Shown: piece by piece, positions 1 to 64,000 of the stretch
Numbering within the stretch: the stretch's first letter is position 1
How the letters are laid out: each line of letters opens with the position of its first letter
Source: a virus
Lineage: Duplodnaviria > Caudoviricetes
Length of the DNA stretch: 64,000 nt
IMG/VR virus record: IMGVR_UViG_3300027782_000030
Location: 136,571 to 200,570 of that record
Strand: one strand, 5' to 3'
Program-made: the position numbers and the translations under genes
Notes under the pieces: generated by a model
Seen by the model: the letters and a program-made list of their open reading frames with translations, nothing else
Databases searched by the model: none
Told to the model about the DNA's origin: nothing

Positions 1-1
1 G

Positions 2-562
2 TTTGAAGGGTTACCAAATTGGTTAGACTTTTTACCCGAAGAATTCAACAGCATCAAATTAAATGAAAATAAATTTCCAATAAAATTAAATATAACCCCT
101 GAAAGACCAAATCCGTTAATGGTAGAAGTTCAGGATCTTAAATATTTTGATGATAGTTATTTTAGTATAGTTACCGAAACAACTTTTTATAATAATGACC
201 ATCCGCGTATTGTTAGATATGGGACCTTAGATAATATTTTTATTACTGAAAAGACTTTTAAATGTTTTCCTGCAATGCACCCGTTCATTGTATTTGCTTA
301 TCCTAATTTATTATCTGAATTAAGAAAACTTGGGTATAAAACGTTTGCACCCTTTATAGATGAATCATATGATACTATTATCAATGATGATGATAGATTT
401 GAAGCAATATGGAAAGAAATAACTAGATTATTACATAAAACACCTGAAGAATGGATTCAATGGCAATCTGGCATCAAAGAAATCGTTGAATTTAATAAAA
501 ATCATTTTTATTCAAATACAAATTATTCTTCTACCCCTATTGACGATATTTTTGGAGACTAA
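2..562 (+). CDS. C-terminal part of a GT-B/GT10-like glycosyltransferase-family protein (5' end lies outside the window)
   Basis: The frame is open from base 2 into the 119..562 ORF. Motif IVTETTF..FITEKTFK..HPFIV..LGYKTF..IDESYD is shared with 4336..6057 and 15220..16371. Confidence 0.6.
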   Translation, partial: FEGLPNWLDFLPEEFNSIKLNENKFPIKLNITPERPNPLMVEVQDLKYFDDSYFSIVTETTFYNNDHPRIVRYGTLDNIFITEKTFKCFPAMHPFIVFAYPNLLSELRKLGYKTFAPFIDESYDTIINDDDRFEAIWKEITRLLHKTPEEWIQWQSGIKEIVEFNKNHFYSNTNYSSTPIDDIFGD

Positions 563-565
563 TAA

Positions 566-2815
566 TTGGATTTTAACCTAACGTCATTAGCAGTAGATAA
601 GTTAGTTCCTAAAGAACGGCCTACAGAAGATATTGCCGATGCCCGACATCGTAATATGATGGAGGCTATAGCGCCCTATGCAAAGAAAACAGAACAAAAA
701 AATCTAACACCTGTATATGTTAATTATAAAACCCGCAATACTAAATTAGTATTGGTATTATGTCCTGAATGGAGTCCGTATATGCCGCCCTTTAGTCTAG
801 CTAGACTAAGTGGTATAGCAAAAAGTGCAGGATATGAAACTACTATTATGGATTTGAATGTTAGAGCCTATAACGAATATCGTAACGATTGGCAACCTAA
901 TAAAAAACTCCCATTCAGACTATGGGATCCTAGTAGCAGTTGGCACTGGCTAGGCGAGACTTATATGAATGATATTCATCCCGTATTAGAGCCTGTACTT
1001 AGTAAAGCAATAGATGATATAGTTGAACTAAATCCTGAAGTAGTTGGCTTTAGTATATATTATATTAGTGAAGAGCCAACTAAGTGGATGTGTAAAGAAC
1101 TCAAACGTAGACTGCCCAATGTAAAAATTGCAGTAGGTGGACCCAACGTACACAAGAGTTGGTTTAAAGTAGAACCATATTATGATTATGCAGTTGTGGG
1201 TGAAGGTGAGGCAAACTTATTAGTATTACTTGAAGAAGTAGAAAACGGTATCAACCACAGTGAACCTAAGATTCTAGATCAACCCGAAGAGCAGCGTATC
1301 AACATAAATGGCTTGCCTATGCCAGACTATGAGTCTATAGATTTTAGTCAATATGAATTGCCTAACGGAGTAAACACAGAAATTAGTAGGGGCTGTACAG
1401 CAAAATGTACTTTTTGCGAAGAGACACATTTTTGGCGATATCGTCAGCGTCAATCTGTTGATTTGATTACGGAAATCGAATGGCTATACTATAATAAGGG
1501 TACAGATGTTGTTTGGTTCATTGATAGTTTAGTCAATGGCAACTTAAAAGAGTTGAGGGCTTTTGTCAAAGGAGTCGCCGCTAAAGGTCTTAAGATTAAG
1601 TGGACAGGATATGCCCGCTGTGACGGCCGAATGGATCTAGAATACATGAAAGATTTAGCTGCCGGTGGTTGTATCATGTTTAACTATGGGATAGAATCCG
1701 GTAGTCAAAAAGTATTGGACGATATGGCTAAAGGCGTCACGATTGCAGAGATGGAACAAAACTTCATCGATGGTAAAAAGGTGGGTATATGGGCTGCTAC
1801 AAACTGGATTGTAGGATTCCCCACTGAAAATTTTCAAGACTATGCCGATAGCATGACACTACTATGGCGTATGCGTAATAATAATATTAATAACGCCGGC
1901 TTGGGAGTAGGTTATGGCTTGGGCCCAGAAACTATAGTAGGTCAAAACCCGCATAAATTTAATATTAGTTGGCACAAGTATCAAGGACATTGGATTACAA
2001 AAGACTTGACAATGGGTGGAACTCATGTAATGACTAGAGTAAAAACTTTTCACATGTTTGCCGATTTTATACAGGGGTGTAGTGAAGTCCCGATTAGTTA
2101 TCCAGTGAGACACGGTTTAGCAAGAGAACATTATAAAATAGAATTGAATGATCCTAAGTGTATCAAAGAAATTGAATATGAAAAATTTGATTATAATATT
2201 ATTAAAGTAGATATTAATCCATTTGCTAATACATTAGTAAATGAAATGTGGCCATTCTTTCGAATGCTTTGGAAAACTAGAGGTGGATATAAAGCTGTAG
2301 TGAAATTTCATCCTGACATTGATTTAAAAGAGTTTGGCAGTCAGTTTGGACCCGGCATGTATTATGCTACTTATAAGTTTGATATCACGGATGACGGCAA
2401 GTGGGATGCCGATTTTGATATTATTTTTAATCAAGTAGATAATATATTTGACGATAGAGAACGTCCGCCTCTAGGTAGAAAAGGTCCTTTTTACGCACAA
2501 GACTATAGTAGAATTCAAGCTAATACAGCCAAACGTGCCCGTAAATTAGCAAAGCCAACATGGAGCGATGAAGAAGGTAGAGATGGACAAGATTTTACAG
2601 ACTTGTTAAATGAAGAACAAATGTTAAATGAAACTATTGACTTCTCATTTAAGCTACATTGGGTTGAGTCAGGTGATTGGGGCAACTATGCCGACTATGA
2701 AGTTAAAGTTTCTAATACTACTATCGTTGTGATTCCTGAAAAGAAAGCAATGTCGGCTACAGAATTTGCTACAATTGACGTAACATCTATTAAAAAACGT
2801 GAACCCAATACTTGA
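566..2815 (+). CDS. B12-binding radical SAM enzyme (class B methyltransferase-like)
   Basis: CxxxCxxC motif (SRGCTAKCTFC), an N-terminal cobalamin-binding-like domain (PPFSLARLS, VAVGGP, VVGEGE) and GIESGSQ. Confidence 0.9.
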   Translation: MDFNLTSLAVDKLVPKERPTEDIADARHRNMMEAIAPYAKKTEQKNLTPVYVNYKTRNTKLVLVLCPEWSPYMPPFSLARLSGIAKSAGYETTIMDLNVRAYNEYRNDWQPNKKLPFRLWDPSSSWHWLGETYMNDIHPVLEPVLSKAIDDIVELNPEVVGFSIYYISEEPTKWMCKELKRRLPNVKIAVGGPNVHKSWFKVEPYYDYAVVGEGEANLLVLLEEVENGINHSEPKILDQPEEQRININGLPMPDYESIDFSQYELPNGVNTEISRGCTAKCTFCEETHFWRYRQRQSVDLITEIEWLYYNKGTDVVWFIDSLVNGNLKELRAFVKGVAAKGLKIKWTGYARCDGRMDLEYMKDLAAGGCIMFNYGIESGSQKVLDDMAKGVTIAEMEQNFIDGKKVGIWAATNWIVGFPTENFQDYADSMTLLWRMRNNNINNAGLGVGYGLGPETIVGQNPHKFNISWHKYQGHWITKDLTMGGTHVMTRVKTFHMFADFIQGCSEVPISYPVRHGLAREHYKIELNDPKCIKEIEYEKFDYNIIKVDINPFANTLVNEMWPFFRMLWKTRGGYKAVVKFHPDIDLKEFGSQFGPGMYYATYKFDITDDGKWDADFDIIFNQVDNIFDDRERPPLGRKGPFYAQDYSRIQANTAKRARKLAKPTWSDEEGRDGQDFTDLLNEEQMLNETIDFSFKLHWVESGDWGNYADYEVKVSNTTIVVIPEKKAMSATEFATIDVTSIKKREPNT

Positions 2816-3383
2816 GTTTGAAACGGTTATAAAAGAATATTATAACAGCCCATATGCGGTTACAACTGATTGTTGTACCCACGCTATTGAACTATGTATT
2901 AGGTTATTAAAGCCAACTGAGGTATCATGTCCAAAACACACCTACCTAAGTGTTCCAATGACATTTGAAAAATTAAATCTAGATTGGAGATTTAAAAATT
3001 TTAAATGGAATGATTATTATTATATAACTAATAATATTATTGATGCGGCAGTATATTGGAAGCCCGATGGATATATCCCTAATACATATATGTGCTTGTC
3101 ATTTCAATTTAAAAAGCATTTAAATGTGGGTAGAGGTGGCATGATATTAACCGACGATTATGAATCTTATAAAAAATTAAAAAAGATGAGTTATGATGGT
3201 AGGCTTCCCGATATTGCATGGGCTGAACAAGACGTAGACACATTGGGTTATCATTATTATATGACACCTGAAACTGCTGAGTTGGGTTTAGATAGATTTC
3301 ACGAAGTAAAGGACATTGAACCTAGACAATGGTCTTGGAAAGACTATCCCGACTTAACAACAATGAGTGTATTCAAATGCTAA
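2799..3383 (+). CDS. Compact DegT/DnrJ/EryC1/StrS-family PLP aminotransferase
   Basis: AVTTDCCTHAIEL, IIDAA, and the PLP-lysine motif SFQFKKHL..GRGG, then GYHYYMTPE; only 194 aa. Confidence 0.8.
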   Translation: MNPILEFETVIKEYYNSPYAVTTDCCTHAIELCIRLLKPTEVSCPKHTYLSVPMTFEKLNLDWRFKNFKWNDYYYITNNIIDAAVYWKPDGYIPNTYMCLSFQFKKHLNVGRGGMILTDDYESYKKLKKMSYDGRLPDIAWAEQDVDTLGYHYYMTPETAELGLDRFHEVKDIEPRQWSWKDYPDLTTMSVFKC

Positions 3384-4339
3384 GTAAAAACGAGTGGGAT
3401 CCACTTAAAACCGTGATTGTTGGTATAGCAGATAATGCTACTAGACCAATTATATCTACAAGCGTTAGGACTGTTAACTATGCTGATGTAAAAGATGTGA
3501 GTACGATTGAATGTGGTCCATATCCTGTACAAGTCATAGAAGAAGCGAATCAGGATTTAGAAACACTAAGTGATTTTCTTAAGAAAGAAAACATTAAGGT
3601 ATTACGCCCTGAAGCAAATCATCCTAGGTATTATAACTATTGCCCAAGAGATACGGTATTAATACATGATGAATTAGTATTGGCTACACCAACTGCACTA
3701 AGTGAACGACGCCATGAATGGACTAGTTCTGCGAAGCATTTAAATATAGTTACAGTAGCACCTATACCAAATGATGATATAATTTATAATACTGAATGTA
3801 TAGGTAATCCTGATATTTTAGCATTAAATGAAATAGATCCTTGTTTTGATGCTGCTAATATTATTAGAGCAAATGAAGACCTTTATTATCTAGTTAGTAA
3901 TACTGGTAATAAAAAAGGTGCAGAATACTTAAGGTCATTGGGCAAAACTGTACATACTATTGAAAACGTATATAGTTATATTCATATTGATAGTACTATT
4001 GCATTTTTGCGTGAGGGTTTAATGTTGTTAAACCCAAAAAGAATTACGAATGTCAAAGAACAATTACCCAAATCATTGCATAATTGGGATATAATATGGG
4101 CTACTGAGCCAATAGATATTGGACATTACCCCGGTATATGCAATGCTAGTGTTTGGATAAATGTAAATTTGTTATCTATCAATCCTAACTTAGTAGTTCT
4201 AGAAGAACACCAACACAATTTACGAATAGAATTAGAAAAATACGGTATTGAATCAGCAATGTTACCAATGCGTCATGCTAGAACATTAGGTGGTTGTTTT
4301 CACTGTGTGACATTAGATTTAGTTAGAGATGATAAATGA
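3377..4339 (+). CDS. Amidinotransferase (glycine/inosamine-phosphate amidinotransferase family)
   Basis: NEWDPLKTVIVG, YCPRD, HIDST and GGCFHCVTLDL (Asp-His-Cys triad). Likely ATG is 3377, inside the listed 3329 ORF. Confidence 0.9.
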   Translation: MLSKNEWDPLKTVIVGIADNATRPIISTSVRTVNYADVKDVSTIECGPYPVQVIEEANQDLETLSDFLKKENIKVLRPEANHPRYYNYCPRDTVLIHDELVLATPTALSERRHEWTSSAKHLNIVTVAPIPNDDIIYNTECIGNPDILALNEIDPCFDAANIIRANEDLYYLVSNTGNKKGAEYLRSLGKTVHTIENVYSYIHIDSTIAFLREGLMLLNPKRITNVKEQLPKSLHNWDIIWATEPIDIGHYPGICNASVWINVNLLSINPNLVVLEEHQHNLRIELEKYGIESAMLPMRHARTLGGCFHCVTLDLVRDDK

Positions 4340-6057
4340 GTAAATGGCGTCGAGGACATGTTGGTAGATTTTGGTATACTGAAGAGGTTAAAAATCTTAA
4401 TTATACTAAACAACCTATAACTCAAGATGAAGTTGACCAATGGGTATCTAAAGGTTATGATTACGTAAAGAGCTTTACGGGCAGCATGTATGATAATAAA
4501 AACCCAATGCCTGAATTTATTAATAGACTTAAAGATATCTTTTACAACTATAAAAATCTTACGTTTACTTTTTATAAAATGAGTACATTGGAAATTATGC
4601 CTGAGCATTCTGATCACTATAATACATATATGAAATTATATGGGGCAGATTACAAAAATGTACACCGCATCTTATTAATGTTAGAAGATTGGAAACCCGG
4701 GCATTACTTGGAAATAGATGGCACTGGTATTATTAATTGGGTAGCAGGTGATTACTTTATTTGGGAAAATGATTGCAAACATGCTGCTGCTAATATAGGT
4801 GTAGAAGATAGATATACTTTACAGATTACGGCTGAAATACTTAGCGACAACTCAACTGACTATAAACTACATTGGTATAATATTCCTGATAGAGAATCAA
4901 AAACCGAATCATCTCAATACTATATGAATAGGGTACTAAACGGAGTAACTGATAATATAAGAAATGAACCATTGTATATTTACATGCTTAATCAACAAAT
5001 TGTTGAACTAGAAACAATAATACATGATCAAAGTACAGTACAGTATTTAAATGAAAAGGGTATTACATTTTATCTAACAGAACCATTATGCGGCTATACA
5101 AGATTACCTAGGAAACATACACTATCAATTTATTCAGAATTTAAAGGTGATGAAGATTCTTCTGCTTTACGGGCAGACGAGTTAGATAGCATTAAAGAAT
5201 ATGTTATCAGAAATAAATTAACTAATGTTAATGTTTATACATGTGATTATGACGCTAAAACATATTATCCTTACTATAAATCTTTTATGAATATAGAAAC
5301 AGATGATTTGTTTATTAGAACCATACCACAAAAAACAGTATTCCATACCAATGTCAAAGCTGCTTTTAATAAAAAATTTATTTGTTTAAATTGGAGATTT
5401 ACTCCTCATAGGCAATTATTAGCCGCATACTTGTCTCAAAAATCTAGCACTATTAGTTGGTATTTTAGGGGAGATTTGCCTGTTGTAGGGCACTATAATT
5501 GGATTAGTATTTTTTCACTTAGAGACCCTAAATATTTTAATACTTTAATAGATGGCATCACATATCTAAATGCTAACGCACCTCTGAGTGTTGACTTACC
5601 TGATGTAGAATCTATCTCTTTATATGATACTGCTCATGGCGAATTTATTCCTAATAGTCAAATACTGAATAATAGTTCCAATGAGATAATAGAAAATGCT
5701 TATTTGAATGTGTTTTGTGATATAGTTACTGAGTCTAGATTCGCTCAGCCAACTGGTAACTTTAGCGAAAAGGTATTTCACCCTATATGGTATAAAAAGC
5801 CTTTCGTATTGGCAGCGCCTCCTCATACACTAAAATATTTAAAAGAAGAAGGGTATAAAACCTTCAATGAATTTTGGGATGAAAGTTATGATGACTGTGA
5901 AAATCATGAAGAAAGATTAATGAAAATATTTGATGTAATAGATTTCATTGATAGTAAATCTATAGACGAATTGCGTGAAATGTATGAGCAAATGAAGCCA
6001 ATACTAAAACATAATTATGATTTAATAAAGCAAAAACTGCCCACAGTAGAAAAGTAA
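4336..6057 (+). CDS. Fusion of an N-terminal 2OG-Fe(II) oxygenase and a C-terminal GT10-like domain
   Basis: PEHSDHY...HAAANIG..RYTLQIT jelly-roll HxD..H motif; C-terminal IVTESRF..FSEKVF..KPFVL..GYKTF..WDESYD. Confidence 0.7.
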   Translation: MSKWRRGHVGRFWYTEEVKNLNYTKQPITQDEVDQWVSKGYDYVKSFTGSMYDNKNPMPEFINRLKDIFYNYKNLTFTFYKMSTLEIMPEHSDHYNTYMKLYGADYKNVHRILLMLEDWKPGHYLEIDGTGIINWVAGDYFIWENDCKHAAANIGVEDRYTLQITAEILSDNSTDYKLHWYNIPDRESKTESSQYYMNRVLNGVTDNIRNEPLYIYMLNQQIVELETIIHDQSTVQYLNEKGITFYLTEPLCGYTRLPRKHTLSIYSEFKGDEDSSALRADELDSIKEYVIRNKLTNVNVYTCDYDAKTYYPYYKSFMNIETDDLFIRTIPQKTVFHTNVKAAFNKKFICLNWRFTPHRQLLAAYLSQKSSTISWYFRGDLPVVGHYNWISIFSLRDPKYFNTLIDGITYLNANAPLSVDLPDVESISLYDTAHGEFIPNSQILNNSSNEIIENAYLNVFCDIVTESRFAQPTGNFSEKVFHPIWYKKPFVLAAPPHTLKYLKEEGYKTFNEFWDESYDDCENHEERLMKIFDVIDFIDSKSIDELREMYEQMKPILKHNYDLIKQKLPTVEK

Positions 6058-6078
6058 ATACTTATAAGGAGCACATTT

Positions 6079-6177
6079 ATGTTTATATTTAAATGGATTA
6101 AGAATATTATCCGAGAATACAAATACCGTAAAAGAATTAAAGAATTACGCAAACGGGATCCTTTCATATACAAATGA
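6079..6177 (+). CDS. 32-aa basic peptide (MFIFKWIKNIIREYKYRKRIKELRKRDPFIYK)
   Basis: Read by hand and absent from the ORF track. AAGGAG RBS, GTAAATA at 6054, and its TGA overlaps the ATG of 6174. Confidence 0.65.
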   Translation: MFIFKWIKNIIREYKYRKRIKELRKRDPFIYK

Positions 6178-7655
6178 ACTATGTAGGCATATCAGCAGGG
6201 TTTCATGACGCTGCAATCAGTGTAATAGACAATGCAGGCAACCTATTATTTGCTGGGCATAGTGAACGTTATAGTAAGAAAAAACACGATAAAGACTTAT
6301 GTGAAGAATTATTAGCCGACGCATTAAGTTACTGTAATTCAGAATCATTAGAGTATCACTACTACGAAAGACCTTGGTTGAAAGCACTTAGACAGGTGCG
6401 TAGTGGTGAGGGTTTTGTTTGGCCAAGTTGGAAAAACTTATTAGGTCCCATCTATAATCAAATGGGTAAACCAAAGATACATGTACATGGTCATCATCTA
6501 TGCCATGCAGCAGCAGGATTTCAAACCAGTCCTTATAGTGACGCCACAGTTGTAATAATTGACGCTATAGGTGAGTTTGACACTATGACGATTTGGGATG
6601 CTAGATATGACCTTATAACTGGCAAGGCTACCTATGAGAAACTATGGAGTATGCAATATCCAAACAGTGTTGGATTATTTTATTCAGCAATGACTGAGCG
6701 AGTCGGGTTGCGTCCACTAGATGAAGAATATATTCTTATGGGCATGGCTGCATATGGTCATCCTCATCATGTTGATGATATGTTTGATGCGTTAATAGAT
6801 GATGATGACATATTGACCTTTAAGCAGAATTTACATGTTGGGGTAAGTAAAGAATTTTTGAAAAACGCCAAAGATACAGACATTGCCAGCAGTAGTCAAA
6901 ATATAGTAGAATATATGATTACTCTAGTTGTTAGTAAGGCCAAAAGTCTAGGTAGAAGTAGAAATCTAGTCTACGGTGGTGGGGTGGCATTGAATTGTTT
7001 AGCAAATAGATTATTAGGAAATATATATGAAAATATTTGGATTATGCCGAACCCTGGTGATGCAGGTAATAGCCTTGGTGCAGCATGTCTTGGCTATGGC
7101 ACTAAACTTAATTGGAGTAATGCTTTTCTTGGGCATGATATTACTGGGGATTATCCTGTTCATCGGTTACTTGATGTTCTACTTACTGATCGGATGGTTG
7201 GTGTTGCGTCCGGTAGGGCAGAATTCGGACCGCGGGCCTTAGGTAATCGTAGTCTGTTGGCAGATCCTCGCGGAGATGATATCAAAGACAGAGTAAATGA
7301 GATTAAGCGTAGACAAAAGTTTAGACCATTTGCTCCTATTATTCTTGAGGAATATGTGCATGATTATTTTGACATGCCAAGGTCTTGGAAAAATAGTAGA
7401 TACATGCAAGTAATTGCTAACTGTAAATTTCCTGATCGGTTTCCTGCTATCGCTCATGCCGACAAAACTAGCAGAGTACAAACTGTACCAAAAGATGGCT
7501 CGGGTATTAGAGAGTTATTAGAGAAATGGTATGTAATAACCGAATGTCCTATGTTGTTGAATACTAGTCTAAACATTCGTGGCGAGCCAATGGTCAATGA
7601 CAGGGCCGATGCTGACAGATTTGAAAAACTGTATGGGGTTAAAGTTCTGTCATAA
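6174..7655 (+). CDS. Carbamoyltransferase (NodU/CmcH/TobZ family)
   Basis: GFHDAA, HHLCHAA, IDAIGE, GGVALNC, EFGPRALGNRS and LNTSLN motifs. Confidence 0.95.
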   Translation: MNYVGISAGFHDAAISVIDNAGNLLFAGHSERYSKKKHDKDLCEELLADALSYCNSESLEYHYYERPWLKALRQVRSGEGFVWPSWKNLLGPIYNQMGKPKIHVHGHHLCHAAAGFQTSPYSDATVVIIDAIGEFDTMTIWDARYDLITGKATYEKLWSMQYPNSVGLFYSAMTERVGLRPLDEEYILMGMAAYGHPHHVDDMFDALIDDDDILTFKQNLHVGVSKEFLKNAKDTDIASSSQNIVEYMITLVVSKAKSLGRSRNLVYGGGVALNCLANRLLGNIYENIWIMPNPGDAGNSLGAACLGYGTKLNWSNAFLGHDITGDYPVHRLLDVLLTDRMVGVASGRAEFGPRALGNRSLLADPRGDDIKDRVNEIKRRQKFRPFAPIILEEYVHDYFDMPRSWKNSRYMQVIANCKFPDRFPAIAHADKTSRVQTVPKDGSGIRELLEKWYVITECPMLLNTSLNIRGEPMVNDRADADRFEKLYGVKVLS

Positions 7656-7666
7656 GTAACTACATC

Positions 7667-10600
7667 ATGAGAGATGTATTTTATTACGGTAAAAAACCCA
7701 ACGTTCACCCAAAAGAAAAATTTGCGACTTCAATAGAAGATGCCAGGAGTCAATGTACCACTGAACATTTTTGGATAATCAATGAATACTGTGATTATCG
7801 CAATCTAGATTGGGACTTTGATTTTGAATTCTTACCCGATGAAGATGTATGGGCAGAAGACCATAACAATGTATGGCCCAGCCAACATCAAAAAGACAGT
7901 GGCACTTGGCTATGTCCAAAGAAAAACAGTGATATAATTATCTATCGTGCTGATGTTGACCCTGTTATTCGTAAGAATATAAAGAATGACAATTGGGTAA
8001 TATTATATGAAATTGATGAAATTAACTTTGATTTTAGTTGGCATCCTGATCCAACTGATCCTTCCTATACTTATGTATGGGGTAACCAATGGCACTCTGG
8101 TAAGATTATGCCTACGGTTAAATATTCCGTACTTGGTTCGTTAGAAGTAAAATATATTGAAAATAATATTGCGATATTAGCACAATTGCCTGAAAACTTT
8201 GATATTTTTGAAGAAGTTGAGAATTTTGATTTTAGTTGGCATCCTAATCCAACTAGTCCTCCTTACATATATGTTTGGGGTAATCAATGGAATATCCCTC
8301 AGGACAAAATATCTATTCAATATAAAGTTGATGGTGCGACCGAACATAATTATATGGCCGAACGTGCGATTCGTAAACCATGTACAGGTAATTGGATAAT
8401 ACCTGATAATGTTGATACAATTGGGTTTGACTTTAGTTGGGAACCTAGCCCAGCGGATCAACCTTATATTTACCAATTTGGCACTCAGTGGCAAAAGACA
8501 GGTGGTCCACAATATTTAACACCAGGCGTACATAAAAATAGTGACATTAAGTATATTGATTTGCAAAAAGTAAAAATATTGCCTAATAAAGATAACTTTA
8601 TTATCTTAGACAATATTATTGTAGATGATTTTGATTATAGTTGGCATTCTGATGAAACAGAAGAACCATACATATACGTATTTGGTAATAATTTATATGC
8701 GGCTGAAATTATGCCAACTATCCAGTACGTACCTAAAAACGCAGTTAGATTAACATCAGGTAAACCAATTGAACAAATAAAATATGTCAATGACTTAGTT
8801 GCTAAATTAGGAGAGAATAGAAATAATTGGGTTATTCATCAGCCAATAGATGAAATTAAATTTGATTTTAGTTGGGTGCCTAATCCTAAAGATCCCCCTT
8901 ACATATATGTTTGGGGTAACAAATATATTTCAAACATATATAAACCAACGGTTGAATATATAGTTGAAGGTGCAACTGAAATAAAATACATGGATGACAG
9001 TGTTGCTGTATTACCCGAGCTTGATCGATGGTATATACCAAATAATATTGATGATACTGGTTTTGATTACACATGGAGACCTGATCCATTAGAACCTGTA
9101 TTAATTTGGCAATTTGGCACTCAGTGGCAGAAGACAGGTGGACCTAGATATACCATGCCTAGCGCTATTGAAATCAAATATATTGACAGTCAAAAAGTAA
9201 AAGCACTGCCTAACAAAAATTGGACTATACCTAAAAATATTGATGTATCTGAATTTGATTTTAGTTGGCACCCAGATGACACTTCACCTTCTTACATATA
9301 TAGATTTCCTACACAGTGGGCAATGAGTGGTGGTCCAATTTACACTGTAGTTGGAGCAACAGAAGTAAAGTATATAGATATCTTTAGGGCTAAAGCGCTA
9401 CCTAATACAGACAATTGGGAATTCGATTCTAACAATATTGATTCGTCTATCTTTGATTTTAGTTGGCACCCATATGCTGAAGATGAGCCTTTCATATATC
9501 AATTTGGTACTCAATGGCAAAAGACAGGTGGTCCTAGATATTTAACTCCAGGAGTTCATAAAAATAGTCCTGTAAAATATATTGATACACGAATTATAAA
9601 AGCAAAAAGATTGCCGAACAAAAATAATTTTGTTATTTTAGATGACAATGTTATATCTGATTTTGATTATAGTTGGCATCATGATGATACTGAAGAACTT
9701 TTTATATATGTATTTGGTAACAATTTATATTCTGCTGAAATTATGCCAACTATCCAGTACGTACCTAAAAACGCAGTTAGATTAACATCAGGTAAACCAA
9801 TTGAACAAATAAAATATGTTAATGACTTAGTTGCCAAGTTAGGAGAAAATAGAAATAATTGGGTAATATATCAACCAATAGATGAATCTAAATTTGATTT
9901 TAGCTGGGTCCCCAATCCCAAAGACCCAGCTTACATATACTGTTGGGGTAACAAATTTATTTCCAATGTATATAAACCAACCATTGAATATATAGTTGAA
10001 GGTGCAACTGAAATCAAATACATGGATGACAATGTTGTAGTAGTACCTGAAAGCGATCGGTGGTATATACCAAGTAATATTGATGATACTGGCTTTGACT
10101 ATACATGGAGACCTAATCCATTAGAACCTGATTTAATTTGGCAGTTTGGTACTCAATGGCAAAAAACCGGCGGCCCAAGATATATTATGCCCGGTGCTAT
10201 TGAAGTCAAATATATTGACAGTCAAAAAGTAAAAGCACTTTCTAATAAAAATTGGACTATACCTGAAAATATAGATGTGTCTGAATTTGATTTTAGTTGG
10301 CATCCAGATGATACAAGTCCACCGTATATTTATAGATTCCCAACTCAATGGGCAATAAGCGGCGGACCTAATTATATAGTTGAAGGTGCTACTGAAATAA
10401 AATATATTGATAAGCTTAAGGCTAAAGCACTTCCTTGTAAAGATTATTGGGATTTTAATTCTGCTATAGTTGATGAAAATAGTTTTGATTTTAGTTGGCA
10501 TCCATATGCAGAAGACGAGCCTTTTATATATCAATTTGGAACACAATGGCAGAAAACAGGTGGTCCTAGATATTTAACTCCAGGTGTTCATAAAAACAGT

Positions 10601-13600
10601 CCCATAAAATATATCGATACACGAATTATTAAATCAAAAAGATTGCCAAACAAAAATAATTTTATTATCATTGATAATAACATAATTGACAGTTTTGATT
10701 GGTCATGGCACCCTGATGAAACAGAAGAGCCATTTGTTTATATATTTGGTAATAATCAGTACTCGGCTGAGATAATGCCAACTATAAAATATGTTGTAGA
10801 AGGTGCTGCTGAAATAAAATATGTTAACGATATAATTGCTACTTTAGGTGAAAACAAAACCTATTGGGAAATGCCTGAAGGTGTGAATATTATCAACTTT
10901 GATTTTAGTTGGGTACCTAACCCTAAAGACCCTGCTTACATATATGAATTTGGTACTCAATGGAATGATAGAGGAGGACCAAAATATGTTCCTCCTAATA
11001 AAGGGCTTAGATTAGCATCAGGTAAACTTATCGGTCAATATAAGTATGTCAGTGATCAAATTGCTACAGTAGGGGAAAATAAAACAAATTGGATCATACC
11101 TAATAATATTGACATTACAGGTTTTGATTTTAGTTGGGTCCCACATCCCGATGATCCGCCATATGTATATGAATTTGGTACCCAATGGCAGCAGACAGGA
11201 GGGCCCAAGTATATAGTTGAGAATGCTACTGAAGTTAAATATGTAGATATATTTAAAGTTAGAATGTTACCCAATAGTGATAATTGGGAAGTACCTGATA
11301 ATATAGATAGCACTAAATTTGATTTTAGCTGGCATCCAAATTCAACTGAAGAACCCTACACATATAAATTTGGAACTCAGTGGCAAAAGACTGGAGGTCC
11401 TAGTTATTTAACACCTGGTATTCATAAAAACAGTCCGATAAAATATATTGATAATCAAGTACTTAGTAGTATTAGATTACCCAACAAAGACAATTTTACT
11501 ATATTAGATAATATTATTGTTGCTGATTTTGATTACAGTTGGCACCCTGACGAAACTGAAGAGCCGTATGTGTACGTATTTGGTAATAATTATTATCCAG
11601 CTGAGATAATGCCAACTATTCAATATGTACCCGAAAATGTAGTCAGAGCAGCATCAGGGATACCAATTGAGCCAATTAAATATGTTAATAATGTGGTTGC
11701 AACATTAGGACAAAATAAAACTAATTGGATAGTACATCAGCCGATAGATGAAAGTAAGTTTGATTTCAGTTGGGTACCTAATCCCAAAGATCCTCCTTAT
11801 ATCTATGTTTGGGGTAACAAGTATATTTCAAACATATATAAACCTACATTGGAATATGTTCCTTCTGAAATTCCTAGACTAGCAACAGGTAAACCAATTG
11901 GTCAAATTAAGTATATGGATGATGACGTTGAAGTTCTTCCCGAATGGGATAATTGGATTATACCTGAAGATATAGATAAAAATAGTTTTGATTTTACATG
12001 GAGACCTGATCCACGTGAGCCTGATTTTATATATCAATTTGGTACACAACATCAAAAAACAGGTGGTCCTCAGTATATTACCTTAGGTATCCCTAGACTA
12101 GCAACAGGAAAACCAATTGGCGGTCAAGTTAAATATGTTGATGGTATAAAGGCTAAAAAGCTACCTAATAAAACTAATTGGACTAATCCTAGCAAAGCGG
12201 ATGTTAGTACATTTGATTTCAGTTGGCACCCGGACGATACGTCACCTCCTTACATATATCAATTTGGTACATTATTAGATAGAGAAGATGGACCTAGGTA
12301 TATGACTCCAAAGACTAATGGAGTGATTGTTTATTTGGAAAAAGTTGAAAAAGAAATTGAGGAAGTTATAGAAGAATTGGTACGAGGTGATTTCCCTAAA
12401 TATTATATTTCTACTACCCTTGAAGATTTGGTAAAAGAACACCCAAATGAAATGTTTTGGGCATTAAATCCTAATTTAGATTATAGTGATTTTGATTTTG
12501 ATTGGAGACCTAATATTGACCGATCACAGTATGAATCAGAATATGTTCATGTGTTTGGATCTAGTGAAAGTGAAAAAACACAGACATATCTAGTTAATAG
12601 TATAATGTGGGAGAAAGGTTTTAGAGAATTAAATTGGGTCGTTGACAAAAAACTTGATGATGTAACATTATTTAAAATGTTCAAAAAATCCGATATGTTC
12701 TTTGTAGATAGAAGTAACCTAGAATCTCACGCAAGATTTGAACAACTTAAAGTTAAATTTCCTAATATACAAAAGACAAGATACCTAAATAGTTGGGTTG
12801 ATACTATTAATCGTTGTATAAATCGTGCAAGTAGTAATTTATGTTGGATATTAAACAGTGAATTAGATTATAGTAATTTTGATTTTGATTATTATCCTAA
12901 TCCTTGGCAAATGAAAATGGTCCATGTATTTGGAACACAATGGAGTCATTGGGGGTCAACATTCATGGTCAACCGAGAATCATTTGCTGAAGATACTAAA
13001 TGGATTAAAATTATAGAGCATTTAAGTAATCTTAACTTTGTAAAAGATAGAATTGCTATAGCTGATAACAATGTATATGACATATATGTTGTAGACCACG
13101 GTAATAAAGAAACAGCCACTGTGGTTGATCAATTGACTAATAAAGCGTGTGGTAAATCAGTTAATACTATTAAATATACCGAAAATTATTTACTTACATT
13201 TAGAAATCTATTAAGACAATTACCTGAAAAGAAAGAACATTATATTTGGTTATGTAGTAGCATATGTGACTATAGTAATTTTGACTTTAGTTATATATGC
13301 GATCCTTTTGCCCGTGAGCAATTGCATGTATTTCCTAGTGATACTCAAAAATTAGGTGATACCTTTTTAGTTAATATTAATAAGTTTCGTGAATTAATTA
13401 ATAATATGACTTTATTAAATGAATATAATAAAATCAATTATAATCAACATCAAAAAGTTAAAAGATTAGAACCGCCCACTATTATTACTAATTACGATTC
13501 TCATGTATTAAGTGTAATGGAAGACTTTGATTTCCCATATGCTGTGTTTTTATCTGAAGATAATAAAGATTTAAAAGTCAATGACGAAGAGCCGATTAGT

Positions 13601-14416
13601 TTATGGAGCAGTGACACTAAAAACATTGTTGTTACTAGCACAGGTGGAACAAGAATAGTAGTTCCCAAAGAGGCTAAAAATTATGTAGATACGCAATTGT
13701 ATGATTACCCCTACATTAAAAAGGCTAGTAGACTTGTGCCTAGTAATGTTTTAGACATTGTGTTTTTAAGTAATGGTGAGCCCAATGCAGATGAAAACTA
13801 TGAAAACTTGTTAAAACTAACTCGTGGGTTACCAAATAAAGTTACTAGAATAGAAGGCATAAATGGTAGAGTAGCCGCTTATCATAAAACAGCAGAGGCT
13901 AGTAATACTAACTGGTATTTTGTTGTTTGGGGTAAACTATTTGTTAATCCAAAGTTTGATTGGTCGTGGCAACCTGATAGATTACAAATACCTAAGAACT
14001 ATATATTTCATGCAAAAAATCCATTGAATGGATTAATATATGGCCATCAAGCAGTTGTTGCGTATAATAAAAAATTAGCATTATCTACTAAAGGTAATCA
14101 ATTAGACTTTACTATGGAAAGTCCACATCAGGTAGTACCTATATTATCAGGGACCGCTAATTATAATAGTGATGCATGGACTACATGGAGAACTGCATTT
14201 AGAGAGTGTATTAAACTTAGATATGATAATACTGAAGAAAGCAAAAATAGATTAAAAATTTGGTTAACTAAAGCCGATGGAAATTTTGCAGACTTTAGTA
14301 TTCAAGGCGCTAACGATGCTATAGAGTATTTTGATAGTGTGGATGGTGAGTATTCTAAACTCAAACTAAGCTACGAATGGGCTTGGCTGAGAGAAAAGTT
14401 CCAAAAATTTGACTAA
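7667..14416 (+). CDS. 2249-aa tandem-repeat protein with C-terminal glycosyltransferase-like domains
   Basis: 21 core units containing FD[FYW][ST]W..P..PYIY.FG.QW, followed by GT-A-like domains (DIVFLSNGEPNADENY..NGRVAAYH..WYFVVWGKL). ATAAGTA late-promoter-like site at 7652. Confidence 0.75.
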   Translation: MRDVFYYGKKPNVHPKEKFATSIEDARSQCTTEHFWIINEYCDYRNLDWDFDFEFLPDEDVWAEDHNNVWPSQHQKDSGTWLCPKKNSDIIIYRADVDPVIRKNIKNDNWVILYEIDEINFDFSWHPDPTDPSYTYVWGNQWHSGKIMPTVKYSVLGSLEVKYIENNIAILAQLPENFDIFEEVENFDFSWHPNPTSPPYIYVWGNQWNIPQDKISIQYKVDGATEHNYMAERAIRKPCTGNWIIPDNVDTIGFDFSWEPSPADQPYIYQFGTQWQKTGGPQYLTPGVHKNSDIKYIDLQKVKILPNKDNFIILDNIIVDDFDYSWHSDETEEPYIYVFGNNLYAAEIMPTIQYVPKNAVRLTSGKPIEQIKYVNDLVAKLGENRNNWVIHQPIDEIKFDFSWVPNPKDPPYIYVWGNKYISNIYKPTVEYIVEGATEIKYMDDSVAVLPELDRWYIPNNIDDTGFDYTWRPDPLEPVLIWQFGTQWQKTGGPRYTMPSAIEIKYIDSQKVKALPNKNWTIPKNIDVSEFDFSWHPDDTSPSYIYRFPTQWAMSGGPIYTVVGATEVKYIDIFRAKALPNTDNWEFDSNNIDSSIFDFSWHPYAEDEPFIYQFGTQWQKTGGPRYLTPGVHKNSPVKYIDTRIIKAKRLPNKNNFVILDDNVISDFDYSWHHDDTEELFIYVFGNNLYSAEIMPTIQYVPKNAVRLTSGKPIEQIKYVNDLVAKLGENRNNWVIYQPIDESKFDFSWVPNPKDPAYIYCWGNKFISNVYKPTIEYIVEGATEIKYMDDNVVVVPESDRWYIPSNIDDTGFDYTWRPNPLEPDLIWQFGTQWQKTGGPRYIMPGAIEVKYIDSQKVKALSNKNWTIPENIDVSEFDFSWHPDDTSPPYIYRFPTQWAISGGPNYIVEGATEIKYIDKLKAKALPCKDYWDFNSAIVDENSFDFSWHPYAEDEPFIYQFGTQWQKTGGPRYLTPGVHKNSPIKYIDTRIIKSKRLPNKNNFIIIDNNIIDSFDWSWHPDETEEPFVYIFGNNQYSAEIMPTIKYVVEGAAEIKYVNDIIATLGENKTYWEMPEGVNIINFDFSWVPNPKDPAYIYEFGTQWNDRGGPKYVPPNKGLRLASGKLIGQYKYVSDQIATVGENKTNWIIPNNIDITGFDFSWVPHPDDPPYVYEFGTQWQQTGGPKYIVENATEVKYVDIFKVRMLPNSDNWEVPDNIDSTKFDFSWHPNSTEEPYTYKFGTQWQKTGGPSYLTPGIHKNSPIKYIDNQVLSSIRLPNKDNFTILDNIIVADFDYSWHPDETEEPYVYVFGNNYYPAEIMPTIQYVPENVVRAASGIPIEPIKYVNNVVATLGQNKTNWIVHQPIDESKFDFSWVPNPKDPPYIYVWGNKYISNIYKPTLEYVPSEIPRLATGKPIGQIKYMDDDVEVLPEWDNWIIPEDIDKNSFDFTWRPDPREPDFIYQFGTQHQKTGGPQYITLGIPRLATGKPIGGQVKYVDGIKAKKLPNKTNWTNPSKADVSTFDFSWHPDDTSPPYIYQFGTLLDREDGPRYMTPKTNGVIVYLEKVEKEIEEVIEELVRGDFPKYYISTTLEDLVKEHPNEMFWALNPNLDYSDFDFDWRPNIDRSQYESEYVHVFGSSESEKTQTYLVNSIMWEKGFRELNWVVDKKLDDVTLFKMFKKSDMFFVDRSNLESHARFEQLKVKFPNIQKTRYLNSWVDTINRCINRASSNLCWILNSELDYSNFDFDYYPNPWQMKMVHVFGTQWSHWGSTFMVNRESFAEDTKWIKIIEHLSNLNFVKDRIAIADNNVYDIYVVDHGNKETATVVDQLTNKACGKSVNTIKYTENYLLTFRNLLRQLPEKKEHYIWLCSSICDYSNFDFSYICDPFAREQLHVFPSDTQKLGDTFLVNINKFRELINNMTLLNEYNKINYNQHQKVKRLEPPTIITNYDSHVLSVMEDFDFPYAVFLSEDNKDLKVNDEEPISLWSSDTKNIVVTSTGGTRIVVPKEAKNYVDTQLYDYPYIKKASRLVPSNVLDIVFLSNGEPNADENYENLLKLTRGLPNKVTRIEGINGRVAAYHKTAEASNTNWYFVVWGKLFVNPKFDWSWQPDRLQIPKNYIFHAKNPLNGLIYGHQAVVAYNKKLALSTKGNQLDFTMESPHQVVPILSGTANYNSDAWTTWRTAFRECIKLRYDNTEESKNRLKIWLTKADGNFADFSIQGANDAIEYFDSVDGEYSKLKLSYEWAWLREKFQKFD

Positions 14417-14437
14417 ATATATAGAAGGTGATATACT
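14409..14437 (+). promoter_or_regulatory. Sigma70-type promoter
   Basis: TTGACT-17 nt-TATACT with an extended -10 TG, upstream of 14468. Confidence 0.7.
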
Positions 14438-14467
14438 GTAGTCATCGGTAACACAACGGAGGTTGAT

Positions 14468-14722
14468 ATGAAACGAGTTCTTGGTCTTGTCGTAGCGTTA
14501 GGTCTTGGTGCAAGTGCTACTGGTTGCGCCAGTCATCAGGTTGCCCCCGCAATTGTAGGGGCAGTAGTTGGAGTAGCGGTTGCAGATGCGGCTTACCGTC
14601 GTCCTGTAGTGGTTCAGGGTCCTGTTGTTATTCAGCAACGTCAGTATCCTACAAATTATAATCGTCAGCCGGTTTATGTGTGTGACTACTATACTATCCC
14701 TAACCGTTGTTCTTGGCAATAA
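14468..14722 (+). CDS. Small lipoprotein with a glycine-zipper-like segment
   Basis: Basic N-terminus, hydrophobic core and lipobox-like ATGC; AIVGAVVGVAVA; PVVVQGPVVIQQ tail; GGAGG RBS. Confidence 0.7.
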   Translation: MKRVLGLVVALGLGASATGCASHQVAPAIVGAVVGVAVADAAYRRPVVVQGPVVIQQRQYPTNYNRQPVYVCDYYTIPNRCSWQ

Positions 14723-14736
14723 TAGGAGATCGTAAA

Positions 14737-15057
14737 ATGAAAACAAAAATTCTAGCTGCCGTGCTAGCCATGGCTCCATTAAGTGGCATGGCCCAACACC
14801 ATCAAGGGTTCAGACATTTTGACCATCATCAACACTACAGAGGTGGATTGGGATGGGTAGCACCTGCTGTAATCGGTGGTGCTGTAGTATATGGACTAAC
14901 CCGCCCTGCACCAGTAATCGTTCAACAACCGCCGGTTTATATTCAACAACCTATTATAGTAGACTCATCACAGGTTGTAATCATTGATGGAGTATCTTAC
15001 ATTAAACAGGCCATGATTATTAATGGAGTAACACAAGAGGTATTGGTACGCCAATAA
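14737..15057 (+). CDS. Secreted or membrane His/Pro/Val/Gln-rich protein, similar in build to 14468
   Basis: Signal peptide MKTKILAAVLAMAPLSGMA; GWVAPAVIGGAVVYGLTRP; PVIVQQPPVYIQQP; AGGAG RBS before ATG 14737. Confidence 0.7.
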   Translation: MKTKILAAVLAMAPLSGMAQHHQGFRHFDHHQHYRGGLGWVAPAVIGGAVVYGLTRPAPVIVQQPPVYIQQPIIVDSSQVVIIDGVSYIKQAMIINGVTQEVLVRQ

Positions 15058-15063
15058 TAAACA

Positions 15064-15213
15064 ATGTTTAAATTTAAATTATGGGTTAGGATTAATCCCT
15101 ATCAAACTGCTCATACTGTAGTTTGGGCCAGCAACGCACTGGAGGCCAAACAATTAGGTGAGACTCAGTATGGTGTAGGCAATGTGCTTAACTATACGCA
15201 AATAGATGAATAA
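15064..15213 (+). CDS. 49-aa hypothetical protein (MFKFKLWVRINPYQTAHTVVWASNALEAKQLGETQYGVGNVLNYTQIDE)
   Basis: Read by hand; fills the gap exactly between 15057 and 15220. Confidence 0.6.
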   Translation: MFKFKLWVRINPYQTAHTVVWASNALEAKQLGETQYGVGNVLNYTQIDE

Positions 15214-15219
15214 CCTATA

Positions 15220-16371
15220 ATGAATAATTTTATAGTTTATAACCCATCATCTTTGGATGGGACAGTATACAATATATTTTTTAATATTTTTGGTAGATAT
15301 ACAGATATCGTAGAAGATGTTAAACTGTTTAGTGGTATTTCAGTCTTAACATTAAGAGAAGATTTATTGTTAACAAAAAATCCACTAATGTTTAATTATT
15401 ATGAAATTTACATGTACAGAAAATCTAAAGGGTTACCTACAAAAATTATCATTGATTGGTCATTAGAGGGTCAATGTCATAATTCAAGTTTATCAACTTT
15501 ATTCAAGGAAAACGAACTTAATATTGATAAAGATATATTATTTGTACATAATGATTCTTCTAATAGAATTTGGGTTCCGTTTAATATTGGACAACAGTTA
15601 ACTATTGATTACCATGCATTAGATGCATATAAAAGGTGTATTATTACCTCTAGCAATTTGACTGACAGAACCTTAGTAAAAGACAGAAAAAATGGATTAA
15701 ATTTATTAATAGGTAAATTAAAAACAAAACATTCTAGATTTTTGGCAGCATATTATTTTTATAAATATGATTTACTTGATAGTGCTGTATTAGGTTTGCA
15801 TGTACTACCAGAAGATATTGTCACAAGGATGAAACTACATCCTGCATATTATGATATGAACTTTTATAATAAAATTGTACCATTATTAGGACCAGCGGAT
15901 TCAGTTTCTAAACTACACGATACGAATGAAGGGTGTACAGCAGAAGATGGCGGGTGGCCATTTGATCCAAACATATTTAAAAATTCTAGTATAAGCTATG
16001 TTTGTGAAACCTATGATATTGACAAAGGAATTTTTCCATACTTAGTGACAGAAAAATTTTATAGGTCTATTATTAATAAACATCCGTTTGTAGTGCAAGC
16101 CGGTTCAGGTCAATTAAACACTGTTAAATCTTTGGGGTTTGAAACCTTTTCATCTATCATTGATGAAAGTTATAATGATTATGATGTTCTTGATTATTCA
16201 CATGTTGAAAAAACTGTATTAGCCGCAAAGGATTTTTTATCAAAACTATCTAATAATGCTGATAAAATACAAGAAATTGTAGACTATAATTATAATCGTT
16301 GGCTATCAAGAAGTAAGGATGAATATGATAAGACTACTGATTTTTTTATCAGATTTATAAATAATCAGTAA
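15220..16371 (+). CDS. GT10-like glycosyltransferase-family paralog
   Basis: YVCETY..LVTEKFYR..KHPFVV..LGFETFSSIIDESYND, the same motif as 2..562 and 4336..6057. Confidence 0.6.
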   Translation: MNNFIVYNPSSLDGTVYNIFFNIFGRYTDIVEDVKLFSGISVLTLREDLLLTKNPLMFNYYEIYMYRKSKGLPTKIIIDWSLEGQCHNSSLSTLFKENELNIDKDILFVHNDSSNRIWVPFNIGQQLTIDYHALDAYKRCIITSSNLTDRTLVKDRKNGLNLLIGKLKTKHSRFLAAYYFYKYDLLDSAVLGLHVLPEDIVTRMKLHPAYYDMNFYNKIVPLLGPADSVSKLHDTNEGCTAEDGGWPFDPNIFKNSSISYVCETYDIDKGIFPYLVTEKFYRSIINKHPFVVQAGSGQLNTVKSLGFETFSSIIDESYNDYDVLDYSHVEKTVLAAKDFLSKLSNNADKIQEIVDYNYNRWLSRSKDEYDKTTDFFIRFINNQ

Positions 16372-16379
16372 ATAAAAGT

Positions 16380-16690
16380 ATTGTTGTAAAAGCCGTGAGG
16401 AAAGAAGCAAGTCAAAAGACGGGCAAGACGGGGGTGCGAATCCCCCCACCTCCACCAAAAGCATACTAGAGTGACGCTGGGGAAGAGTAATAGGCAGCGG
16501 TCGATAAATCTTCCAAGTATGCTTCTGATGGGGGTGACTAGAATCGATTGACGGATGAGTAGATGAGTGGACAACACGAGAGGCGATGGACGTAATCCAA
16601 GCAAAATCTATAAATGCCAACGATGAGGTATTTTCTTTAGCCGCATGAGGCTGAGACGGAGTAGGACAGACTCTGTAAAATAACCAACCT
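16380..16690 (+). ncRNA. ssrA: Circularly permuted (two-piece) tmRNA
   Basis: The 3' acceptor piece (T-arm GACGGGGGTGCGAATCCCCC, ending CACCTCCACCA at 16457) comes before a 72-nt intervening sequence and the 5' strand GGGGGTG (16530-16536). The two form a 7-bp acceptor stem with a G3:U wobble. Tag frame 16616-16648 reads ANDEVFSLAA*. Outer ends are approximate. Confidence 0.92.
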
Positions 16691-16691
16691 G

Positions 16692-16719
16692 TAATAGGCC
16701 CGCAAGGGCCTATTATTTT
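16692..16719 (+). terminator. Rho-independent terminator after the tmRNA
   Basis: TAATAGGCCC-GCAA-GGGCCTATTA followed by TTTT. Confidence 0.85.
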
Positions 16720-16746
16720 GTTGTTTTTTCGCAACAAACCCAAAAT

Positions 16747-16775
16747 TTGACATTAATTCGGCATAAGCGTATACT
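16747..16775 (+). promoter_or_regulatory. Early sigma70 promoter (cassette family)
   Basis: TTGACATTAATT, 17-nt spacer, TATACT; upstream AACCCAAAAT is also present at 36448. Confidence 0.85.
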
Positions 16776-16805
16776 ATATCTATAGTGAGAAACAAGGAGA
16801 GCGAA

Positions 16806-17177
16806 ATGAGCGAACTGACTTACAAGACTTGGGAAGAGTACACTCCGCTTGAGCAGGCCGCAATGACCTACTGGGACATGTACAAGGACGCTTACAATTT
16901 CCGCCCCCGTAGTGTAGACACGTCCACATGGACGCTGGCCGACTTCCAAAAGGAGTTCGAAACCCTTCAGTTTATCATCGACCGTGATGAGGCCCAGCGT
17001 ATCGAGGACGAGGCTGCGGCCGTGACTCGGTTCGAAGCCCGTATTGCTAGCATCATCCAACTTGGTGCTAGGGACCGTGCAATGGCACTGCGTTGGATTC
17101 ACGAGGCTGAGGACACCGGCGGCGACGATGAGTACCTCTGCTACACGGTTGGCATCCCTTATGGATACTTCAAATGA
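16806..17177 (+). CDS. Hypothetical early protein
   Basis: ORF behind the promoter; AAGGAG RBS supports ATG 16806. Confidence 0.7.
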   Translation: MSELTYKTWEEYTPLEQAAMTYWDMYKDAYNFRPRSVDTSTWTLADFQKEFETLQFIIDRDEAQRIEDEAAAVTRFEARIASIIQLGARDRAMALRWIHEAEDTGGDDEYLCYTVGIPYGYFK

Positions 17178-17287
17178 CATTCACTTTAACTACCCCAACT
17201 GGTAAGGTTATGCAGTTCTATTTGCAGGCTATGGCTGAAATGTATCAGACACTTTACCAAGGCACAATCACTAAGGTTTCTGCTTGA
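17174..17287 (+). CDS. 37-aa hypothetical protein (MTFTLTTPTGKVMQFYLQAMAEMYQTLYQGTITKVSA)
   Basis: Read by hand. ATGA overlap with the previous stop; its TGA lies inside the next -35 box. Confidence 0.55.
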   Translation: MTFTLTTPTGKVMQFYLQAMAEMYQTLYQGTITKVSA

Positions 17288-17312
17288 CATTAATTCAGGC
17301 AGTTGCTATAAT
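17284..17312 (+). promoter_or_regulatory. Early sigma70 promoter (cassette family)
   Basis: TTGACATTAATT-17-TATAAT. Confidence 0.85.
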
Positions 17313-17346
17313 CTTTTTATCGTAGTTTTTTCAACAGGAGTAAGAA

Positions 17347-18447
17347 ATGGCTCAAGTATCTGACAATCTCACCGTTACTAGTGTTCAGGCCCGTAAGGCA
17401 ATTCTCAAGGCGTTCAAGGTCAAACGTCCCGTGTTTCTTTGGGGTCCTCCCGGAATCGGTAAGAGTGAGGTTGTTTCCGAAATCACCGAGGAGCTCGGTG
17501 GTTTCATGATTGATTTGCGTATGGCGCAAATGGAACCCACTGACATTCGTGGTATTCCCTTTTTCAACAAAGACAATGGCAAGATGGACTGGGCGCCCCC
17601 GGTTGATCTTCCTGACGAGGAACTTGCTAGCCAGTATCCTATCGTCTGTTTGTTCTTGGACGAGATGAACTCGGCTGCCCCTGCTGTACAGGCTGCAGGA
17701 TATCAGTTGATTCTCAATCGCCGTGTTGGTAAGTACAAACTTCCTGATAACGTGGTGATTGTCGCGGCAGGTAACCGTGATAGCGACAAGGGTGTTACTT
17801 ATCGTATGCCGATGCCCCTTGCTAATCGGTTCTTGCATATTGAAATGCGCCCCGACTTCACTTCGTGGCAGAACTGGGCAGTTAACAAAGGTATCCACAA
17901 GGATGTGGTTGGTTATCTGTCATTCGCTAAACAGGATCTCTATGACTTTGATTCAAAGTCCTCTAGCCGCGCATTTGCTACTCCCCGTACTTGGTGCTTT
18001 GTCAGCGATTTGTTGAATGATGAAGAGGATACTGATTCCGATACCCTGTTCAACTTGGTTGCAGGTTCTGTTGGTGAAGGTCTTGCTGTTAAGTTTATGG
18101 CACACCGTAAGGTTGCGGGTCAGATGCCCGAGCCTAGCGACATTCTCGCAGGTAAGGTCAAGGAACTCCGTGTCAAGGAAGTGTCGGCAATGTACTCCCT
18201 CACGATTAGCCTGTGCTATGAATTGAAGGATGCGCTTGACAACAAGCGTGTATCTAACAAACAGTTCCATGAAATGGCTGATAATTTCTTCAGTTACATC
18301 ATGGCTAACTTTGAAACTGAGTTGGTCGTAATGGGTGCAAAGGTCGCTCTGAAAACTTATCGTCTTCCGATCGAACCCAGTCAGTTGAAGCATTTTGATG
18401 ACTTCCACAAGAAATACGGCAAGTACATTGTAGAAGCAGGTAACTGA
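17347..18447 (+). CDS. MoxR/dynein-related AAA+ ATPase
   Basis: Walker A WGPPGIGKS, Walker B LFLDEMN, VAAGN and LANRF motifs. Confidence 0.9.
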   Translation: MAQVSDNLTVTSVQARKAILKAFKVKRPVFLWGPPGIGKSEVVSEITEELGGFMIDLRMAQMEPTDIRGIPFFNKDNGKMDWAPPVDLPDEELASQYPIVCLFLDEMNSAAPAVQAAGYQLILNRRVGKYKLPDNVVIVAAGNRDSDKGVTYRMPMPLANRFLHIEMRPDFTSWQNWAVNKGIHKDVVGYLSFAKQDLYDFDSKSSSRAFATPRTWCFVSDLLNDEEDTDSDTLFNLVAGSVGEGLAVKFMAHRKVAGQMPEPSDILAGKVKELRVKEVSAMYSLTISLCYELKDALDNKRVSNKQFHEMADNFFSYIMANFETELVVMGAKVALKTYRLPIEPSQLKHFDDFHKKYGKYIVEAGN

Positions 18448-18450
18448 TCA

Positions 18451-18474
18451 AAGGGGAGGCAACTCCCCTTTTTT
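18451..18474 (+). terminator. Rho-independent terminator
   Basis: AAGGGGAG-GCAA-CTCCCCTT then a T-run. Confidence 0.85.
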
Positions 18475-18477
18475 CAT

Positions 18478-18506
18478 TTGCAATTAAATACGGTATATGT
18501 TACAAT
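18478..18506 (+). promoter_or_regulatory. Sigma70-type promoter
   Basis: TTGCAATTAAAT-17-TACAAT, immediately after the terminator. Confidence 0.65.
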
Positions 18507-18534
18507 ATAGCATATATACGATAAAGGAGTAGGT

Positions 18535-19818
18535 ATGAGTGATGTAGTCGCCCCAACTAAAAAACGCAAGCGCAGTAAAAAATTTGAGAACTTGGTCGGT
18601 CCTACCGACGCTAAAGTAGACTTCAATGCCCGTGAGCGGTTGGTAACTGCCCGCATTGGTCTGCTTCTCCGTCATTCATTCTTTGGTAACCTTGCGACCC
18701 GTATGCAACTGGTTAACGCCGATGAATGGTGTAGTACAGCCGCTACCGACGGCTTGAAATTCTATTACAATTCTCGGTTCATTATGATGCTAAAGCCCAA
18801 GGAAGTTGAATTCTTGGTTGGGCATGAAGTGCTCCACGTAGTCTACGATCATATCGGTCGTCGAGGCAATCGTGATCCCCAACTTTGGAACATTGCTGAT
18901 GACTACGCCGTTAATGCCGATCTAAAACGGCACAAGGTCGGTGAGTTTATTAAAACCGTTCCTTGCTTGTACGAAGCAAAATACGACGGGAAGTCTGCCG
19001 AAGAAATCTATGATGACCTTTACGAAAAGGCAGAAAAGATTAACGTCGAGGATTTGATCGACCAAATGATTGATGATCATATGGAAGGTGAAAGTCAAGG
19101 TGAGAGTGACGGCGAAGAAATTGACGGTAGCGGTAAGGGCAAAGGTCGTCCTAAGATGAGCCCTGAGGAGCGTGAGCGTGTACGTCAGGAAGTCAAGCAG
19201 GCTATCATCAATGCCGCACAAGGTGCAGAAGCAGGTTCTGTTCCTAAAGGTGTTGAGCGGTTGATCAAACATCATACTAATCCAGTAATGCCTTGGCGTG
19301 AGTTGATTCAAACTAACTTGACCAGTTCTATTCGTACCGACTTTAGTTTTATTCGCCCTAATCGTCGCGGTTGGCACATGGATGCTATCATGCCTGGTAT
19401 GACCCCGGGTGAAGAAATTGATGTTGTGGTTAGCCTTGATATGTCAGGGTCTATCACTGATAAACAAGGACAGGCATTCTTAGGTGAGATTGCAGGTATG
19501 ATGGATGCCTTTGACGGATACAAAGTACATGTATTCTGTTTTGATACAGAAATCTACAATCCACAAGACTTTACCAGCGAGAACCTAGATTCAATTGATT
19601 CATATGAACCAGTTGGTGGCGGTGGTACTGACTTTGATGCTATCTTCGGCTATCTTAAAGAAAACGCAATCGAACCAAAACGTTTGATTGTATTTACAGA
19701 TGGTTATCCTTGCGGTAGTTGGGGAGATCCTGACTATTGCGATACGACTTGGATCATTCATGGTGATAAGGATCCGAACCCCCCGTTTGGGACTTTCGCT
19801 ATCTATGACGAGAAGTGA
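18535..19818 (+). CDS. Metallopeptidase-like (DUF2201-type) plus VWA domain protein, MoxR partner
   Basis: TAATDG and HEVLH (HExxH); MIDAS motif LDMSGS, GGGGTDF, VFTDG. Confidence 0.9.
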   Translation: MSDVVAPTKKRKRSKKFENLVGPTDAKVDFNARERLVTARIGLLLRHSFFGNLATRMQLVNADEWCSTAATDGLKFYYNSRFIMMLKPKEVEFLVGHEVLHVVYDHIGRRGNRDPQLWNIADDYAVNADLKRHKVGEFIKTVPCLYEAKYDGKSAEEIYDDLYEKAEKINVEDLIDQMIDDHMEGESQGESDGEEIDGSGKGKGRPKMSPEERERVRQEVKQAIINAAQGAEAGSVPKGVERLIKHHTNPVMPWRELIQTNLTSSIRTDFSFIRPNRRGWHMDAIMPGMTPGEEIDVVVSLDMSGSITDKQGQAFLGEIAGMMDAFDGYKVHVFCFDTEIYNPQDFTSENLDSIDSYEPVGGGGTDFDAIFGYLKENAIEPKRLIVFTDGYPCGSWGDPDYCDTTWIIHGDKDPNPPFGTFAIYDEK

Positions 19819-20050
19819 CCTGATATATGAATCCCCCGATAAGGGGGAAACTATATATGCTAGGAAAGCAGGATCCACTGAAAGAGTATTACTATCGATG
19901 AGTGAAAAGGCTTGGTCCCGTATCAATGAACAGGAACAAGCCGAAGTTTGGAAAGATATTAGAGCATTGGCAAAGACTAATCCATCATTGAATGATGTTT
20001 TGGATAGATTGTTAGTAGTATATAACCTTATCAAAAAAGAAAACTTATGA
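19805..20050 (+). CDS. Hypothetical protein
   Basis: Plausible portion of the 19688 ORF starting at MTRSDLIYESPDKGETIYARK. Confidence 0.6.
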   Translation: MTRSDLIYESPDKGETIYARKAGSTERVLLSMSEKAWSRINEQEQAEVWKDIRALAKTNPSLNDVLDRLLVVYNLIKKENL

Positions 20051-20454
20051 TGTATATTGGTAATAGTTTGGGTGGTTGCTTGCAGAGTATCCTACGCGGC
20101 GAAGTGTCCGAGGACCAAGTTTTGATGATTATTACTAGGACTAAGTGTGAAACCTATGAGCAGTATATTGGGGTAATTAAGTTGTATTATGATGAAGGTA
20201 ATCAGTACGCTAGGAATTCCCAAAGATATGACTTCTCAAAATTTGATTTTGAAACCGTTATGGAGTTGGCTTCCAAACTTTATAATTCAGGCAGGATCCA
20301 TCAACCTAGATTGTACTCAGAGAGTAAGTATTTGCCTATTACCTTTGCTTTTAAAGACCTTTGGTTAGAAGTAGTGCCAACCAATAATAACTCTTCACCC
20401 GCAGTAGTAGATGCGTATGAAAAATATAAAATGCTAGCCACACTAACTCAATGA
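20047..20454 (+). CDS. Hypothetical protein
   Basis: ATGA-coupled ORF. Confidence 0.65.
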   Translation: MMYIGNSLGGCLQSILRGEVSEDQVLMIITRTKCETYEQYIGVIKLYYDEGNQYARNSQRYDFSKFDFETVMELASKLYNSGRIHQPRLYSESKYLPITFAFKDLWLEVVPTNNNSSPAVVDAYEKYKMLATLTQ

Positions 20455-20684
20455 CATTCCTTGATCCCATAACTTGGTTTACTTACCGTCGATTAGAGTT
20501 TAAGCCAACACATTTTGTATTGGCTAAAACCCCGGTAACTGCTAAGTCTATGGCATGGATAGCTACCACGCTTAACGGTAGGTATTCACTAGTTACTATA
20601 ATGGATGAGGATTATCAAAAATTTCAAGTTCCTGCGTTTGAAGATCCAGGAGAAGCAGTATTATATGAACTAACTTGGTCATAA
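20451..20684 (+). CDS. Small protein of the F..E.D...F.LxW paralog family
   Basis: Ends PAFEDPGEAVLYELTWS. Confidence 0.6.
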   Translation: MTFLDPITWFTYRRLEFKPTHFVLAKTPVTAKSMAWIATTLNGRYSLVTIMDEDYQKFQVPAFEDPGEAVLYELTWS

Positions 20685-20741
20685 TAAATTTTTACTATAC
20701 AACAGAAATCAATTAAATAATTACATAATCAGGAGATTAAT

Positions 20742-21413
20742 ATGAGTTTCTTAAGACATGTAGGCAAACACGGTGATCGTAAAATAGCAGTTATCTTTAG
20801 GGAGGTCCCTGGAGAGCCACATATGTGTTTGGTAACATACACTGAAACATTGAATATGCACGTTCATGATCCTATGATTCAATGCATTGAAAGTGATATT
20901 GGGCAATCAAGTCAAAACCTAGCAGACGCACTAAATAGGACTTATACCAAAGATGGTAAACCTATTCTTCATGTACTTCACCATGAAGGTCAACTTAAAA
21001 AGGTTAATACAGAACAAATTGTAATGACCCCTCAACCTAATACTAGAATCAAACTGAATGAATTAAACAAGATTCTAAACGAAATGCAACAAGGTGAGGA
21101 TGCTGTTCGTAGATTAGCCGAAATGGATAAGAGCATGGGATTGCAAGATCCGGCTGATGTAGTCCGTAGAATGCGTGGTCCACAACCTGGTGTTCAAGGA
21201 TCAGGTGATATTTTAGGTGATACATCATTAGCACAACAGAGAATTGAACAAGCACAAAAAATGGAACGTGAGGCACAGGGGCTATTAGCTGAATCAAAGC
21301 GTTTAATGGATGAGGCTAAATCATTAGATCCAAGTGTTGGTACATCAACCATGCCAGTCATTGAAACTAAACCAGTTAAAGCAAGAAAACCAAGAGCGAA
21401 AGTTAGTGCATAA
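20742..21413 (+). CDS. Hypothetical protein with a coiled-coil C-terminus
   Basis: AGGAG RBS; TTAAATA upstream at 20713. Confidence 0.7.
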   Translation: MSFLRHVGKHGDRKIAVIFREVPGEPHMCLVTYTETLNMHVHDPMIQCIESDIGQSSQNLADALNRTYTKDGKPILHVLHHEGQLKKVNTEQIVMTPQPNTRIKLNELNKILNEMQQGEDAVRRLAEMDKSMGLQDPADVVRRMRGPQPGVQGSGDILGDTSLAQQRIEQAQKMEREAQGLLAESKRLMDEAKSLDPSVGTSTMPVIETKPVKARKPRAKVSA

Positions 21414-21715
21414 TGTCACCTGAATTTATATCCAAATGGGAACACATCCTTGAGGATGTTGAAAAGCAAAAAATACCCGTGCAATTTATTAAAAAAATAG
21501 TTATTAAATTACAAGGCATGGGTAGAAAACAGCAAACAATCAACATTGAGAAGTTTTTAAATCAAGGATTGGACCCAGATCAAATTGAAGAAGCGGTAAG
21601 CAGGAAGCTTCAAGAACTAGACGATACTATTACCAGTGTAGAGTTTATTCTTAATGTTCAAAGCATTGCCGATACGGTTCAACCTACTACAGATGAGTTA
21701 TTGAAAAATTTATGA
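21413..21715 (+). CDS. Hypothetical protein
   Basis: TAATG-coupled ORF. Confidence 0.65.
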   Translation: MSPEFISKWEHILEDVEKQKIPVQFIKKIVIKLQGMGRKQQTINIEKFLNQGLDPDQIEEAVSRKLQELDDTITSVEFILNVQSIADTVQPTTDELLKNL

Positions 21716-22185
21716 ATTTGATTGTGGCCTGTGATCCAAAAGGTGGTATTGGATATCTGAACAAATTACCCTGGAGTAAAATCGAGGGTGATTTGCTACG
21801 CTTCAAAAGACTAACACAAGATAAAACCGTTGTTATGGGCCGTAATACTTGGGATAGTCTTCCAATGAAACCATTACCTAACAGGTTTAATGTTGTAGTA
21901 ACTACCAAACCAATCCAGTTACCTGCCAATGTTAAAACTATTTCAAATTTAAATGATTTAAAATATTTTCACGAACCATGGATAATGGGTGGTGCAGCAC
22001 TAATCAGATCCTGTTGGGAAAAAATTAATAAAATTCATTTGACTAAAACCTTTGTTGAATATGCCTGTGATACTTTTATAGATTTAAGAAAATTACACGG
22101 CGAGTTTAGAATTTCGCATGAAGAGATTCATAGCGATCATGTATATGAAATTTGGGATAGAGATTATCCCGACTATTGGAAATAA
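21712..22185 (+). CDS. folA: Dihydrofolate reductase
   Basis: IVACD..GGIG..NKLPW, DL..FK, VVMGRNTWDSLP..PLPNRFNVV, MGGA, CDTF. Confidence 0.95.
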   Translation: MNLIVACDPKGGIGYLNKLPWSKIEGDLLRFKRLTQDKTVVMGRNTWDSLPMKPLPNRFNVVVTTKPIQLPANVKTISNLNDLKYFHEPWIMGGAALIRSCWEKINKIHLTKTFVEYACDTFIDLRKLHGEFRISHEEIHSDHVYEIWDRDYPDYWK

Positions 22186-23030
22186 ATGTGAAATTATACT
22201 TAGAGTTACTTAAAGATATACTAGATAACGGTGATGATAAAGACGATAGAACTGGTGTAGGAACTATATCGGTATTTGGTAGACAATTACGATTTGATTT
22301 ACGCAAGGGATTTCCCGCTGTTACTACTAAAAAACTAGCATGGAAAGCCTGTGTAGGTGAATTGCTATGGTTTATCGAAGGTAGTGGGGATGAACGCAGA
22401 TTAGCAGAGATAACACATGGTACTAGAGATGGCACTGTTACTATTTGGACTCCAAATGCTTTGGCATCTTATTGGAAACCTAAAGCCAAGTTTGAAGGGG
22501 ATTTGGGTAGAGTATATGGAGTACAATGGCGAGATTGGGTAACCAATTCAAGGCATATTGACCAATTGACAAATTTGTTAGAAGGATTGAAATCAGATCC
22601 TAGTGGTCGCAGACATATTCTTAGTGCATGGAATGTTGGTGAATTAGATCAAATGGCATTGCCACCTTGTCATATTATGAGTCAATATTATGTGAACAAG
22701 AACCGTGAATTGAGTTGTCATATGTATCAGAGGTCAGTAGATGTTTTCTTGGGTCTACCTTTCAATATTGCTAGTTACGCTCTACTAACTCATTTGATTG
22801 CCCATCATTGTGGTTACAAAGTTGGTGAATTAGTTATTAGTACAGGGGATACACATATCTATAAAAACCATGTAGAACAAGTTAAAGAACAATTATCTCG
22901 TGATCCATTACCCTTACCTACATTAATGCTACCAGTAGAAAAGAAAGATATTTTTGAAATGACTATGAATGATATACACTTAGAAGGATATAGTAGTCAT
23001 GGTCCAATCAAAGCGGAAATGGCTGTATGA
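22176..23030 (+). CDS. thyA: Thymidylate synthase ThyA
   Basis: DRTGVGT, ELLWFI, GRVYGVQWR, MALPPCH, YQRSVDVFLGLPFNIASY, GDTHIY; the real start may be GTG 22188. Confidence 0.97.
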   Translation: MEINVKLYLELLKDILDNGDDKDDRTGVGTISVFGRQLRFDLRKGFPAVTTKKLAWKACVGELLWFIEGSGDERRLAEITHGTRDGTVTIWTPNALASYWKPKAKFEGDLGRVYGVQWRDWVTNSRHIDQLTNLLEGLKSDPSGRRHILSAWNVGELDQMALPPCHIMSQYYVNKNRELSCHMYQRSVDVFLGLPFNIASYALLTHLIAHHCGYKVGELVISTGDTHIYKNHVEQVKEQLSRDPLPLPTLMLPVEKKDIFEMTMNDIHLEGYSSHGPIKAEMAV

Positions 23031-23275
23031 AAGACTATATAGAAACCAAGGTACATTACTTCAGAGTAGGTGATGCAGAAGATCCTGATATCTATGCCGC
23101 TCAACCTCTTTGGGAATTCCAACAATCAGAAAAAGGTAAGTGGATTATGGAAAATTCTATAGAAACACCTACTTGGCATAGACATGTAGATCATAATACA
23201 TTTGGGTATGGTTATTATGTTACCGCTAAATTGCCTAAAGAAAAATATACATTTTTCAAACTTAAGTTTGATTAA
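23027..23275 (+). CDS. Hypothetical protein (weak member of the small FxLxW/F family)
   Basis: ATGA-coupled; ends YTFFKLKFD. Confidence 0.65.
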   Translation: MKDYIETKVHYFRVGDAEDPDIYAAQPLWEFQQSEKGKWIMENSIETPTWHRHVDHNTFGYGYYVTAKLPKEKYTFFKLKFD

Positions 23276-23300
23276 TTGATTCCCGTAGATAAATACGGGC

Positions 23301-23768
23301 ATGTGGATCTTATCTGTTTTACCTAGTTACGCTATACATGGTTTATTAACTGTTGGTATTATTGGTGTAATTCTAGGCTTTGTATTAGGGTTTATACCAC
23401 TTGTTGGCAAGTATAAACTCCCTATTCAAATTATCAGTATATTCGTACTAACACTTGCCTTATACTTAGAAGGTGGGTTAGAAAATGAACGCATATGGCA
23501 ATCGAAAGTAAAAGAAGTAGAAGCTAAAGTTGCTGTATCAGAAGTCAAAGCTGTAGAAAAAACTGTAGAAATACAAGAAAAGATTGTAAACAAAACCAAG
23601 GTCATCAAACAAAAGGGCGATGATATAATAAAATATATTGATAATGAAATAATTAAAAAAGAAGAGATTATCAAGTATATAGAAAATTGTCCAGTGCCAC
23701 AAGAAATCATTGAACAGCATAATAAGATTGTAAACTTATCTAGTCAATCCTCAGGAGAGAAGAAATGA
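23301..23768 (+). CDS. Inner-membrane spanin (Rz-like)
   Basis: N-terminal hydrophobic helices then a coiled coil; overlaps a lipoprotein gene; ATAAATA at 23289. Confidence 0.7.
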   Translation: MWILSVLPSYAIHGLLTVGIIGVILGFVLGFIPLVGKYKLPIQIISIFVLTLALYLEGGLENERIWQSKVKEVEAKVAVSEVKAVEKTVEIQEKIVNKTKVIKQKGDDIIKYIDNEIIKKEEIIKYIENCPVPQEIIEQHNKIVNLSSQSSGEKK

Positions 23769-24034
23769 GGACGTTAATACCAGTAATATTATTGTTATCT
23801 GCTTGTGCTACCGCCCCTGTTCCAATAGAGCGTAAATTTCCTCCTTATCCTAGCGCATTAGCAGAAAAATGCGAACCGTTAAAACCTATTGAGCCTGGTG
23901 ATAAAGTACCTATTACAGACATGTTAAAAGTTGTAGTAGAAAACTATGTGAGATATTATAATTGTGCAACCAAAGTTGAGAGTTGGCAAGAATGGTATAC
24001 TGAGCAGAAAAAAATATTTGAAAGCGTGAAATAA
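23765..24034 (+). CDS. Outer-membrane spanin lipoprotein (Rz1-like)
   Basis: Lipobox LLLSAC, Pro-rich segment (FPPYPSALAEKC), second Cys, ATGA overlap. Confidence 0.8.
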   Translation: MRTLIPVILLLSACATAPVPIERKFPPYPSALAEKCEPLKPIEPGDKVPITDMLKVVVENYVRYYNCATKVESWQEWYTEQKKIFESVK

Positions 24035-24092
24035 TTCTCAGTTTACAAAAGCCTACTGTGTGATAAATACTATATAGATTTGGAACATAGAT

Positions 24093-24623
24093 ATGGCCAC
24101 AATTGAAGTCATTAATGTAGGGGCAACAGCCAATGATGGCGACGGTGATCCTTTACGCACTGCCTTTCAAAAGGTAAATAATAACTTTGCGAATATTAAT
24201 GCAGTAAATTTCTCTACTCTACAAAGTATTACTGTTGGTGTAGATCCGCAATTAATTTTAAGTACGCCTGCAAATGCTTTTACACAAGCCACTATGCAGA
24301 TTAACTCTAGTAATGTTCTTAATGATGATAGTCAAAATATCATCATATATTCTGCTATTAATAATAGTTTAACTGATGTTAATTGGACCGATCAAAGTCA
24401 GCAATATTTTGGAAATCTTGTAACAGAATATGATATGATAGTGGAAAATGGTAATGTTAATTTATATGTTCTTCCATTAGGCAATTCAGCAAATACAACT
24501 TTAGTTCATTTTATTTCTTATCAGATAACATTCAATGCTATAGTACCTGGAAGCATATTAACTCTGACACAAGATACTGATTATGAGTTAGTAACCAACA
24601 ATGGATTAATAATTACCACATGA
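24093..24623 (+). CDS. Virion structural protein with a gp9/gp10-like N-terminal motif
   Basis: INVGATANDGDGDPLRTAFQKVNNNF; late promoter ATAAATA at 24063. Confidence 0.7.
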   Translation: MATIEVINVGATANDGDGDPLRTAFQKVNNNFANINAVNFSTLQSITVGVDPQLILSTPANAFTQATMQINSSNVLNDDSQNIIIYSAINNSLTDVNWTDQSQQYFGNLVTEYDMIVENGNVNLYVLPLGNSANTTLVHFISYQITFNAIVPGSILTLTQDTDYELVTNNGLIITT

Positions 24624-25024
24624 GAGCAAAAGAATTTATTACCGAGCAACGGTTAGATCAAGTTCACGATGGTTTGGACGTAGCATCCATGGCTCTTCCT
24701 AATACATATGTTATTCCAAAGTTAAAAAATAGTGACTTCTATGATTTATATCGTTTTGGTGTAGCAATTGCCGCAGTAAGAGGCGAAAGCGGTACTGACA
24801 ATGTACAAAATAGTTATAAGCCTGATTTTAGAGCAGAAAGCAGTTGGGGAGAACATCAAGTAGTATCCTCAGAGTTTGATAAAGACATTGGTAAAACTAT
24901 TGACCAAGCATTAAAGAAAGTTGGCAAATCCGGCAAGAAATTAGTAAGTACTCTTGGAAGTGATGAGATGGATGATACTGAATTCAACTCTCCAATTAAA
25001 GCCTTTAAGGGATATAAAAAATGA
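24620..25024 (+). CDS. Putative head internal protein
   Basis: N-terminus MRAKEFITE resembles the T4 capsid-targeting sequence; ends FKGYKK. Confidence 0.55.
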   Translation: MRAKEFITEQRLDQVHDGLDVASMALPNTYVIPKLKNSDFYDLYRFGVAIAAVRGESGTDNVQNSYKPDFRAESSWGEHQVVSSEFDKDIGKTIDQALKKVGKSGKKLVSTLGSDEMDDTEFNSPIKAFKGYKK

Positions 25025-25392
25025 GAGCGAGTGAATTTTTAGCAGAAGGTGATGGCAAATTAAATCATAACCATGCACAAGCATCTAAGGGAATTTATAA
25101 AGTTCGTGATCGGGGTGGTTATGATCGTACCTATCACATAAACCGTTTAATGATGGCTGCTGCTATGGCTGATGGTAAGAGCCAAGATGCGGTTACAATG
25201 GACAACTCTAGTTTTGTTGAAAAATATAACTCTGTTCATCCATATACCGAAGAAGAATATAATATGCTTATTTCCGCAACAAAGACTATCCCAACAGAAA
25301 AACATGAGGTTGTTCCTTATTCTAAGAGCCAAGAACCTGAAGATACTAATACCAAAAGTATTGCTGTAGGATTTAAGGGCTATAAAAAATAA
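25021..25392 (+). CDS. Putative head internal protein, paralog of 24620
   Basis: N-terminus MRASEFLAE; ends FKGYKK. Confidence 0.55.
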   Translation: MRASEFLAEGDGKLNHNHAQASKGIYKVRDRGGYDRTYHINRLMMAAAMADGKSQDAVTMDNSSFVEKYNSVHPYTEEEYNMLISATKTIPTEKHEVVPYSKSQEPEDTNTKSIAVGFKGYKK

Positions 25393-25422
25393 TTTATCCT
25401 GCGTTTGCGAATAAATATATGC

Positions 25423-25662
25423 ATGGAGACTGTTGCGTATGTATACAAGTGGACTCATGTACCTACTGGAAAATGGTATATAGGATCACGCACTAGATCG
25501 GGCTTTGGAAAAATACAGTCCGATGAATGGAAACTAAAAAATAGTATAGCCAATTCAGGTAAACCCAAACCACAACTTAATTGCCCACATTGCGGAGTTA
25601 CAGGTGGTACTGGGGTCATGTCTAGATGGCATTTTAATAACTGTAAACAAAAGAAAGACTAA
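25423..25662 (+). pseudogene. Internally deleted GIY-YIG homing endonuclease remnant
   Basis: AYVYKWTHVPTGKWYIGSR (GIY-YIG) is joined directly to a NUMOD3-like segment and CPHC..RWHFNNC; has its own ATAAATA at 25411. Confidence 0.7.
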
Positions 25663-25664
25663 CC

Positions 25665-26354
25665 ATGATTGATGTTAACCAAATTTTTGACACTGTTAAA
25701 CTTAAATTTTATTATGAATATTTAGTAAACTGTCATATCTATAGCGAAGGTGAAAGTCAGTTTCATAAACAACTGACTACAGAAGTTACTAAGACTTATA
25801 TAGACCCATTAAATATTCCCAAAGATGCGAAAATTTTAGATTTAGGGTGTGGTCCAGGCTATTTCCTAGATGAAATGAAAGAGCGTGAGTATACAGATTT
25901 AACTGGTGTAACACTAAGTCCTGAAGATGTACAAATTTGTGAAAATAAAGGTCATACTATCAAAAAGTATGATTTAAGTTTCTTACCACAAAAAGATGGG
26001 TATTATGATGAGTCAGTAGATTTTATATTTCTACGCCATGCATTAGAGCATAGTCCTTATCCTATCTTTAGTTTAATGGAATATAACCGTGTACTTAAAC
26101 AAGGTGGCAAGATGTATATTGAAGTACCTGCCCCAAACTGTGAAAGACAGCATGAGTTTAACTTAAATCATTACAGTATCTTAGGAGAGGCTCAGTTATT
26201 AGCACTATTCATGCGTACTGGGTTTGATACTAACATATTCAATAGTATTGAGTTTGATTTAGGTAGTCCTGGCGAAAATGGTGAAATTAAGAACTTTAAA
26301 GAAAAGTTTTACTGTATTGTTCTTACAAAAACTAGACCCTTAGATATTAAATAA
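25665..26354 (+). CDS. Class I SAM-dependent methyltransferase
   Basis: ILDLGCGPG, VDFIFLRHALEH, RVLKQGG. Confidence 0.9.
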   Translation: MIDVNQIFDTVKLKFYYEYLVNCHIYSEGESQFHKQLTTEVTKTYIDPLNIPKDAKILDLGCGPGYFLDEMKEREYTDLTGVTLSPEDVQICENKGHTIKKYDLSFLPQKDGYYDESVDFIFLRHALEHSPYPIFSLMEYNRVLKQGGKMYIEVPAPNCERQHEFNLNHYSILGEAQLLALFMRTGFDTNIFNSIEFDLGSPGENGEIKNFKEKFYCIVLTKTRPLDIK

Positions 26355-26357
26355 ACG

Positions 26358-26425
26358 ATAAATACTCACTATGTAGTGAGTATTTTTTTAAGATAAATAT
26401 TAGTTTGGGAAGACGCCCAAACTAA
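26358..26425 (+). promoter_or_regulatory. Terminator/late-promoter double-hairpin region upstream of the terminase
   Basis: AAATACTCACT-ATGT-AGTGAGTATTT plus a T-run; ATAAATA at 26358 and 26393; second hairpin TTAGTTTGGG-AAGACG-CCCAAACTAA. Confidence 0.7.
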
Positions 26426-26434
26426 ATAATAATT

Positions 26435-27982
26435 ATGAGTGGATCACCATCATTAGTTAAAACTCCTTATGTAAAAACTAAATTCGCAACACAAAAAGAA
26501 TTAGATGATTTTGTTAAGTGTTGCGACCCAGTTACTGGTTATCTATACTTTATGGATAACTTCTTTATGATACAACATCCTACCAAGGGCAGCATGGTAT
26601 ATCATCCATGGGATTATCAAAAACGACTAATTCATACATACCACAATTATCGTTTTAGTATTAGTTTGATGCCTCGTCAAAGCGGTAAATCTACTAGTGC
26701 TGCTGGCTATCTACTTTGGTATGCTATGTTCGTACCCGACTCTACTATTCTTATAGCAGCACATAAGTATACAGGCGCACAAGAAATCATGCAGCGTATT
26801 CGCTACGCATATGAAAATTGCCCTGACTATATTAAAGCAGGTGTTACTACATACAACAAAGGATCATTAGACTTTGAGAATGGTAGTCGTATAGTTTCAG
26901 CCACTACTACTGAAAATACAGGTCGTGGTATGTCTATCACACTACTATACCTAGATGAGTTTGCGTTTGTTCGACCTACTATTGCTGAACAGTTTTGGAC
27001 TTCTATTACACCTACACTATCAACTGGTGGTAAAGCAATTATCACTAGCACTCCGAATAGTGACGAAGATCAATTCGCTCTTATTTGGAAAGGTGCTAAT
27101 AAAACAGAAGATTCATATGGCAATCAAACTGAATTAGGTGTAAATGGATTTAGAGCATATAGGGCACATTGGACTGAGCAACCTGGCAGGGATCAAAAAT
27201 GGGCTGATGAAATGAAAGCCCAACTAGGAGAAGATAGATTCCGTCGTGAAATAGGCTGCGAATTTATTATTGCGGATGAAACCCTTATCAATCCTAGTAC
27301 ATTAATTGATTTAGAAGGTATTGAACCTATCACTCGCATGGGACAAGTTCGCTGGTATAAAAAGCCTGAGAAAGGTAATATTTACGCAGTAGGATTGGAT
27401 CCAAGTTTAGGCACTGGTGGTGATCCTGCTGCTATACAAATTTTTGAGGCTAATACTACTACCCAAATTGGTGAATGGAAACATAATAAAACAGATATAC
27501 CTAATCAGATTAAATTATTAGCACAAATAAACAAGTATATCGTAGAGTGTACAGGAGAAACTGATAATCTATATTATAGTATAGAGAACAATTCTATTGG
27601 TGAAGCCTCTCTAATATCATTGGCAGAATATGGTGAAACTAATATACCAGGTATTTTTTTAAGTGAGTCAGGCAAAAAGCGTAGAGGATACAATACTACA
27701 CAAAAGTCTAAAATCACTGCCTGTGCTAAATTTAAAACGCTATTAGAAAGCAAGAAAATGAAAATTTATAGCAAAAGTTTGATATCAGAATTAAAGACTT
27801 TTGTTGCTAGTGGTGGTAGTTATGCGGCTAAGATAGGTGATACTGATGATTTGATTATGGCTTCATTGTTAACAGTTAGAATGCTACAATCTTTAAGTGA
27901 TTACTATCATGACTTGGGAGAACAAATTCGTGACCATGATGAATACATTCAACCATTACCATTCTTCGCCGTCTTAAGTTAA
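26435..27982 (+). CDS. terL: Terminase large subunit (T4 gp17-like)
   Basis: PRQSGKST Walker A, LLYLDEFAF Walker B, ITSTPN, nuclease VGLDPS, DDLIMA. Confidence 0.95.
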   Translation: MSGSPSLVKTPYVKTKFATQKELDDFVKCCDPVTGYLYFMDNFFMIQHPTKGSMVYHPWDYQKRLIHTYHNYRFSISLMPRQSGKSTSAAGYLLWYAMFVPDSTILIAAHKYTGAQEIMQRIRYAYENCPDYIKAGVTTYNKGSLDFENGSRIVSATTTENTGRGMSITLLYLDEFAFVRPTIAEQFWTSITPTLSTGGKAIITSTPNSDEDQFALIWKGANKTEDSYGNQTELGVNGFRAYRAHWTEQPGRDQKWADEMKAQLGEDRFRREIGCEFIIADETLINPSTLIDLEGIEPITRMGQVRWYKKPEKGNIYAVGLDPSLGTGGDPAAIQIFEANTTTQIGEWKHNKTDIPNQIKLLAQINKYIVECTGETDNLYYSIENNSIGEASLISLAEYGETNIPGIFLSESGKKRRGYNTTQKSKITACAKFKTLLESKKMKIYSKSLISELKTFVASGGSYAAKIGDTDDLIMASLLTVRMLQSLSDYYHDLGEQIRDHDEYIQPLPFFAVLS

Positions 27983-28000
27983 TACAAAGATAAATACTAT

Positions 28001-30094
28001 ATGCCCATTAAAACAGACTCATTAAACCGCGATTTATACAAATTACTCAAGGTAAGGGGTTACGATCCTATACCAAAAGGCAGCGATGGGGAAACAGTAC
28101 CTGTTCCTGATGAAGCCGAAGTTTTTAAGTTTACTTTCAAAAAAGAAGGTAAACCGATAGACACTGCTTGGGTAACTATTGACAGTAACCAAGACTTAAA
28201 AATATATTATGATGATGATATTACTGACTCTACTAACGAAGATTTAGAATCAGGATCGTTTGATGATAGTTGGACTGGGTTTTTACAACAGTTAAAGATG
28301 TGGAGTCAACGCCGGCAGTTAGGTTTTGATACCGAAAACAAAGACCATTTAGCTAGTGATATGGCACAGAGGGATCATATGAAAAAGAAAGAAAACATAG
28401 CAGAAGGATATTATCCAATGGGTAAACAAGCAAGTTATAGTGACGCTATCCCTAGTGTCAAAATAATATTACAACATAACCGTAAACTTGAAGAAGGTGA
28501 ACAGCGTTATCGTAATATTTCTAGAATTTTCGTTGAAAATGCTAATGGCGAACGCTTTTTACTTAACACTACTAAGCCAGGTCTTGCCCGAGTATATGCT
28601 AGACATATCGCAGAGGGTGGCACACCATATGATGACCGCGCTAGTCATATTCAATCATTGGTTGAAGAATATGAAAAAATGGCAGGATTTGTCCGTGCTA
28701 CACGCAATGGACAGTTTAATGAAAGTACCCAACGCTTAGTACTAGAAGGAGCTAATCATTATCAATCATTAAGAGAAACTCTAAGCCGCATGACAGGTCG
28801 TCGCGGATACAATATGTATTTTGAAAGTTGGACTCCTGCTCTAATGGAAGATGATAGTGAAGTTTCAGGTATTAATGAATTATTCGTTCAGGAAACACTA
28901 GATCCTAGAATTGAAAGTGCTATGCCAATTCTTAAGAAATTGCACAAGAAACTTGGTGAGATGAAAGAAGTTACTCAGTTAGAAGAGTGGGCAGATAGTT
29001 TAGTAAATGAATATAAGCAGGGTGATGACAGTGGTTATATTCAGCTATTACAAAGTAAATTAAAAGCAGGCAAGCCACTAACTCCCCAAGAAAAAGAAAA
29101 ACTTAAAGCATATCTTGCGGCTAAACAGTTAGGTCTAAAAGAAGAAGGTGATAGTGGTCAAACAGCACTTAATCCAGTTGGTATTCCTGAAGATGAACTT
29201 GATGAAGGCAAGGGCGCTATAAGAAAATTCTTAGCAGGTTTAGGAATCATAGGTGCTTTAGGCGCACATATCAGTAGTGAAGACGAAGCCATAATACAAA
29301 GAATGGCTGTAAAGTATGACCAAGCGCAGACTCCACAAGAGAAAGCACAAATCAAGCATGACATTGAAAGAGTTACAAAAGGTAGTTTAGTTAAAGAAGA
29401 AGATATAGAAGAAAGCGGGCTACAGGCATATCTTGGTAATAAGAAATATGGCAAAGAAGGTATGGATGCTTTACGCAAAGCAGGCCGTGATGGTGCTAGT
29501 AAAGAAAAGATGGCATCAATTCGTTCTAAGTATGACAAACTAGATGAAGAACATATGGCGGAAGACTCATTAAATGAATGGGTAGATCCAGGCGCGCCAT
29601 GTGCTCATTGCGGATTGTCACACGGACAACATCGTGTTCAGTTCAATAAAAAAAATCCAAATGTTAGTTTTATGAATCAAGACGATGAATGGAACGATTT
29701 GGAAATGAAAAATGCTGAAGACCACCCCTATACGCCAAGTAAAGGTTATCGCCCACTATCGCAGCGAGAAGCAGAGTTGGTTGGATTTGACAATCTAAAT
29801 GTTGATATACCAAACGATATATATGACCGTATTAATAGTGTAAGACAGCGCCTAGCCCGAGTAGGTAAAGATGCCGGCAAACTTACAAGAGTCAAAGAGC
29901 AAGGTGTGGAAGAAGACCTTGATGCCAACCAAAAGCGTGTAGGACAATTAGGCCCAACCGAAAAGGTAGGTAAAAAAGGTGCGGTTGGTAAACTAGTTGG
30001 CGCTAGTGAAAGTTTTATCAATACAGTTGACCAAGCAGTAACGACTGAAGGTGTAGAAGAATTGGCTGCACTAAAACGATTATTGGGTAAATAA
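28001..30094 (+). CDS. Large late protein, likely prohead core or internal protein
   Basis: ATAAATA at 27990; acidic, with many [LIVM]xE sites; ends EELAALKRLLGK. Confidence 0.55.
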   Translation: MPIKTDSLNRDLYKLLKVRGYDPIPKGSDGETVPVPDEAEVFKFTFKKEGKPIDTAWVTIDSNQDLKIYYDDDITDSTNEDLESGSFDDSWTGFLQQLKMWSQRRQLGFDTENKDHLASDMAQRDHMKKKENIAEGYYPMGKQASYSDAIPSVKIILQHNRKLEEGEQRYRNISRIFVENANGERFLLNTTKPGLARVYARHIAEGGTPYDDRASHIQSLVEEYEKMAGFVRATRNGQFNESTQRLVLEGANHYQSLRETLSRMTGRRGYNMYFESWTPALMEDDSEVSGINELFVQETLDPRIESAMPILKKLHKKLGEMKEVTQLEEWADSLVNEYKQGDDSGYIQLLQSKLKAGKPLTPQEKEKLKAYLAAKQLGLKEEGDSGQTALNPVGIPEDELDEGKGAIRKFLAGLGIIGALGAHISSEDEAIIQRMAVKYDQAQTPQEKAQIKHDIERVTKGSLVKEEDIEESGLQAYLGNKKYGKEGMDALRKAGRDGASKEKMASIRSKYDKLDEEHMAEDSLNEWVDPGAPCAHCGLSHGQHRVQFNKKNPNVSFMNQDDEWNDLEMKNAEDHPYTPSKGYRPLSQREAELVGFDNLNVDIPNDIYDRINSVRQRLARVGKDAGKLTRVKEQGVEEDLDANQKRVGQLGPTEKVGKKGAVGKLVGASESFINTVDQAVTTEGVEELAALKRLLGK

Positions 30095-30103
30095 CTTTCT
30101 AAA

Positions 30104-30127
30104 AAACCTCACTTTTTAGTGAGGTTT
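30104..30127. terminator. Hairpin, likely a terminator
   Basis: AAACCTCACT-TTTT-AGTGAGGTTT. Confidence 0.6.
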
Positions 30128-30139
30128 ACCATATTCGGC

Positions 30140-30178
30140 ATAAATACACTTGACGCAGCATGAAAGTTGTTATATACT
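30140..30178 (+). promoter_or_regulatory. Tandem late (ATAAATA) and sigma70 promoters of the SSB gene
   Basis: ATAAATA 30140-30146; TTGACG-17-TATACT 30150-30178. Confidence 0.75.
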
Positions 30179-30261
30179 TAGTACTGTGTTAGTTGTCTCC
30201 TGACAACGACATTTAAATCATATTTAGGCTCAAATTAGGCACATTTTTAAGGAGAAAACAA

Positions 30262-31242
30262 ATGGCAAGTCTAGCAGAAATCCGCGCTCGCATTTCAGCG
30301 CAAGAAAACAAGTCAACCAAGGGCTCTAACGCCCAATCAGATAACGCAATCTACCCCCACTGGAACATGGATGAAGGTACTTCAGCTACCCTTCGTTTTC
30401 TTCCAGATGCGGAATCAAAGAATGAATTCTTTTGGGTAGAGCGAGCAATGATTAAACTCCCATTCAACGGAGTTAAAGGCGATTCTAATACTAAACAAAT
30501 TCAGGTACAAGTCCCATGCGTAGAAATGTATGGCGATAACTGTCCTATTTTGGCAGAAGTTCGTCCATGGTACAAGGACGAAAGTCTCAAGGAAATGGCT
30601 AATAAGTATTGGAAGAAACGCAGTTATATTTTTCAAGGGTTCGTTCGCCAAAACCCTATTCAGGATGACAAGACTCCTACGAATCCTATTCGTCGGTTTA
30701 TTATCAGCCCACAAATTATTCCTATTATCCGTACTGGTTTGATGGATCCCGAGATCCTAGAACTTCCTACTGATTATGTTCGTGGATTGGATTTTAAAAT
30801 TATTAAAACCAGCAAAGGTGGTTATGCTGACTACAGTACCAGCAATTGGTCTCGTAGGGAAAGCGCACTGACCGAAGCCGAGCAACAAGCAATTGAAGAA
30901 CATGGTCTTTTCAACTTGGTAGACTTCTTGCCCAAGAAGCCTAGTGAGGCTGAATTGCGTGTTATCAAAGAAATGTTTGAAGCAAGCGTTGAAGGTCGTC
31001 CATACGATAATGATCGTTGGGGAGCATACTATCGTCCATATGGTCTAGAAGCACCTGCAGGAGCAACAGCGGCTCAAACACAAGCGACTACTAGTAGCGC
31101 ACCCGCAACAGCACCCGTAGCAGATTCGCATGATGACCATGATGATGAAGCATCAAGTCCAGTTGTAGTTCCCAAAAATGCTCAAAGCGATAAAGCGCAA
31201 GACATTTTGGCAATGATCCGAGCCAGACAAAAATCTGCTTAA
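30262..31242 (+). CDS. Single-stranded DNA-binding protein (T4 gp32-like)
   Basis: LRFLPD, VPCVEMYGDNCP, GLDFKIIK..GGYADYSTS, acidic C-terminal tail; lies upstream of uvsX/uvsY. Confidence 0.85.
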   Translation: MASLAEIRARISAQENKSTKGSNAQSDNAIYPHWNMDEGTSATLRFLPDAESKNEFFWVERAMIKLPFNGVKGDSNTKQIQVQVPCVEMYGDNCPILAEVRPWYKDESLKEMANKYWKKRSYIFQGFVRQNPIQDDKTPTNPIRRFIISPQIIPIIRTGLMDPEILELPTDYVRGLDFKIIKTSKGGYADYSTSNWSRRESALTEAEQQAIEEHGLFNLVDFLPKKPSEAELRVIKEMFEASVEGRPYDNDRWGAYYRPYGLEAPAGATAAQTQATTSSAPATAPVADSHDDHDDEASSPVVVPKNAQSDKAQDILAMIRARQKSA

Positions 31243-31285
31243 TAGGAGTTAGGGAGCAAATGCTCCCTTACTTAGGAGAATTCCC

Positions 31286-31522
31286 ATGACATTACCAGAC
31301 GAAAGGTTTCGTGCCCTTAAGCAAGGCAAAAAATTACTTGAGGAGTTATGTGATCCCGGTCGTACTCCTCGTGTTCCTAGCTTGGTCAGAGATAAAGCAA
31401 GGGCTGCTCTAAGACATTATCCTAGCGATTACGAATTGGATCGCATTGCGGATCAATGTCCAGATATCCTTGACAAATTATCATTTGCTGATAAACTATA
31501 TGCTAGTGGAATACACAAATAA
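31286..31522 (+). CDS. Hypothetical protein
   Basis: AGGAG RBS; MTLPDERFRAL N-terminus. Confidence 0.75.
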   Translation: MTLPDERFRALKQGKKLLEELCDPGRTPRVPSLVRDKARAALRHYPSDYELDRIADQCPDILDKLSFADKLYASGIHK

Positions 31523-31534
31523 TAAGGAAATGAA

Positions 31535-31726
31535 ATGAAATATTTAAACAAATTAGAAAAAGTAAACGAATCAATCACTATTAACCGTTACGACAATGGC
31601 TACATGGTTGAAGTAACTGGTCGTGATGATGACAATGATTGGAAAACCTCAAAGGTTATCTGTAATACCGAAGAAGAAATGCTTACTGTAGTTAAAGAAT
31701 GGAACTCAATGGATTTGGATAACTAA
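31535..31726 (+). CDS. Hypothetical protein
   Basis: AAGGA RBS; compact ORF. Confidence 0.7.
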   Translation: MKYLNKLEKVNESITINRYDNGYMVEVTGRDDDNDWKTSKVICNTEEEMLTVVKEWNSMDLDN

Positions 31727-31727
31727 G

Positions 31728-32795
31728 ATGGCAAAACCATTTGATGTGAGTAAATTTCGCCGTGACATTACTAAATCTATTGAGGGACTTAGTATTGGTT
31801 TTAACGACCCCACTGACTGGATATCTACAGGTAATTTCGCCCTCAATTATCTTATATCCGGTGATTTTAATAAAGGCGTACCTCTTGGTAAAGTTACTGT
31901 CTTTGCCGGAGAATCAGGCGCAGGTAAATCATTCATCTGCTCAGGTAACTTAGTACGCCATGCTCAACAACAAGGTATTTTCGTTGTATTGATTGATACA
32001 GAAAACGCCCTTGATGAAAAATGGCTACATGCCCTAGGTGTATCTACCGATGAAGATAAACTTCTGAAATTGAATATGGCTATGATTGATGATGTGGGTA
32101 AAACTATATCAGAATTTATGAAGTCATATAAAATTCTACCTGAAACTGATAAACCAAAAGTATTGTTTGTACTTGATTCATTGGGTATGCTTCTTACCCC
32201 CACTGATGTTAATCAATTTGAAGCAGGTGATATGAAAGGTGATATGGGTCGTAAACCCAAAGCACTTACCGCACTTGTTCGTAATTGTGTTAATATGTTT
32301 GGTAATCATAATGTTGGTCTAGTTGCTACTAATCATACATACGCTAGCCAAGATATGTTTGATCCTGATGATAAAATCAGTGGTGGTCAAGGTTTCGTTT
32401 ACGCATCTTCAATTGTAGTTGCTATGAAGAAACTCAAACTCAAAGAAGACGAGGATGGTAATAAGATTAGTGAAGTACGAGGTATTCGTGCCGCATGTAA
32501 GATTATGAAAACTCGCTATGCCAAACCCTTTGAAAGTGTTCAAGTTAAGATTCCCTATGAAACTGGGATGAGCCCCTATTCAGGAATGCTTGATATGATT
32601 GAAAAGGCTGAACTTGTTAAGAAAGAAGGTAATTCACTTGTATATACTACCCTTGATGGTGAAATTATTAAAAAGTTTCGCAAAGCATGGGAAGCAAATA
32701 CAGATGGATGCTTGGACAAAGTAATGAATGAGTATAGTCAAAAAACAAATCGTAAGATAAGTAATGTATTACCTGAGGAGGAAAATACAGAATGA
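31728..32795 (+). CDS. uvsX: RecA-like recombinase
   Basis: WISTGNFALNYLISG, Walker A AGESGAGKS, IDTENA, VLDSLG, ISGGQG..YASS. Confidence 0.95.
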   Translation: MAKPFDVSKFRRDITKSIEGLSIGFNDPTDWISTGNFALNYLISGDFNKGVPLGKVTVFAGESGAGKSFICSGNLVRHAQQQGIFVVLIDTENALDEKWLHALGVSTDEDKLLKLNMAMIDDVGKTISEFMKSYKILPETDKPKVLFVLDSLGMLLTPTDVNQFEAGDMKGDMGRKPKALTALVRNCVNMFGNHNVGLVATNHTYASQDMFDPDDKISGGQGFVYASSIVVAMKKLKLKEDEDGNKISEVRGIRAACKIMKTRYAKPFESVQVKIPYETGMSPYSGMLDMIEKAELVKKEGNSLVYTTLDGEIIKKFRKAWEANTDGCLDKVMNEYSQKTNRKISNVLPEEENTE

Positions 32796-33049
32796 GTCTA
32801 GATATTATTTCATCTGTTTGGGACGCATTAGTTACGCACATTGACTTAAATGAGCGTAAATATGCAGCAGAAACCCTTGTTGATTTTTTAATTGATAATG
32901 ATTTTCAACCAAATGAGATTTTAGAACATTTTCAAGGTGATTCCGAAATGACTCATGCAATTAAAGGTTGGGTTGATCAATATGGTGATAATGATGATGG
33001 TAACTACGATTATCCATACGATAATGACGATGACGATGATTGGCGATAA
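32792..33049 (+). CDS. Hypothetical acidic protein
   Basis: ATGA-coupled; poly-Asp tail. Confidence 0.7.
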   Translation: MSLDIISSVWDALVTHIDLNERKYAAETLVDFLIDNDFQPNEILEHFQGDSEMTHAIKGWVDQYGDNDDGNYDYPYDNDDDDDWR

Positions 33050-33508
33050 ATGAATTGGTATACGAAAATCTCACAAGACCTTTCTGCTATACCTGATTTC
33101 ATAACATACTACGAATTAGAACTAGTTTCATCTAAAAAAGAGGTAACAATATACGGCAATGTTGAAAAAAACATTGCTGGGTTACCTGGTATTACTGAGC
33201 ATAGATTTAACCAGCTTCAAGAAATTGAGGCTGTGTTAAATTTCCTCAACATTAAACTTAGGCAAATTCGCCGAAAACATTTTCAAAAATATTTAGAAGC
33301 GTATAATAGAGCATTAACTAGCCGTGATGCCGAGAAGTATGTTGATGGCGAAGATGAAGTTATTGATTTTGAAACTCTTATCAATGAAGTGGCACTACTA
33401 CGCAATAAATGGTTAGGTGTTATGAAAGGATTAGAATCTAAAAACTTTATGCTAGGTCATGTAGTTCGTTTAAGAGCAGCCGGCATGGAAGATATTCAAA
33501 TAGGATAA
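33050..33508 (+). CDS. uvsY: Recombination mediator
   Basis: Helical; FQKYLEAYNRALTSRDAEKYVDGEDE, KGLESKNFML; lies near uvsX. Confidence 0.85.
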   Translation: MNWYTKISQDLSAIPDFITYYELELVSSKKEVTIYGNVEKNIAGLPGITEHRFNQLQEIEAVLNFLNIKLRQIRRKHFQKYLEAYNRALTSRDAEKYVDGEDEVIDFETLINEVALLRNKWLGVMKGLESKNFMLGHVVRLRAAGMEDIQIG

Positions 33509-33512
33509 AAAT

Positions 33513-34307
33513 ATGTCAAGTAGTATTAGGGGACTCACATCCCAGCAAGTGATGGCTTGGAATACAAATTCTAATAATGGATTGAATTTGGCAGGAATTG
33601 GAAATATTCCAGCTATTAGTTTAAATGATTTATTAAAGGTTTATAACACCGACCATGTGAAAAAATACGAAATTATAGAAACTCAGGAAGATGCCCTAGC
33701 AGTTAGTGTAGCACATAAGCGGTTAGTTTCTTCTAAAAATTACAAGAGTTCAACAATTCCACTTAGGAATATGTTAGATTCACAGGTATTTGAAAAAGTA
33801 ACAGACGAGGATAGGGAAGTTGCTAATAATATACGCACCTACTATGCTCATCAACTTGTAATGTGGACTCTAAAAGATATTAAACTTACTAAATTTAGAG
33901 AATGCCTAAATAGTTATATCAACGGTGATAGTAAACGATTCAAGGAAGAATTTGTTCCGATCATAGCCAAACTACCTTATTTTTATGAATATGATATCCA
34001 ATTGGATGAAATTAAAAGATTCGTCAATAGTGATATTGATATTGATAAAGGTGTAAAAATGACAGCACATAATATGATTCCAATTAAATCATTGACTCGT
34101 AAAAATAAACGAATTAAATGTGTTGAATATTGGTTAAAAGATACAAACGATATTGCTTATAATATACAAATAGAAATTAATAATCCATTGCAACATTTGT
34201 GGGATAATATCTTTAGTAAAGAAGAACTGGTAATTAACGGTTTGGGTGCGCCCAAACGCAGGGATGATTTTAAATATTACCAACTGTTACAATGGACCAT
34301 GGCTTGA
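33513..34307 (+). CDS. Hypothetical protein
   Basis: 264-aa ORF whose stop overlaps a -35 box. Confidence 0.7.
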   Translation: MSSSIRGLTSQQVMAWNTNSNNGLNLAGIGNIPAISLNDLLKVYNTDHVKKYEIIETQEDALAVSVAHKRLVSSKNYKSSTIPLRNMLDSQVFEKVTDEDREVANNIRTYYAHQLVMWTLKDIKLTKFRECLNSYINGDSKRFKEEFVPIIAKLPYFYEYDIQLDEIKRFVNSDIDIDKGVKMTAHNMIPIKSLTRKNKRIKCVEYWLKDTNDIAYNIQIEINNPLQHLWDNIFSKEELVINGLGAPKRRDDFKYYQLLQWTMA

Positions 34308-34332
34308 CAGTAAATCAAGGTTGATCTATACT
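34304..34332 (+). promoter_or_regulatory. Early sigma70 promoter (cassette family)
   Basis: TTGACAGTAAAT-17-TATACT. Confidence 0.8.
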
Positions 34333-34352
34333 ACTATTTTGATGGAGAACTT

Positions 34353-34571
34353 ATGAGTAGACTAGCATTTATTGGCCGCCCGTGGGTGGCATTTGAAGCA
34401 ACCGATCCTCAACACAGAGAATGGTTCGCAGAGTTTCGCAAGTTAGGCACCTGGGGAAAATGCCCTGTGCGGTTTATCATCCCAGATGACCACGGCGATC
34501 TTATCACTATGATTCAACGACGGTTAATTGATTTTTATGTTAGCAAAGAATTCGGATCAACACATGGCTAG
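34353..34571 (+). CDS. Hypothetical protein
   Basis: GGAG RBS behind the promoter. Confidence 0.7.
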   Translation: MSRLAFIGRPWVAFEATDPQHREWFAEFRKLGTWGKCPVRFIIPDDHGDLITMIQRRLIDFYVSKEFGSTHG

Positions 34572-34785
34572 GATTATCCTAACTTGCGGACATGAAGTAC
34601 ATGATTTCCCCCGCGCCTATCATATCATGACCAAAGGTACAGATCGGTACGGTGAGCGGGCTATCTTATATCAAACTGTTTGCGGGTGTTGTGAGGATAT
34701 GTACCGTAGAGCCGGGGATATTTTTGATTTTGAAGAAGTAGCGTATTTTTGGGTTAGTAAAGGTAAAAAAACGGTTATAGACTAA
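34528..34785 (+). CDS. Hypothetical Cys-containing protein
   Basis: TCGH..CGCC; the real start is probably at MARIIL. Confidence 0.55.
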   Translation: MIFMLAKNSDQHMARIILTCGHEVHDFPRAYHIMTKGTDRYGERAILYQTVCGCCEDMYRRAGDIFDFEEVAYFWVSKGKKTVID

Positions 34786-34796
34786 GGATTATATAA

Positions 34797-35105
34797 ATGG
34801 AAAAAGTTATCCGCGATGGTAAAGTTGCTATACTCACTAGCCCTGGTTACGGAGCTGGTTGGTATTCGTGGCATATGATTCCTGAATTAATGTATGACCC
34901 TACCGTAGTCTCTATGGTGGAGGATCGTGTTAATTATGAGGCAATTGAGGCTTATTGCGAAGAACGGTGGCCTGACAACTATTTTGGTGGAGCCGAAGAT
35001 TTGGTAATTACTTGGGTCCCTGAGGGTAGGGTTTTCATTATTAATGAATATGACGGGGCTGAATACATCCAATTCAGGGATGACATTGAATGGATGGTAG
35101 CCTAG
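34797..35105 (+). CDS. Hypothetical phage protein
   Basis: AAGGA RBS; SPGYGAGWYSW...EYDGAE. Confidence 0.75.
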   Translation: MEKVIRDGKVAILTSPGYGAGWYSWHMIPELMYDPTVVSMVEDRVNYEAIEAYCEERWPDNYFGGAEDLVITWVPEGRVFIINEYDGAEYIQFRDDIEWMVA

Positions 35106-35106
35106 G

Positions 35107-35135
35107 TTGACATTAAATTGCTGGTAGCGTATACT
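35107..35135 (+). promoter_or_regulatory. Early sigma70 promoter (cassette family)
   Basis: TTGACATTAAAT-17-TATACT. Confidence 0.85.
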
Positions 35136-35164
35136 AAGGTATACACTGAAAAACGAGGTGAGCA

Positions 35165-35359
35165 ATGAGTGCAATGGGCAGGCTTTATACAGAAATCCAA
35201 GAACTCTTAGAAGACGGAGTATTCCCGACGGTGATTGCAAGTCGGCTTGAGGTTCCCCTAAGTTGGGTAGATCAGATCCGCATGGATTTGGATGAGCCTG
35301 ATTTGCCCTATGATAGTGAGGAGCAGTTCCAAGATTACGATTCAGCCCTAGAAATTTGA
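35165..35359 (+). CDS. Small HTH-like protein
   Basis: IASRLEVPLSWV pattern; GAGG RBS. Confidence 0.6.
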   Translation: MSAMGRLYTEIQELLEDGVFPTVIASRLEVPLSWVDQIRMDLDEPDLPYDSEEQFQDYDSALEI

Positions 35360-35384
35360 CAATAATTCGGTTTGGGCGTATAAT
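35356..35384 (+). promoter_or_regulatory. Early sigma70 promoter (cassette family)
   Basis: TTGACAATAATTCGGTTTGGGCGTATAAT, identical to 35689. Confidence 0.9.
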
Positions 35385-35417
35385 CTATACATAGACAGTT
35401 AACTAACGGAGCAGAAA

Positions 35418-35684
35418 ATGTTCGTTGTTTTTCACACTGAATTTCCCCATCAAGACAAGCGTTATTTCACGACCAAGGCAGGTGCCAAGCGTAGTGCTAC
35501 CTGTTCTAATCGGAACGCAGGTAAGTTTGTCTACAACTTTGTGGAAGAATCTTGGTTCGAACTCAAGTATGGCCCGGTTGGTACTAAGGTCGTCAAGAAC
35601 CTGATGACTGGTAAGGATATTGAAATTGCCGAGGATACTCCTTGGTGTTGTAACCCCGCTAGCGAAGCGTATTGGAGTAACTAA
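35418..35684 (+). CDS. Hypothetical early protein
   Basis: ACGGAG RBS; C-terminal IEIAEDTPWCCNPASEAYWS. Confidence 0.75.
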   Translation: MFVVFHTEFPHQDKRYFTTKAGAKRSATCSNRNAGKFVYNFVEESWFELKYGPVGTKVVKNLMTGKDIEIAEDTPWCCNPASEAYWSN

Positions 35685-35688
35685 TTAT

Positions 35689-35742
35689 TTGACAATAATT
35701 CGGTTTGGGCGTATAATAGATTCATACACTGAGAAAACGGAG
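35689..35742 (+). promoter_or_regulatory. Early sigma70 promoter with a repeated leader/RBS cassette
   Basis: Promoter identical to 35356; TATAATAGATTCATACACTGAGAAAACGGAG is also at 36481 and 38461. Confidence 0.9.
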
Positions 35743-35747
35743 TTGTC

Positions 35748-36077
35748 ATGAATATGCTAGAAAAAGAAACCCAGTTCAAAAGCGCGGGTTACTATGCATG
35801 GTGTGCTTCTAGGGACGCAAGTATGCGTAGCGCGGTCAACGCTAGCCGGTTCAGTAGTGCCCAAAAACTCAGGGCCGACCGAGTAAAATTGGCCCTAGAG
35901 TTGGTCTATACGGCTAAGGAAGTGTCAATCACTAACTGTAAAAAATGGATCCGCGTTAAGGTACACGGTGGGACGGTTCGTGACAAAAAAACCCTTCAAC
36001 AGTTGGAAAGTGGCTGGGCCATGCAAGGAATTCAAAAAAACATCACCCCTCAGGGCGTGATTTATCGTGTTGCGTAA
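35748..36077 (+). CDS. Hypothetical early protein
   Basis: ORF directly behind a cassette. Confidence 0.7.
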   Translation: MNMLEKETQFKSAGYYAWCASRDASMRSAVNASRFSSAQKLRADRVKLALELVYTAKEVSITNCKKWIRVKVHGGTVRDKKTLQQLESGWAMQGIQKNITPQGVIYRVA

Positions 36078-36095
36078 AAGCAACAAGATCAAAAT

Positions 36096-36124
36096 TTGAC
36101 AATAATTGATTTTGGATATACAAT
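36096..36124 (+). promoter_or_regulatory. Early sigma70 promoter (cassette family)
   Basis: TTGACAATAATT-17-TACAAT; leader TAGACAGTTAA..AACGGAG resembles the one after 35356. Confidence 0.85.
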
Positions 36125-36156
36125 CTAATCTTAGACAGTTAAACAACGGAGAGAAA

Positions 36157-36441
36157 ATGGTAACGATTCAGGACATCAATTCTACTATTATCGCAGGTTT
36201 GTTCACAAACGAACAACTGGATTCCATTGCAATGGCAATCAAGTTTGCCCGCAATCAACTAGCCGCAAAGGCAAAGTTTACCTTGGTTAAGGGTACTAAT
36301 GTCAAGTTTACATCTAGCCGTACCGGTCAAACTGTGCTTGGTACAGTTGAAAAGGTAAATCGAAAGTTCATAATTGTGCGTGAGAATGGCAAGGCATTCG
36401 GTACTTGGCGTGTCCCTGCTAATATGCTTGAAGCCGCTTAA
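36157..36441 (+). CDS. Hypothetical early protein (SH3-like C-terminus)
   Basis: ACGGAG RBS before ATG 36157; GTVEKVNRKFIIV..WRVPANML. Confidence 0.7.
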   Translation: MVTIQDINSTIIAGLFTNEQLDSIAMAIKFARNQLAAKAKFTLVKGTNVKFTSSRTGQTVLGTVEKVNRKFIIVRENGKAFGTWRVPANMLEAA

Positions 36442-36457
36442 TTGTTCAACCCAAAAT

Positions 36458-36511
36458 TTGACAATAATTGGGCTTGTCTGTATAATAGATTCATACACTG
36501 AGAAAACGGAG
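36458..36511 (+). promoter_or_regulatory. Early sigma70 promoter with a repeated leader/RBS cassette
   Basis: TTGACAATAATT-17-TATAAT plus the 31-nt leader. Confidence 0.9.
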
Positions 36512-36517
36512 AAACAA

Positions 36518-36931
36518 ATGGCTTATATCAATCAGGAACGTAAAGCGAAATTGGCCCCCACAATCAAGGCAATCTTGACCAAGTATGGTGTCAAGGGTTC
36601 GCTAAGTGTTCGTAATCACAGCACACTGGTTCTGACCCTGAAGTCGGGAAAAATTGATTTCATCGGCAGCAGTAACCGAGTTTGCGGTAATGATTTTTAC
36701 CAAGTTTCTCGTGGTTTCAAGCCGAACACCTCGGGCTACTGTGATGTTAACCCGTACTGGTACAAGGATCACTATGACGGCGTTGCACTGTCTTTCCTCA
36801 AGGAAGTGATTGTAGCCATGAACGATGGTAACCACGACAATTCGGATATTCAATCCGACTATTTTGATGTGGGCTGGTATATTGATGTTAACGTTGGTAA
36901 GTGGGATAAGCCTTACACTGTTGAAGCCTAA
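36518..36931 (+). CDS. Hypothetical early phage protein
   Basis: ATG 36518 after the cassette RBS; MAYINQERKAK..KYGVKGSLSVRNHSTL..DYFDVGWY. Confidence 0.8.
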   Translation: MAYINQERKAKLAPTIKAILTKYGVKGSLSVRNHSTLVLTLKSGKIDFIGSSNRVCGNDFYQVSRGFKPNTSGYCDVNPYWYKDHYDGVALSFLKEVIVAMNDGNHDNSDIQSDYFDVGWYIDVNVGKWDKPYTVEA

Positions 36932-36953
36932 TCAGGCATACAAGGAGAACACC

Positions 36954-37172
36954 GTGGGTTACAAAGTTTTGGCAGACAAATTTCAGATGGACGAGATGCG
37001 TACCAAATATGGTCCTCGCAAGGGACTTGAGGGACCATTCAACTTCTCGGGTCGGGTGTTGTACTATGACACCAAAGAGGGTCAGTATTACGACCCCAAG
37101 ACCGACTTCTACGTGGAACAGGCCGAAATGGATCTGATTCACGCCCGTATCACTGATATCCTGAAAGCCTAA
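36954..37172 (+). CDS. Small Tyr-rich hypothetical protein
   Basis: AAGGAG RBS and GTG start; LYYDTKEGQYYDPKTDFY. Confidence 0.7.
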   Translation: MGYKVLADKFQMDEMRTKYGPRKGLEGPFNFSGRVLYYDTKEGQYYDPKTDFYVEQAEMDLIHARITDILKA

Positions 37173-37173
37173 T

Positions 37174-37374
37174 ATGTATAATTTATTGTACATTGTAAAT
37201 TTTGTGTTTATGGGCACTTACGCCGATTTGCCCTCATGCCAAAACGCACTATATGAAATTTACGCTACTAAGATGAATATCCCTGGACAGCGGAATCCTG
37301 AATTGGATAAGGTTATCCAAAGCCAGTTGAAATTGGATAGAAGTTTCGTGTGCGTTCCAGTGAAGAAAGGTTAA
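37174..37374 (+). CDS. Small hypothetical protein
   Basis: Tightly packed ORF with two Cys. Confidence 0.6.
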   Translation: MYNLLYIVNFVFMGTYADLPSCQNALYEIYATKMNIPGQRNPELDKVIQSQLKLDRSFVCVPVKKG

Positions 37375-37375
37375 T

Positions 37376-37552
37376 ATGGAGTTATATATGAAAGCCGCTT
37401 TTTATGTACGATGTGCCGAGTGTCAGGATCGTCATTATGTAGATGAGGTTGAATTCCTCAATGTTGAAGAAGATTACATGGGCCGAGACATTATGCATTT
37501 TGTCTGCCCTAAAACATTGAATGAATCTAAATCTTTAGTGTATAAAGAATGA
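37376..37552 (+). CDS. 58-aa CxxC-containing protein (MELYMKAAFYVRCAECQDRH...)
   Basis: Read by hand; absent from the ORF track. Confidence 0.55.
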   Translation: MELYMKAAFYVRCAECQDRHYVDEVEFLNVEEDYMGRDIMHFVCPKTLNESKSLVYKE

Positions 37553-37618
37553 ACTGCTAATTTAGCGAATTAGCAAAATCGATTTCCACGTAAAATTCCT
37601 AGATCATTTTGGAGTTTA

Positions 37619-38083
37619 ATGATGCCTACTCATTGTTATGAAAATCGCCCTTACTGCATAAATGTTGGTTGCTACAATCTTGCCCATTTGGTACAAGATT
37701 ATTACAATGGTTGGGCTAACTACCGTAAGGTCTGTGGTGCCTGTCACAGTAAGGAGGTCGCAGCCAAACACGGCTTAAAAAGCATGGTTCAGGTCCTTGC
37801 TAAGAAGCAAGGCAAGACTGTTACTCAGTATACCAATCAATTCCATCCTTATCTGCGTTATCGCAAGACCTACTGCGAGAACAATGACAGCCGTTTGGGT
37901 TTCCGCTGTACCACTAATATATTCTGGGACGGTATGTTGGATGTAGACCATATCAATGGTGATCCTTCAGACAATAGGCCGTGTAATCTACAAACTTTGT
38001 GTAAATGTTGTCATGCATATAAAACTAGTAAGTATAAAGATTATGATACACCAGGTCGAAAAGCATTAGGATTGGTGTATTAA
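37619..38083 (+). CDS. HNH endonuclease with Zn-binding motifs
   Basis: LDVDHINGDPSDNRPCNLQTLCKCCHAYKT; N-terminal CINVGC..VCGACH. Confidence 0.9.
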   Translation: MMPTHCYENRPYCINVGCYNLAHLVQDYYNGWANYRKVCGACHSKEVAAKHGLKSMVQVLAKKQGKTVTQYTNQFHPYLRYRKTYCENNDSRLGFRCTTNIFWDGMLDVDHINGDPSDNRPCNLQTLCKCCHAYKTSKYKDYDTPGRKALGLVY

Positions 38084-38104
38084 ACAACATTTTGGAGTTG
38101 AACA

Positions 38105-38221
38105 ATGAGGTTTAGCCTTACGGAACTTTTCTCTTGGATGCCGGTTCTGATCGCCGGCTTCATGGTATTTTTTGTAGTCTGTGCAGGTGTTGCGAAAATC
38201 ATACAACTGTTCACAGGTTGA
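38105..38221 (+). CDS. 38-aa single-pass membrane peptide
   Basis: Read by hand: MRFSLTELFSWMPVLIAGFMVFFVVCAGVAKIIQLFTG; GGAG RBS; stop lies within the next -35 box. Confidence 0.55.
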   Translation: MRFSLTELFSWMPVLIAGFMVFFVVCAGVAKIIQLFTG

Positions 38222-38246
38222 CAATAATTGGACCTTATAGTATACT
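38218..38246 (+). promoter_or_regulatory. Early sigma70 promoter (cassette family)
   Basis: TTGACAATAATT-17-TATACT. Confidence 0.85.
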
Positions 38247-38274
38247 GTATATATTGACTTAAAAGGAAACTGAA

Positions 38275-38436
38275 ATGAATATTAACACTGTTACCGATCT
38301 CATCATGGTTGTTGGCCTTGGATTTACCCTGTTCCAAATGGGCAGGTGCTATGAGATTTTGGTAGAAATGCGTAAGAGCAACGAGGAACACCAGCGTAAG
38401 ATGGCTGAAATTAGTATCCCTAAGCTGGGCTATTGA
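38275..38436 (+). CDS. 53-aa membrane-anchored peptide
   Basis: Read by hand: MNINTVTDLIMVVGLGFTLFQMG...; AAGGA RBS. Confidence 0.55.
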   Translation: MNINTVTDLIMVVGLGFTLFQMGRCYEILVEMRKSNEEHQRKMAEISIPKLGY

Positions 38437-38437
38437 T

Positions 38438-38491
38438 TTGACAATAAATGGGTTTGTGTGTATAATAGATTCATACACTGAGAAAACGGAG
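38438..38491 (+). promoter_or_regulatory. Early sigma70 promoter with a repeated leader/RBS cassette
   Basis: TTGACAATAAAT-17-TATAAT plus the 31-nt leader. Confidence 0.9.
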
Positions 38492-38497
38492 CAATAA

Positions 38498-39532
38498 GTG
38501 GCACAAGTTCTTATCAAATACGGCGAGTATCGCAATCTTCCCGTGATCAATACCCGATTCACCCTTGTCAAAGACTATCAGCAAGGCAAGAAAGGTGCTT
38601 ACATCACCGTTAAGAACGATGGACAATTTCCAATCGCTATTAGCGTGGTGAAAGTTAAAGTAAATAACGTTATGAATGTAGAATATCTTGATGGAGAACC
38701 TGTGATGGCACAGACTGTAGAATTTAAAGCACTAAAAACCCCCGCGGTAGAGACCGAGCAAGAGGCAATGGATCGCATTGCTACCCGTTTTCAAATCCTC
38801 GATGACATGTCCAAGGCATGTATCAACGGCGATATCCGTGCAATGATTGTGTCAGGTCCTCCGGGAGTTGGTAAATCGTTTGGTGTTGAGACACAATTGG
38901 AAAAGGCTGCAATGTTTGACAAAATTGCAGGCAAGCGGGTTCGCTTTGAAATTGTCAAGGGTGCAATGACCCCGATTGGACTGTACTGCACACTGTACAA
39001 GTACTCTGATCCAAAGAACGTTTTGGTATTTGACGATTGCGATTCGGTCTTTCAAGATGACTTGGCTCTTAACATTCTCAAGGCTGCCCTTGACAGTGGT
39101 AAGCGTCGGCGCATTTGCTGGAACTCAGATAGCTCTATGCTTCGCCGTGAAGGAGTGCCCGAGGCGTTTGAATTCAAAGGTTCGGCAATCTTTATTACTA
39201 ACTTGAAGTTTGAGAACCTCAAGTCTAAGAAACTGCAGGATCACCTCGAGGCTTTGCAGAGTCGTTGTCACTTTCTTGACCTGACGATTGACACGGAGCG
39301 TGATAAGATTCTTCGTATCAAGCAGGTTCATCGTGATTGCGACGGTGGTTTGTTCCGTGACTATGATTTTGACGCTGACGAGGGTGAGCAGATCCTCAAC
39401 TTCATGGAAGCAAACAAATCCAAACTCCGTGAGTTGTCGCTACGCATGGCACTAAAGATTGCGGATCTGACTAAAGTGTCTCCGACTAACTGGCGTGTCC
39501 TTGCTGAAAGCACGGTGATGAAACGCGGTTAA
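38498..39532 (+). CDS. AAA+ P-loop ATPase
   Basis: VSGPPGVGKS, LVFDDCD, FITN, ALQSR. Confidence 0.85.
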   Translation: MAQVLIKYGEYRNLPVINTRFTLVKDYQQGKKGAYITVKNDGQFPIAISVVKVKVNNVMNVEYLDGEPVMAQTVEFKALKTPAVETEQEAMDRIATRFQILDDMSKACINGDIRAMIVSGPPGVGKSFGVETQLEKAAMFDKIAGKRVRFEIVKGAMTPIGLYCTLYKYSDPKNVLVFDDCDSVFQDDLALNILKAALDSGKRRRICWNSDSSMLRREGVPEAFEFKGSAIFITNLKFENLKSKKLQDHLEALQSRCHFLDLTIDTERDKILRIKQVHRDCDGGLFRDYDFDADEGEQILNFMEANKSKLRELSLRMALKIADLTKVSPTNWRVLAESTVMKRG

Positions 39533-39550
39533 TAAATGTTCCTGGTTTTC

Positions 39551-39574
39551 AGGGGGAGAAATCCCCCTTTTTTT
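39551..39574 (+). terminator. Rho-independent terminator closing the early region
   Basis: AGGGGGA-GAAA-TCCCCCT plus a T-run. Confidence 0.85.
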
Positions 39575-39584
39575 GCCTTTTAAC

Positions 39585-39613
39585 TTGATTAATTTTTTGG
39601 AATAGCGTATACT
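39585..39613 (+). promoter_or_regulatory. Sigma70-type promoter
   Basis: TTGATT-17-TATACT. Confidence 0.6.
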
Positions 39614-39619
39614 TGTAGG

Positions 39620-40636
39620 ATGATAAAAGTAACTACCAAGGAAGAACTACTATATTTTATGCAATGCGGAATGATGCGGTTAAGTATGAACGACCTTAGG
39701 TTCGTACATAATATGCATATGATTTCCTGTATTAGAGATAAGGCATTAACTTCAAACCAAATTAAACTGTTTAATCTATTAACAAAGAAATATAAAAAAC
39801 AATTGGATAAACATAAAATAACGCAGGGTATGATTGAACACATGCCATGGGCTACTAAAATTATTTCCAGTACTCCTGAATTTACCAATGCTCAAATTAC
39901 GATAGAAAATAATCATATCTATTTTAGAGCACCGTTCAATAAACATTTCTTGGTAGGATTAAGGAAAGATAATTTAGTTAATACATTTGTATGGAATAAA
40001 GATTTAAAAAGATACGAATCACCTTTTAGTACCCATGCATTAAAGGTGATAGTATCGGTTTCGCAGGAACATTACAAAGCCATTACTCATTGCGAAGTGA
40101 CCAATAATTTGTTAAATACAGTTAAGCAATATGACGCATCGTATTGGGAACCTACTCTTGTTCCATTTAATGATCGTTATATAATAGCCGCATCTAATTC
40201 TTTTTTAGATGAAGCGATTAAAGATATTGAATTGTCTAACGATATTAAATGTCTATCTCAATTAACCGAGCTTGGTGTAAAAATAGATAACAAGATTATT
40301 AATGGCAATGAGAAATTAAAATTTGCTAGTGAATATGAACCTACAATTGACTTTATAAATTTTGATTTAGTAGGACAATGGTTACAGGAATTAGAATGTG
40401 ACACTGTGTGTTATGCGGGCACAGCAAACAAAAACTTCATGTATATTACAGAAACTATAGATAGAATATTAAGAAATCTAAACATTCAACTTAGATTATA
40501 TTCTGCCAATTCAGAACGATCAAAATCAAAAAGTGTATTATTAATACTAAGTAGTAATTCGCCAACAATGTTGTACAACTATCAATTTAGGAAAATTATT
40601 AGAATGAAAAATTCAACTCCAATCACAATTAAATGA
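39620..40636 (+). CDS. Hypothetical protein coupled to UvsW
   Basis: 338-aa ORF with ATGA overlap. Confidence 0.7.
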   Translation: MIKVTTKEELLYFMQCGMMRLSMNDLRFVHNMHMISCIRDKALTSNQIKLFNLLTKKYKKQLDKHKITQGMIEHMPWATKIISSTPEFTNAQITIENNHIYFRAPFNKHFLVGLRKDNLVNTFVWNKDLKRYESPFSTHALKVIVSVSQEHYKAITHCEVTNNLLNTVKQYDASYWEPTLVPFNDRYIIAASNSFLDEAIKDIELSNDIKCLSQLTELGVKIDNKIINGNEKLKFASEYEPTIDFINFDLVGQWLQELECDTVCYAGTANKNFMYITETIDRILRNLNIQLRLYSANSERSKSKSVLLILSSNSPTMLYNYQFRKIIRMKNSTPITIK

Positions 40637-42090
40637 AAAAATGTAAAATTATAATTAAGGACGAGGTTAATGTTAAACTGGAAGGACTAGAATTGTCCGA
40701 CCGTAAAACATTAATGAAGATGTTTGAATATGAAGATCCTTCTGCTAGATTTAGACCATCATATAAACTTGGCAGATGGAATGGTAAAATTTCATTTTTT
40801 AGTTTAGGTGGAACAACTTATATTAATCTACTACCTGAAATTCTTCCTTTATTGGATCGTGCAGGATATGACATTGAATTAGAAGATAACAGGGAATACA
40901 CTACTACCTTTGCTTTCAACAAAGTAGCCGAAAACGCATTTGAAACGCATAAATGGCCAACTGGACATCCTAAAGTCGGTGAATCAATTATGTTGCGTGA
41001 TTATCAAGTAGAGATTATTAATAACTTTTTATCCAATCCACAAAGTATTCAAGAGGTAGCAACAGGCGCAGGTAAAACTATTACTACAGCCGCACTAAGT
41101 TATAGCGTACAAGACTATGGACGTAGCATTGTAATCGTACCTAACAAAAGCCTAGTAGTACAAACGGAAGCGGATTATAGAAATTTAGGATTGGATGTAG
41201 GGGTTTACTTTGGTGACCGAAAAGAAATAGGTAAACAACATACAATCTGTACTTGGCAAAGCCTTAATAATATGCTTAAAGCAACTAAGGCAGGTGAAGC
41301 GGATATTACTATCGGTGAATTCATTGAGGGTGTAGTTTGTGTAATGGTTGATGAGGTCCATAGTGCCAAGGCAGATGGACTTAAGGCATTGCTAACAGGT
41401 CCAATGGCATGTGTTCCAATTCGTTGGGGACTAACTGGTACTATACCTAAAGCCAAACATGAAGCGCAATCATTATTCGTTAGTTTAGGTAATGTTATTG
41501 GCAAACTAACAGCCAGTGAATTACAAGATAAAGGTGTATTAGCAAGATGCCATGTTAATATTGTACAATTGCAGGATGAAGTAGAGTTTACTAATTATCA
41601 AAGTGAACTTAAACATTTGCTAGAAGATAAAAATAGACTTGATACTATTGCTCAATTAATTTTAAAAGTTAAAGAAACTGGTAATACTCTAGTGTTAGTT
41701 GATAGAGTAAATGCAGGAAAAGAATTAATTGAACGATTACCTAATAGTGTATTTGTAAGTGGCGAAACCAAACTAACGGAAAGAAAGGAAGAGTATGATG
41801 AAGTGGCAACTGCTACTGACAAGATTATTGTGGCGACTTATGGTGTGGCCAGTGTGGGTATTAATATTCCTAGGATTTTTAATTTGGTTCTTTTGGAGCC
41901 CGGAAAAAGCTTTGTTAGGGTTATACAATCTATTGGACGCGGAATCAGAAAGGCTGAAGACAAGGACTTCGTACAAATTTGGGACATAACTAGTAGTTGT
42001 AAATTTGCCAAAAAACATTTAACGCAAAGAAAGGTCTTTTATAAAGAAGCCGCATATCCATTTGATATTGAAAAACTTAAGTATAGGTGA
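40633..42090 (+). CDS. uvsW: SF2 DNA helicase (UvsW-like)
   Basis: LRDYQ, ATGAGKT, VDEVH, GLTGT, QSIGRGIR. Confidence 0.92.
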   Translation: MKKCKIIIKDEVNVKLEGLELSDRKTLMKMFEYEDPSARFRPSYKLGRWNGKISFFSLGGTTYINLLPEILPLLDRAGYDIELEDNREYTTTFAFNKVAENAFETHKWPTGHPKVGESIMLRDYQVEIINNFLSNPQSIQEVATGAGKTITTAALSYSVQDYGRSIVIVPNKSLVVQTEADYRNLGLDVGVYFGDRKEIGKQHTICTWQSLNNMLKATKAGEADITIGEFIEGVVCVMVDEVHSAKADGLKALLTGPMACVPIRWGLTGTIPKAKHEAQSLFVSLGNVIGKLTASELQDKGVLARCHVNIVQLQDEVEFTNYQSELKHLLEDKNRLDTIAQLILKVKETGNTLVLVDRVNAGKELIERLPNSVFVSGETKLTERKEEYDEVATATDKIIVATYGVASVGINIPRIFNLVLLEPGKSFVRVIQSIGRGIRKAEDKDFVQIWDITSSCKFAKKHLTQRKVFYKEAAYPFDIEKLKYR

Positions 42091-42102
42091 TATAGTATTA
42101 CC

Positions 42103-42603
42103 ATGAACATATTATTACTAGACAACATTAAATATAATTTAGAAAATCTACCCGATGAAGTAGATGACTTTAGGTTTGCTATCTTAGATAATAGTAACCC
42201 TAGCAATGTAGATTACCATTATATCCCTCTTATCTTTTTGGAATCATTTAGTGCTCCTGCACTAGTCTTACAGATAGGTAACCATACAATTAAAATGCCC
42301 GTAGATTGGCAAATCTTAATTGGAGAAAAGGATCATGGTGATTTGGAAACTCTACCATTGACTAGTGTCAATGATAGGGGATTTTCAGCATTTGAATTTA
42401 ATCCATTGACTTCATTTAGACCATCATTTCAACCAATTGAAATCGTAGATGTTTATCATGATGTAACTTGGTATGCGCCTAGGTTAAAGAACGGGCAGTT
42501 TCTTTGTGTACCTATTGAAGACTGTGAGAAACCCATGTGCGTTTATTTTGTAAAAGAAATTAGTAGGAATTGTGAAATAGTAGACTATAATCAATCATTC
42601 TAA
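42103..42603 (+). CDS. Hypothetical protein
   Basis: Preceded by TTGAAA-17-TATAGT (42068-42096). Confidence 0.7.
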   Translation: MNILLLDNIKYNLENLPDEVDDFRFAILDNSNPSNVDYHYIPLIFLESFSAPALVLQIGNHTIKMPVDWQILIGEKDHGDLETLPLTSVNDRGFSAFEFNPLTSFRPSFQPIEIVDVYHDVTWYAPRLKNGQFLCVPIEDCEKPMCVYFVKEISRNCEIVDYNQSF

Positions 42604-43193
42604 TGAAAAAAGCCGATATACCTATTGATGAGAAATTTGAAAATCAAGACTTTGATTTGTTTAATGCGTTAGCCGCATTAGATAAAAAAGACTATGGTTA
42701 TTATGATAGACTTACACAGGAACAACAACGGAAGTTTGTTCCGTATATGATGTTGATGTGGATGAGTGCGGTTAAAGGTAATAAAGACTTACAAAACTAT
42801 TATGTTAGTAGCACTGATTATTATGCCAACAAACATATGTTTAATGAAAATGTTCAAAAGCATCCTAAATTACAATGGCTAATGCTTTGTGCGGCTAGTC
42901 CAGGTATTGGTAAACAGTTTCATCAATGGATTCCTAATATCAGTTCTAATATTAGCAAATTAAAAACGGCAGCAAAAGTAAAAGACATTAAAGACTACTA
43001 CGCAAAAATATATCCTAAATTAAATAAAGATGATTTACAGGAAATGGCTACTGAGTTTGTAGAAAATCAAAAAAGAAAAATGTATCTTAGTCAAGTATAT
43101 CCTAATATTAAAATTGAAGATGTAGAGGTATTGAATCAGTTAATAACAGATATGGATATTGAGCAGTATGAAAAAGACAGAGGAAACGATTAA
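42603..43193 (+). CDS. Clamp-loader small subunit-like protein (T4 gp62-like)
   Basis: FVPYMMLMWMS and QWLMLCAASPGIGKQFHQWI resemble gp62 segments; replication context. Confidence 0.55.
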   Translation: MKKADIPIDEKFENQDFDLFNALAALDKKDYGYYDRLTQEQQRKFVPYMMLMWMSAVKGNKDLQNYYVSSTDYYANKHMFNENVQKHPKLQWLMLCAASPGIGKQFHQWIPNISSNISKLKTAAKVKDIKDYYAKIYPKLNKDDLQEMATEFVENQKRKMYLSQVYPNIKIEDVEVLNQLITDMDIEQYEKDRGND

Positions 43194-43869
43194 TACTAAA
43201 TTTGGCTGTGAATTTTGTAAACGGGAGTTTATTCGTGAATCCACGGTATTAAAACATATATGTGAATATAAACATCGTTGGTTAGAAAAAGACAAGCAAA
43301 GTAATAGATTAGGTTTTCAGGCTTGGTTAGAATTCTACAAGAAAAATAGCGCATCTAAAAAATATAAAACCTACGAAGAATTTATTCGTAATCCTTATTA
43401 CACAGCCTTCGCAAAGTTTGGTTTATATTGTACTGAAGTAAATGTTATCAATGTAAGTAGATACCTAGATTGGTTATTAAAAGACCAAATTAAAATTGAT
43501 GAATGGTGTCATGATTCTGTTTATACTAGGTTCTTAATAGAATATTTGCGTAGTGAAGATCCATTTGATGCTATTCATAGAAGTGTAGAAACTACTATGA
43601 AATTTGCCGAGTTGGAAAGAATCCAACATAAGGATTACCTAAGATATGGCAACAAAAACAAAATCTGCTATGCTGTAACCAAAGGTAAAATCAGCCCATG
43701 GATGTTGTACCAAAGTGAGTCAGGTGTCCATTTTCTAGATACAATAAATCCAGACCATGTTAAACTTATCATTGATTACATAAGTCCCGAGCAGTGGACA
43801 TTACGATTTAGGCGTGATCCAAAAGTAGTTGGTGATATTAAGGACTTACTAAATGCGATCGGTTTATAA
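43159..43869 (+). CDS. Hypothetical protein with an N-terminal C2H2-like Zn finger
   Basis: CEFCKREF..VLKHICEYKH. Confidence 0.65.
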   Translation: MSSMKKTEETINTKFGCEFCKREFIRESTVLKHICEYKHRWLEKDKQSNRLGFQAWLEFYKKNSASKKYKTYEEFIRNPYYTAFAKFGLYCTEVNVINVSRYLDWLLKDQIKIDEWCHDSVYTRFLIEYLRSEDPFDAIHRSVETTMKFAELERIQHKDYLRYGNKNKICYAVTKGKISPWMLYQSESGVHFLDTINPDHVKLIIDYISPEQWTLRFRRDPKVVGDIKDLLNAIGL

Positions 43870-44056
43870 ATTTAAGGTTCGTATTCCGTGGCGTAAGAAT
43901 ATGACTGTCACCGATTGGGATCAAGTTTGTATTTGGGCGCTTGAAAATTATGGTACGCCGGGCTCTAAATATGTAACCACACTGACGCAAGATTATATGG
44001 ATTTTTGTTTTCTTGATAGTAAAGATGCGATTCACTTTTCCCTACGCTGGGAATAA
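43853..44056 (+). CDS. Small FxLRW-family protein
   Basis: VCIWALENYG..FCFLDSKDAIHFSLRWE. Confidence 0.65.
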   Translation: MRSVYKFKVRIPWRKNMTVTDWDQVCIWALENYGTPGSKYVTTLTQDYMDFCFLDSKDAIHFSLRWE

Positions 44057-44073
44057 TTCTTAAGGGATATGAT

Positions 44074-46089
44074 ATGAAATTCAAAATGTTGGCAGCAAGC
44101 GTAGCATTGGCCTGTTCTAGTTTGGCTTATGCTCAGACTACAGAATATTCACTAAGCCGTAGCCTTGATGTAGTTAAGGCTAGCGCCGCATATGCCCGAG
44201 GTTACACAGGTAAGGGCAGTGTTATTGCTGTACTAGATACAGGCATTGACACCAGTAGTGATGAATTTAAAAACAAGATCCTAGCGATTAAGGACTTCAG
44301 CAACAGTGGTACTATCGTTGATAAAGTTGGCCATGGTACTCATGTTGCGGGAATTGCGGCAGCAGCTAAAAATGGTGTAGGTGTTCAAGGTGTAGCATAT
44401 GATGCTAGTTTGATCATTGGTAAAATCACTAACACCGGTGCTATGAATACTCAAACTGTTCTTACAGCCGCTACATGGGCTGCTAGTTTGGGTGCTGATG
44501 TTGCTAATATGAGTGTTACATTTCCTATTAGCCGTAACACACTTGTCCCAGTATTGATTGCTTCGGGTATTTACAAAACAGTGTATACTAATACTGGTAA
44601 ACTGCCTTATGACTTTGATGCTAAAGCATGGGCGGCGGCTACTAAAGGTGAAATGGTTATGGTTGTAGCCGCAGGTAATGAGGCTACTGCATGGTCAAGT
44701 AGTATTACTCAATTGGCTACCGCTACTGACGCAAATGGTAATTTGCTCTTGGGTGGCCGAATGATTATCGCTGGTAATTGGAATAGCATTACTAATAAAA
44801 CAATTGGTCCTTCAACCAATGGTGCGGCACATCTATGCCAAGTTATGGTAAATTCTATTTGTCAGGACAAGTACAAGGCATATGACTTTTTTCTAATGGC
44901 ACCCGGTACTAGCATCATTAGCACTGCACCTAAGACACCTGTTAACCCAACTGGATTGGCTACTATGTCTGGTACATCAATGGCAGCACCCGCTGTTTCA
45001 GGTGGTGCCGCTCTTATCCATCAGATGTGGCCACAGATGACAGGCTCTAACATTGTTAGGTTGTTGTTGGTTACTGCTAATAAGAATCTTCCTGGCTATA
45101 GTCTATATACTATGGGTCAAGGTCTAATGGATCTTGATAAAGCAACTAGCCCAGTTGGATCAGTTGGTATTCCAACTACAGGTCGATTGTCTGGTACTAC
45201 TTTAGCAAGCGCAAGACCTCTTGTTTACACGGCAACTGGAAGTGCTAGCACAGGTAAACTAAGCGGCATTATGGTAGTAGATAGTTTTGAGCGAGATTTC
45301 TATCTGAATGGAAAAGCATTTACCGCACACAAGAAAGCCGATCCTTTCAATCATCAACAAGCAATGATGCCTTATGAGTCGCACAACCCCTATACATTGT
45401 TCAATACATACTATGACCGTACCAATGTTAAAGTAGGCTCATATGAGATGAGCATTTACCGCGATACTACTAACATGTTGGAAACATCACCCATGATGTT
45501 GGAACTGGCTTACACTAAAAACTTTGGTGACACCAGCGTCAAGTTTTCAGGTGGTTTCTTCAATGAAACTAACACTTGGTTGGGTAACAGCGTAGGTAGT
45601 TTTGTAGGTGATGGTAAAAACAATAACAGCACTACACAATTTGCTGGTGTTGAATTGAACAAAGCATTTGACACTGGTACTAATGTGTATGCTAATTTTA
45701 TGCATGGTGTTACCAAAACAAACTCTAACAGCGAGAATATTCAAAAAATCGGAAGTGTCCTAAGTTACGCATGGACGGCAGGAATTGAGCAATCATTGAA
45801 TTCTACTAACAAAGTAGGTGTTATGGTATATCAACCTGTTACTGTCTATCGTGCCAATGCTGATTTGGTTGCTCCTGTTGGACTTGATAGTTCATTCAAT
45901 GTCATTCAGAACAGTAGTGTCAACCTAGCCGCAGATGTACATGAACTTAGAACAGGTATCTACCATAAGTTTCAAAACTCTAAAGAGTTTAACACTATGG
46001 CATTTGTAGAGGCTCGGCAAAATTATCGTGGCCAACTGGGACAAAATGACATGGCTGTAGGATTCAAACTTACGAAAACATTTGATTAA
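44074..46089 (+). CDS. Secreted S8 subtilisin-like protease with a beta-rich (possible barrel) C-terminus
   Basis: Signal peptide; triad VLDTGID / HGTHVAG / GTSMAAP; oxyanion AAGN; alternating beta-strand C-terminus ending GFKLTKTFD. Confidence 0.9.
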   Translation: MKFKMLAASVALACSSLAYAQTTEYSLSRSLDVVKASAAYARGYTGKGSVIAVLDTGIDTSSDEFKNKILAIKDFSNSGTIVDKVGHGTHVAGIAAAAKNGVGVQGVAYDASLIIGKITNTGAMNTQTVLTAATWAASLGADVANMSVTFPISRNTLVPVLIASGIYKTVYTNTGKLPYDFDAKAWAAATKGEMVMVVAAGNEATAWSSSITQLATATDANGNLLLGGRMIIAGNWNSITNKTIGPSTNGAAHLCQVMVNSICQDKYKAYDFFLMAPGTSIISTAPKTPVNPTGLATMSGTSMAAPAVSGGAALIHQMWPQMTGSNIVRLLLVTANKNLPGYSLYTMGQGLMDLDKATSPVGSVGIPTTGRLSGTTLASARPLVYTATGSASTGKLSGIMVVDSFERDFYLNGKAFTAHKKADPFNHQQAMMPYESHNPYTLFNTYYDRTNVKVGSYEMSIYRDTTNMLETSPMMLELAYTKNFGDTSVKFSGGFFNETNTWLGNSVGSFVGDGKNNNSTTQFAGVELNKAFDTGTNVYANFMHGVTKTNSNSENIQKIGSVLSYAWTAGIEQSLNSTNKVGVMVYQPVTVYRANADLVAPVGLDSSFNVIQNSSVNLAADVHELRTGIYHKFQNSKEFNTMAFVEARQNYRGQLGQNDMAVGFKLTKTFD

Positions 46090-46091
46090 TT

Positions 46092-46340
46092 TTGTTTTAT
46101 TACAATCATGAATCACCAAAGACTTGGGAACAATGTAAGCCAGGTTGGTATGAATTTAAAATCTATTTGAATGATTCAGTATCACATGAACTTAAGTATA
46201 TAGAATCAATTATAGATTGGGTTTACAATAATATTGACAAATGTGAAAGACATGCTAGATGGGCTGTAACAAATGAATCCTTTAACATTAAGTTTCGTTA
46301 CCAACGAGACTATATGATGTTTGTTTTGCGTTGGTCATGA
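46092..46340 (+). CDS. Small FxLRW-family protein
   Basis: IKFRYQRDYMMFVLRWS. Confidence 0.7.
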   Translation: MFYYNHESPKTWEQCKPGWYEFKIYLNDSVSHELKYIESIIDWVYNNIDKCERHARWAVTNESFNIKFRYQRDYMMFVLRWS

Positions 46341-46549
46341 ATTCTGTTATAATTTATAATAAACACACCGGTGAAATCAGCGGTATAATAAATGAATTAA
46401 AAACGCATGGGCTCATTGCTAATGAGCATTATGAATTTAGATATTATCCCGGTACTTGGGATCCCATGATAGGTGATGTTCCAAAAAAGTGTGAGTTTAC
46501 TTTTAAAGATGCTAAACTAGCAAGTTGGTTTCTATTGAGGTGGGGATGA
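46337..46549 (+). CDS. Small FxLRW-family protein
   Basis: FTFKDAKLASWFLLRWG. Confidence 0.7.
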   Translation: MNSVIIYNKHTGEISGIINELKTHGLIANEHYEFRYYPGTWDPMIGDVPKKCEFTFKDAKLASWFLLRWG

Positions 46550-46740
46550 AACTACTAAAAGCCGACCAAGCCGATAGTTTAGTAGTCATCATAAGAGATT
46601 ATGAATTTTTTGATGGAGAGACTACCGAAGAAATGGATGAGTGGTGTTGGCAAACATTTGGATATCATCCTAGAGAGGGTATGGTTATGACATTTAAAGA
46701 GCCTAGTCATACTAATTGGTTTATGTTAAGATGGGGATAA
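46546..46740 (+). CDS. Small FxLRW-family protein
   Basis: DEWCWQTFG..MTFKEPSHTNWFMLRWG. Confidence 0.7.
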   Translation: MKLLKADQADSLVVIIRDYEFFDGETTEEMDEWCWQTFGYHPREGMVMTFKEPSHTNWFMLRWG

Positions 46741-47022
46741 ACGAATTTAATCACTTATCACCTATCATTGACTGTGTTGACATGGTAGAATACAAAAATC
46801 CACGAGACCATACAGGAATTACATTTGTCGTTAAAGACAAACATAAAGAAATTATTCAATGGTGTCGTAGAAATTTTGGACAGCGTGGTGACGGCTGGGA
46901 TTTTATGGCTGGAACTCGACATGTTCAAATAACTATTTGGTCTAGTAAACTTATTACAATGTACGAATTATGGATGAATTAATTAAACTTCTATGTAATT
47001 GGTTTATGTTAAGATGGGGATA
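46713..47022 (+). repeat. Identical 27-nt direct repeats (46713-46739 and 46996-47022) flanking one gene
   Basis: TAATTGGTTTATGTTAAGATGGGGATA occurs twice, 283 nt apart. Confidence 0.9.
46731..46982 (+). CDS. Small FxLRW-family-related protein
   Basis: IIQWCRRNFGQRGDGWDF..YELWMN; start uncertain. Confidence 0.65.
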   Translation: MGINEFNHLSPIIDCVDMVEYKNPRDHTGITFVVKDKHKEIIQWCRRNFGQRGDGWDFMAGTRHVQITIWSSKLITMYELWMN

Positions 47023-47259
47023 GAGACTAAATGCAAGCGGAGAACACCAGAAGATTGGCATACCGTGATTACTGGAAAAGCCAATCACTGGCAGGCCATT
47101 GATTGGTGTACTGAACAATTTGGTCGACGCTGGGGTGTTGTAGATAATAGAGATGGCGTATGGTGTTGCTTTTGGGCTGGTCGAGAACAATTTGGTTCTT
47201 ATAGATGGTATTTTGAAAATGAGTGTGATGCTATGTGGTTTACAATGAGGTGGGCGTGA
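47014..47259 (+). CDS. Small FxLRW-family protein
   Basis: IDWCTEQFG..WYFENECDAMWFTMRWA; start uncertain. Confidence 0.7.
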   Translation: MGIETKCKRRTPEDWHTVITGKANHWQAIDWCTEQFGRRWGVVDNRDGVWCCFWAGREQFGSYRWYFENECDAMWFTMRWA

Positions 47260-47277
47260 AAAGGCCATGAAAACAGG

Positions 47278-47306
47278 TTGACATTAAATTGACATGGCTG
47301 TATAAT
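47278..47306 (+). promoter_or_regulatory. Early sigma70 promoter (cassette family)
   Basis: TTGACATTAAAT-17-TATAAT. Confidence 0.85.
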
Positions 47307-47338
47307 GTATACATACATTGACCAATAGGAGTTAATTT

Positions 47339-47545
47339 GTGAACAAACGAATTCTTGAACTTGCCTTAAAGTCTGGTAGCACACACAAACAGAATCTTGG
47401 TGTGTATCAATTCTATGAAGATGAATTGGAAAAGTTTGCTGAATTTATTGTGAATGAATGTCTGCGACAGGCAAAGGAAGTGGTAATTCCTATTACAGCC
47501 GATGCTATTGAAAGCAAGATTAAAGAATATTTTAGAGTTGAATGA
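47339..47545 (+). CDS. MNERI/FAELIV-family small protein, copy 1
   Basis: MNKRILELA..LEKFAEFIVNEC..IKEYFRVE. Confidence 0.75.
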   Translation: MNKRILELALKSGSTHKQNLGVYQFYEDELEKFAEFIVNECLRQAKEVVIPITADAIESKIKEYFRVE

Positions 47546-47907
47546 TGAAAATCAGATACAGTACTAATTGGATGGGACCAGTCAGTATGAATTGGTATGA
47601 ACAACGCGGCCTTGTTGAAACTAAAATAGTCACACTGGAGGAGGACTCTGCTTTCAGTGGCCTTAAGGCTGGCGATCAATATGAATCGCAAGAAATTACC
47701 ACTCATTATAGTTGTGGTAGAATAGATGTGAGAGGAACCGATGATCCTCATGGTGATGAAATAGGTGTGCCGCCAATGCAGAGTGATGATTGGGCTAGAT
47801 TTGGTAATTGGCTTGAAACTTTTGAAACTGATGCGGTTTGGACATTGGATCAACTAGTCGAACTATACGAACGTGTTAACCCTAAGATCAAGTGGGATAA
47901 ACAATGA
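47542..47907 (+). CDS. Hypothetical protein
   Basis: ATGA-coupled on both sides. Confidence 0.7.
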   Translation: MMKIRYSTNWMGPVSMNWYEQRGLVETKIVTLEEDSAFSGLKAGDQYESQEITTHYSCGRIDVRGTDDPHGDEIGVPPMQSDDWARFGNWLETFETDAVWTLDQLVELYERVNPKIKWDKQ

Positions 47908-48080
47908 ACGAACGAATCCGAGAACTTGCTGAACAAGTATATGGTTCATTACACTATGATGATTTGAAGTTTGCCGAGTTGATTATTCAGGAATGTGTCA
48001 ATGTATTTTTAGGTGCCGACACCAAAAACATTCAATTGGCAATGAAAAGAATGAAACAACATTTTGGGATTGAATTATGA
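47904..48080 (+). CDS. MNERI/FAELIV-family small protein, copy 2
   Basis: Read by hand: MNERIRELAEQ..LKFAELIIQEC..KQHFGIEL (58 aa). Confidence 0.75.
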   Translation: MNERIRELAEQVYGSLHYDDLKFAELIIQECVNVFLGADTKNIQLAMKRMKQHFGIEL

Positions 48081-48271
48081 ACGAACGAATTAGAATATTG
48101 GCTGAACAGGCTGAATTTTCCGAAAAAGACTTGCACATTCAAGGTGATAATTTTCAAAGGTTCGCCGAGTTGATTGTGCGGGAATGTGCATTGACTGCTG
48201 GCTTGATGGAGCATGAAGGTAGGTCCAATATTGGCGCACAAATATTAGATAATTTTGGAGTTGAATCGTGA
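48077..48271 (+). CDS. MNERI/FAELIV-family small protein, copy 3
   Basis: MNERIRILAEQA..FAELIVREC..DNFGVES. Confidence 0.75.
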   Translation: MNERIRILAEQAEFSEKDLHIQGDNFQRFAELIVRECALTAGLMEHEGRSNIGAQILDNFGVES

Positions 48272-48612
48272 GCCTTGATGTATCTCTAATGGTAACTAAA
48301 CCTGTAGCAGTCTATGTCAACAACATCACCCATAACTTGGCTAAGATGGCTAGTGAAGTTAAATTGTCAAATGGTTTAACACTGTATGATGTTCTATGGC
48401 GTCCTGATGAACAACACGACCTAGTATTGGCTAAAGATATTGCAGAACTACTAGACGAAGGTTATAAAATTTTGATCAGTGACCCCGACCATTTCAAAAA
48501 ATTCAATCCAGAGAATGGTTGGGGCAATTACGATAATCTTTGTAAGTTTGTTTATGAATACTGGAGTGCTTGCCGAGCCAACTCAGGTGCCGAGGTACAG
48601 GTATGTCGATGA
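48268..48612 (+). CDS. Hypothetical phage protein
   Basis: MSLDVSL..NITHNLAKMA..NPENGWGNY. Confidence 0.75.
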   Translation: MSLDVSLMVTKPVAVYVNNITHNLAKMASEVKLSNGLTLYDVLWRPDEQHDLVLAKDIAELLDEGYKILISDPDHFKKFNPENGWGNYDNLCKFVYEYWSACRANSGAEVQVCR

Positions 48613-48839
48613 ACGAACGAATTAAAGAACTTGCTGAACAGGTTGGCGTAAAATATAGCCTATGGCTTGGTAGTAAACCTGCTGCTTATATGACTTATGG
48701 TGAACTAGAAAAATTCGCCGAGTTGATTGTGAAAGAATGTTTGGACATTGTTAATAGACACGAATACAGTTATCATGAGGCTGACCCACTTTGGGAAACT
48801 GCTCAATTGATTAAACAACATTTTGGAGTTGAAGAATGA
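48609..48839 (+). CDS. MNERI/FAELIV-family small protein, copy 4
   Basis: MNERIKELAEQ..LEKFAELIVKEC..IKQHFGVEE. Confidence 0.75.
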   Translation: MNERIKELAEQVGVKYSLWLGSKPAAYMTYGELEKFAELIVKECLDIVNRHEYSYHEADPLWETAQLIKQHFGVEE

Positions 48840-49144
48840 AAACATTAGCAGAAGCTTGGGAACTTATTGATTATTTAAACGAACAAGCACACTCAGATGC
48901 TTGGGAGAGTTGGGAAGCCGCAGATGAAATGGAAGAATCTGATGATGAGGACAGCGGCGAAACTGCTGAACAACTTAGGGAAGAAGCCAGTAATGAACAA
49001 GCCGGTTACTTCCGTGATAGTTACGAGATGCTAGACGAAGAAGATCAAGCGGCAATTAAACATTGGCTCAAAGAAGATGAATCATTTAAGGATCAATTTG
49101 CTACCTGGTTTGGATACGACTACTTTGAAGATGAATTTGAATGA
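48836..49144 (+). CDS. Very acidic hypothetical protein
   Basis: Asp/Glu-rich 102-aa ORF. Confidence 0.7.
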   Translation: MKTLAEAWELIDYLNEQAHSDAWESWEAADEMEESDDEDSGETAEQLREEASNEQAGYFRDSYEMLDEEDQAAIKHWLKEDESFKDQFATWFGYDYFEDEFE

Positions 49145-49156
49145 TTGTTTGCGTTA

Positions 49157-49423
49157 ATGACAATAATTAAACCTTTTAAGGATTACGACGATGACGATCC
49201 TGAAATAGATCGTAGGAAGAATCGTTGGAATTATTGGAACGCACTTAAAAAAATCAGAGTAGAATATCTTGATGGTAAAACAAATTTTGACGCATATGAA
49301 TTTGAAGAATATATAACAAATGTATATGGTATTAAAATGCACCTAACCGATGGTAAAATTACTGATGGTTACGAGATAGTGGATGAAAAAAAATATGTCA
49401 TATTTTTATTAAAGTTTACTTAG
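49157..49423 (+). CDS. Hypothetical protein (weak FxLK/R family member)
   Basis: Ends EIVDEKKYVIFLLKFT. Confidence 0.65.
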   Translation: MTIIKPFKDYDDDDPEIDRRKNRWNYWNALKKIRVEYLDGKTNFDAYEFEEYITNVYGIKMHLTDGKITDGYEIVDEKKYVIFLLKFT

Positions 49424-49424
49424 T

Positions 49425-50114
49425 ATGAATGAATTAATAGACGGAAGTGGTTATGTATTAACTAAGAATTTTATTCCTGAACAATTAATTGATAATGTAG
49501 TTAATCGTTTAGATGAAATTTCACCAGTCCGTGCCTCTAGTAGCACAATGGAATATGCTGAAAAAGAAGATATAAAAAACTTACCTGATATAGCGGTATG
49601 GTGGTCACAAACTGTTATTAATTGGCCTGAAGTTTTAGAAATAGAAAAATTATTAAATCCATTAATTAAAAAATACTTACCTAATGCTGAATTTTATTCT
49701 AGTGATATTGTAGTAATTGAAAAAGAAAGTACTTGGCTAAACCCACATGTGGACACTCCCCACAGATTTAAAAAATATAATTACGATAAAAGACTACTAG
49801 GTATACAGTGTATTATTTCACTAAGTGATATCAATAAAGATTCTGCTAGCACTGGATTAGTCCCTCAAAGTCAACTAAAGGATTATAATATTAATTTGTG
49901 CTATGAGGGTTTATATAATGATTTCTTTTTAGAACATTGTATTCAACCTGATATGCCCAAAGGATCTGTTCTATTTTATAATTGTAGGGTATTACACAGT
50001 AGTATGCCTAATCCATTGCCCAAATCAAGACCGGCATTATTGCTTCATTACCTAAATAGTGATATAATTGAAGATGTAAAAGATATTGACAATATTTGGA
50101 AAAGCAATAAATGA
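49425..50114 (+). CDS. Phytanoyl-CoA dioxygenase-like 2OG-Fe(II) oxygenase
   Basis: GSGYVL, PHVD, MPKGSVLFYNCRVLHSSMPN..SR. Confidence 0.85.
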   Translation: MNELIDGSGYVLTKNFIPEQLIDNVVNRLDEISPVRASSSTMEYAEKEDIKNLPDIAVWWSQTVINWPEVLEIEKLLNPLIKKYLPNAEFYSSDIVVIEKESTWLNPHVDTPHRFKKYNYDKRLLGIQCIISLSDINKDSASTGLVPQSQLKDYNINLCYEGLYNDFFLEHCIQPDMPKGSVLFYNCRVLHSSMPNPLPKSRPALLLHYLNSDIIEDVKDIDNIWKSNK

Positions 50115-50731
50115 AAATTGAATCGGATGTTGATATTGATTTTGGAGATAGAGAAAAGATTCTTCAACATATCAAATATATTCCAGCCGCAATGCGTAAG
50201 GTTAAGCCACAACGCAAACATGCTACGGGTGTCCATATTACACAAATTCCATATGATCCCGTTAATGATATGGCTGCTATTGATTATTCAGATGCGGAAC
50301 AGCGTGGATACTTTAAGTTAGATTTACTAAATGTCCATGTATATAACCAAGTTAGGGATGAACTACATTTAGTTGAATTAATGCGTGATCCAAATTGGGA
50401 CAACTTAAAAGATAAAGGGTTTGTAGAGAAACTGATACACTTGGGTAATCATTATCAATCACTTCAAAAAATGCCTGAATCGGTTACTAGTATTCCTAGA
50501 TTGGCAATGTTTTTAGCATTGATTCGTCCTGCTAAAAAACATTTAATTGGTAAGACTTGGCGAGAAGTAAGTAAAACAGTATGGGATAAAGGTGATGATG
50601 GTTATCAGTTTAAGAAAGCACATGCCATTGGTTATAGTCAATTAGTGGTAGTACATATGAACTTGTTAGAAGAATCAGGGCATTCTTTTGACAAGAGTGA
50701 TGCTTCTGCGTTTGCTTCTTCTCTTGTGTAA
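50111..50731 (+). CDS. Miniature DNA polymerase III alpha-like (C-family) catalytic module
   Basis: SDVDIDFGDR (DxD), GYFKLDLLN (third Asp) and FKKAHAIGY, all within 206 aa. Confidence 0.8.
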   Translation: MKIESDVDIDFGDREKILQHIKYIPAAMRKVKPQRKHATGVHITQIPYDPVNDMAAIDYSDAEQRGYFKLDLLNVHVYNQVRDELHLVELMRDPNWDNLKDKGFVEKLIHLGNHYQSLQKMPESVTSIPRLAMFLALIRPAKKHLIGKTWREVSKTVWDKGDDGYQFKKAHAIGYSQLVVVHMNLLEESGHSFDKSDASAFASSLV

Positions 50732-51055
50732 TTCATTCATACTACATACAGGGCCATGTAGTATTATTAAACTTTTATTCGTAAAAGTTCTTAGATAAGG
50801 TTTAAAAGGAAGCCAATCTTCCTTTAAGAATAAATTAATGGGAATCAATCTATTTGATTCCCACCACCATATATCACCTAATTCTAGAAAACGAGTTTTA
50901 GAATTACTATCTACGATTGATCCATAATCGTATATAGTAGTAACACTATCATCTTTATTTTGAACTATTCCTACATAGTCCTGATTAGCGTAGGAACATA
51001 CCGTTATAAACGGATGATTGTCACTAAGCTTTTTAAAAAACTCATTTTGGATCAT
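50675..51055 (-). CDS. Hypothetical protein; rare minus-strand gene
   Basis: Fills a gap with no + strand ORF; converges on the mini-Pol III gene. Confidence 0.7.
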   Translation of the reverse strand: MIQNEFFKKLSDNHPFITVCSYANQDYVGIVQNKDDSVTTIYDYGSIVDSNSKTRFLELGDIWWWESNRLIPINLFLKEDWLPFKPYLRTFTNKSLIILHGPVCSMNELHKRRSKRRSITLVKRMP

Positions 51056-51146
51056 TATTAAATTTATAAATACATTCTATTTAATCGGGCAACCAAGAAG
51101 ATAATAATTTAATATTTTGAGACTAAATACATAAAGGAGCTAAACT

Positions 51147-51926
51147 GTGTACTCAACTGCTGTATTTCTTTATACTCAGCGTCAAATTGTTGTACTTTTA
51201 ACCGGCACATCACCGAGGAGATATATGCCTGTATACGCAAAACCATTAACTTTAAATAAGGGTGTGGATAATCAAATACAATTTCAATTCATCAATCAGG
51301 AACAAAAACCAGTAGACATTACTGGTAAAGAAATTTCCTGTAGAATTATTAGTTATGATGGTACTCAAGTATTGCTTAGAAAGGCACTAACATTACAACT
51401 ACCGGCTACAGGCATTGCCGCACTAATATTAAATGCTGCTGAAATAGAAGATATTCCCGCCCAATTAGGACATTATTCGTTAGAAATACCAGTTGGTGCT
51501 TTTAACTTCCCAGTGTTTGTAGACCAAAATGCAGGTGCTCGTGGTGACATGAATATTGTCAACAGCGTGTTGCCATCCTTTGTGCCTAGTTCAAATATCA
51601 CTATTCCTACAGGACAAGCCTTTCCAAATATTGATTCTAACAATAGTATACAAAACGCATTACCAAATGCCAATACTTACTATAGTAGCGTAATCAATAC
51701 AGACTCTAATCCAATATTGACTCTTCAGGCTCATTACTATCAATTCAATGGTGATGTTACCGTTGAAGGTTCTACTATTGTAGATGCTGATTGGTATCCT
51801 ATAACTACTTCAACTTATAGTAATGTAACTGACACTTTTGGGTATACCGTTCGTGGATTCCATCCATATATCCGTATGCAGTTTGTCAGCAACACTGGTG
51901 CGGTAACTAACATATTGGCAAGGTAA
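51147..51926 (+). CDS. Virion structural protein (BppU-like Ig-fold N-terminus)
   Basis: LTLNKGVDNQIQFQFINQEQKPVDITG; CTAAATA at 51123; AAGGAG RBS. Confidence 0.55.
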   Translation: MYSTAVFLYTQRQIVVLLTGTSPRRYMPVYAKPLTLNKGVDNQIQFQFINQEQKPVDITGKEISCRIISYDGTQVLLRKALTLQLPATGIAALILNAAEIEDIPAQLGHYSLEIPVGAFNFPVFVDQNAGARGDMNIVNSVLPSFVPSSNITIPTGQAFPNIDSNNSIQNALPNANTYYSSVINTDSNPILTLQAHYYQFNGDVTVEGSTIVDADWYPITTSTYSNVTDTFGYTVRGFHPYIRMQFVSNTGAVTNILAR

Positions 51927-51934
51927 ACCTGCTC

Positions 51935-51963
51935 TTGTATTTTACTTCATATTATGCTATAAT
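51935..51963 (+). promoter_or_regulatory. Sigma70-type promoter for primase/helicase
   Basis: TTGTAT-17-TATAAT with an extended TG. Confidence 0.65.
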
Positions 51964-51969
51964 CATAAT

Positions 51970-52953
51970 ATGTTTGAAATATTAACTATAGTTCCGGGTA
52001 AGAAAAAACTAACACAAAGTGGTTGGCATGGGTTCAACGCTGTGTGTTGCCATCACCGTGGACATAAAGCAGATAAAAGAGGTCGTGCTGGTTTAAGAAT
52101 CGATGGGCCAAACTGGAGTATCCATTGTTTTAATTGTGGTTTTAAGTGTGGATTCACTCTAGGTAAAAGCATTACCCAAAACACAAGAAATTTCTTACAA
52201 TGGTGTGGGATAGAGGAAACTCAGATTCAGCGTTGGAGTTTAGAAAGTCTACAGAAAAAGGATATCTTAGATTTTATTAAGCCAAAAAATGATGAGATTA
52301 TAACATTTAGTTATAGAGCATTGCCTGATGATTGTGAAAGCCTTAATATTAGTAATCCAAAACACTTCAGATATATAGAATATTTAGAAAAAAGGGGAAT
52401 ACACTATGATAGTTATCCTTTTAAAGTAACTCCTACAGGTACTGGAAGAGTTGATAGTAGAAAAGAACATAGAATAATTATACCATATTTTTACAAATCT
52501 AAGATTGTAGGTAATACTAGTCGCTTTTTAGATAACAAATCGCCTAAATATTTTAATGTACAACAACCTGGATATGTTTTTAATATAGATAAACAAAGTC
52601 CAAGTTGGTCCGTATGTATACTTACGGAAGGTATATTTGATGCGTTATCTATTGATGGTCTTGCTCTTATGCACAATGATATAAGTTCAGACCAAGCCAA
52701 GTTAATAAGTACATTAAACAGGCCTGTTATTCTAGTTCCAGATAGAGATATGACTGGTCTTAAATTGTGTAACCGAGCTTTAGAATTAGGGTATAAAGTC
52801 AGTATTCCAAATTGGGAATCTGATGTAAAAGATGTTAATGATGCTGTAGTAAGATATGGTAAGTTACCTACATTGTTAAGTATTTTACAGTGTGCAACTA
52901 CTAGTAAAGTCAAAATAGAAATTCAAAGGAGAAAACTTGAGCAACGAATATAA
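51970..52953 (+). CDS. DNA primase (T4 gp61-like)
   Basis: Zn-binding CCHH..HCFNCG; TOPRIM LTEGIFDA, VPDRD, KDVND. Confidence 0.9.
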   Translation: MFEILTIVPGKKKLTQSGWHGFNAVCCHHRGHKADKRGRAGLRIDGPNWSIHCFNCGFKCGFTLGKSITQNTRNFLQWCGIEETQIQRWSLESLQKKDILDFIKPKNDEIITFSYRALPDDCESLNISNPKHFRYIEYLEKRGIHYDSYPFKVTPTGTGRVDSRKEHRIIIPYFYKSKIVGNTSRFLDNKSPKYFNVQQPGYVFNIDKQSPSWSVCILTEGIFDALSIDGLALMHNDISSDQAKLISTLNRPVILVPDRDMTGLKLCNRALELGYKVSIPNWESDVKDVNDAVVRYGKLPTLLSILQCATTSKVKIEIQRRKLEQRI

Positions 52954-54340
52954 TAGTGATATGCAATTATTCTTTTTGCGTATGATGGTCACAAACGCAG
53001 AATTATATACAAGGGTCATGAACATCATGAACTCACAAAACTTTGACCGTAAATTAAAACCAGTAGCAGACTTTTTAGTTGAACATAGTAAAAAATATAA
53101 TATAATGCCGGATCCTGCTCAAATTAAAGCAGTGACGGGTATAGATGTAGAGATTCTTACTGAATTAGATGATGGTCATTATAATTGGTTTTTAGATGAA
53201 TTTGAAAAATTCACAAGACGCCAAGAATTAGAAAGAGCAATTTTAAAATCAGCCGATCTATTAGAAAAGGGTGATTATGATCCTGTTGAAAAATTAATTA
53301 AAGATGCTGTACAAATCAGTTTGCAAAAAGACATGGGTACAGATTATTTTGCTGATCCTAGGGCTAGGCTTTCGCAACTTAAAAGCAATAACGGACAAAA
53401 TAGTACAGGATGGCCCTGTATGGATCAGAAACTTTATGGTGGATTCAATCGGGGCGAATTACAAATTTTTGCAGGAGGATCAGGATCAGGTAAAAGTTTG
53501 TTTATGCAAAACTTGTCAGTAAATTGGGTACAAGCAGGATTAAATGGTATTTATGTTACACTAGAACTTAGTGAAGGGCTGTGTAGTATGCGTATTGATA
53601 GTATGATGACTGATACTAGCAGCCGTGATATCTTTAAAGATATTGATAATGTTGAAATGAAAATCAAGATGCTTGCTAAAAAAGCAGGAAAGTTTCAAAT
53701 TAAATATATGCCGGCTCAAAGCACAGTAAATGATTTGCGAGCGTTTTGTAAAGAATTTCAAATAAAAACAGGTACAAAATTAGATTTCTTGTGTGTAGAT
53801 TATTTGGATTTGCTTATGCCTGTTAGCGCAAAAGTAAGTCCTTCAGATTTGTTTGTTAAGGATAAGTATGTCTCAGAAGAATTGCGTAACTTAGCAAAAG
53901 AATTAAATGTATTATTTGTAACAGCAAGTCAATTGAACCGTAGTGCAGTTGAAGAAATTGAATTTGATCATAGTCATATCAGCGGTGGTATTAGTAAAAT
54001 TAATACAGCAGATAATGTGTTTGGTATCTTTACAAGCCGCAGTATGCGTGAGCGTGGGCAATATCAATTACAATTAATGAAAACTAGAAGTAGTAGTGGT
54101 GTGGGTCAAAAGATTGAATTAGAGTTTAACATTGAAACTCTGCGAATTACTGATCCTGATCCTGAGGCTAGTACATATAGGCCTCCTGCCCCTAGTCCTA
54201 ATGATCTTATTAATAAAATTAGAACTCAATCTACAGTAAATGATGTTGTACATGCTACTGTAGAGCCTGAAAGTAAAAGAGTTATTGCTAGTACTGCTGA
54301 ATTTAGGTTGAAGGGCATACTCAACGGGTTAAAGAAATAA
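52937..54340 (+). CDS. Replicative DnaB-like helicase (T4 gp41-like)
   Basis: AGGSGSGKS, VTLELS, VDYLD, TASQLNR, MKTR. Confidence 0.93.
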   Translation: MSNEYNSDMQLFFLRMMVTNAELYTRVMNIMNSQNFDRKLKPVADFLVEHSKKYNIMPDPAQIKAVTGIDVEILTELDDGHYNWFLDEFEKFTRRQELERAILKSADLLEKGDYDPVEKLIKDAVQISLQKDMGTDYFADPRARLSQLKSNNGQNSTGWPCMDQKLYGGFNRGELQIFAGGSGSGKSLFMQNLSVNWVQAGLNGIYVTLELSEGLCSMRIDSMMTDTSSRDIFKDIDNVEMKIKMLAKKAGKFQIKYMPAQSTVNDLRAFCKEFQIKTGTKLDFLCVDYLDLLMPVSAKVSPSDLFVKDKYVSEELRNLAKELNVLFVTASQLNRSAVEEIEFDHSHISGGISKINTADNVFGIFTSRSMRERGQYQLQLMKTRSSSGVGQKIELEFNIETLRITDPDPEASTYRPPAPSPNDLINKIRTQSTVNDVVHATVEPESKRVIASTAEFRLKGILNGLKK

Positions 54341-54377
54341 TTATATAAACAGCATAAATACTATTAGGATATTATAT

Positions 54378-54626
54378 ATGCAAAAGAAAACCCGTAGCCT
54401 TTTAGAAGAGTTAGAATCTATTGGTAGTACCCGTGACATGACACATGTTATAGAAAATAGAGCCCATAATATTATCACTAGTGCAATTAATTTAATTGAA
54501 TTAATTAATAAGCATTATGATAAGGGCACCTCAGAGGTATTAGAGCGTAAACTTCTAAGTGCGATAAAAGGCAAGGATCAAAATAGATTTGCTAAAAGCA
54601 TAAGGAAAAATCATGACACGCCGTAA
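54378..54626 (+). CDS. Hypothetical late protein
   Basis: ATAAATA at 54354; MQKKTRSLLEELE. Confidence 0.7.
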   Translation: MQKKTRSLLEELESIGSTRDMTHVIENRAHNIITSAINLIELINKHYDKGTSEVLERKLLSAIKGKDQNRFAKSIRKNHDTP

Positions 54627-55596
54627 TATTGATAAAAAGGTTCGCAATTTAGAAGAAGCATTAAGTAATTGGATTGGTGATTACGGCGCGGCAGCTGCAA
54701 AACAACTAGGAAATAGGTTAACGGGTAATTCCGAAGGCTCATTGTCTATTCAGGATAAAATGGCTAAAGAAAAGTTTATTCAAAACTTTTTAGGTCGTGC
54801 AAGTGCTACATTGAATTCAGGTATTTCTAGCGGTAGAATCACATCAAACGTAGCACCGCAGACTGCACCACCGGCAGCACAACCTGTAGCACCCGCACAA
54901 CCTGCAGCGCAACCAACAGCACCTGCTACCCCTGCAGCAGCAAGACCTTCTATTGCTCCTAATACTGCTCCGCCAAGTAGACCTACAATTGGTAATACTC
55001 CAATTCATCCTATGCAAGTAAAGTCTATGCAAAACAATGTGGCTAGGGACAAACGGGTGGCTAACATGCCTCCGCCGAACAAAAAGACTTTTGCAGCAGA
55101 TAAGAGAACACCTGCGCAGATTGCACAGATGCGCCGAGCAGGGTTTAGTGAAAATTCTACTTATGATAAATTAAACGCAATTTTTGAAAGCATCATGGGT
55201 GAGGATACTCCAGCTGCTGCGCCAACTGCTCCTGCCGGAGTAGAAACAATATCTCAATTTTTGACAAAATGGGTCAAACAATATATGACTGGTACTAGCT
55301 TTGGTGATGCTAACTCAATTAACCACATTAAAAGTTTGATTCAGAATGTAGAAAATACATATAGTAAAGATAAAGGCAAAGCAGCACTTACTAAATTAGC
55401 AAATGATTTGTATGCTGTATCATACTCACAGGATGCACAGCAACAATCTAATCAACCTGCACAACCCGCACAAAATCAACAACCTGCCAATAATACTGCG
55501 GCACCTGCACCCGCTAGTAATGCACCAAGTGATTCATGGGGGGCACGGGTAACAGAAAGCAAAAAGAAACCGGTAAAATACTGGGGTCAAAAATGA
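54613..55596 (+). CDS. Pro/Ala/Gln-rich late protein, possible internal or ejection protein
   Basis: Low-complexity PAQ tracts with xxE sites (NLEE, FSEN, IFES, VTES). Confidence 0.6.
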   Translation: MTRRNIDKKVRNLEEALSNWIGDYGAAAAKQLGNRLTGNSEGSLSIQDKMAKEKFIQNFLGRASATLNSGISSGRITSNVAPQTAPPAAQPVAPAQPAAQPTAPATPAAARPSIAPNTAPPSRPTIGNTPIHPMQVKSMQNNVARDKRVANMPPPNKKTFAADKRTPAQIAQMRRAGFSENSTYDKLNAIFESIMGEDTPAAAPTAPAGVETISQFLTKWVKQYMTGTSFGDANSINHIKSLIQNVENTYSKDKGKAALTKLANDLYAVSYSQDAQQQSNQPAQPAQNQQPANNTAAPAPASNAPSDSWGARVTESKKKPVKYWGQK

Positions 55597-56750
55597 ATCT
55601 TTCTGAGTCTTTAGCCTCTCTTAGAAATAAGTTAGAGACTCTATCTACACCTCCATTGAGAGAGGATAAAGGGCACTTGGATCATCCTGAAGATTTAATA
55701 TTTTTAGGAGATGTAGCAGGTGCTCAAAGAGCAGTAGATGCTATTGTTAAAACAGTTTCAAATCCAAAAACTGTTACTATTAAGTGGGACGGGTATCCTG
55801 CTCTTATATTTGGTCGTGATTCTAAAGGTAGATTTAGTATCATGGACAAGCATATGTTTAATAAAAAAGACGGTACTGGCAGACAAGTCTATAGTCCTCA
55901 ACAATTTAGAGAATATGACTTAGCCCGTGAAGTAGACCGTTCTGAATTACATAAACTAATAGCCGAAATATGGCCTGGCTTAGAAAAAGCAAGTGCCGGC
56001 AGTCAAGGGTATTATTGGGGCGATTTGTTATTCAGTCAACCATTAACAGATGACAATGGTTTATATAAATTTAGAGCCAATCCTAATGGTATTACTTACA
56101 CAGTAGATGTTGATAGTGAAACTGGTAAATTAATGACAGGCAAAACAGCAGGTATCGCAGTTCATCAGTATATAGAACCTGAGGCACCTAACACTGATTC
56201 TGCTGTTCCATTAGATGGAACAATAGGACAACTTAAGAATAATAGTAATGTTGCTATTATTCCTAGTAAGATGCCTATCACTCCTAACTTAAAGTTAGAT
56301 CAAAAGTTATTAGCCAAAGCCAAACAAGATATAGCGAAATATGGTCAGGCAGTTCAACAGTTAATGAATACTGCCCCTCAGGCTAGAAATACATTTAATC
56401 AATTGTTTACAGTTTATGTCAATAAACGAATCGTTCAAGGAGATTTAAATAATTTGCTAGAAGGATTTATGGAATTTGTTAAATCTAGACCAATGACTGA
56501 TAAGATGAGGGCTAAGATAGATGAACACTTAGAAGCCAATAAAGACGGGCTTATTGGTGCATTTACTATATGGATAGATATATACAATCTTAAGATGAAT
56601 GTAGTTCAACAATTAAACAAAGCCGCCGAAGCCAGTCCTGTAAAAGGTTATTTACAAGATGGTACACAAACTCAAGAAGGGTTTGTTTCTAATGGACTTA
56701 AGTTTGTAGACAGAATGGGCTTTAGTAGACAGAATTTAGCTGGCCGCTAA
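55593..56750 (+). CDS. Ligase-superfamily-like (KxDG) late protein
   Basis: HLDHPED, TIKWDGYPALIFG, YWGDLLF, QEGFV; ATG 55593 overlaps the previous stop. Confidence 0.6.
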   Translation: MNLSESLASLRNKLETLSTPPLREDKGHLDHPEDLIFLGDVAGAQRAVDAIVKTVSNPKTVTIKWDGYPALIFGRDSKGRFSIMDKHMFNKKDGTGRQVYSPQQFREYDLAREVDRSELHKLIAEIWPGLEKASAGSQGYYWGDLLFSQPLTDDNGLYKFRANPNGITYTVDVDSETGKLMTGKTAGIAVHQYIEPEAPNTDSAVPLDGTIGQLKNNSNVAIIPSKMPITPNLKLDQKLLAKAKQDIAKYGQAVQQLMNTAPQARNTFNQLFTVYVNKRIVQGDLNNLLEGFMEFVKSRPMTDKMRAKIDEHLEANKDGLIGAFTIWIDIYNLKMNVVQQLNKAAEASPVKGYLQDGTQTQEGFVSNGLKFVDRMGFSRQNLAGR

Positions 56751-56822
56751 ACCAACATTTTTTTCTAGTTGGCATAAATAAAATTAGAGCCTCAGCGCTC
56801 ACATTTTAAAAGGAAGAAAAAA

Positions 56823-57233
56823 ATGGCACAATTTACCCGTACACATGGTGACTATCAACCAGTATTAAACTTAGATGCTCCTTCTTACACAGTTGGTGCA
56901 GTTAACGCAGTAACAGCAAACGTTACAGTTCAGCCACAAGGTCCAAAGTTAGATTATTTCACAATTTTAGCAGCCAGTGGTACAGCATTCAGCACAACTC
57001 AAGTTAACCTCATTGTACAAACAGTTCAGCAATTAGCCACTGTTTATATCTATGAGTACAACGATGCAAGCACAAACACATTGGCTTTTGCTACATACCC
57101 AACAGGTGCATGGGCAGTAGACAATTCATTAGGTGCTAATGCTAATATCGTTGCTGCTGTTAACGCTGCATTGACTGCAGCCTCAGTTGCTAATACTACA
57201 ACTGGTAGTTCATCAGCTACATTCTCAAACTAA
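56823..57233 (+). CDS. Small Ala/Thr/Val-rich virion structural protein
   Basis: ATAAATA at 56774, AAGGA RBS and its own terminator. Confidence 0.65.
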   Translation: MAQFTRTHGDYQPVLNLDAPSYTVGAVNAVTANVTVQPQGPKLDYFTILAASGTAFSTTQVNLIVQTVQQLATVYIYEYNDASTNTLAFATYPTGAWAVDNSLGANANIVAAVNAALTAASVANTTTGSSSATFSN

Positions 57234-57251
57234 TTTTAGTTTCAATGTAAC

Positions 57252-57281
57252 AAAAACCCGAGATTTATTCTCGGGTTTTTT
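57252..57281 (+). terminator. Rho-independent terminator
   Basis: AAAAACCCGAGA-TTTAT-TCTCGGGTTTTT plus T. Confidence 0.85.
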
Positions 57282-57299
57282 ACCATTATAAATATGTGT

Positions 57300-57755
57300 A
57301 TGAGTTATAGAATTTCTTGTTACACTTTATTTGATATCACACAGACAGGAGTGTTAAACCGTACTAAACCCAATGAGGGTCAAGACTTGGCTAAGTGGGT
57401 TAAAAAAAGAAATACTCAGTGTAATTTTGATACAGTATTGCAAGTAATAGCATTAAGATCACAGCCCGAAATAGTTAATTTTCCTTCGAAGGAAGTAATT
57501 AAGTTTAATGAGTTCGAACATTTTGGGTTTCTGTTTGAACAGATCGAAAACGAATCGTATCCTTGTTGGAAATTTGAATTTGATGTACAACATCCAAGTG
57601 TATTTGATGATGGAGTGACAGATTTAGGTGCGTTATACGGAGATTGCGATGGTGTGCCAATGATATTATGTGGCACTGAATGGGATAAACTTCCCGCTTT
57701 TTTAGACTCTTCTCCTGAATTAAGAAACATATATTTTACAGTACAGAATGGATGA
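57300..57755 (+). CDS. Hypothetical late protein
   Basis: TATAAATA at 57287 overlaps the first ATG, which favours the start at 57300. Confidence 0.7.
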   Translation: MSYRISCYTLFDITQTGVLNRTKPNEGQDLAKWVKKRNTQCNFDTVLQVIALRSQPEIVNFPSKEVIKFNEFEHFGFLFEQIENESYPCWKFEFDVQHPSVFDDGVTDLGALYGDCDGVPMILCGTEWDKLPAFLDSSPELRNIYFTVQNG

Positions 57756-58224
57756 TAAAAAGGCAATAGCCAAACTAACTGATTTCTTTTCTAAAGAATT
57801 TTTACATGGACCAGGGGGCATTTCTATTTTTAGAAATGATGACGGTTCATACCAAGTGTTTAACACATACACTTTATACAATGACGAATTTGGATGTGTA
57901 GTTAATAGTAGAACCAGTGATAAGTCTTTGGTGTTTGCCTCAGCAAAAAATGCTATTACTTGGTGCATATTTGAAAAAAGAAATAAAATTCAAACAGCAG
58001 ATAGAATTTCTCACCTAGATAGAATGATAACTGGGATAGACACTTCTATAGGGATGCACAGACGATTGATAAAAAAATCTAAAGATTTTAATTCTAGACT
58101 AATTTATTTGGCTAAATTAACAGAAGAGCAAGAAAAACGTAAACATATGTTAAAAGAATTGGATAAATATGTTCATGATTCTAAAATTTGGCAAATAAGG
58201 AAGTTTGCTGAAAGAACAAAATAA
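57748..58224 (+). CDS. Hypothetical protein
   Basis: Overlapping coupled ORF. Confidence 0.7.
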   Translation: MDDKKAIAKLTDFFSKEFLHGPGGISIFRNDDGSYQVFNTYTLYNDEFGCVVNSRTSDKSLVFASAKNAITWCIFEKRNKIQTADRISHLDRMITGIDTSIGMHRRLIKKSKDFNSRLIYLAKLTEEQEKRKHMLKELDKYVHDSKIWQIRKFAERTK

Positions 58225-58267
58225 ATAACCAATGATAAATACTATATAAAGTTTGGAACCAAAAACT

Positions 58268-58978
58268 ATGAGATTAAACGACCTAAACAATAAAGTTCAT
58301 GCTACCCAAGCATTAAAAGAAAATTATAAGATGTCAATTGACCTTTCAAAAATGTCAATGAATGACACTAAAACAATGCTTAAAAAAGTACGCTCATTGG
58401 CTAATGAGGCTAAACAATCACCTGATTTTTACAGAGACCAAGCCAATCCATCTTACATGAAATTAGTCTTTATGGAGCAGGCTTTAGTTACTCATCACAA
58501 TCATTTAGCCTCAAGACCTGCTCCACGAATTGTTGTAGAGAATGAGAAAATAGAAGAATCACAAGTTTACTTAGCCGCACAGGATTTAGTAGACACGGTT
58601 CAGAAAATGCTTGAAGATGTTGGACAGATGCAAGTTAAAGAATTGCCTGCATTGGTTTCAAGTATTGAAAGTGAAATAGGTGTTAACGAAAGCCAATCAT
58701 TCAATGACCAAGTTTCTCAGCAATTAGATGCACTAAGTTCTACACTAAAAGAAACAATGACTGGATTAAAATCCGCGGTTAATGGATTAACTGGCCAAGA
58801 AGCAGGAATGGCATTTAATGAGCCACCTGTTGATGATGCAGAAATGGGAGCAGATATTGGTGCTGATGTAGGTGCAGAAATGGGCGCAGATATTGGTGCT
58901 GATTTAGGTGCTGAAGCAGGAGAAATTGAAGCTCCTGAGCCACAGCCTGTCGGTGGGGTTGGTCGAGCAAAGAGGTAA
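58268..58978 (+). CDS. Putative prohead core/scaffold-type protein
   Basis: ATAAATA at 58235; MRLNDL N-terminus; VVENEKIEES; acidic GAD/GAE-repeat tail. Confidence 0.55.
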   Translation: MRLNDLNNKVHATQALKENYKMSIDLSKMSMNDTKTMLKKVRSLANEAKQSPDFYRDQANPSYMKLVFMEQALVTHHNHLASRPAPRIVVENEKIEESQVYLAAQDLVDTVQKMLEDVGQMQVKELPALVSSIESEIGVNESQSFNDQVSQQLDALSSTLKETMTGLKSAVNGLTGQEAGMAFNEPPVDDAEMGADIGADVGAEMGADIGADLGAEAGEIEAPEPQPVGGVGRAKR

Positions 58979-58980
58979 AT

Positions 58981-59316
58981 ATGCGCCTCTTTGAATTGGA
59001 TGGTATTGACCCATTAGTAGTAAAATTAATTGCAGTTTCGGATCAGTTACACACCGATTTACAAAACGGTAAAACTGATCCCGAAATAACTACTGATGAA
59101 CTATTGCAATATCTTCAAAAATATGATATAGTGTTAGACAAAACTGATCTATATAATATGATTAAAAAACCACCACTCAATAAGATAATTAGTAACATCC
59201 AATCGGATAAAGTAATATTCAAGGGCATGGGTACTCCTGAGGCCCCTGACCAAGATCAAAATAACCAAATTGTTAAACAAATGGCAAGTCAAGCTGCCGC
59301 TAATATGCAAACATGA
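58981..59316 (+). CDS. Putative head-associated protein
   Basis: MRLFE N-terminus; late operon. Confidence 0.55.
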   Translation: MRLFELDGIDPLVVKLIAVSDQLHTDLQNGKTDPEITTDELLQYLQKYDIVLDKTDLYNMIKKPPLNKIISNIQSDKVIFKGMGTPEAPDQDQNNQIVKQMASQAAANMQT

Positions 59317-59633
59317 TAAGTGCTACACCGTTTGCAGCCGATAAAATAAAATATTTTTTAGAAAAAAGAGGAAAAGGTCTAGGAATTAAGGTAGGTGTGA
59401 AAACTACTGGATGTAGTGGCTTAGCCTATACTTTAGAATTCATAGATCAACCAGATGAAACATATGCTGTATATGAATCTTATGGTGTAATGATTTGGTT
59501 AAGTCCTAAAGATGCAGTTTATTTAAAAGGCTTAACAGTAGATTATGCAAAACAAGGATTAAATGAGGGTTTTGAATTTATCAATCCCCAAGAAAAAGAT
59601 CGTTGCGGATGCGGCGAAAGTTTTAGAATATGA
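59313..59633 (+). CDS. iscA: A-type Fe-S cluster carrier (IscA/HesB)
   Basis: GVKTTGCSGLAY and CGCGESF, three conserved Cys. Confidence 0.93.
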   Translation: MISATPFAADKIKYFLEKRGKGLGIKVGVKTTGCSGLAYTLEFIDQPDETYAVYESYGVMIWLSPKDAVYLKGLTVDYAKQGLNEGFEFINPQEKDRCGCGESFRI

Positions 59634-60313
59634 TATTAGAAAAATTTAAATACAGAACCCTTGAAAGAGCTACAATTGACGGTAGCAGAAAATATGCAAC
59701 ACCAGATGGAGAAAAACTCCCCAGTGTTACAACTATATTAGATGCAACTAAATCAGAAGAAAGTAAACAAGCCTTGGCTAATTGGCGTAGGCGTGTAGGA
59801 CATGCTAAAGCACAAGAGATTACTACTGAAGCGGCTGGTCGTGGCACTAGAATGCATAAATGGCTTGAAGATTACATAAAGACAGGTGAAATGGGTTCTC
59901 CCGGAAGTAATCCATATAGCATTCAAAGTCATTTGATGGCTAGATCAATCATTGATCAGGGTCTAAGTAAGTGTAATGAATTTTGGGGCACTGAAGTATC
60001 ATTATATTTTCCTAAAATTTATGCAGGTACAACGGACCTAGTTGGTTTGCATGAAGGCAGTGAAGCCATTATGGATCACAAACAAACTAACAAGCCTAAA
60101 AAACGAGAATGGATTGAAGATTACTTTGTTCAATTGGCAGCATATGCCAATGCTCACAATGAAGTCTACGGTACAAAAATTCGCAAAGGCGTTATTTTTA
60201 TGTGTTCAGCAGCCAATGAATATCAAGAATTTATTCTTGAGGGTGCTGATTTTGACACCTATACAGACAAATGGTTTAACAGGGTAGAACAGTACTACAT
60301 GCAATTCATCTGA
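59630..60313 (+). CDS. PD-(D/E)XK exonuclease
   Basis: LPSVTTIL, RGTRMH, E..L, YAGTTDL, MDHKQT, QLAAYA. Confidence 0.88.
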   Translation: MILEKFKYRTLERATIDGSRKYATPDGEKLPSVTTILDATKSEESKQALANWRRRVGHAKAQEITTEAAGRGTRMHKWLEDYIKTGEMGSPGSNPYSIQSHLMARSIIDQGLSKCNEFWGTEVSLYFPKIYAGTTDLVGLHEGSEAIMDHKQTNKPKKREWIEDYFVQLAAYANAHNEVYGTKIRKGVIFMCSAANEYQEFILEGADFDTYTDKWFNRVEQYYMQFI

Positions 60314-60352
60314 TATTTGTGATAAATAAATGTAATTGAGAAGATTACATTT

Positions 60353-63139
60353 ATGGCTATAATACAGATCAGCAAGATACAACAACGATCGGGTAATATC
60401 GTTGATTTACCTCAGTTGGATGAAGCAGAATTTGGTTGGGCAACAGATTCTAAACAGCTTTATATAGGTAAATCTGACCCCAATGAAAATATTGAAGTAT
60501 TAACTTCTTATTCTGCGATTGATTTTGATCAAATAACCGGTGCTGTTGGTAATTTAGATATTGATGGCGCTAATATAGGTAATGGTCAAATACTTACCTA
60601 TAATGGGTCAGATTGGACTAATAGAGGTGGTATTGCCGGTGGTTTAATTACTTTAGGTGATGTTAGCAATGTCAAAATTGACGGCGGTTCTATTGGATAT
60701 GTATTAGAAACTGATGGTACAGGTAATTTAAGTTGGACACCTAAATCTACTATTAGTGCAAATATTAGTAATATTACTAAAGCCAATCCTGCGGTAGTTA
60801 CTACAGCGGTAGATAATTTTTTCACTGAAGGTGCATTAGTTACTATTACCGGTGTAGTGGGAATGACTCAGGTTAATGGTAATAGTTACTATGCCAATGT
60901 AATTACAGCAAACACTTTTTCTTTGTATTCTGATCCTTCATTAACTACTCCAGTTAATTCTACAGGATTCACTACATACACCAGTGGTGGTAGGGCTATT
61001 TCTTCTGTAGGTGGATCTGGATCTACTTCAGCAGGTGGTTCTAATACAACCATTCAATTTAATAATAATAACCTATTAGATGGTGATGCTGGTTTTACTT
61101 GGGACTATGCTACAGCTTTACTTAATGTTAATGGTAATGCTAATGTGGGGAATCTTAATGCTAATGGAAGTGTTACATCCAGTAGATTGTTTTCTAATGT
61201 AGCAACAGGTACTACTCCTATTGTGGTAACTTCTACTACCCGTGTAGCCAATTTAAATGTAAATTATGCTAATGTCAGCGATTTTGAAGTAGTTACAACA
61301 CAAACAACAGGTACATTTTATCCAGTATTTGTAAGTGGTAATACTAGTGCTAACTATGCATTAGGTTCTAATGCTAACATGTCTTTTAATGCAGCAACCG
61401 GTAATTTATCAGTAAGTATTTTAAATACTACTGGCATTATTACAGCTAATGGCAATATTACATCAAATGGCAATATTACAGGTAGTAACTTTATTGGCCA
61501 ATCACTTGCTAATGGTAATAGTAATGTAAGAATTGCAACAGCAAATGGCAATGTGACAATTTCTGCTGTTGGTAACACAACTATGACTATTACAGGAACC
61601 GGTGCTAACATCACCGGTACTGCAAATATTAGTGGTAATGCGAACGTAAATAACTTAGGCACAACAACATTAATTGCTACAACTGGTAATATTACTACAG
61701 TTAATGGTAACATCATATTTGCAAATACCCTTACAGCATCAGGTAATGCTACAGGTAATGCTAACGTAAGTACTGTGACAGGTAATTTGGGTATTCGTGC
61801 AATATTCTCTACCTATACAGATAACTCAGCCGCAGCAAATGCGACTATAGTGAATGCGGCTATTCATGCAATAGCAGCACCAAACTTATCAGCAGCAAAT
61901 GCTACTGTTACGTTTACAAATGCATCAACCTTCTATATTGCGAATGCTCCGGTTGCTAATGCAAATGCTACAATTACTAATCCATATGCATTATTTATAG
62001 CAGCAGGTAATAGTTATTTTGGGGGCAACATTACAGGTAGTAACTTTATTGGTTCACTTGCTAATGGTAATAGTAATGTCAACATTCCTGCAGCCAATGG
62101 TAATATTACATTAAGTGTGGCAGGTAATGCAAATATTATTGTAGCTACCGGTACTGGTGTTAATATAGCAGGATATTTGACTGCAACTGCAAATATAGGT
62201 GCTAATAATATAAATGCTACAAATGGCGTTGTAGCCAGTACTTTAACTTCCAATGTTGCTACAAGTACTGCACCGTTGACAGTAACTAGTACTACCCGTG
62301 TTGCTAATTTAAATGTAGCATATGCTAATGTTAGTGATTATGGTGTAGTAACTGCACAGACTACAGGGGTTTACTATGTACCATTTGTAAATGGTAGTGC
62401 TACTGCTAACCGTGCATTAGGTGCAAATTCTGCATTAGTTTTTGATGTAGGGACGGGTCAACTATCAGCAACTTTATTAACAGGTACATTAACAACTGCA
62501 TCACAAGGAAATATTACTACAGTAGGTACATTAGGTAATCTTGATGTTACGTCTAATGTAACAACCGGTGGAATAAAAACTGATAATTATTATTATGCTA
62601 ATGGTGTATCTATTAGTTTTGCAGGATCATATAGCAATAGTAATGTAGCAAATTATTTACCCACGTTTACTGGTACAGTTGGTGCAACAGTATTAACAGC
62701 CGGGGCAAACACAACCGCAGGTACTATTACAGGTAATTGGTCTTTAAGTGCTGGTTCAAGATTAAATGCTACATATGCTGACTTGGCTGAATATTATGAA
62801 GCGGATACTGAATACGAAGCAGGTACTGTATTAGAGTTTGGTGGAGATAAAGAAGTTACTTTAGCCACTGATGAAACAATGAAAGTAGCAGGGGTAGTAT
62901 CATCTAATCCTGCATATGTAATGAATGCTACATGTCAGGGTATAGCAGTTCCTATAGCACTGCAAGGTAGAGTTCCTTGTAAAGTAAGAGGTATAATTCA
63001 CAAAGGTGACATGATGATAAGTGGCGGAAATGGTTATGCAAGACCTACTCATAGTCCTATCATGGGTACAGTAATTGGAAAGTCATTAGAGAACTTCTCA
63101 GGCGAAGGTATCATTGAGATCGCCATAGGTAGACTATAA
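60353..63139 (+). CDS. Tail fibre or long virion fibre protein
   Basis: Mtd-like N-terminus (IQQRSG..PQLDEAEFGW..QLYIG), GNITG/ANV repeats, C-terminal ADLAEYY..GRVPCKV; ATAAATA at 60322. Confidence 0.8.
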   Translation: MAIIQISKIQQRSGNIVDLPQLDEAEFGWATDSKQLYIGKSDPNENIEVLTSYSAIDFDQITGAVGNLDIDGANIGNGQILTYNGSDWTNRGGIAGGLITLGDVSNVKIDGGSIGYVLETDGTGNLSWTPKSTISANISNITKANPAVVTTAVDNFFTEGALVTITGVVGMTQVNGNSYYANVITANTFSLYSDPSLTTPVNSTGFTTYTSGGRAISSVGGSGSTSAGGSNTTIQFNNNNLLDGDAGFTWDYATALLNVNGNANVGNLNANGSVTSSRLFSNVATGTTPIVVTSTTRVANLNVNYANVSDFEVVTTQTTGTFYPVFVSGNTSANYALGSNANMSFNAATGNLSVSILNTTGIITANGNITSNGNITGSNFIGQSLANGNSNVRIATANGNVTISAVGNTTMTITGTGANITGTANISGNANVNNLGTTTLIATTGNITTVNGNIIFANTLTASGNATGNANVSTVTGNLGIRAIFSTYTDNSAAANATIVNAAIHAIAAPNLSAANATVTFTNASTFYIANAPVANANATITNPYALFIAAGNSYFGGNITGSNFIGSLANGNSNVNIPAANGNITLSVAGNANIIVATGTGVNIAGYLTATANIGANNINATNGVVASTLTSNVATSTAPLTVTSTTRVANLNVAYANVSDYGVVTAQTTGVYYVPFVNGSATANRALGANSALVFDVGTGQLSATLLTGTLTTASQGNITTVGTLGNLDVTSNVTTGGIKTDNYYYANGVSISFAGSYSNSNVANYLPTFTGTVGATVLTAGANTTAGTITGNWSLSAGSRLNATYADLAEYYEADTEYEAGTVLEFGGDKEVTLATDETMKVAGVVSSNPAYVMNATCQGIAVPIALQGRVPCKVRGIIHKGDMMISGGNGYARPTHSPIMGTVIGKSLENFSGEGIIEIAIGRL

Positions 63140-63166
63140 GATAAATAATAGACAGGAATTAAGAAA

Positions 63167-63685
63167 ATGGCATCATACGTATATACAGGTAATTTAACCT
63201 CACAACAATCAGCTAATATTGCTACAGACAAGATTAGAATATCAACTACTGGCACTGGTATTCACGCTGTTACCGGTTACCCTAGAGTAGCTGGTACTGG
63301 AACAGCAACAGCAGCAACTAACAGTGCAACAGTCACTGGATCGGGAACAGCATTTAACACTCAATTATCAGTTGGTGCTTGGATAGGAAATACTACCGGA
63401 ACAACAGTGGGAATTGTATCAAGTATTGCAAACGCTACTAGCCTTACACTAACTGCAAATGCAGGAGTAGCACTATCAAATGTTGCATACACTTTCAATA
63501 ATGCAGGTGTTCCTTACGCAATTGCTAATCAGCAAACACAAATTTTCCCAGCACAGGGTCAGTATAATACTGTTTATTGCGGTCAAGGAAATGTGATAGC
63601 ATTTATTACAACAGGTGGCGGTGCAGGAACTGAATTCAGTATTACTGAATTAGGTATGCCTCACGCGGTTACCGGTACAGAATAA
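63167..63685 (+). CDS. Virion structural protein
   Basis: Thr/Gly/Ala-rich beta repeats (GTATAATNSATVTGSGTAF); ATAAATA at 63141. Confidence 0.7.
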   Translation: MASYVYTGNLTSQQSANIATDKIRISTTGTGIHAVTGYPRVAGTGTATAATNSATVTGSGTAFNTQLSVGAWIGNTTGTTVGIVSSIANATSLTLTANAGVALSNVAYTFNNAGVPYAIANQQTQIFPAQGQYNTVYCGQGNVIAFITTGGGAGTEFSITELGMPHAVTGTE

Positions 63686-63892
63686 TTATTCTTTTACTCG
63701 CCATCCTTTTACCATATGGTGTCTCTCGCGGATCATATTAGATATGTGTCCACTCGGGAGATTATATTTTTCTATTAATTTAGTCCTAGTACAGTTCTCA
63801 ATAAGACCGGTAATATGATAAAATTCATAGATTGTAGGGTCAGATAAGTTAACTCTCACTTTTTCTCTTGTAAATTTATGCATGTTGTTCAT
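63686..63892 (-). pseudogene. Homing-endonuclease C-terminal DNA-binding domain remnant (NUMOD1/IENR1-like)
   Basis: DPTIYEFYH..CTRTKLIEKYNL..ISNMI..KGW with no nuclease domain. Confidence 0.55.
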
Positions 63893-63906
63893 TTTTTGGT
63901 AAAATG

Positions 63907-64000
63907 ATAAATATATTTACATAGCACAATACGGTGCTTCGTAATGATAACTCATTAACGGCGGTTAGAACCCGCAACCCATATTAGGAGAAATCAAATG
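63907..64000 (+). promoter_or_regulatory. Late promoter, structured leader and RBS of the next gene (ATG 63998)
   Basis: ATAAATA 63907; hairpin AGCAC-AATACG-GTGCT; AGGAG RBS. Confidence 0.6.

Follow-up and report, generated by a model that had tools for sequence, protein, structure and literature searches.

What does a jumbo phage build with a run of sugar-tailoring enzymes, and what carries the product? The window considered here is the whole 64,000-nucleotide stretch, positions 136,571 to 200,570 of IMG/VR record IMGVR_UViG_3300027782_000030, an uncultivated freshwater jumbo-phage contig of 200.6 kb that is about 58% complete. The initial annotation described five genes near its 5' end, for a B12 radical SAM enzyme, an aminotransferase, an amidinotransferase, an oxygenase and a carbamoyltransferase, and proposed that they make a sugar bearing amino, then guanidino, carbamoyl and C-methyl groups for transfer to the virion, the host surface or the phage DNA. 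All five ORFs were found where they had been placed (Table 1). On balance the evidence points, if modestly, to a late operon in a phage glycan island that would furnish the sugar of a phage-built glycan first with an amino and then with a guanidino group.

Table 1. Features at the 5' end of the window (positions within the window).
Feature	Position	Strand	Basis or remark
UGD-GT-B fusion, C-terminal GT-B-like domain	2..562	+	part of 790-aa protein
B12-binding (class B) radical SAM, 749 aa, TTG start	566..2815	+	Pfam
Mini-DegT, PLP-enzyme homologue of sugar aminotransferases, 194 aa	2799..3383	+	DegT_DnrJ_EryC1
StrB1-like L-arginine:amine amidinotransferase, pentein fold, 320 aa from ATG 3377	3377..4339	+	PDB 1BWD
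2OG-Fe(II) oxygenase + GT-B-like glycosyltransferase	4336..6057	+	AF2 model, fold comparison
Micro-ORF, 32 aa, MFIFKWIKNIIREYKYRKRIKELRKRDPFIYK	6079..6177	+	AAGGAG 7 nt upstream; ATGA stop/start overlap
NodU/CmcH/TobZ-type carbamoyltransferase, 493 aa	6174..7655	+	Pfam, PDB matches
Giant protein, 2249 aa	7667..14416	+	repeat map, AF2 model, Foldseek/VIA

The five genes lie in a glycan island of about 35 kb and are the 3' portion of a single long operon of about 18 kb, from o380 to the gene for the giant protein, which overruns the interval 566-7655 at both ends. The tight packing claimed for 566-7655 is borne out at the junctions: there is a 3 nt spacer ahead of the B12 radical SAM gene, a 17 nt overlap between this and the mini-DegT gene, a 7-nt overlap with the amidinotransferase gene if ATG 3377, where the homologues begin, is its start, and an ATGA overlap between the amidinotransferase and oxygenase genes. 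The giant gene follows the carbamoyltransferase gene after 11 nt. The motif ATAAATA stands before terL, structural genes, a tail-fibre-like gene and o380, with which the operon begins. Of its 78 sites, 34 are no more than 45 nt ahead of an ORF start, and from this motif the operon is probably expressed late. Upstream of the five genes are an SDR and an NDP-hexose-type C-methyltransferase (PF08421/PF08484), and the island also carries six twitch/SPASM radical SAM genes, four paralogues of the GT-B-like domain and at least eight GT-like domains in total.

The amidinotransferase is StrB1-like, as had been claimed. It matches StrB1 (PDB 1BWD) over its full length at E 9e-54, without a Pfam match, while HsvA, AGAT and SxtG are weaker matches; 5621 homologues were found. 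The CPRD, FDAAN, HxD and HCxT motifs are invariant in 51 homologues. The annotated aminotransferase does belong to the DegT-type family, but is half-size. PF01041 is matched (57 bits) at profile positions 165-240 only, and the alignment to 4ZWV and 4XAU falls into two pieces, with about 55 internal residues and the entire C-terminal small domain missing. Among 46 homologues Asp82, Lys106, RGG and GYHYYM do not vary. The family comprises at least 8000 proteins, the best 120 of which are all 194-207 aa. The missing C-terminal domain is present in every characterised sugar aminotransferase, which means that aminotransferase activity is only putative.

The adjacency of a DegT/StsC-family PLP enzyme to a StrB1-like amidinotransferase, and the logic of keto to amine to guanidine, recall the streptidine branch (StsC, then StrB1), and the twitch-domain radical SAM genes of the island recall the BtrN-type dehydrogenases of 2-deoxystreptamine pathways. 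Alternatively, a BtrN-like twitch radical SAM dehydrogenase and an StsC-like transaminase, with amidination and carbamoylation of the StrB1 and TobZ kinds, might make a diffusible aminoglycoside- or aminocyclitol-like secondary metabolite. Among solved structures, the amidinotransferase is closest to StrB1 of streptomycin biosynthesis and the carbamoyltransferase to NovN, GdmN and TobZ, and the homologues in Synechococcus phage S-SCSM2R have been labelled antibiotic synthesis genes (PMC12801897). Such a metabolite is nevertheless highly improbable, as the scanned island proteins gave no match to a cyclitol synthase, kinase, exporter or self-resistance gene, and the GT-like domains, tail-fibre neighbourhood and late-type promoter better suit a polymer or conjugate. 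The phage differs from the streptidine branch in the mini form of its aminotransferase, in its apparent lack of genes for an inositol-phosphate synthase, a kinase or resistance, and in the glycosyltransferase-rich glycan loci that hold these genes in phages and Bdellovibrio, as against an actinomycete antibiotic cluster.

The gene 5' of the five starts at genome position 134760, 1810 nt upstream of the window. The N-terminal half of its product is a UDP-glucose/GDP-mannose-type dehydrogenase (UGD), with Pfam UDPG_MGDP_dh_N and central domain matches in the full protein and an E of 6e-38 to the NCBIfam nucleotide sugar dehydrogenase, while its C-terminal part resembles the C-domain of the oxygenase protein (BLASTP E 3e-11). 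The set clearly keeps together in relatives. In 66 IMG/VR loci with the amidinotransferase, 49 of them non-redundant and with denominators that vary by partner, mini-DegT is present in 45/47 non-redundant loci, the oxygenase domain in 47/49 and the GT-B domain in 35/49; other frequent partners are the B12 radical SAM (27/44), UGD (27/41), the giant protein as a conserved downstream neighbour (35/42) and the carbamoyltransferase. The order UGD, B12 radical SAM, mini-DegT, amidinotransferase, oxygenase, carbamoyltransferase, giant is common to many loci, at 45-90% identity. An SDR adjoins the amidinotransferase in only 2 of the 66 phage loci, and in most the B12 radical SAM occupies its expected place.

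Loci of Bdellovibrio and Pseudobdellovibrionaceae unite genes for twitch radical SAM, UGD, SDR, mini-DegT, GT-B-like and amidinotransferase proteins beside GT2; in one (L210) they overlap one another, with two GT2 genes, YdjC and a further two radical SAM genes on their flanks. This operon supports an amino-then-guanidino sugar, and the GT-like fusions of the oxygenase and UGD lend this proposal of the initial annotation further independent support. The UGD domain would make a UDP-sugar, probably a UDP-uronic acid, which would then be oxidized to a keto-sugar by a candidate enzyme that may be the 2OG oxygenase, a radical SAM enzyme or an SDR. Mini-DegT would convert the keto group to an amine by transamination, and the amidinotransferase would transfer the amidino group of arginine to that amine, giving a guanidino sugar. 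The four GT-B-like paralogues and the GT-A-like proteins, including the giant, may incorporate this sugar into a glycan, most likely borne by a virion component; the virion is favoured as the target by the late-type promoter motif and the tail-fibre neighbourhood.

UDP-sugar amination pathways for surface glycans, such as Ugd-ArnA-ArnB (L-Ara4N) and WbpA-WbpB-WbpE (diamino-uronic acids), likewise group a UDP-sugar 6-dehydrogenase, an SDR and a DegT-family enzyme in a single operon and lead on to glycosyltransfer, a likeness that is clearest at the Bdellovibrio loci. Here, however, the amine is followed by an amidinotransferase rather than a formyl or acetyl transferase, and in most phage loci the SDR gives way to the B12 radical SAM. 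Guanidino sugars have not, to our knowledge, been described in surface glycans of the L-Ara4N or diamino-uronic type.

Phages employ PLP enzymes, radical SAM enzymes and glycosyltransferases in base hypermodification, and with this general precedent and a distant link to Campylobacter phage CP220 the tailored sugar or group might be placed on the phage's own DNA bases. The DNA target that had been suggested finds no support here and is very unlikely: the thymidylate-synthase homologue scores as a normal ThyA (PF00303, 351 bits), the 200 kb available from this incomplete contig yielded neither TGT/DpdA nor ThyX, the scanned island proteins match no base-hydroxymethylase or DNA-glycosyltransferase family, and bacterial chromosomes hold the same core operon beside GT2 genes.

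The intact catalytic motifs claimed for each enzyme are invariant across homologues, apart from the iron ligands of the oxygenase, which are missing in about 6 of 16 diverged homologues. In the B12 radical SAM protein, CxxxCxxC and GEGE do not vary among 25 homologues, the B12-binding (42 bits) and Radical_SAM (56 bits) Pfam scores are over cut-off, and a C-terminal extension of about 300 aa is conserved. The class B family assignment stands. C-methylation is a possibility by family analogy, every NCBIfam match being far under cut-off and the best a RiPP C-methyltransferase; the enzyme may add one more tailoring or oxidation reaction. The name oxygenase holds for aa 1-170 of its protein, which adopt a 2OG-oxygenase, prolyl-hydroxylase-like fold (AF2 model pLDDT 92) with H91-x-D93...H149 and R159 present; the one Pfam match, to Asp_Arg_Hydrox, is sub-threshold. 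VIA gives Z 13.0-13.4 to PiuC, a Dictyostelium PHD and the P. putida P4H, so that the domain is nearest to protein prolyl hydroxylases, with tied Z scores. The rest (aa ~195-567) is a fused GT-B-like domain with Foldseek matches to LpxB, Agl5 and RfaK, and in many loci the two domains are separate genes.

The carbamoyltransferase is of the TobZ-like family, as annotated, with Carbam_trans_C (158 bits) and Carbam_trans_N (121 bits) over cut-off, E values of 1e-45 to 1e-33 to NovN, GdmN and TobZ in the PDB, and HHxxH and further motifs invariant in 22 homologues. The supposedly empty 116-nt gap before it codes for a micro-ORF with its own Shine-Dalgarno site, which, from the ATGA overlap, is translationally coupled to the carbamoyltransferase gene. 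The peptide is strongly basic and ends in KRDPFIYK, this C-terminus being invariant among related loci. The octapeptide is encoded in at least 120 viral stretches; in the 80 fetched for analysis it is written in 66 distinct 24-mers using all six Arg codons, and in 75 the next codon is a stop, a pattern that speaks for strong protein-level selection. The carbamoyltransferase gene lies directly 3' in 49/73 loci, and the micro-ORF is present in 18 of the 21 amidinotransferase loci that have a carbamoyltransferase. The pair is kept even at 31-50% carbamoyltransferase identity, and also occurs between primase and DnaB genes, away from sugar genes; in Ralstonia phage RsoM2USA an unannotated copy of the micro-ORF lies one gene upstream of the carbamoyltransferase. 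Judged by its gene context, this is a separable two-gene unit lodged within the operon. The replication-gene and RsoM2USA settings make the carbamoylated sugar of the initial annotation doubtful, and the substrate of the carbamoyltransferase may instead be the peptide.

That the pair by itself modifies a peptide is a serious possibility, though not quite a probable one. That the whole operon is a RiPP-like peptide modification system, with the microprotein and possibly the giant protein's P[YF]IY-bearing repeats as substrate, is unlikely. The oxygenase would hydroxylate a residue of the DPFIYK tail and the carbamoyltransferase would add a carbamoyl group to this hydroxyl, or to Lys or Tyr at the end of the tail. 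Extra decoration would come from the amidinotransferase, turning Lys into homoarginine, and from the radical SAM enzymes and glycosyltransferases. Besides the octapeptide selection and the persistence of the pair, the prolyl hydroxylase folds, the RiPP enzyme that tops the sub-cut-off NCBIfam list and the 12 P[FY][IVL]Y motifs of the giant protein, against 0.2 expected, are all consistent with this. There are also NodU-type precedents that act on ribosomal peptides, CgnI in the crocagin pathway (PMC10070186) and StdF, which yields homocitrulline (PMC13174530). In the crocagin (CgnA/CgnC/CgnD/CgnI) and Std (StdA/StdF) RiPP pathways, too, the gene for a short precursor whose C-terminus carries a conserved motif stands next to genes for an Fe-dependent oxygenase and a NodU-type carbamoyltransferase (PMC10070186, PMC13174530). 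The phage, however, is without a CgnB/E-type binding protein, YcaO or MNIO, and its basic peptide, a putative substrate, belongs to a pair found in phage genomes, sometimes within a replication module.

Against peptide modification by the whole operon, the mini-DegT, amidinotransferase and oxygenase core occurs without carbamoyltransferase or micro-ORF in many loci, and at the Bdellovibrio-type loci the core genes sit with UGD, SDR and GT2, where no micro-ORF was found. DegT, UGD, SDR and the PF08421/PF08484 methyltransferase all belong to nucleotide-sugar families, and there was no sign of an RRE, a protease or a leader-type architecture. Nor was a micro-ORF found beside the carbamoyltransferase of cultured cyanophages and pelagiphages, and in the latter this gene adjoins UGD, DegT, radical SAM and methyltransferase genes.

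A glycan is also consistent with the giant protein, in which about 21 tandem repeats of about 67 aa (FDFSWHP...P[YF]IY.FG) give way to three GT-A-like nucleotide-sugar-transferase domains in tandem (last 610 aa, AF2 model pLDDT 88) that match K4 chondroitin polymerase, LH3, mimivirus R699, PmHS2 and PBCV-1 A64R by Foldseek and VIA. Virus-encoded sugar-nucleotide tailoring and glycosyltransferases near structural genes are shared with the machineries for PBCV-1 capsid glycans (A64R), mimivirus fibril glycans (L230/R699/R655) and mycobacteriophage virion glycosylation. Among the fold matches of the giant GT-A domains and the oxygenase are A64R, R699, R655, LH3 and the mimivirus lysyl hydroxylase, and the oxygenase-glycosyltransferase fusion recalls LH3 and L230. 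These viral machineries differ in having no counterparts of the amidinotransferase, mini-DegT, B12 radical SAM or six twitch radical SAM genes.

Clusters of homologous amidinotransferase, radical SAM and glycosyltransferase genes are present in S-SCSM2R and CP220. In S-SCSM2R, ORF305-309 include a 195-aa 'AHBA synthase' (mini-DegT), radical SAM, glycosyltransferases and a 2OG oxygenase, and its amidinotransferase is 56% identical to the one here, while gp080-089 of CP220 include an amidinotransferase gene, a pair of GT-A-like genes and four or five for radical SAM enzymes. Both clusters are shorter, and are without the B12 radical SAM, UGD fusion, giant and microprotein-carbamoyltransferase pair. 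The six twitch/SPASM radical SAM genes and conserved microprotein of the present phage would fit peptide chemistry equally well.

The window covers the final 64 kb of one IMG/VR viral contig of 200,570 bp (linear, 35.9% GC, ~58% complete by CheckV), whose large terminase shares ~49% identity with the terminases of PA5oct-type jumbo phages. At least 13 runs of freshwater metagenomes, from several studies, contain near-identical DNA. The contig, the terminase, and the freshwater matches together identify this as an uncultivated jumbo-type myophage of fresh water. A megablast search of the GenBank phages with the operon DNA gave no matches. The five open reading frames of the initial annotation are present as described, their identities supported by Pfam domains, PDB matches, and conserved motifs, and the genes are joined by overlaps of 4–17 nt or spacers of 3–11 nt.

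The five-gene interval forms the 3' part of a larger island. The plus-strand operon runs, in order, from o380 and o269 through a UDP-sugar dehydrogenase fused to a GT-B-like domain (UGD), the B12-dependent radical SAM protein (B12-rSAM), a half-size DegT-type protein (mini-DegT), the amidinotransferase, an oxygenase fused to a GT-B-like domain, a microprotein, and the carbamoyltransferase to a giant protein of 2249 aa. Two tail fibre-like genes, six radical SAM genes, and genes for GT-A-like proteins occupy the 5' region of the island. Next comes a minus-strand operon that encodes an SDR epimerase/dehydratase together with a C-methyltransferase of NDP-hexose type (PF08421/PF08484). No match was found in Pfam or PHROGs for the giant protein or for the island proteins o316, o409, o380, o269, m234, GTa, and GTb. 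Motifs like those of SGNH proteins (FGCSFT / CGDSWM, GGxSN, DxHP) can be seen by eye in o269 and m234, neither of which has a family match. BLASTP of o269 against the DUF6071 proteins of the cultured Ralstonia jumbo phage RsoM2USA was not significant, and the SGNH-like reading is therefore one of by-eye motifs only.

Locations of features in the phage contig and in related loci
Feature	Location	Strand	Remarks
Six tandem radical SAM genes	L004:4372-11729 (genome 120942-128299)		Lie 5' of the window
m234	L006:1966-2670	-	Upstream island ORF
o269	L006:5954-6763	+	Upstream island ORF
ATAAATA pair	genome 132778/132797	-/+	Heads the island's two divergent operons
ATAAATA, further examples	window 26393, 27990, 60322		
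Micro-ORF	window 6079-6177	+	32 aa, invariant C-terminal KRDPFIYK; good Shine-Dalgarno; stop overlaps carbamoyltransferase start
Giant protein gene	window 7667-14416	+	
Thymidylate synthase-family gene	window 22176-23030	+	PF00303, 351 bits
Bdellovibrio sp. MAG operon	L210:2546-9029	+	Overlapping twitch radical SAM, UGD, SDR, mini-DegT (219 aa), GT-B-like, and amidinotransferase genes
Unannotated 36 aa ORF of RsoM2USA	L001:9026-9136 (+), equivalent to MG752970.1 ~125891-126001 (-)	+/-	MIQKLVNWLKSFFVKEKTEAEKIRDQIRKQDPFIYK, ending QDPFIYK

The amidinotransferase (320 aa from the ATG at 3377) has no match in Pfam, and aligns end to end with StrB1 (PDB 1BWD; E 9e-54, query residues 4–317), a far closer match than AGAT or SxtG; other PDB matches are 5WPI, 1JDW, and 6U1R. 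The motifs CPRD, FDAAN, HxD, and GGxFHCxT, which include the catalytic Cys-His-Asp, align with those of StrB1 and are invariant in 51 of 51 homologues and in alignment A3. By these sequence features it is a member of the AGAT/StrB1 pentein-fold family, predicted to transfer an amidino group from arginine to an amine. An alternative start at ATG 3329 was rejected, as the homologues begin at the MLSKNEWDPL stretch.

When IMG/VR was scanned with the amidinotransferase, 66 loci were found, 49 of them non-redundant, and each partner was counted only where the locus has room for the gene. Co-occurrence in relatives, which had been set beforehand as a test, is borne out among the non-redundant loci by, for example, the mini-DegT (45 of 47) and the oxygenase domain (47 of 49). 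The giant protein is found in 35 of 42, the GT-B domain in 35 of 49, UGD in 27 of 41, B12-rSAM in 27 of 44, and the carbamoyltransferase in 21 of 43. The gene order is often identical, with proteins 45–90% identical. A related cluster of amidinotransferase, radical SAM, and glycosyltransferase genes is present in Synechococcus phage S-SCSM2R (amidinotransferase 56% identical, with a 195 aa mini-DegT annotated as AHBA synthase), and a more distantly homologous one in Campylobacter phage CP220. The S-SCSM2R homologues have been called "antibiotic synthesis genes" of unclear purpose (PMC12801897).

Relatives of the amidinotransferase at 36–48% identity are present in Bdellovibrio, Pseudobdellovibrionaceae, and other bacterial genomes. 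The module is common to Bdellovibrio, Campylobacter phages, a cyanophage, and a large number of phages from fresh and marine waters. In four Bdellovibrio-type loci (L200, L201, L202, and L210) its neighbours encode a twitch radical SAM protein, UGD, an SDR, a mini-DegT, and a GT-B-like protein. The run in L210, from a metagenome-assembled genome, has on its flanks a pair of GT2 genes, two further radical SAM genes, and a YdjC-like gene; L202 belongs to Bdellovibrio sp. HCB2-146, a cultured isolate. The combination of UGD, SDR, and a DegT-type enzyme is the logic of UDP-amino-sugar pathways such as Arn and Wbp. The position of the amidinotransferase beside these genes argues for amidination of a newly made sugar amine. 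The guanidino-sugar logic of the operon as initially interpreted is thus supported by the Bdellovibrio loci, while the carbamoyl and C-methyl groups proposed on the same sugar are unproven. As a surface component of the virion or the cell, a guanidino sugar would be a strongly cationic glycan unit of a new kind, with a bearing on adsorption and on immune or defence evasion. Viral glycan synthesis is itself known; the module of half-size PLP enzyme, StrB1-like amidinotransferase, and oxygenase-glycosyltransferase fusion is conserved and uncharacterised.

The protein initially taken for a full-size aminotransferase does belong to the DegT family, with the PLP lysine and aspartate in place, but is a half-size form of 194 aa. 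Its match to the DegT profile covers positions 165–240 of 360 plus a short N-terminal piece; the C-terminal small domain is missing altogether, as are ~55 internal residues, and the protein does not have the two-domain architecture of the DegT/DnrJ/EryC1/StrS aminotransferases (~360–400 aa). Lys106, in SFQFKKH, aligns with the lysine of PDB 4ZWV that forms the PLP Schiff base, and neither this residue nor Asp82 (pyridine-N) varies in 46 homologues. At least 8000 proteins belong to the family, and the best 120 are all 194–207 aa. That the gene is a truncated pseudogene was rejected, given that the short length is kept in thousands of proteins. A family of this extent poses the question of the minimum size for a fold-type I PLP enzyme.

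B12-rSAM (749 aa) matches PF02310 (B12-binding, 42 bits) and PF04055 (Radical_SAM, 56 bits), both over the Pfam cut-offs, and its SRGCxAKCxFC (CxxxCxxC) is invariant. Its PDB matches are weak, and its best NCBIfam matches, at 84–90 bits against cut-offs of 282–750, do not place it in the GenK/GenD1, PhpK, BchE, or RiPP C-methyltransferase subfamilies. With every subfamily match so far under the cut-off, the suggestion that this enzyme C-methylates the sugar was not borne out. The six radical SAM genes upstream lie in tandem; Pfam finds an N-terminal SPASM/twitch domain in four of the six, and two of these four are confirmed as NCBIfam NF033640 (311–357 bits). Comparable radical SAM arrays lie beside the amidinotransferase in CP220 and many IMG/VR loci.

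The gene annotated as an oxygenase does encode a 2OG-Fe(II) oxygenase domain, although not as a stand-alone protein: in the AF2 model (pLDDT 92) this domain (aa 1–170) is fused to a GT-B-like domain (aa ~195–567). The best fold matches of the oxygenase domain are PiuC and protein prolyl hydroxylases (Z 13.0–13.4, rmsd 3.1–3.4, 150–155 residues aligned), with many small-molecule oxygenases tied within ~2 Z of these. The aspartyl/asparaginyl beta-hydroxylase family PF05118 is below threshold (17.8 bits against a cut-off of 22.6), and the AspH fold match (Z 11.2) is one of many tied. An H91-x-D93...H149 iron triad and R159 are present, as in ~10 of 16 homologues, and on its modelled DSBH fold the domain belongs to the 2OG-Fe(II) oxygenases. 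A PDB sequence search with the fusion gave no match. For the GT-B-like domain, Foldseek returned LpxB, Agl5, and RfaK with probability 0.94–1.0 and low TM, and a GT10 match in the protein atlas scores only 0.77. There are four copies of this domain in the island, the fusion copy and three paralogues, and 6912 matches to its family in a representative library. In many relatives the oxygenase and GT-B-like halves are separate genes. LH3 and mimivirus L230 hydroxylate protein and then glycosylate it. The phage fusion of a prolyl hydroxylase-like fold with a glycosyltransferase recalls these two enzymes and keeps a protein among the candidate acceptors.

Across the whole contig the T4 late-type motif ATAAATA is strongly enriched 5' of genes, with 34 of 78 occurrences no more than 45 nt upstream of an ORF start. 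The ORFs headed by it include terL, structural genes, a tail fibre-like gene, the minus-strand SDR operon, and o380. Scans for σ70 promoters and terminators gave results at chance level. We infer that ATAAATA would behave as a T4-type late promoter, with the operon co-transcribed late. The initial annotation had named the virion, the host surface, or the phage DNA as the destination of the sugar. The last of these is unsupported: the score of the thymidylate synthase homologue is that of a normal ThyA, which it probably is, rather than a base hydroxymethylase, and neither TGT/DpdA nor ThyX was found in the available 200 kb of this ~58% complete contig. A virion glycan is favoured by the nearby tail fibre genes, the late-type motif that the genes share, and precedents among viruses; a free product and a glycan of the host surface are possible alternatives. 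The module is one of virus-encoded glycan tailoring, in which all of the enzyme chemistry is predicted.

The carbamoyltransferase (493 aa) is by sequence a member of the NodU/CmcH/TobZ family, with both the Kae1-like N-domain and the YrdC-like C-domain (PF02543, 121 bits; PF16861, 158 bits). Among solved structures its closest relatives are NovN, GdmN, and TobZ (E 1e-45 to 1e-33), and HHxxH, IDAIGExD, GGVALNC, and FRPFAP are invariant in its homologues. The "116-nt gap" that had been described 5' of this gene is not empty, as it contains the micro-ORF. Copies of the microprotein were sought in viral sequence with a DNA pattern back-translated from the peptide, and the KRDPFIYK pattern is present in at least 120 viral stretches of IMG/VR. 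In all 80 of those fetched, KRDPFIYK is at the C-terminus or no more than 2 residues from it, most of the peptides being 33–51 aa. The DNA encoding it takes the form of 66 distinct 24-mers among the 80 loci, all six Arg codons are used, and the stop codon follows directly in 75, which argues for selection on the peptide, not the DNA. A tblastn search of 2.3 Gb with the 32 aa microprotein gave no match, the query being too short for this to mean absence.

The carbamoyltransferase gene is no more than 400 nt downstream of the micro-ORF in 49 of 73 loci, and within ~1.6 kb in more; the pairing holds where the enzyme is only 31–50% identical. In 32 loci a Toprim primase gene is just upstream of the micro-ORF, and in 17 a DnaB-type helicase gene is downstream of the carbamoyltransferase, with no sugar genes near. 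These replication-side pairs are from a separate phage lineage (L078, L088, L116, and others), sometimes with a DUF6071 gene between the two. The 36 aa ORF in RsoM2USA has a DUF6071 gene on either side and sits one gene upstream of the carbamoyltransferase (gene 199). Also adjacent are a third DUF6071 gene and a gene for a radical SAM protein.

The carbamoylated sugar of the initial annotation is not supported by this distribution, in which the carbamoyltransferase behaves as part of another unit, paired with the micro-ORF also away from sugar genes. In cultured pelagiphages, however, the carbamoyltransferase is beside UGD, DegT, radical SAM, and methyltransferase genes and there is no micro-ORF, such that a sugar is still a possible substrate. 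The micro-ORF is a short ORF with a conserved core beside a candidate modifying enzyme, which is a criterion for RiPP precursors. Two NodU-type enzymes act on ribosomal peptides: CgnI, in the crocagin pathway (PMC10070186), and the homocitrulline-forming StdF (PMC13174530). It is conceivable, if on balance unlikely, that the phage NodU-type carbamoyltransferase acts on the microprotein as a ribosomally made substrate, as may the adjacent prolyl hydroxylase-like oxygenase in this phage. If so, more than 100 uncultivated phages and RsoM2USA would encode a two-gene, RiPP-like peptide carbamoylation unit, and the long-known phage "carbamoyltransferase AMG" would be a peptide-modifying enzyme, not one of nucleotide or sugar metabolism. 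Pyrimidine synthesis is one published guess for its role (PMC9146016). The pair offers a concrete substrate hypothesis for an auxiliary metabolic gene of only guessed role and, inside the glycan-tailoring module, is possibly a new peptide-enzyme pair. RsoM2USA and the Bdellovibrio isolates open both questions, the guanidino sugar and the peptide pair, to experiment.

The giant protein has ~21 repeats of ~67 aa with the motif FDFSWHP...P[YF]IY.FG; these are at the protein level only, Tandem Repeats Finder having found no DNA-level repeats in the gene. Its last 610 aa form three tandem GT-A-like domains in a folded model (pLDDT 88), resembling multi-domain polymerases and viral glycosyltransferases (K4CP, LH3, mimivirus R699, PmHS2, and PBCV-1 A64R). 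By eye, the N-terminus would appear to be one full GT-A-like unit, and the ~67 aa repeats look like truncated units. There are 12 copies of P[FY][IVL]Y in the protein, against 0.2 expected, and this motif resembles the PFIY tail of the microprotein.

Follow-up and report, generated by a model that had tools for sequence, protein, structure and literature searches.

The plus strand of the window (by which we mean the whole 64,000-nt stretch of viral DNA that was analyzed) carries at positions 16380-16720 a real phage-borne gene for a circularly permuted tmRNA. We consider it likely that this gene is a functional permuted ssrA of the betaproteobacterial type, belonging to a jumbo phage of the T4 superfamily, and its features point to a role in ribosome rescue and protein tagging. 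The permuted layout, the acceptor stem with its G3:U pair, the U and A at positions -5 and -4 relative to the resume codon and the tag ANDEVFSLAA, all proposed in the original prediction from the letters alone, were found by direct reading exactly where they had been placed (Table 1), as were the motif TATAAATA ahead of the gene and, with the help of a terminator scan, the GCAA-loop terminator behind it.

Covariance models, which had been named as a check, bear out this reading. The RNA matches RF04321 (tmRNA_permuted) over the full length of the model with 111.5 bits (E 6e-21; Rfam cut-off 47 bits) and, again over the full length, RF01850 (beta_tmRNA), the best model of its clan, with 98.2 bits (E 1e-28; cut-off 84 bits). 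ARAGORN, the other program suggested, gave a divided answer: with the -ps80 option it called a permuted tmRNA whose domains and tag agree with this reading, but at default settings the tmRNA was not called. Genes of this sort are overlooked by default ARAGORN and detected by the newer RF04321 model. Moreover, a folding energy of -113 kcal/mol was computed for the precursor (z = -5.2 relative to shuffled sequences), and when the predicted pieces were cofolded as two strands, both the acceptor stem and a helix formed by TGTTGT and ACAACA were recovered. That this second helix joins the two pieces had also been proposed, and the proposal is well supported by the exact complementarity of the strands, by the cofold and by covariation of this closing helix among relatives. 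The same lines of evidence leave practically no room for the idea that the locus is protein-coding on the minus strand and resembles an RNA by accident. Two minus-strand ORFs are indeed open in the ORF list (16306-16743, 145 aa; 16365-16604, 79 aa), but both start with TTG, have no PHROG match and run opposite to every neighboring gene, and the sequence is fully accounted for by the RNA models together with covariation and the conserved tag frame.

Table 1. Features of the permuted tmRNA gene in the window and permuted tmRNAs of four jumbo-phage contigs
Feature	Coordinates	Strand	Evidence or remark
T4-late-type promoter motif TATAAATA	16356..16363	+	Overlaps 3' end of the 383-aa ORF; contains ATAAATA
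Second late-type motif, GTAAATA	16368..16374	+	6 nt before first helix strand
Predicted acceptor piece	16380..16457	+	Rfam alignments, ARAGORN 3' tRNA domain, cofold, covariation
Closing-helix 5' strand, TGTTGT	16382-87	+	Exact complement of ACAACA 16571-76
Lineage-specific mini-hairpin, CC-GUGA-GG	16393-16400	+	Within acceptor piece
P2a 5' strand	16420-26	+	Acceptor piece
T-arm: GGGGG, loop TGCGAAT (UGCGAAU), CCCCC	GGGGG 16430-34; CCCCC 16442-46	+	Direct reading
Acceptor 3' strand, CACCTCC	16447-53	+	Direct reading
Discriminator A; encoded CCA	16454; 16455-57	+	Direct reading
Intervening segment, 72 nt, predicted to be excised	16458..16529	+	Between CCA end and GGGGGTG
Spacer stem, 9 bp, extending the acceptor stem	16459-67 with 16516-24	+	MFE fold, covariation
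Predicted coding piece	16530..16720	+	Rfam, ARAGORN, alignments with relatives
Acceptor 5' strand, GGGGGTG	16530-36	+	Direct reading
P2a 3' strand	16548-53	+	Coding piece
Closing-helix 3' strand, ACAACA	16571-76	+	Coding piece
PK1 region	16577-16603	+	Rfam, alignment
Tag ORF GCC...GCA, ANDEVFSLAA	16616-45	+	Followed by stop TGA (16646-48) and 3' domain
Intrinsic terminator: 11-bp stem (16691-16716), GCAA loop, T-run	16691..16730	+	Terminator scan
Permuted tmRNA, jumbo-phage contig	L195:2373-2738		
Permuted tmRNA, jumbo-phage contig	L200:354-742		
Permuted tmRNA, jumbo-phage contig	L214:739-999		
Permuted tmRNA, jumbo-phage contig	L226:284-566		

The order of the parts is that of a permuted gene, with the CCA-ending half upstream of the 5' acceptor strand and a spacer in between, as seen both by direct reading and in the ARAGORN output. 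The predicted 5' end of the acceptor piece (16380) was placed on the basis of promoter geometry. The two acceptor strands form a 7-bp stem in which G16532 and U16451 make up the G3:U70 pair (direct reading, Rfam alignment and cofold), and the resume codon GCC stands behind TAAAT, which supplies the U at -5 and the A at -4. No ORF was found in the 72-nt spacer. Stem 1 of PK1 consists here of ACG/CGU only (3 bp), plus A:A and G:G mismatches, and both this stem and P2a are weaker in the window than in most relatives, as judged from Rfam and the alignment. For PK1 stem 2, one compensatory double change (GC to AU) could be seen by eye in the alignment of relatives. An Rfam search revealed no riboswitch downstream of the tmRNA.

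The window belongs to a single 200,570-bp IMG/VR contig with 35.9% G+C that is ~58% complete according to CheckV. This record has a Gp23-type capsid gene and 21 tRNA genes. Its large terminase shares no more than 50% identity with the terminases of PA5oct-like, Phosso, Atu_ph07 and Rak2-like jumbo phages, and near-identical DNA is present in freshwater metagenomes from many studies. It follows that the carrier is an uncultured jumbo phage from freshwater, within the T4 superfamily. Since its tmRNA is of the beta subtype, its G+C content is 36% and its origin is freshwater, our guess is a Methylophilaceae-like betaproteobacterial host.

Upstream of the tmRNA lies a giant ORF of 2249 aa (7667-14416, +), which has no Pfam match and aligns with its homologue in a second viral contig, L098, at several offsets (27-39%), suggesting internal repeats. 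A 383-aa ORF (15220-16371, +) without Pfam or PHROG match separates a small ORF (15064-15213) from the tmRNA, and tblastn gave only weak matches for it (29%), in three other jumbo contigs. The segment from 16000 to 20000 has a G+C of 0.44, against about 0.35 in the rest of the window. Besides the tmRNA, it contains genes for a MoxR-type AAA+ ATPase and for a DUF2201 metallopeptidase/VWA protein, as well as a 123-aa gene (phrog_21968). The MoxR-type ATPase is found at 73-97% identity across hundreds of viral contigs (588 relatives), some of them larger than 300 kb. L098 and a further contig, L049, are syntenic with the window (58% aa identity for the giant ORF, 97% for MoxR and 94% for DUF2201) and have a tmRNA in the same slot, with 85% nt identity and the tag ANDDYFGEVRLAA; the terminator stem is kept in L098, with a TTCG loop. 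The 383-aa ORF is absent from both contigs, in which the tmRNA directly follows the small ORF.

Relatives of the gene are numerous among viral contigs. The 28-nt sequence of T-arm plus acceptor has an exact match in 106 IMG/VR viral contigs, 88 of which display the permuted layout together with an intact tag frame, giving at least 88 further viral contigs with such a gene, for the most part from Melnitz-like freshwater myophages, and all 16 contigs that were tested score as both RF01850 and RF04321. Their tags, 20 different ones if that of the window is included, all follow the pattern AN(D/E)...AA, and the frame is kept open. The records checked are true phages: a Gp23-type capsid gene (E about 1e-146) was found in four of the five whole records examined, one of the four being a complete genome of 150 kb that has terminal repeats. 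Most relatives have the gene order of phage Melnitz, that is, PhoH, PDDEXK nuclease, tmRNA, gp33, gp59 and gp32; among the loci with a beta-like tmRNA in this slot are L001, L004, L052 and many others from ~150-kb freshwater T4-like phages.

The helices of the RNA covary. In an alignment of 21 diverse members, in which five specified helices were evaluated with 500 shuffles and slid controls, 97.1% of the helix cells are paired and 16 pairs have changed on both sides. None of the 500 shuffles reaches the observed covariation, and the slid controls are ~50% paired. Five of the six pairs of the closing helix have changed on both sides (versions include TGCTG/CAGCA, TGTTG/CAACA, GATCG/CGATC, GACTG/CAGTC and AGTCG/CGACT, among others), as have four of six in P2a and seven of nine in the spacer stem, which is paired in 100% of cells. 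The closing-helix strand of the window is displaced in the alignment by an insertion of ~11 nt, which is a CC-GNRA-GG mini-hairpin common to the window and L049. The G3:U70 pair is kept in 20 of the 21 relatives. At one locus (L016:6254-6526) the 5' acceptor strand reads GGAGGTG, which produces A3:U70 instead of the alanine identity pair G3:U70. Spacers vary as well: five loci have spacers of 175 nt (L007, L032, L054, L077 and L082), each filled by a 50-codon ORF from ATG to stop, and the 141-nt spacer of L091 has a 42-codon ORF with several cysteines.

Whether the gene has been acquired without serving the phage can be judged from these relatives and from bacterial genomes. As a passenger without a role in infection, it would be either a recent capture of a host ssrA or a decaying remnant, and the G+C of 0.44 at 16-20 kb against ~0.35 could mean imported DNA, just as the weakness of PK1 and P2a in the window's copy would suit decay. 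However, a search of 185,579 bacterial species genomes gave no match for the T-arm combined with the permuted layout, as opposed to 106 viral contigs for the T-arm, the slot is conserved in L098 and L049, helices covary, tags are intact and the gene has a promoter motif and a terminator of its own. We thus regard the passenger explanation as highly improbable. In the same bacterial genome set, the T-arm alone was found only in Rhodobacter capsulatus, where it is part of an alpha-type tmRNA, and in Elusimicrobiaceae, where the tmRNA is one-piece, and no RF01850 match above cut-off was obtained in a sample of 151 genomes from the phylum of R. capsulatus. When the RNA of the window and a representative of the family were compared by blastn with 50,697 GenBank phage records, only stretches of 36-77 nt matched. 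It is even harder to credit that the gene is an attachment-site remnant, a part of a tmRNA gene picked up when a temperate phage integrated in ssrA was excised imprecisely. While integration at ssrA is common and fragments of this gene are frequent in prophages (PMC9004378, PMC11915505), the gene in the window is whole, with both halves, tag and terminator; moreover, its carrier is a T4-superfamily jumbo phage, and members of the family lie at conserved internal positions in T4-like genomes of the lytic type.

The original prediction held that the tmRNA is possibly made late in infection, and at the level of motifs this finds support. ATAAATA is, genome-wide, the most enriched 7-mer within 60 nt upstream of ORFs. 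It precedes 36 of 185 genes (18.5x), which puts it level with the Shine-Dalgarno word, and among the genes concerned are the terminase gene, a tail fiber gene and one for a virion protein; CTAAATA is enriched 8.9x in such positions genome-wide. By contrast, the 8-mer TATAAATA is not enriched within the window (6 observed versus 13.6 expected), and it is absent from L098 and L049, the two contigs without the 383-aa ORF. The second motif, GTAAATA, has a conserved counterpart in both contigs (CTAAATA), and other family members have NTAAATA, a sigma70-type TTGAC-17-TATAAT promoter or in some cases both, 4-7 nt before the helix strand, so that GTAAATA occupies the place of their promoter -10. On this pattern GTAAATA seems the likelier promoter for the RNA than TATAAATA. 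Because late-type motifs are enriched and GTAAATA holds a conserved position before the helix strand, late transcription with a start near 16380 is a reasonable inference. In seven members (L004, L008, L010, L023, L082, L089 and L096), a late-type (T/C)ATAAATA is placed inside the spacer of the TTGAC-17-TATAAT promoter, an arrangement that might allow both early and late transcription of the tmRNA in those members. Just past the terminator, the window has near-consensus sigma70-like promoters at 16747-75 and 17284-17312.

Near-identical variants of the gene, one of them with the tag ANDEVFAIAA, are present in assembled contigs from three lake metatranscriptome studies and cover positions 16369-16686. 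One contig from an RNA library crosses the spacer (corresponding to 16394-16572), another corresponds to 16543-16686, and some extend upstream past the promoter motif. Contigs that cross the spacer or extend upstream may represent precursor, read-through or DNA, and because of them the RNA-library contigs prove neither the transcription start nor processing. An adapter-flanked contig end at 16394, seen in one run, is uninterpretable.

If the gene works as we think likely, the late machinery of the phage would transcribe it from the (N)TAAATA motif, starting at about 16380 and stopping at the terminator near 16720. The 72-nt stem-closed spacer would then be excised by host RNase P and 3' trimming, yielding an acceptor piece of ~78 nt that ends in CCA and a coding piece of ~190 nt. 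Three helices, namely the acceptor stem, P2a and that of TGTTGT with ACAACA, would hold the two pieces together. The RNA would be charged by host AlaRS via G3:U70 and brought by host SmpB and EF-Tu to ribosomes stalled on broken mRNAs, where translation would restart at GCC 16616 and append ANDEVFSLAA, directing the product to host proteolysis of the ClpXP type. The likely benefit would be that ribosomes stay free during the late phase of infection, with its heavy damage to mRNA, and recycling of amino acids might be a further one. That the phage tmRNA replaces a host tmRNA cut by defense nucleases, as was also proposed, is speculation.

Neither SmpB (PF01668) nor ClpP genes were found within the 200-kb fragment, which is ~58% of the genome. 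Function of the tmRNA would hence depend on the host, and the phage RNA would have to compete with host tmRNA for host SmpB. Such competition could be taken as the purpose of the RNA itself, which would then be a competitor or decoy for host SmpB, AlaRS or a defense nuclease, or a blocker of trans-translation. There is a precedent in the tmRNA-like RNA of mycobacteriophage DS6A, which has no CDS (cited in PMC11915505), and the T-loop UGCGAAU differs from the bacterial beta consensus UUCGAUU. A pure decoy, however, would need neither a tag frame nor a resume context nor an ...AA end, all of which are intact across 20 tags, and the retention of G3:U70 noted above likewise speaks against a decoy. 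We therefore judge such a role to be improbable and favor rescue and tagging.

As for its type, the RNA of the window scores as beta yet belongs to a phage-borne branch. Among 86 members whose T-loops were retrieved via an anchor in the coding piece, the loop is UGCGAAU in 69, UGCAAAU in 15, UGCGAUU in 1 and UUCAAUU in 1, and G occupies the second position in 85 of these 86 phage relatives. We considered this G as a phage-specific trait and ruled it out, as alpha-type tmRNAs share it; for that reason it marks a branch rather than an oddity.

A second group of permuted tmRNAs was found in contigs selected for MoxR, 4 of 80 of which have one upstream of the MoxR gene (Table 1). In L195 it lies directly behind a giant ORF. 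The T-loops of L195, L200, L214 and L226 are GGCAGUG and GGCAGUU, which are alpha-like, and UUCGAUU and UUCGAAU, which are canonical; their acceptor stems differ too, and their tags are listed as ANDSQFLLAANA, ANDSQFALAA, ANDNYYTEELRLAA and AAANDEAFLMAA. P2a (CAA/UUG) and the 5' region (AUCGAUUG) of these four resemble those of the window. In this jumbo group, the slot upstream of MoxR is kept while the tRNA-like module varies. A wider reading, which we put forward only tentatively and consider rather unlikely, would be that freshwater T4-like and jumbo phages harbor a self-sustaining, phage-borne radiation of two-piece tmRNAs that includes the gene of the window, as opposed to repeated recent captures from hosts. 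It would draw on the conservation of the slots, which is PDDEXK-ssrA-gp33 among Melnitz-like phages and giant ORF-ssrA-MoxR for the jumbo group, on the swapping of sigma70 and late-type promoters, and on RNA bodies that are similar although their T-arms may be alpha-like, beta-like or intermediate. Were it true, tmRNA modules would be exchanged between phages, and phages could have carried permuted ssrA genes across bacterial classes.

The original prediction drew its novelty from the premise that well-known phage tmRNAs are one-piece, and this premise does not hold. Buchholz et al. (2022; PMC9004378) described a two-piece ssrA in Melnitz, a phage of OM43 (Methylophilales), and reported two-piece tmRNAs in 17 of 47 Melnitz-like contigs as well as 53 called by ARAGORN among 18,146 phage genomes, mostly aquatic; their Table S1 includes the jumbo phage XacN1, Caulobacter phage Ccr29, cyanophages and roseophages. 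The tmRNA database paper from which RF04321 stems lists 79 phage sequences and treats the betaproteobacterial two-piece tmRNA as one of three permuted lineages (PMC11915505). Consequently, the gene in the window extends a known kind, the phage two-piece tmRNA, by one new example. We found no literature on the freshwater family of beta-like phage tmRNAs.

Compared with the beta_tmRNA model RF01850, which it matches in full length, the window agrees in gene order (acceptor/T-arm half, spacer, tag-bearing 5' half), in the acceptor stem CACCUCC/GGGGGUG and in the resume context UAAAUGCC-AAC-GAU-GAG; a tag of the form ANDE...AA and a terminal hairpin are likewise common to both. It differs in being phage-borne, in its T-loop (UGCGAAU in place of the canonical UUCGAUU), in the GNRA mini-hairpin inserted after the first helix strand (~11 nt), in a weak PK1 stem 1 and a weak hairpin after the tag, and in having a T4-late-type motif instead of the sigma70 promoter TTGA...TATAAT that is captured by the 5' end of the model and was not found there.

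As in Melnitz and the pelagimyophages, the permuted ssrA of the window is carried by a T4-like phage from an aquatic habitat, and for Melnitz, too, no SmpB has been reported (PMC9004378). The RNA of the marine Melnitz, however, is of the alpha type (RF01849, 106.7 bits; T-loop GGCAGUA), in contrast to the beta type seen here. Melnitz has a glutamine riboswitch after the tmRNA, which the window lacks, and an early promoter according to its authors (PMC9004378), whereas the window has late-type motifs. The genomic context also differs, the tmRNA of the window being upstream of a MoxR/VWA pair, unlike in the slot of Melnitz that most relatives occupy. The 123-aa gene downstream was considered as a gp33 homologue and rejected, as it has no similarity to gp33, so that the ssrA-gp33 link of Melnitz fails here.

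Phage-borne permuted forms are likewise known from XacN1, phiCbK-like Caulobacter phages, cyanophages and roseophages, some of which have jumbo genomes. Caulobacter phage CcrRogue has 34 of 36 T-arm/acceptor bases in common with the window, and its tmRNA scores 88 bits with RF04321; this permuted gene (L118:574-892; JX100814.1 about 102546-102864) has no feature in the GenBank record. The cluster C mycobacteriophages and other soil phages resemble the window in encoding ssrA alongside large sets of tRNAs, but their tmRNAs have the standard gene order and are one-piece (PMC9004378), whereas that of the window is permuted.

The interest of the single gene is mild and lies in its beta subtype, its jumbo context, its late-type promoter and the large phage-borne branch to which it belongs. 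The wider pattern, in which hundreds of contigs from freshwater phages have related tmRNAs with conserved slots, fast-changing tags and exchangeable promoters and T-arms, is perhaps more useful, as material for asking why lytic phages invest in ribosome rescue and whether the type of tmRNA tracks the host, questions that the window was not the first to open. To the published set of two-piece phage tmRNAs, it adds a beta-type case from a jumbo phage with a late-type promoter.
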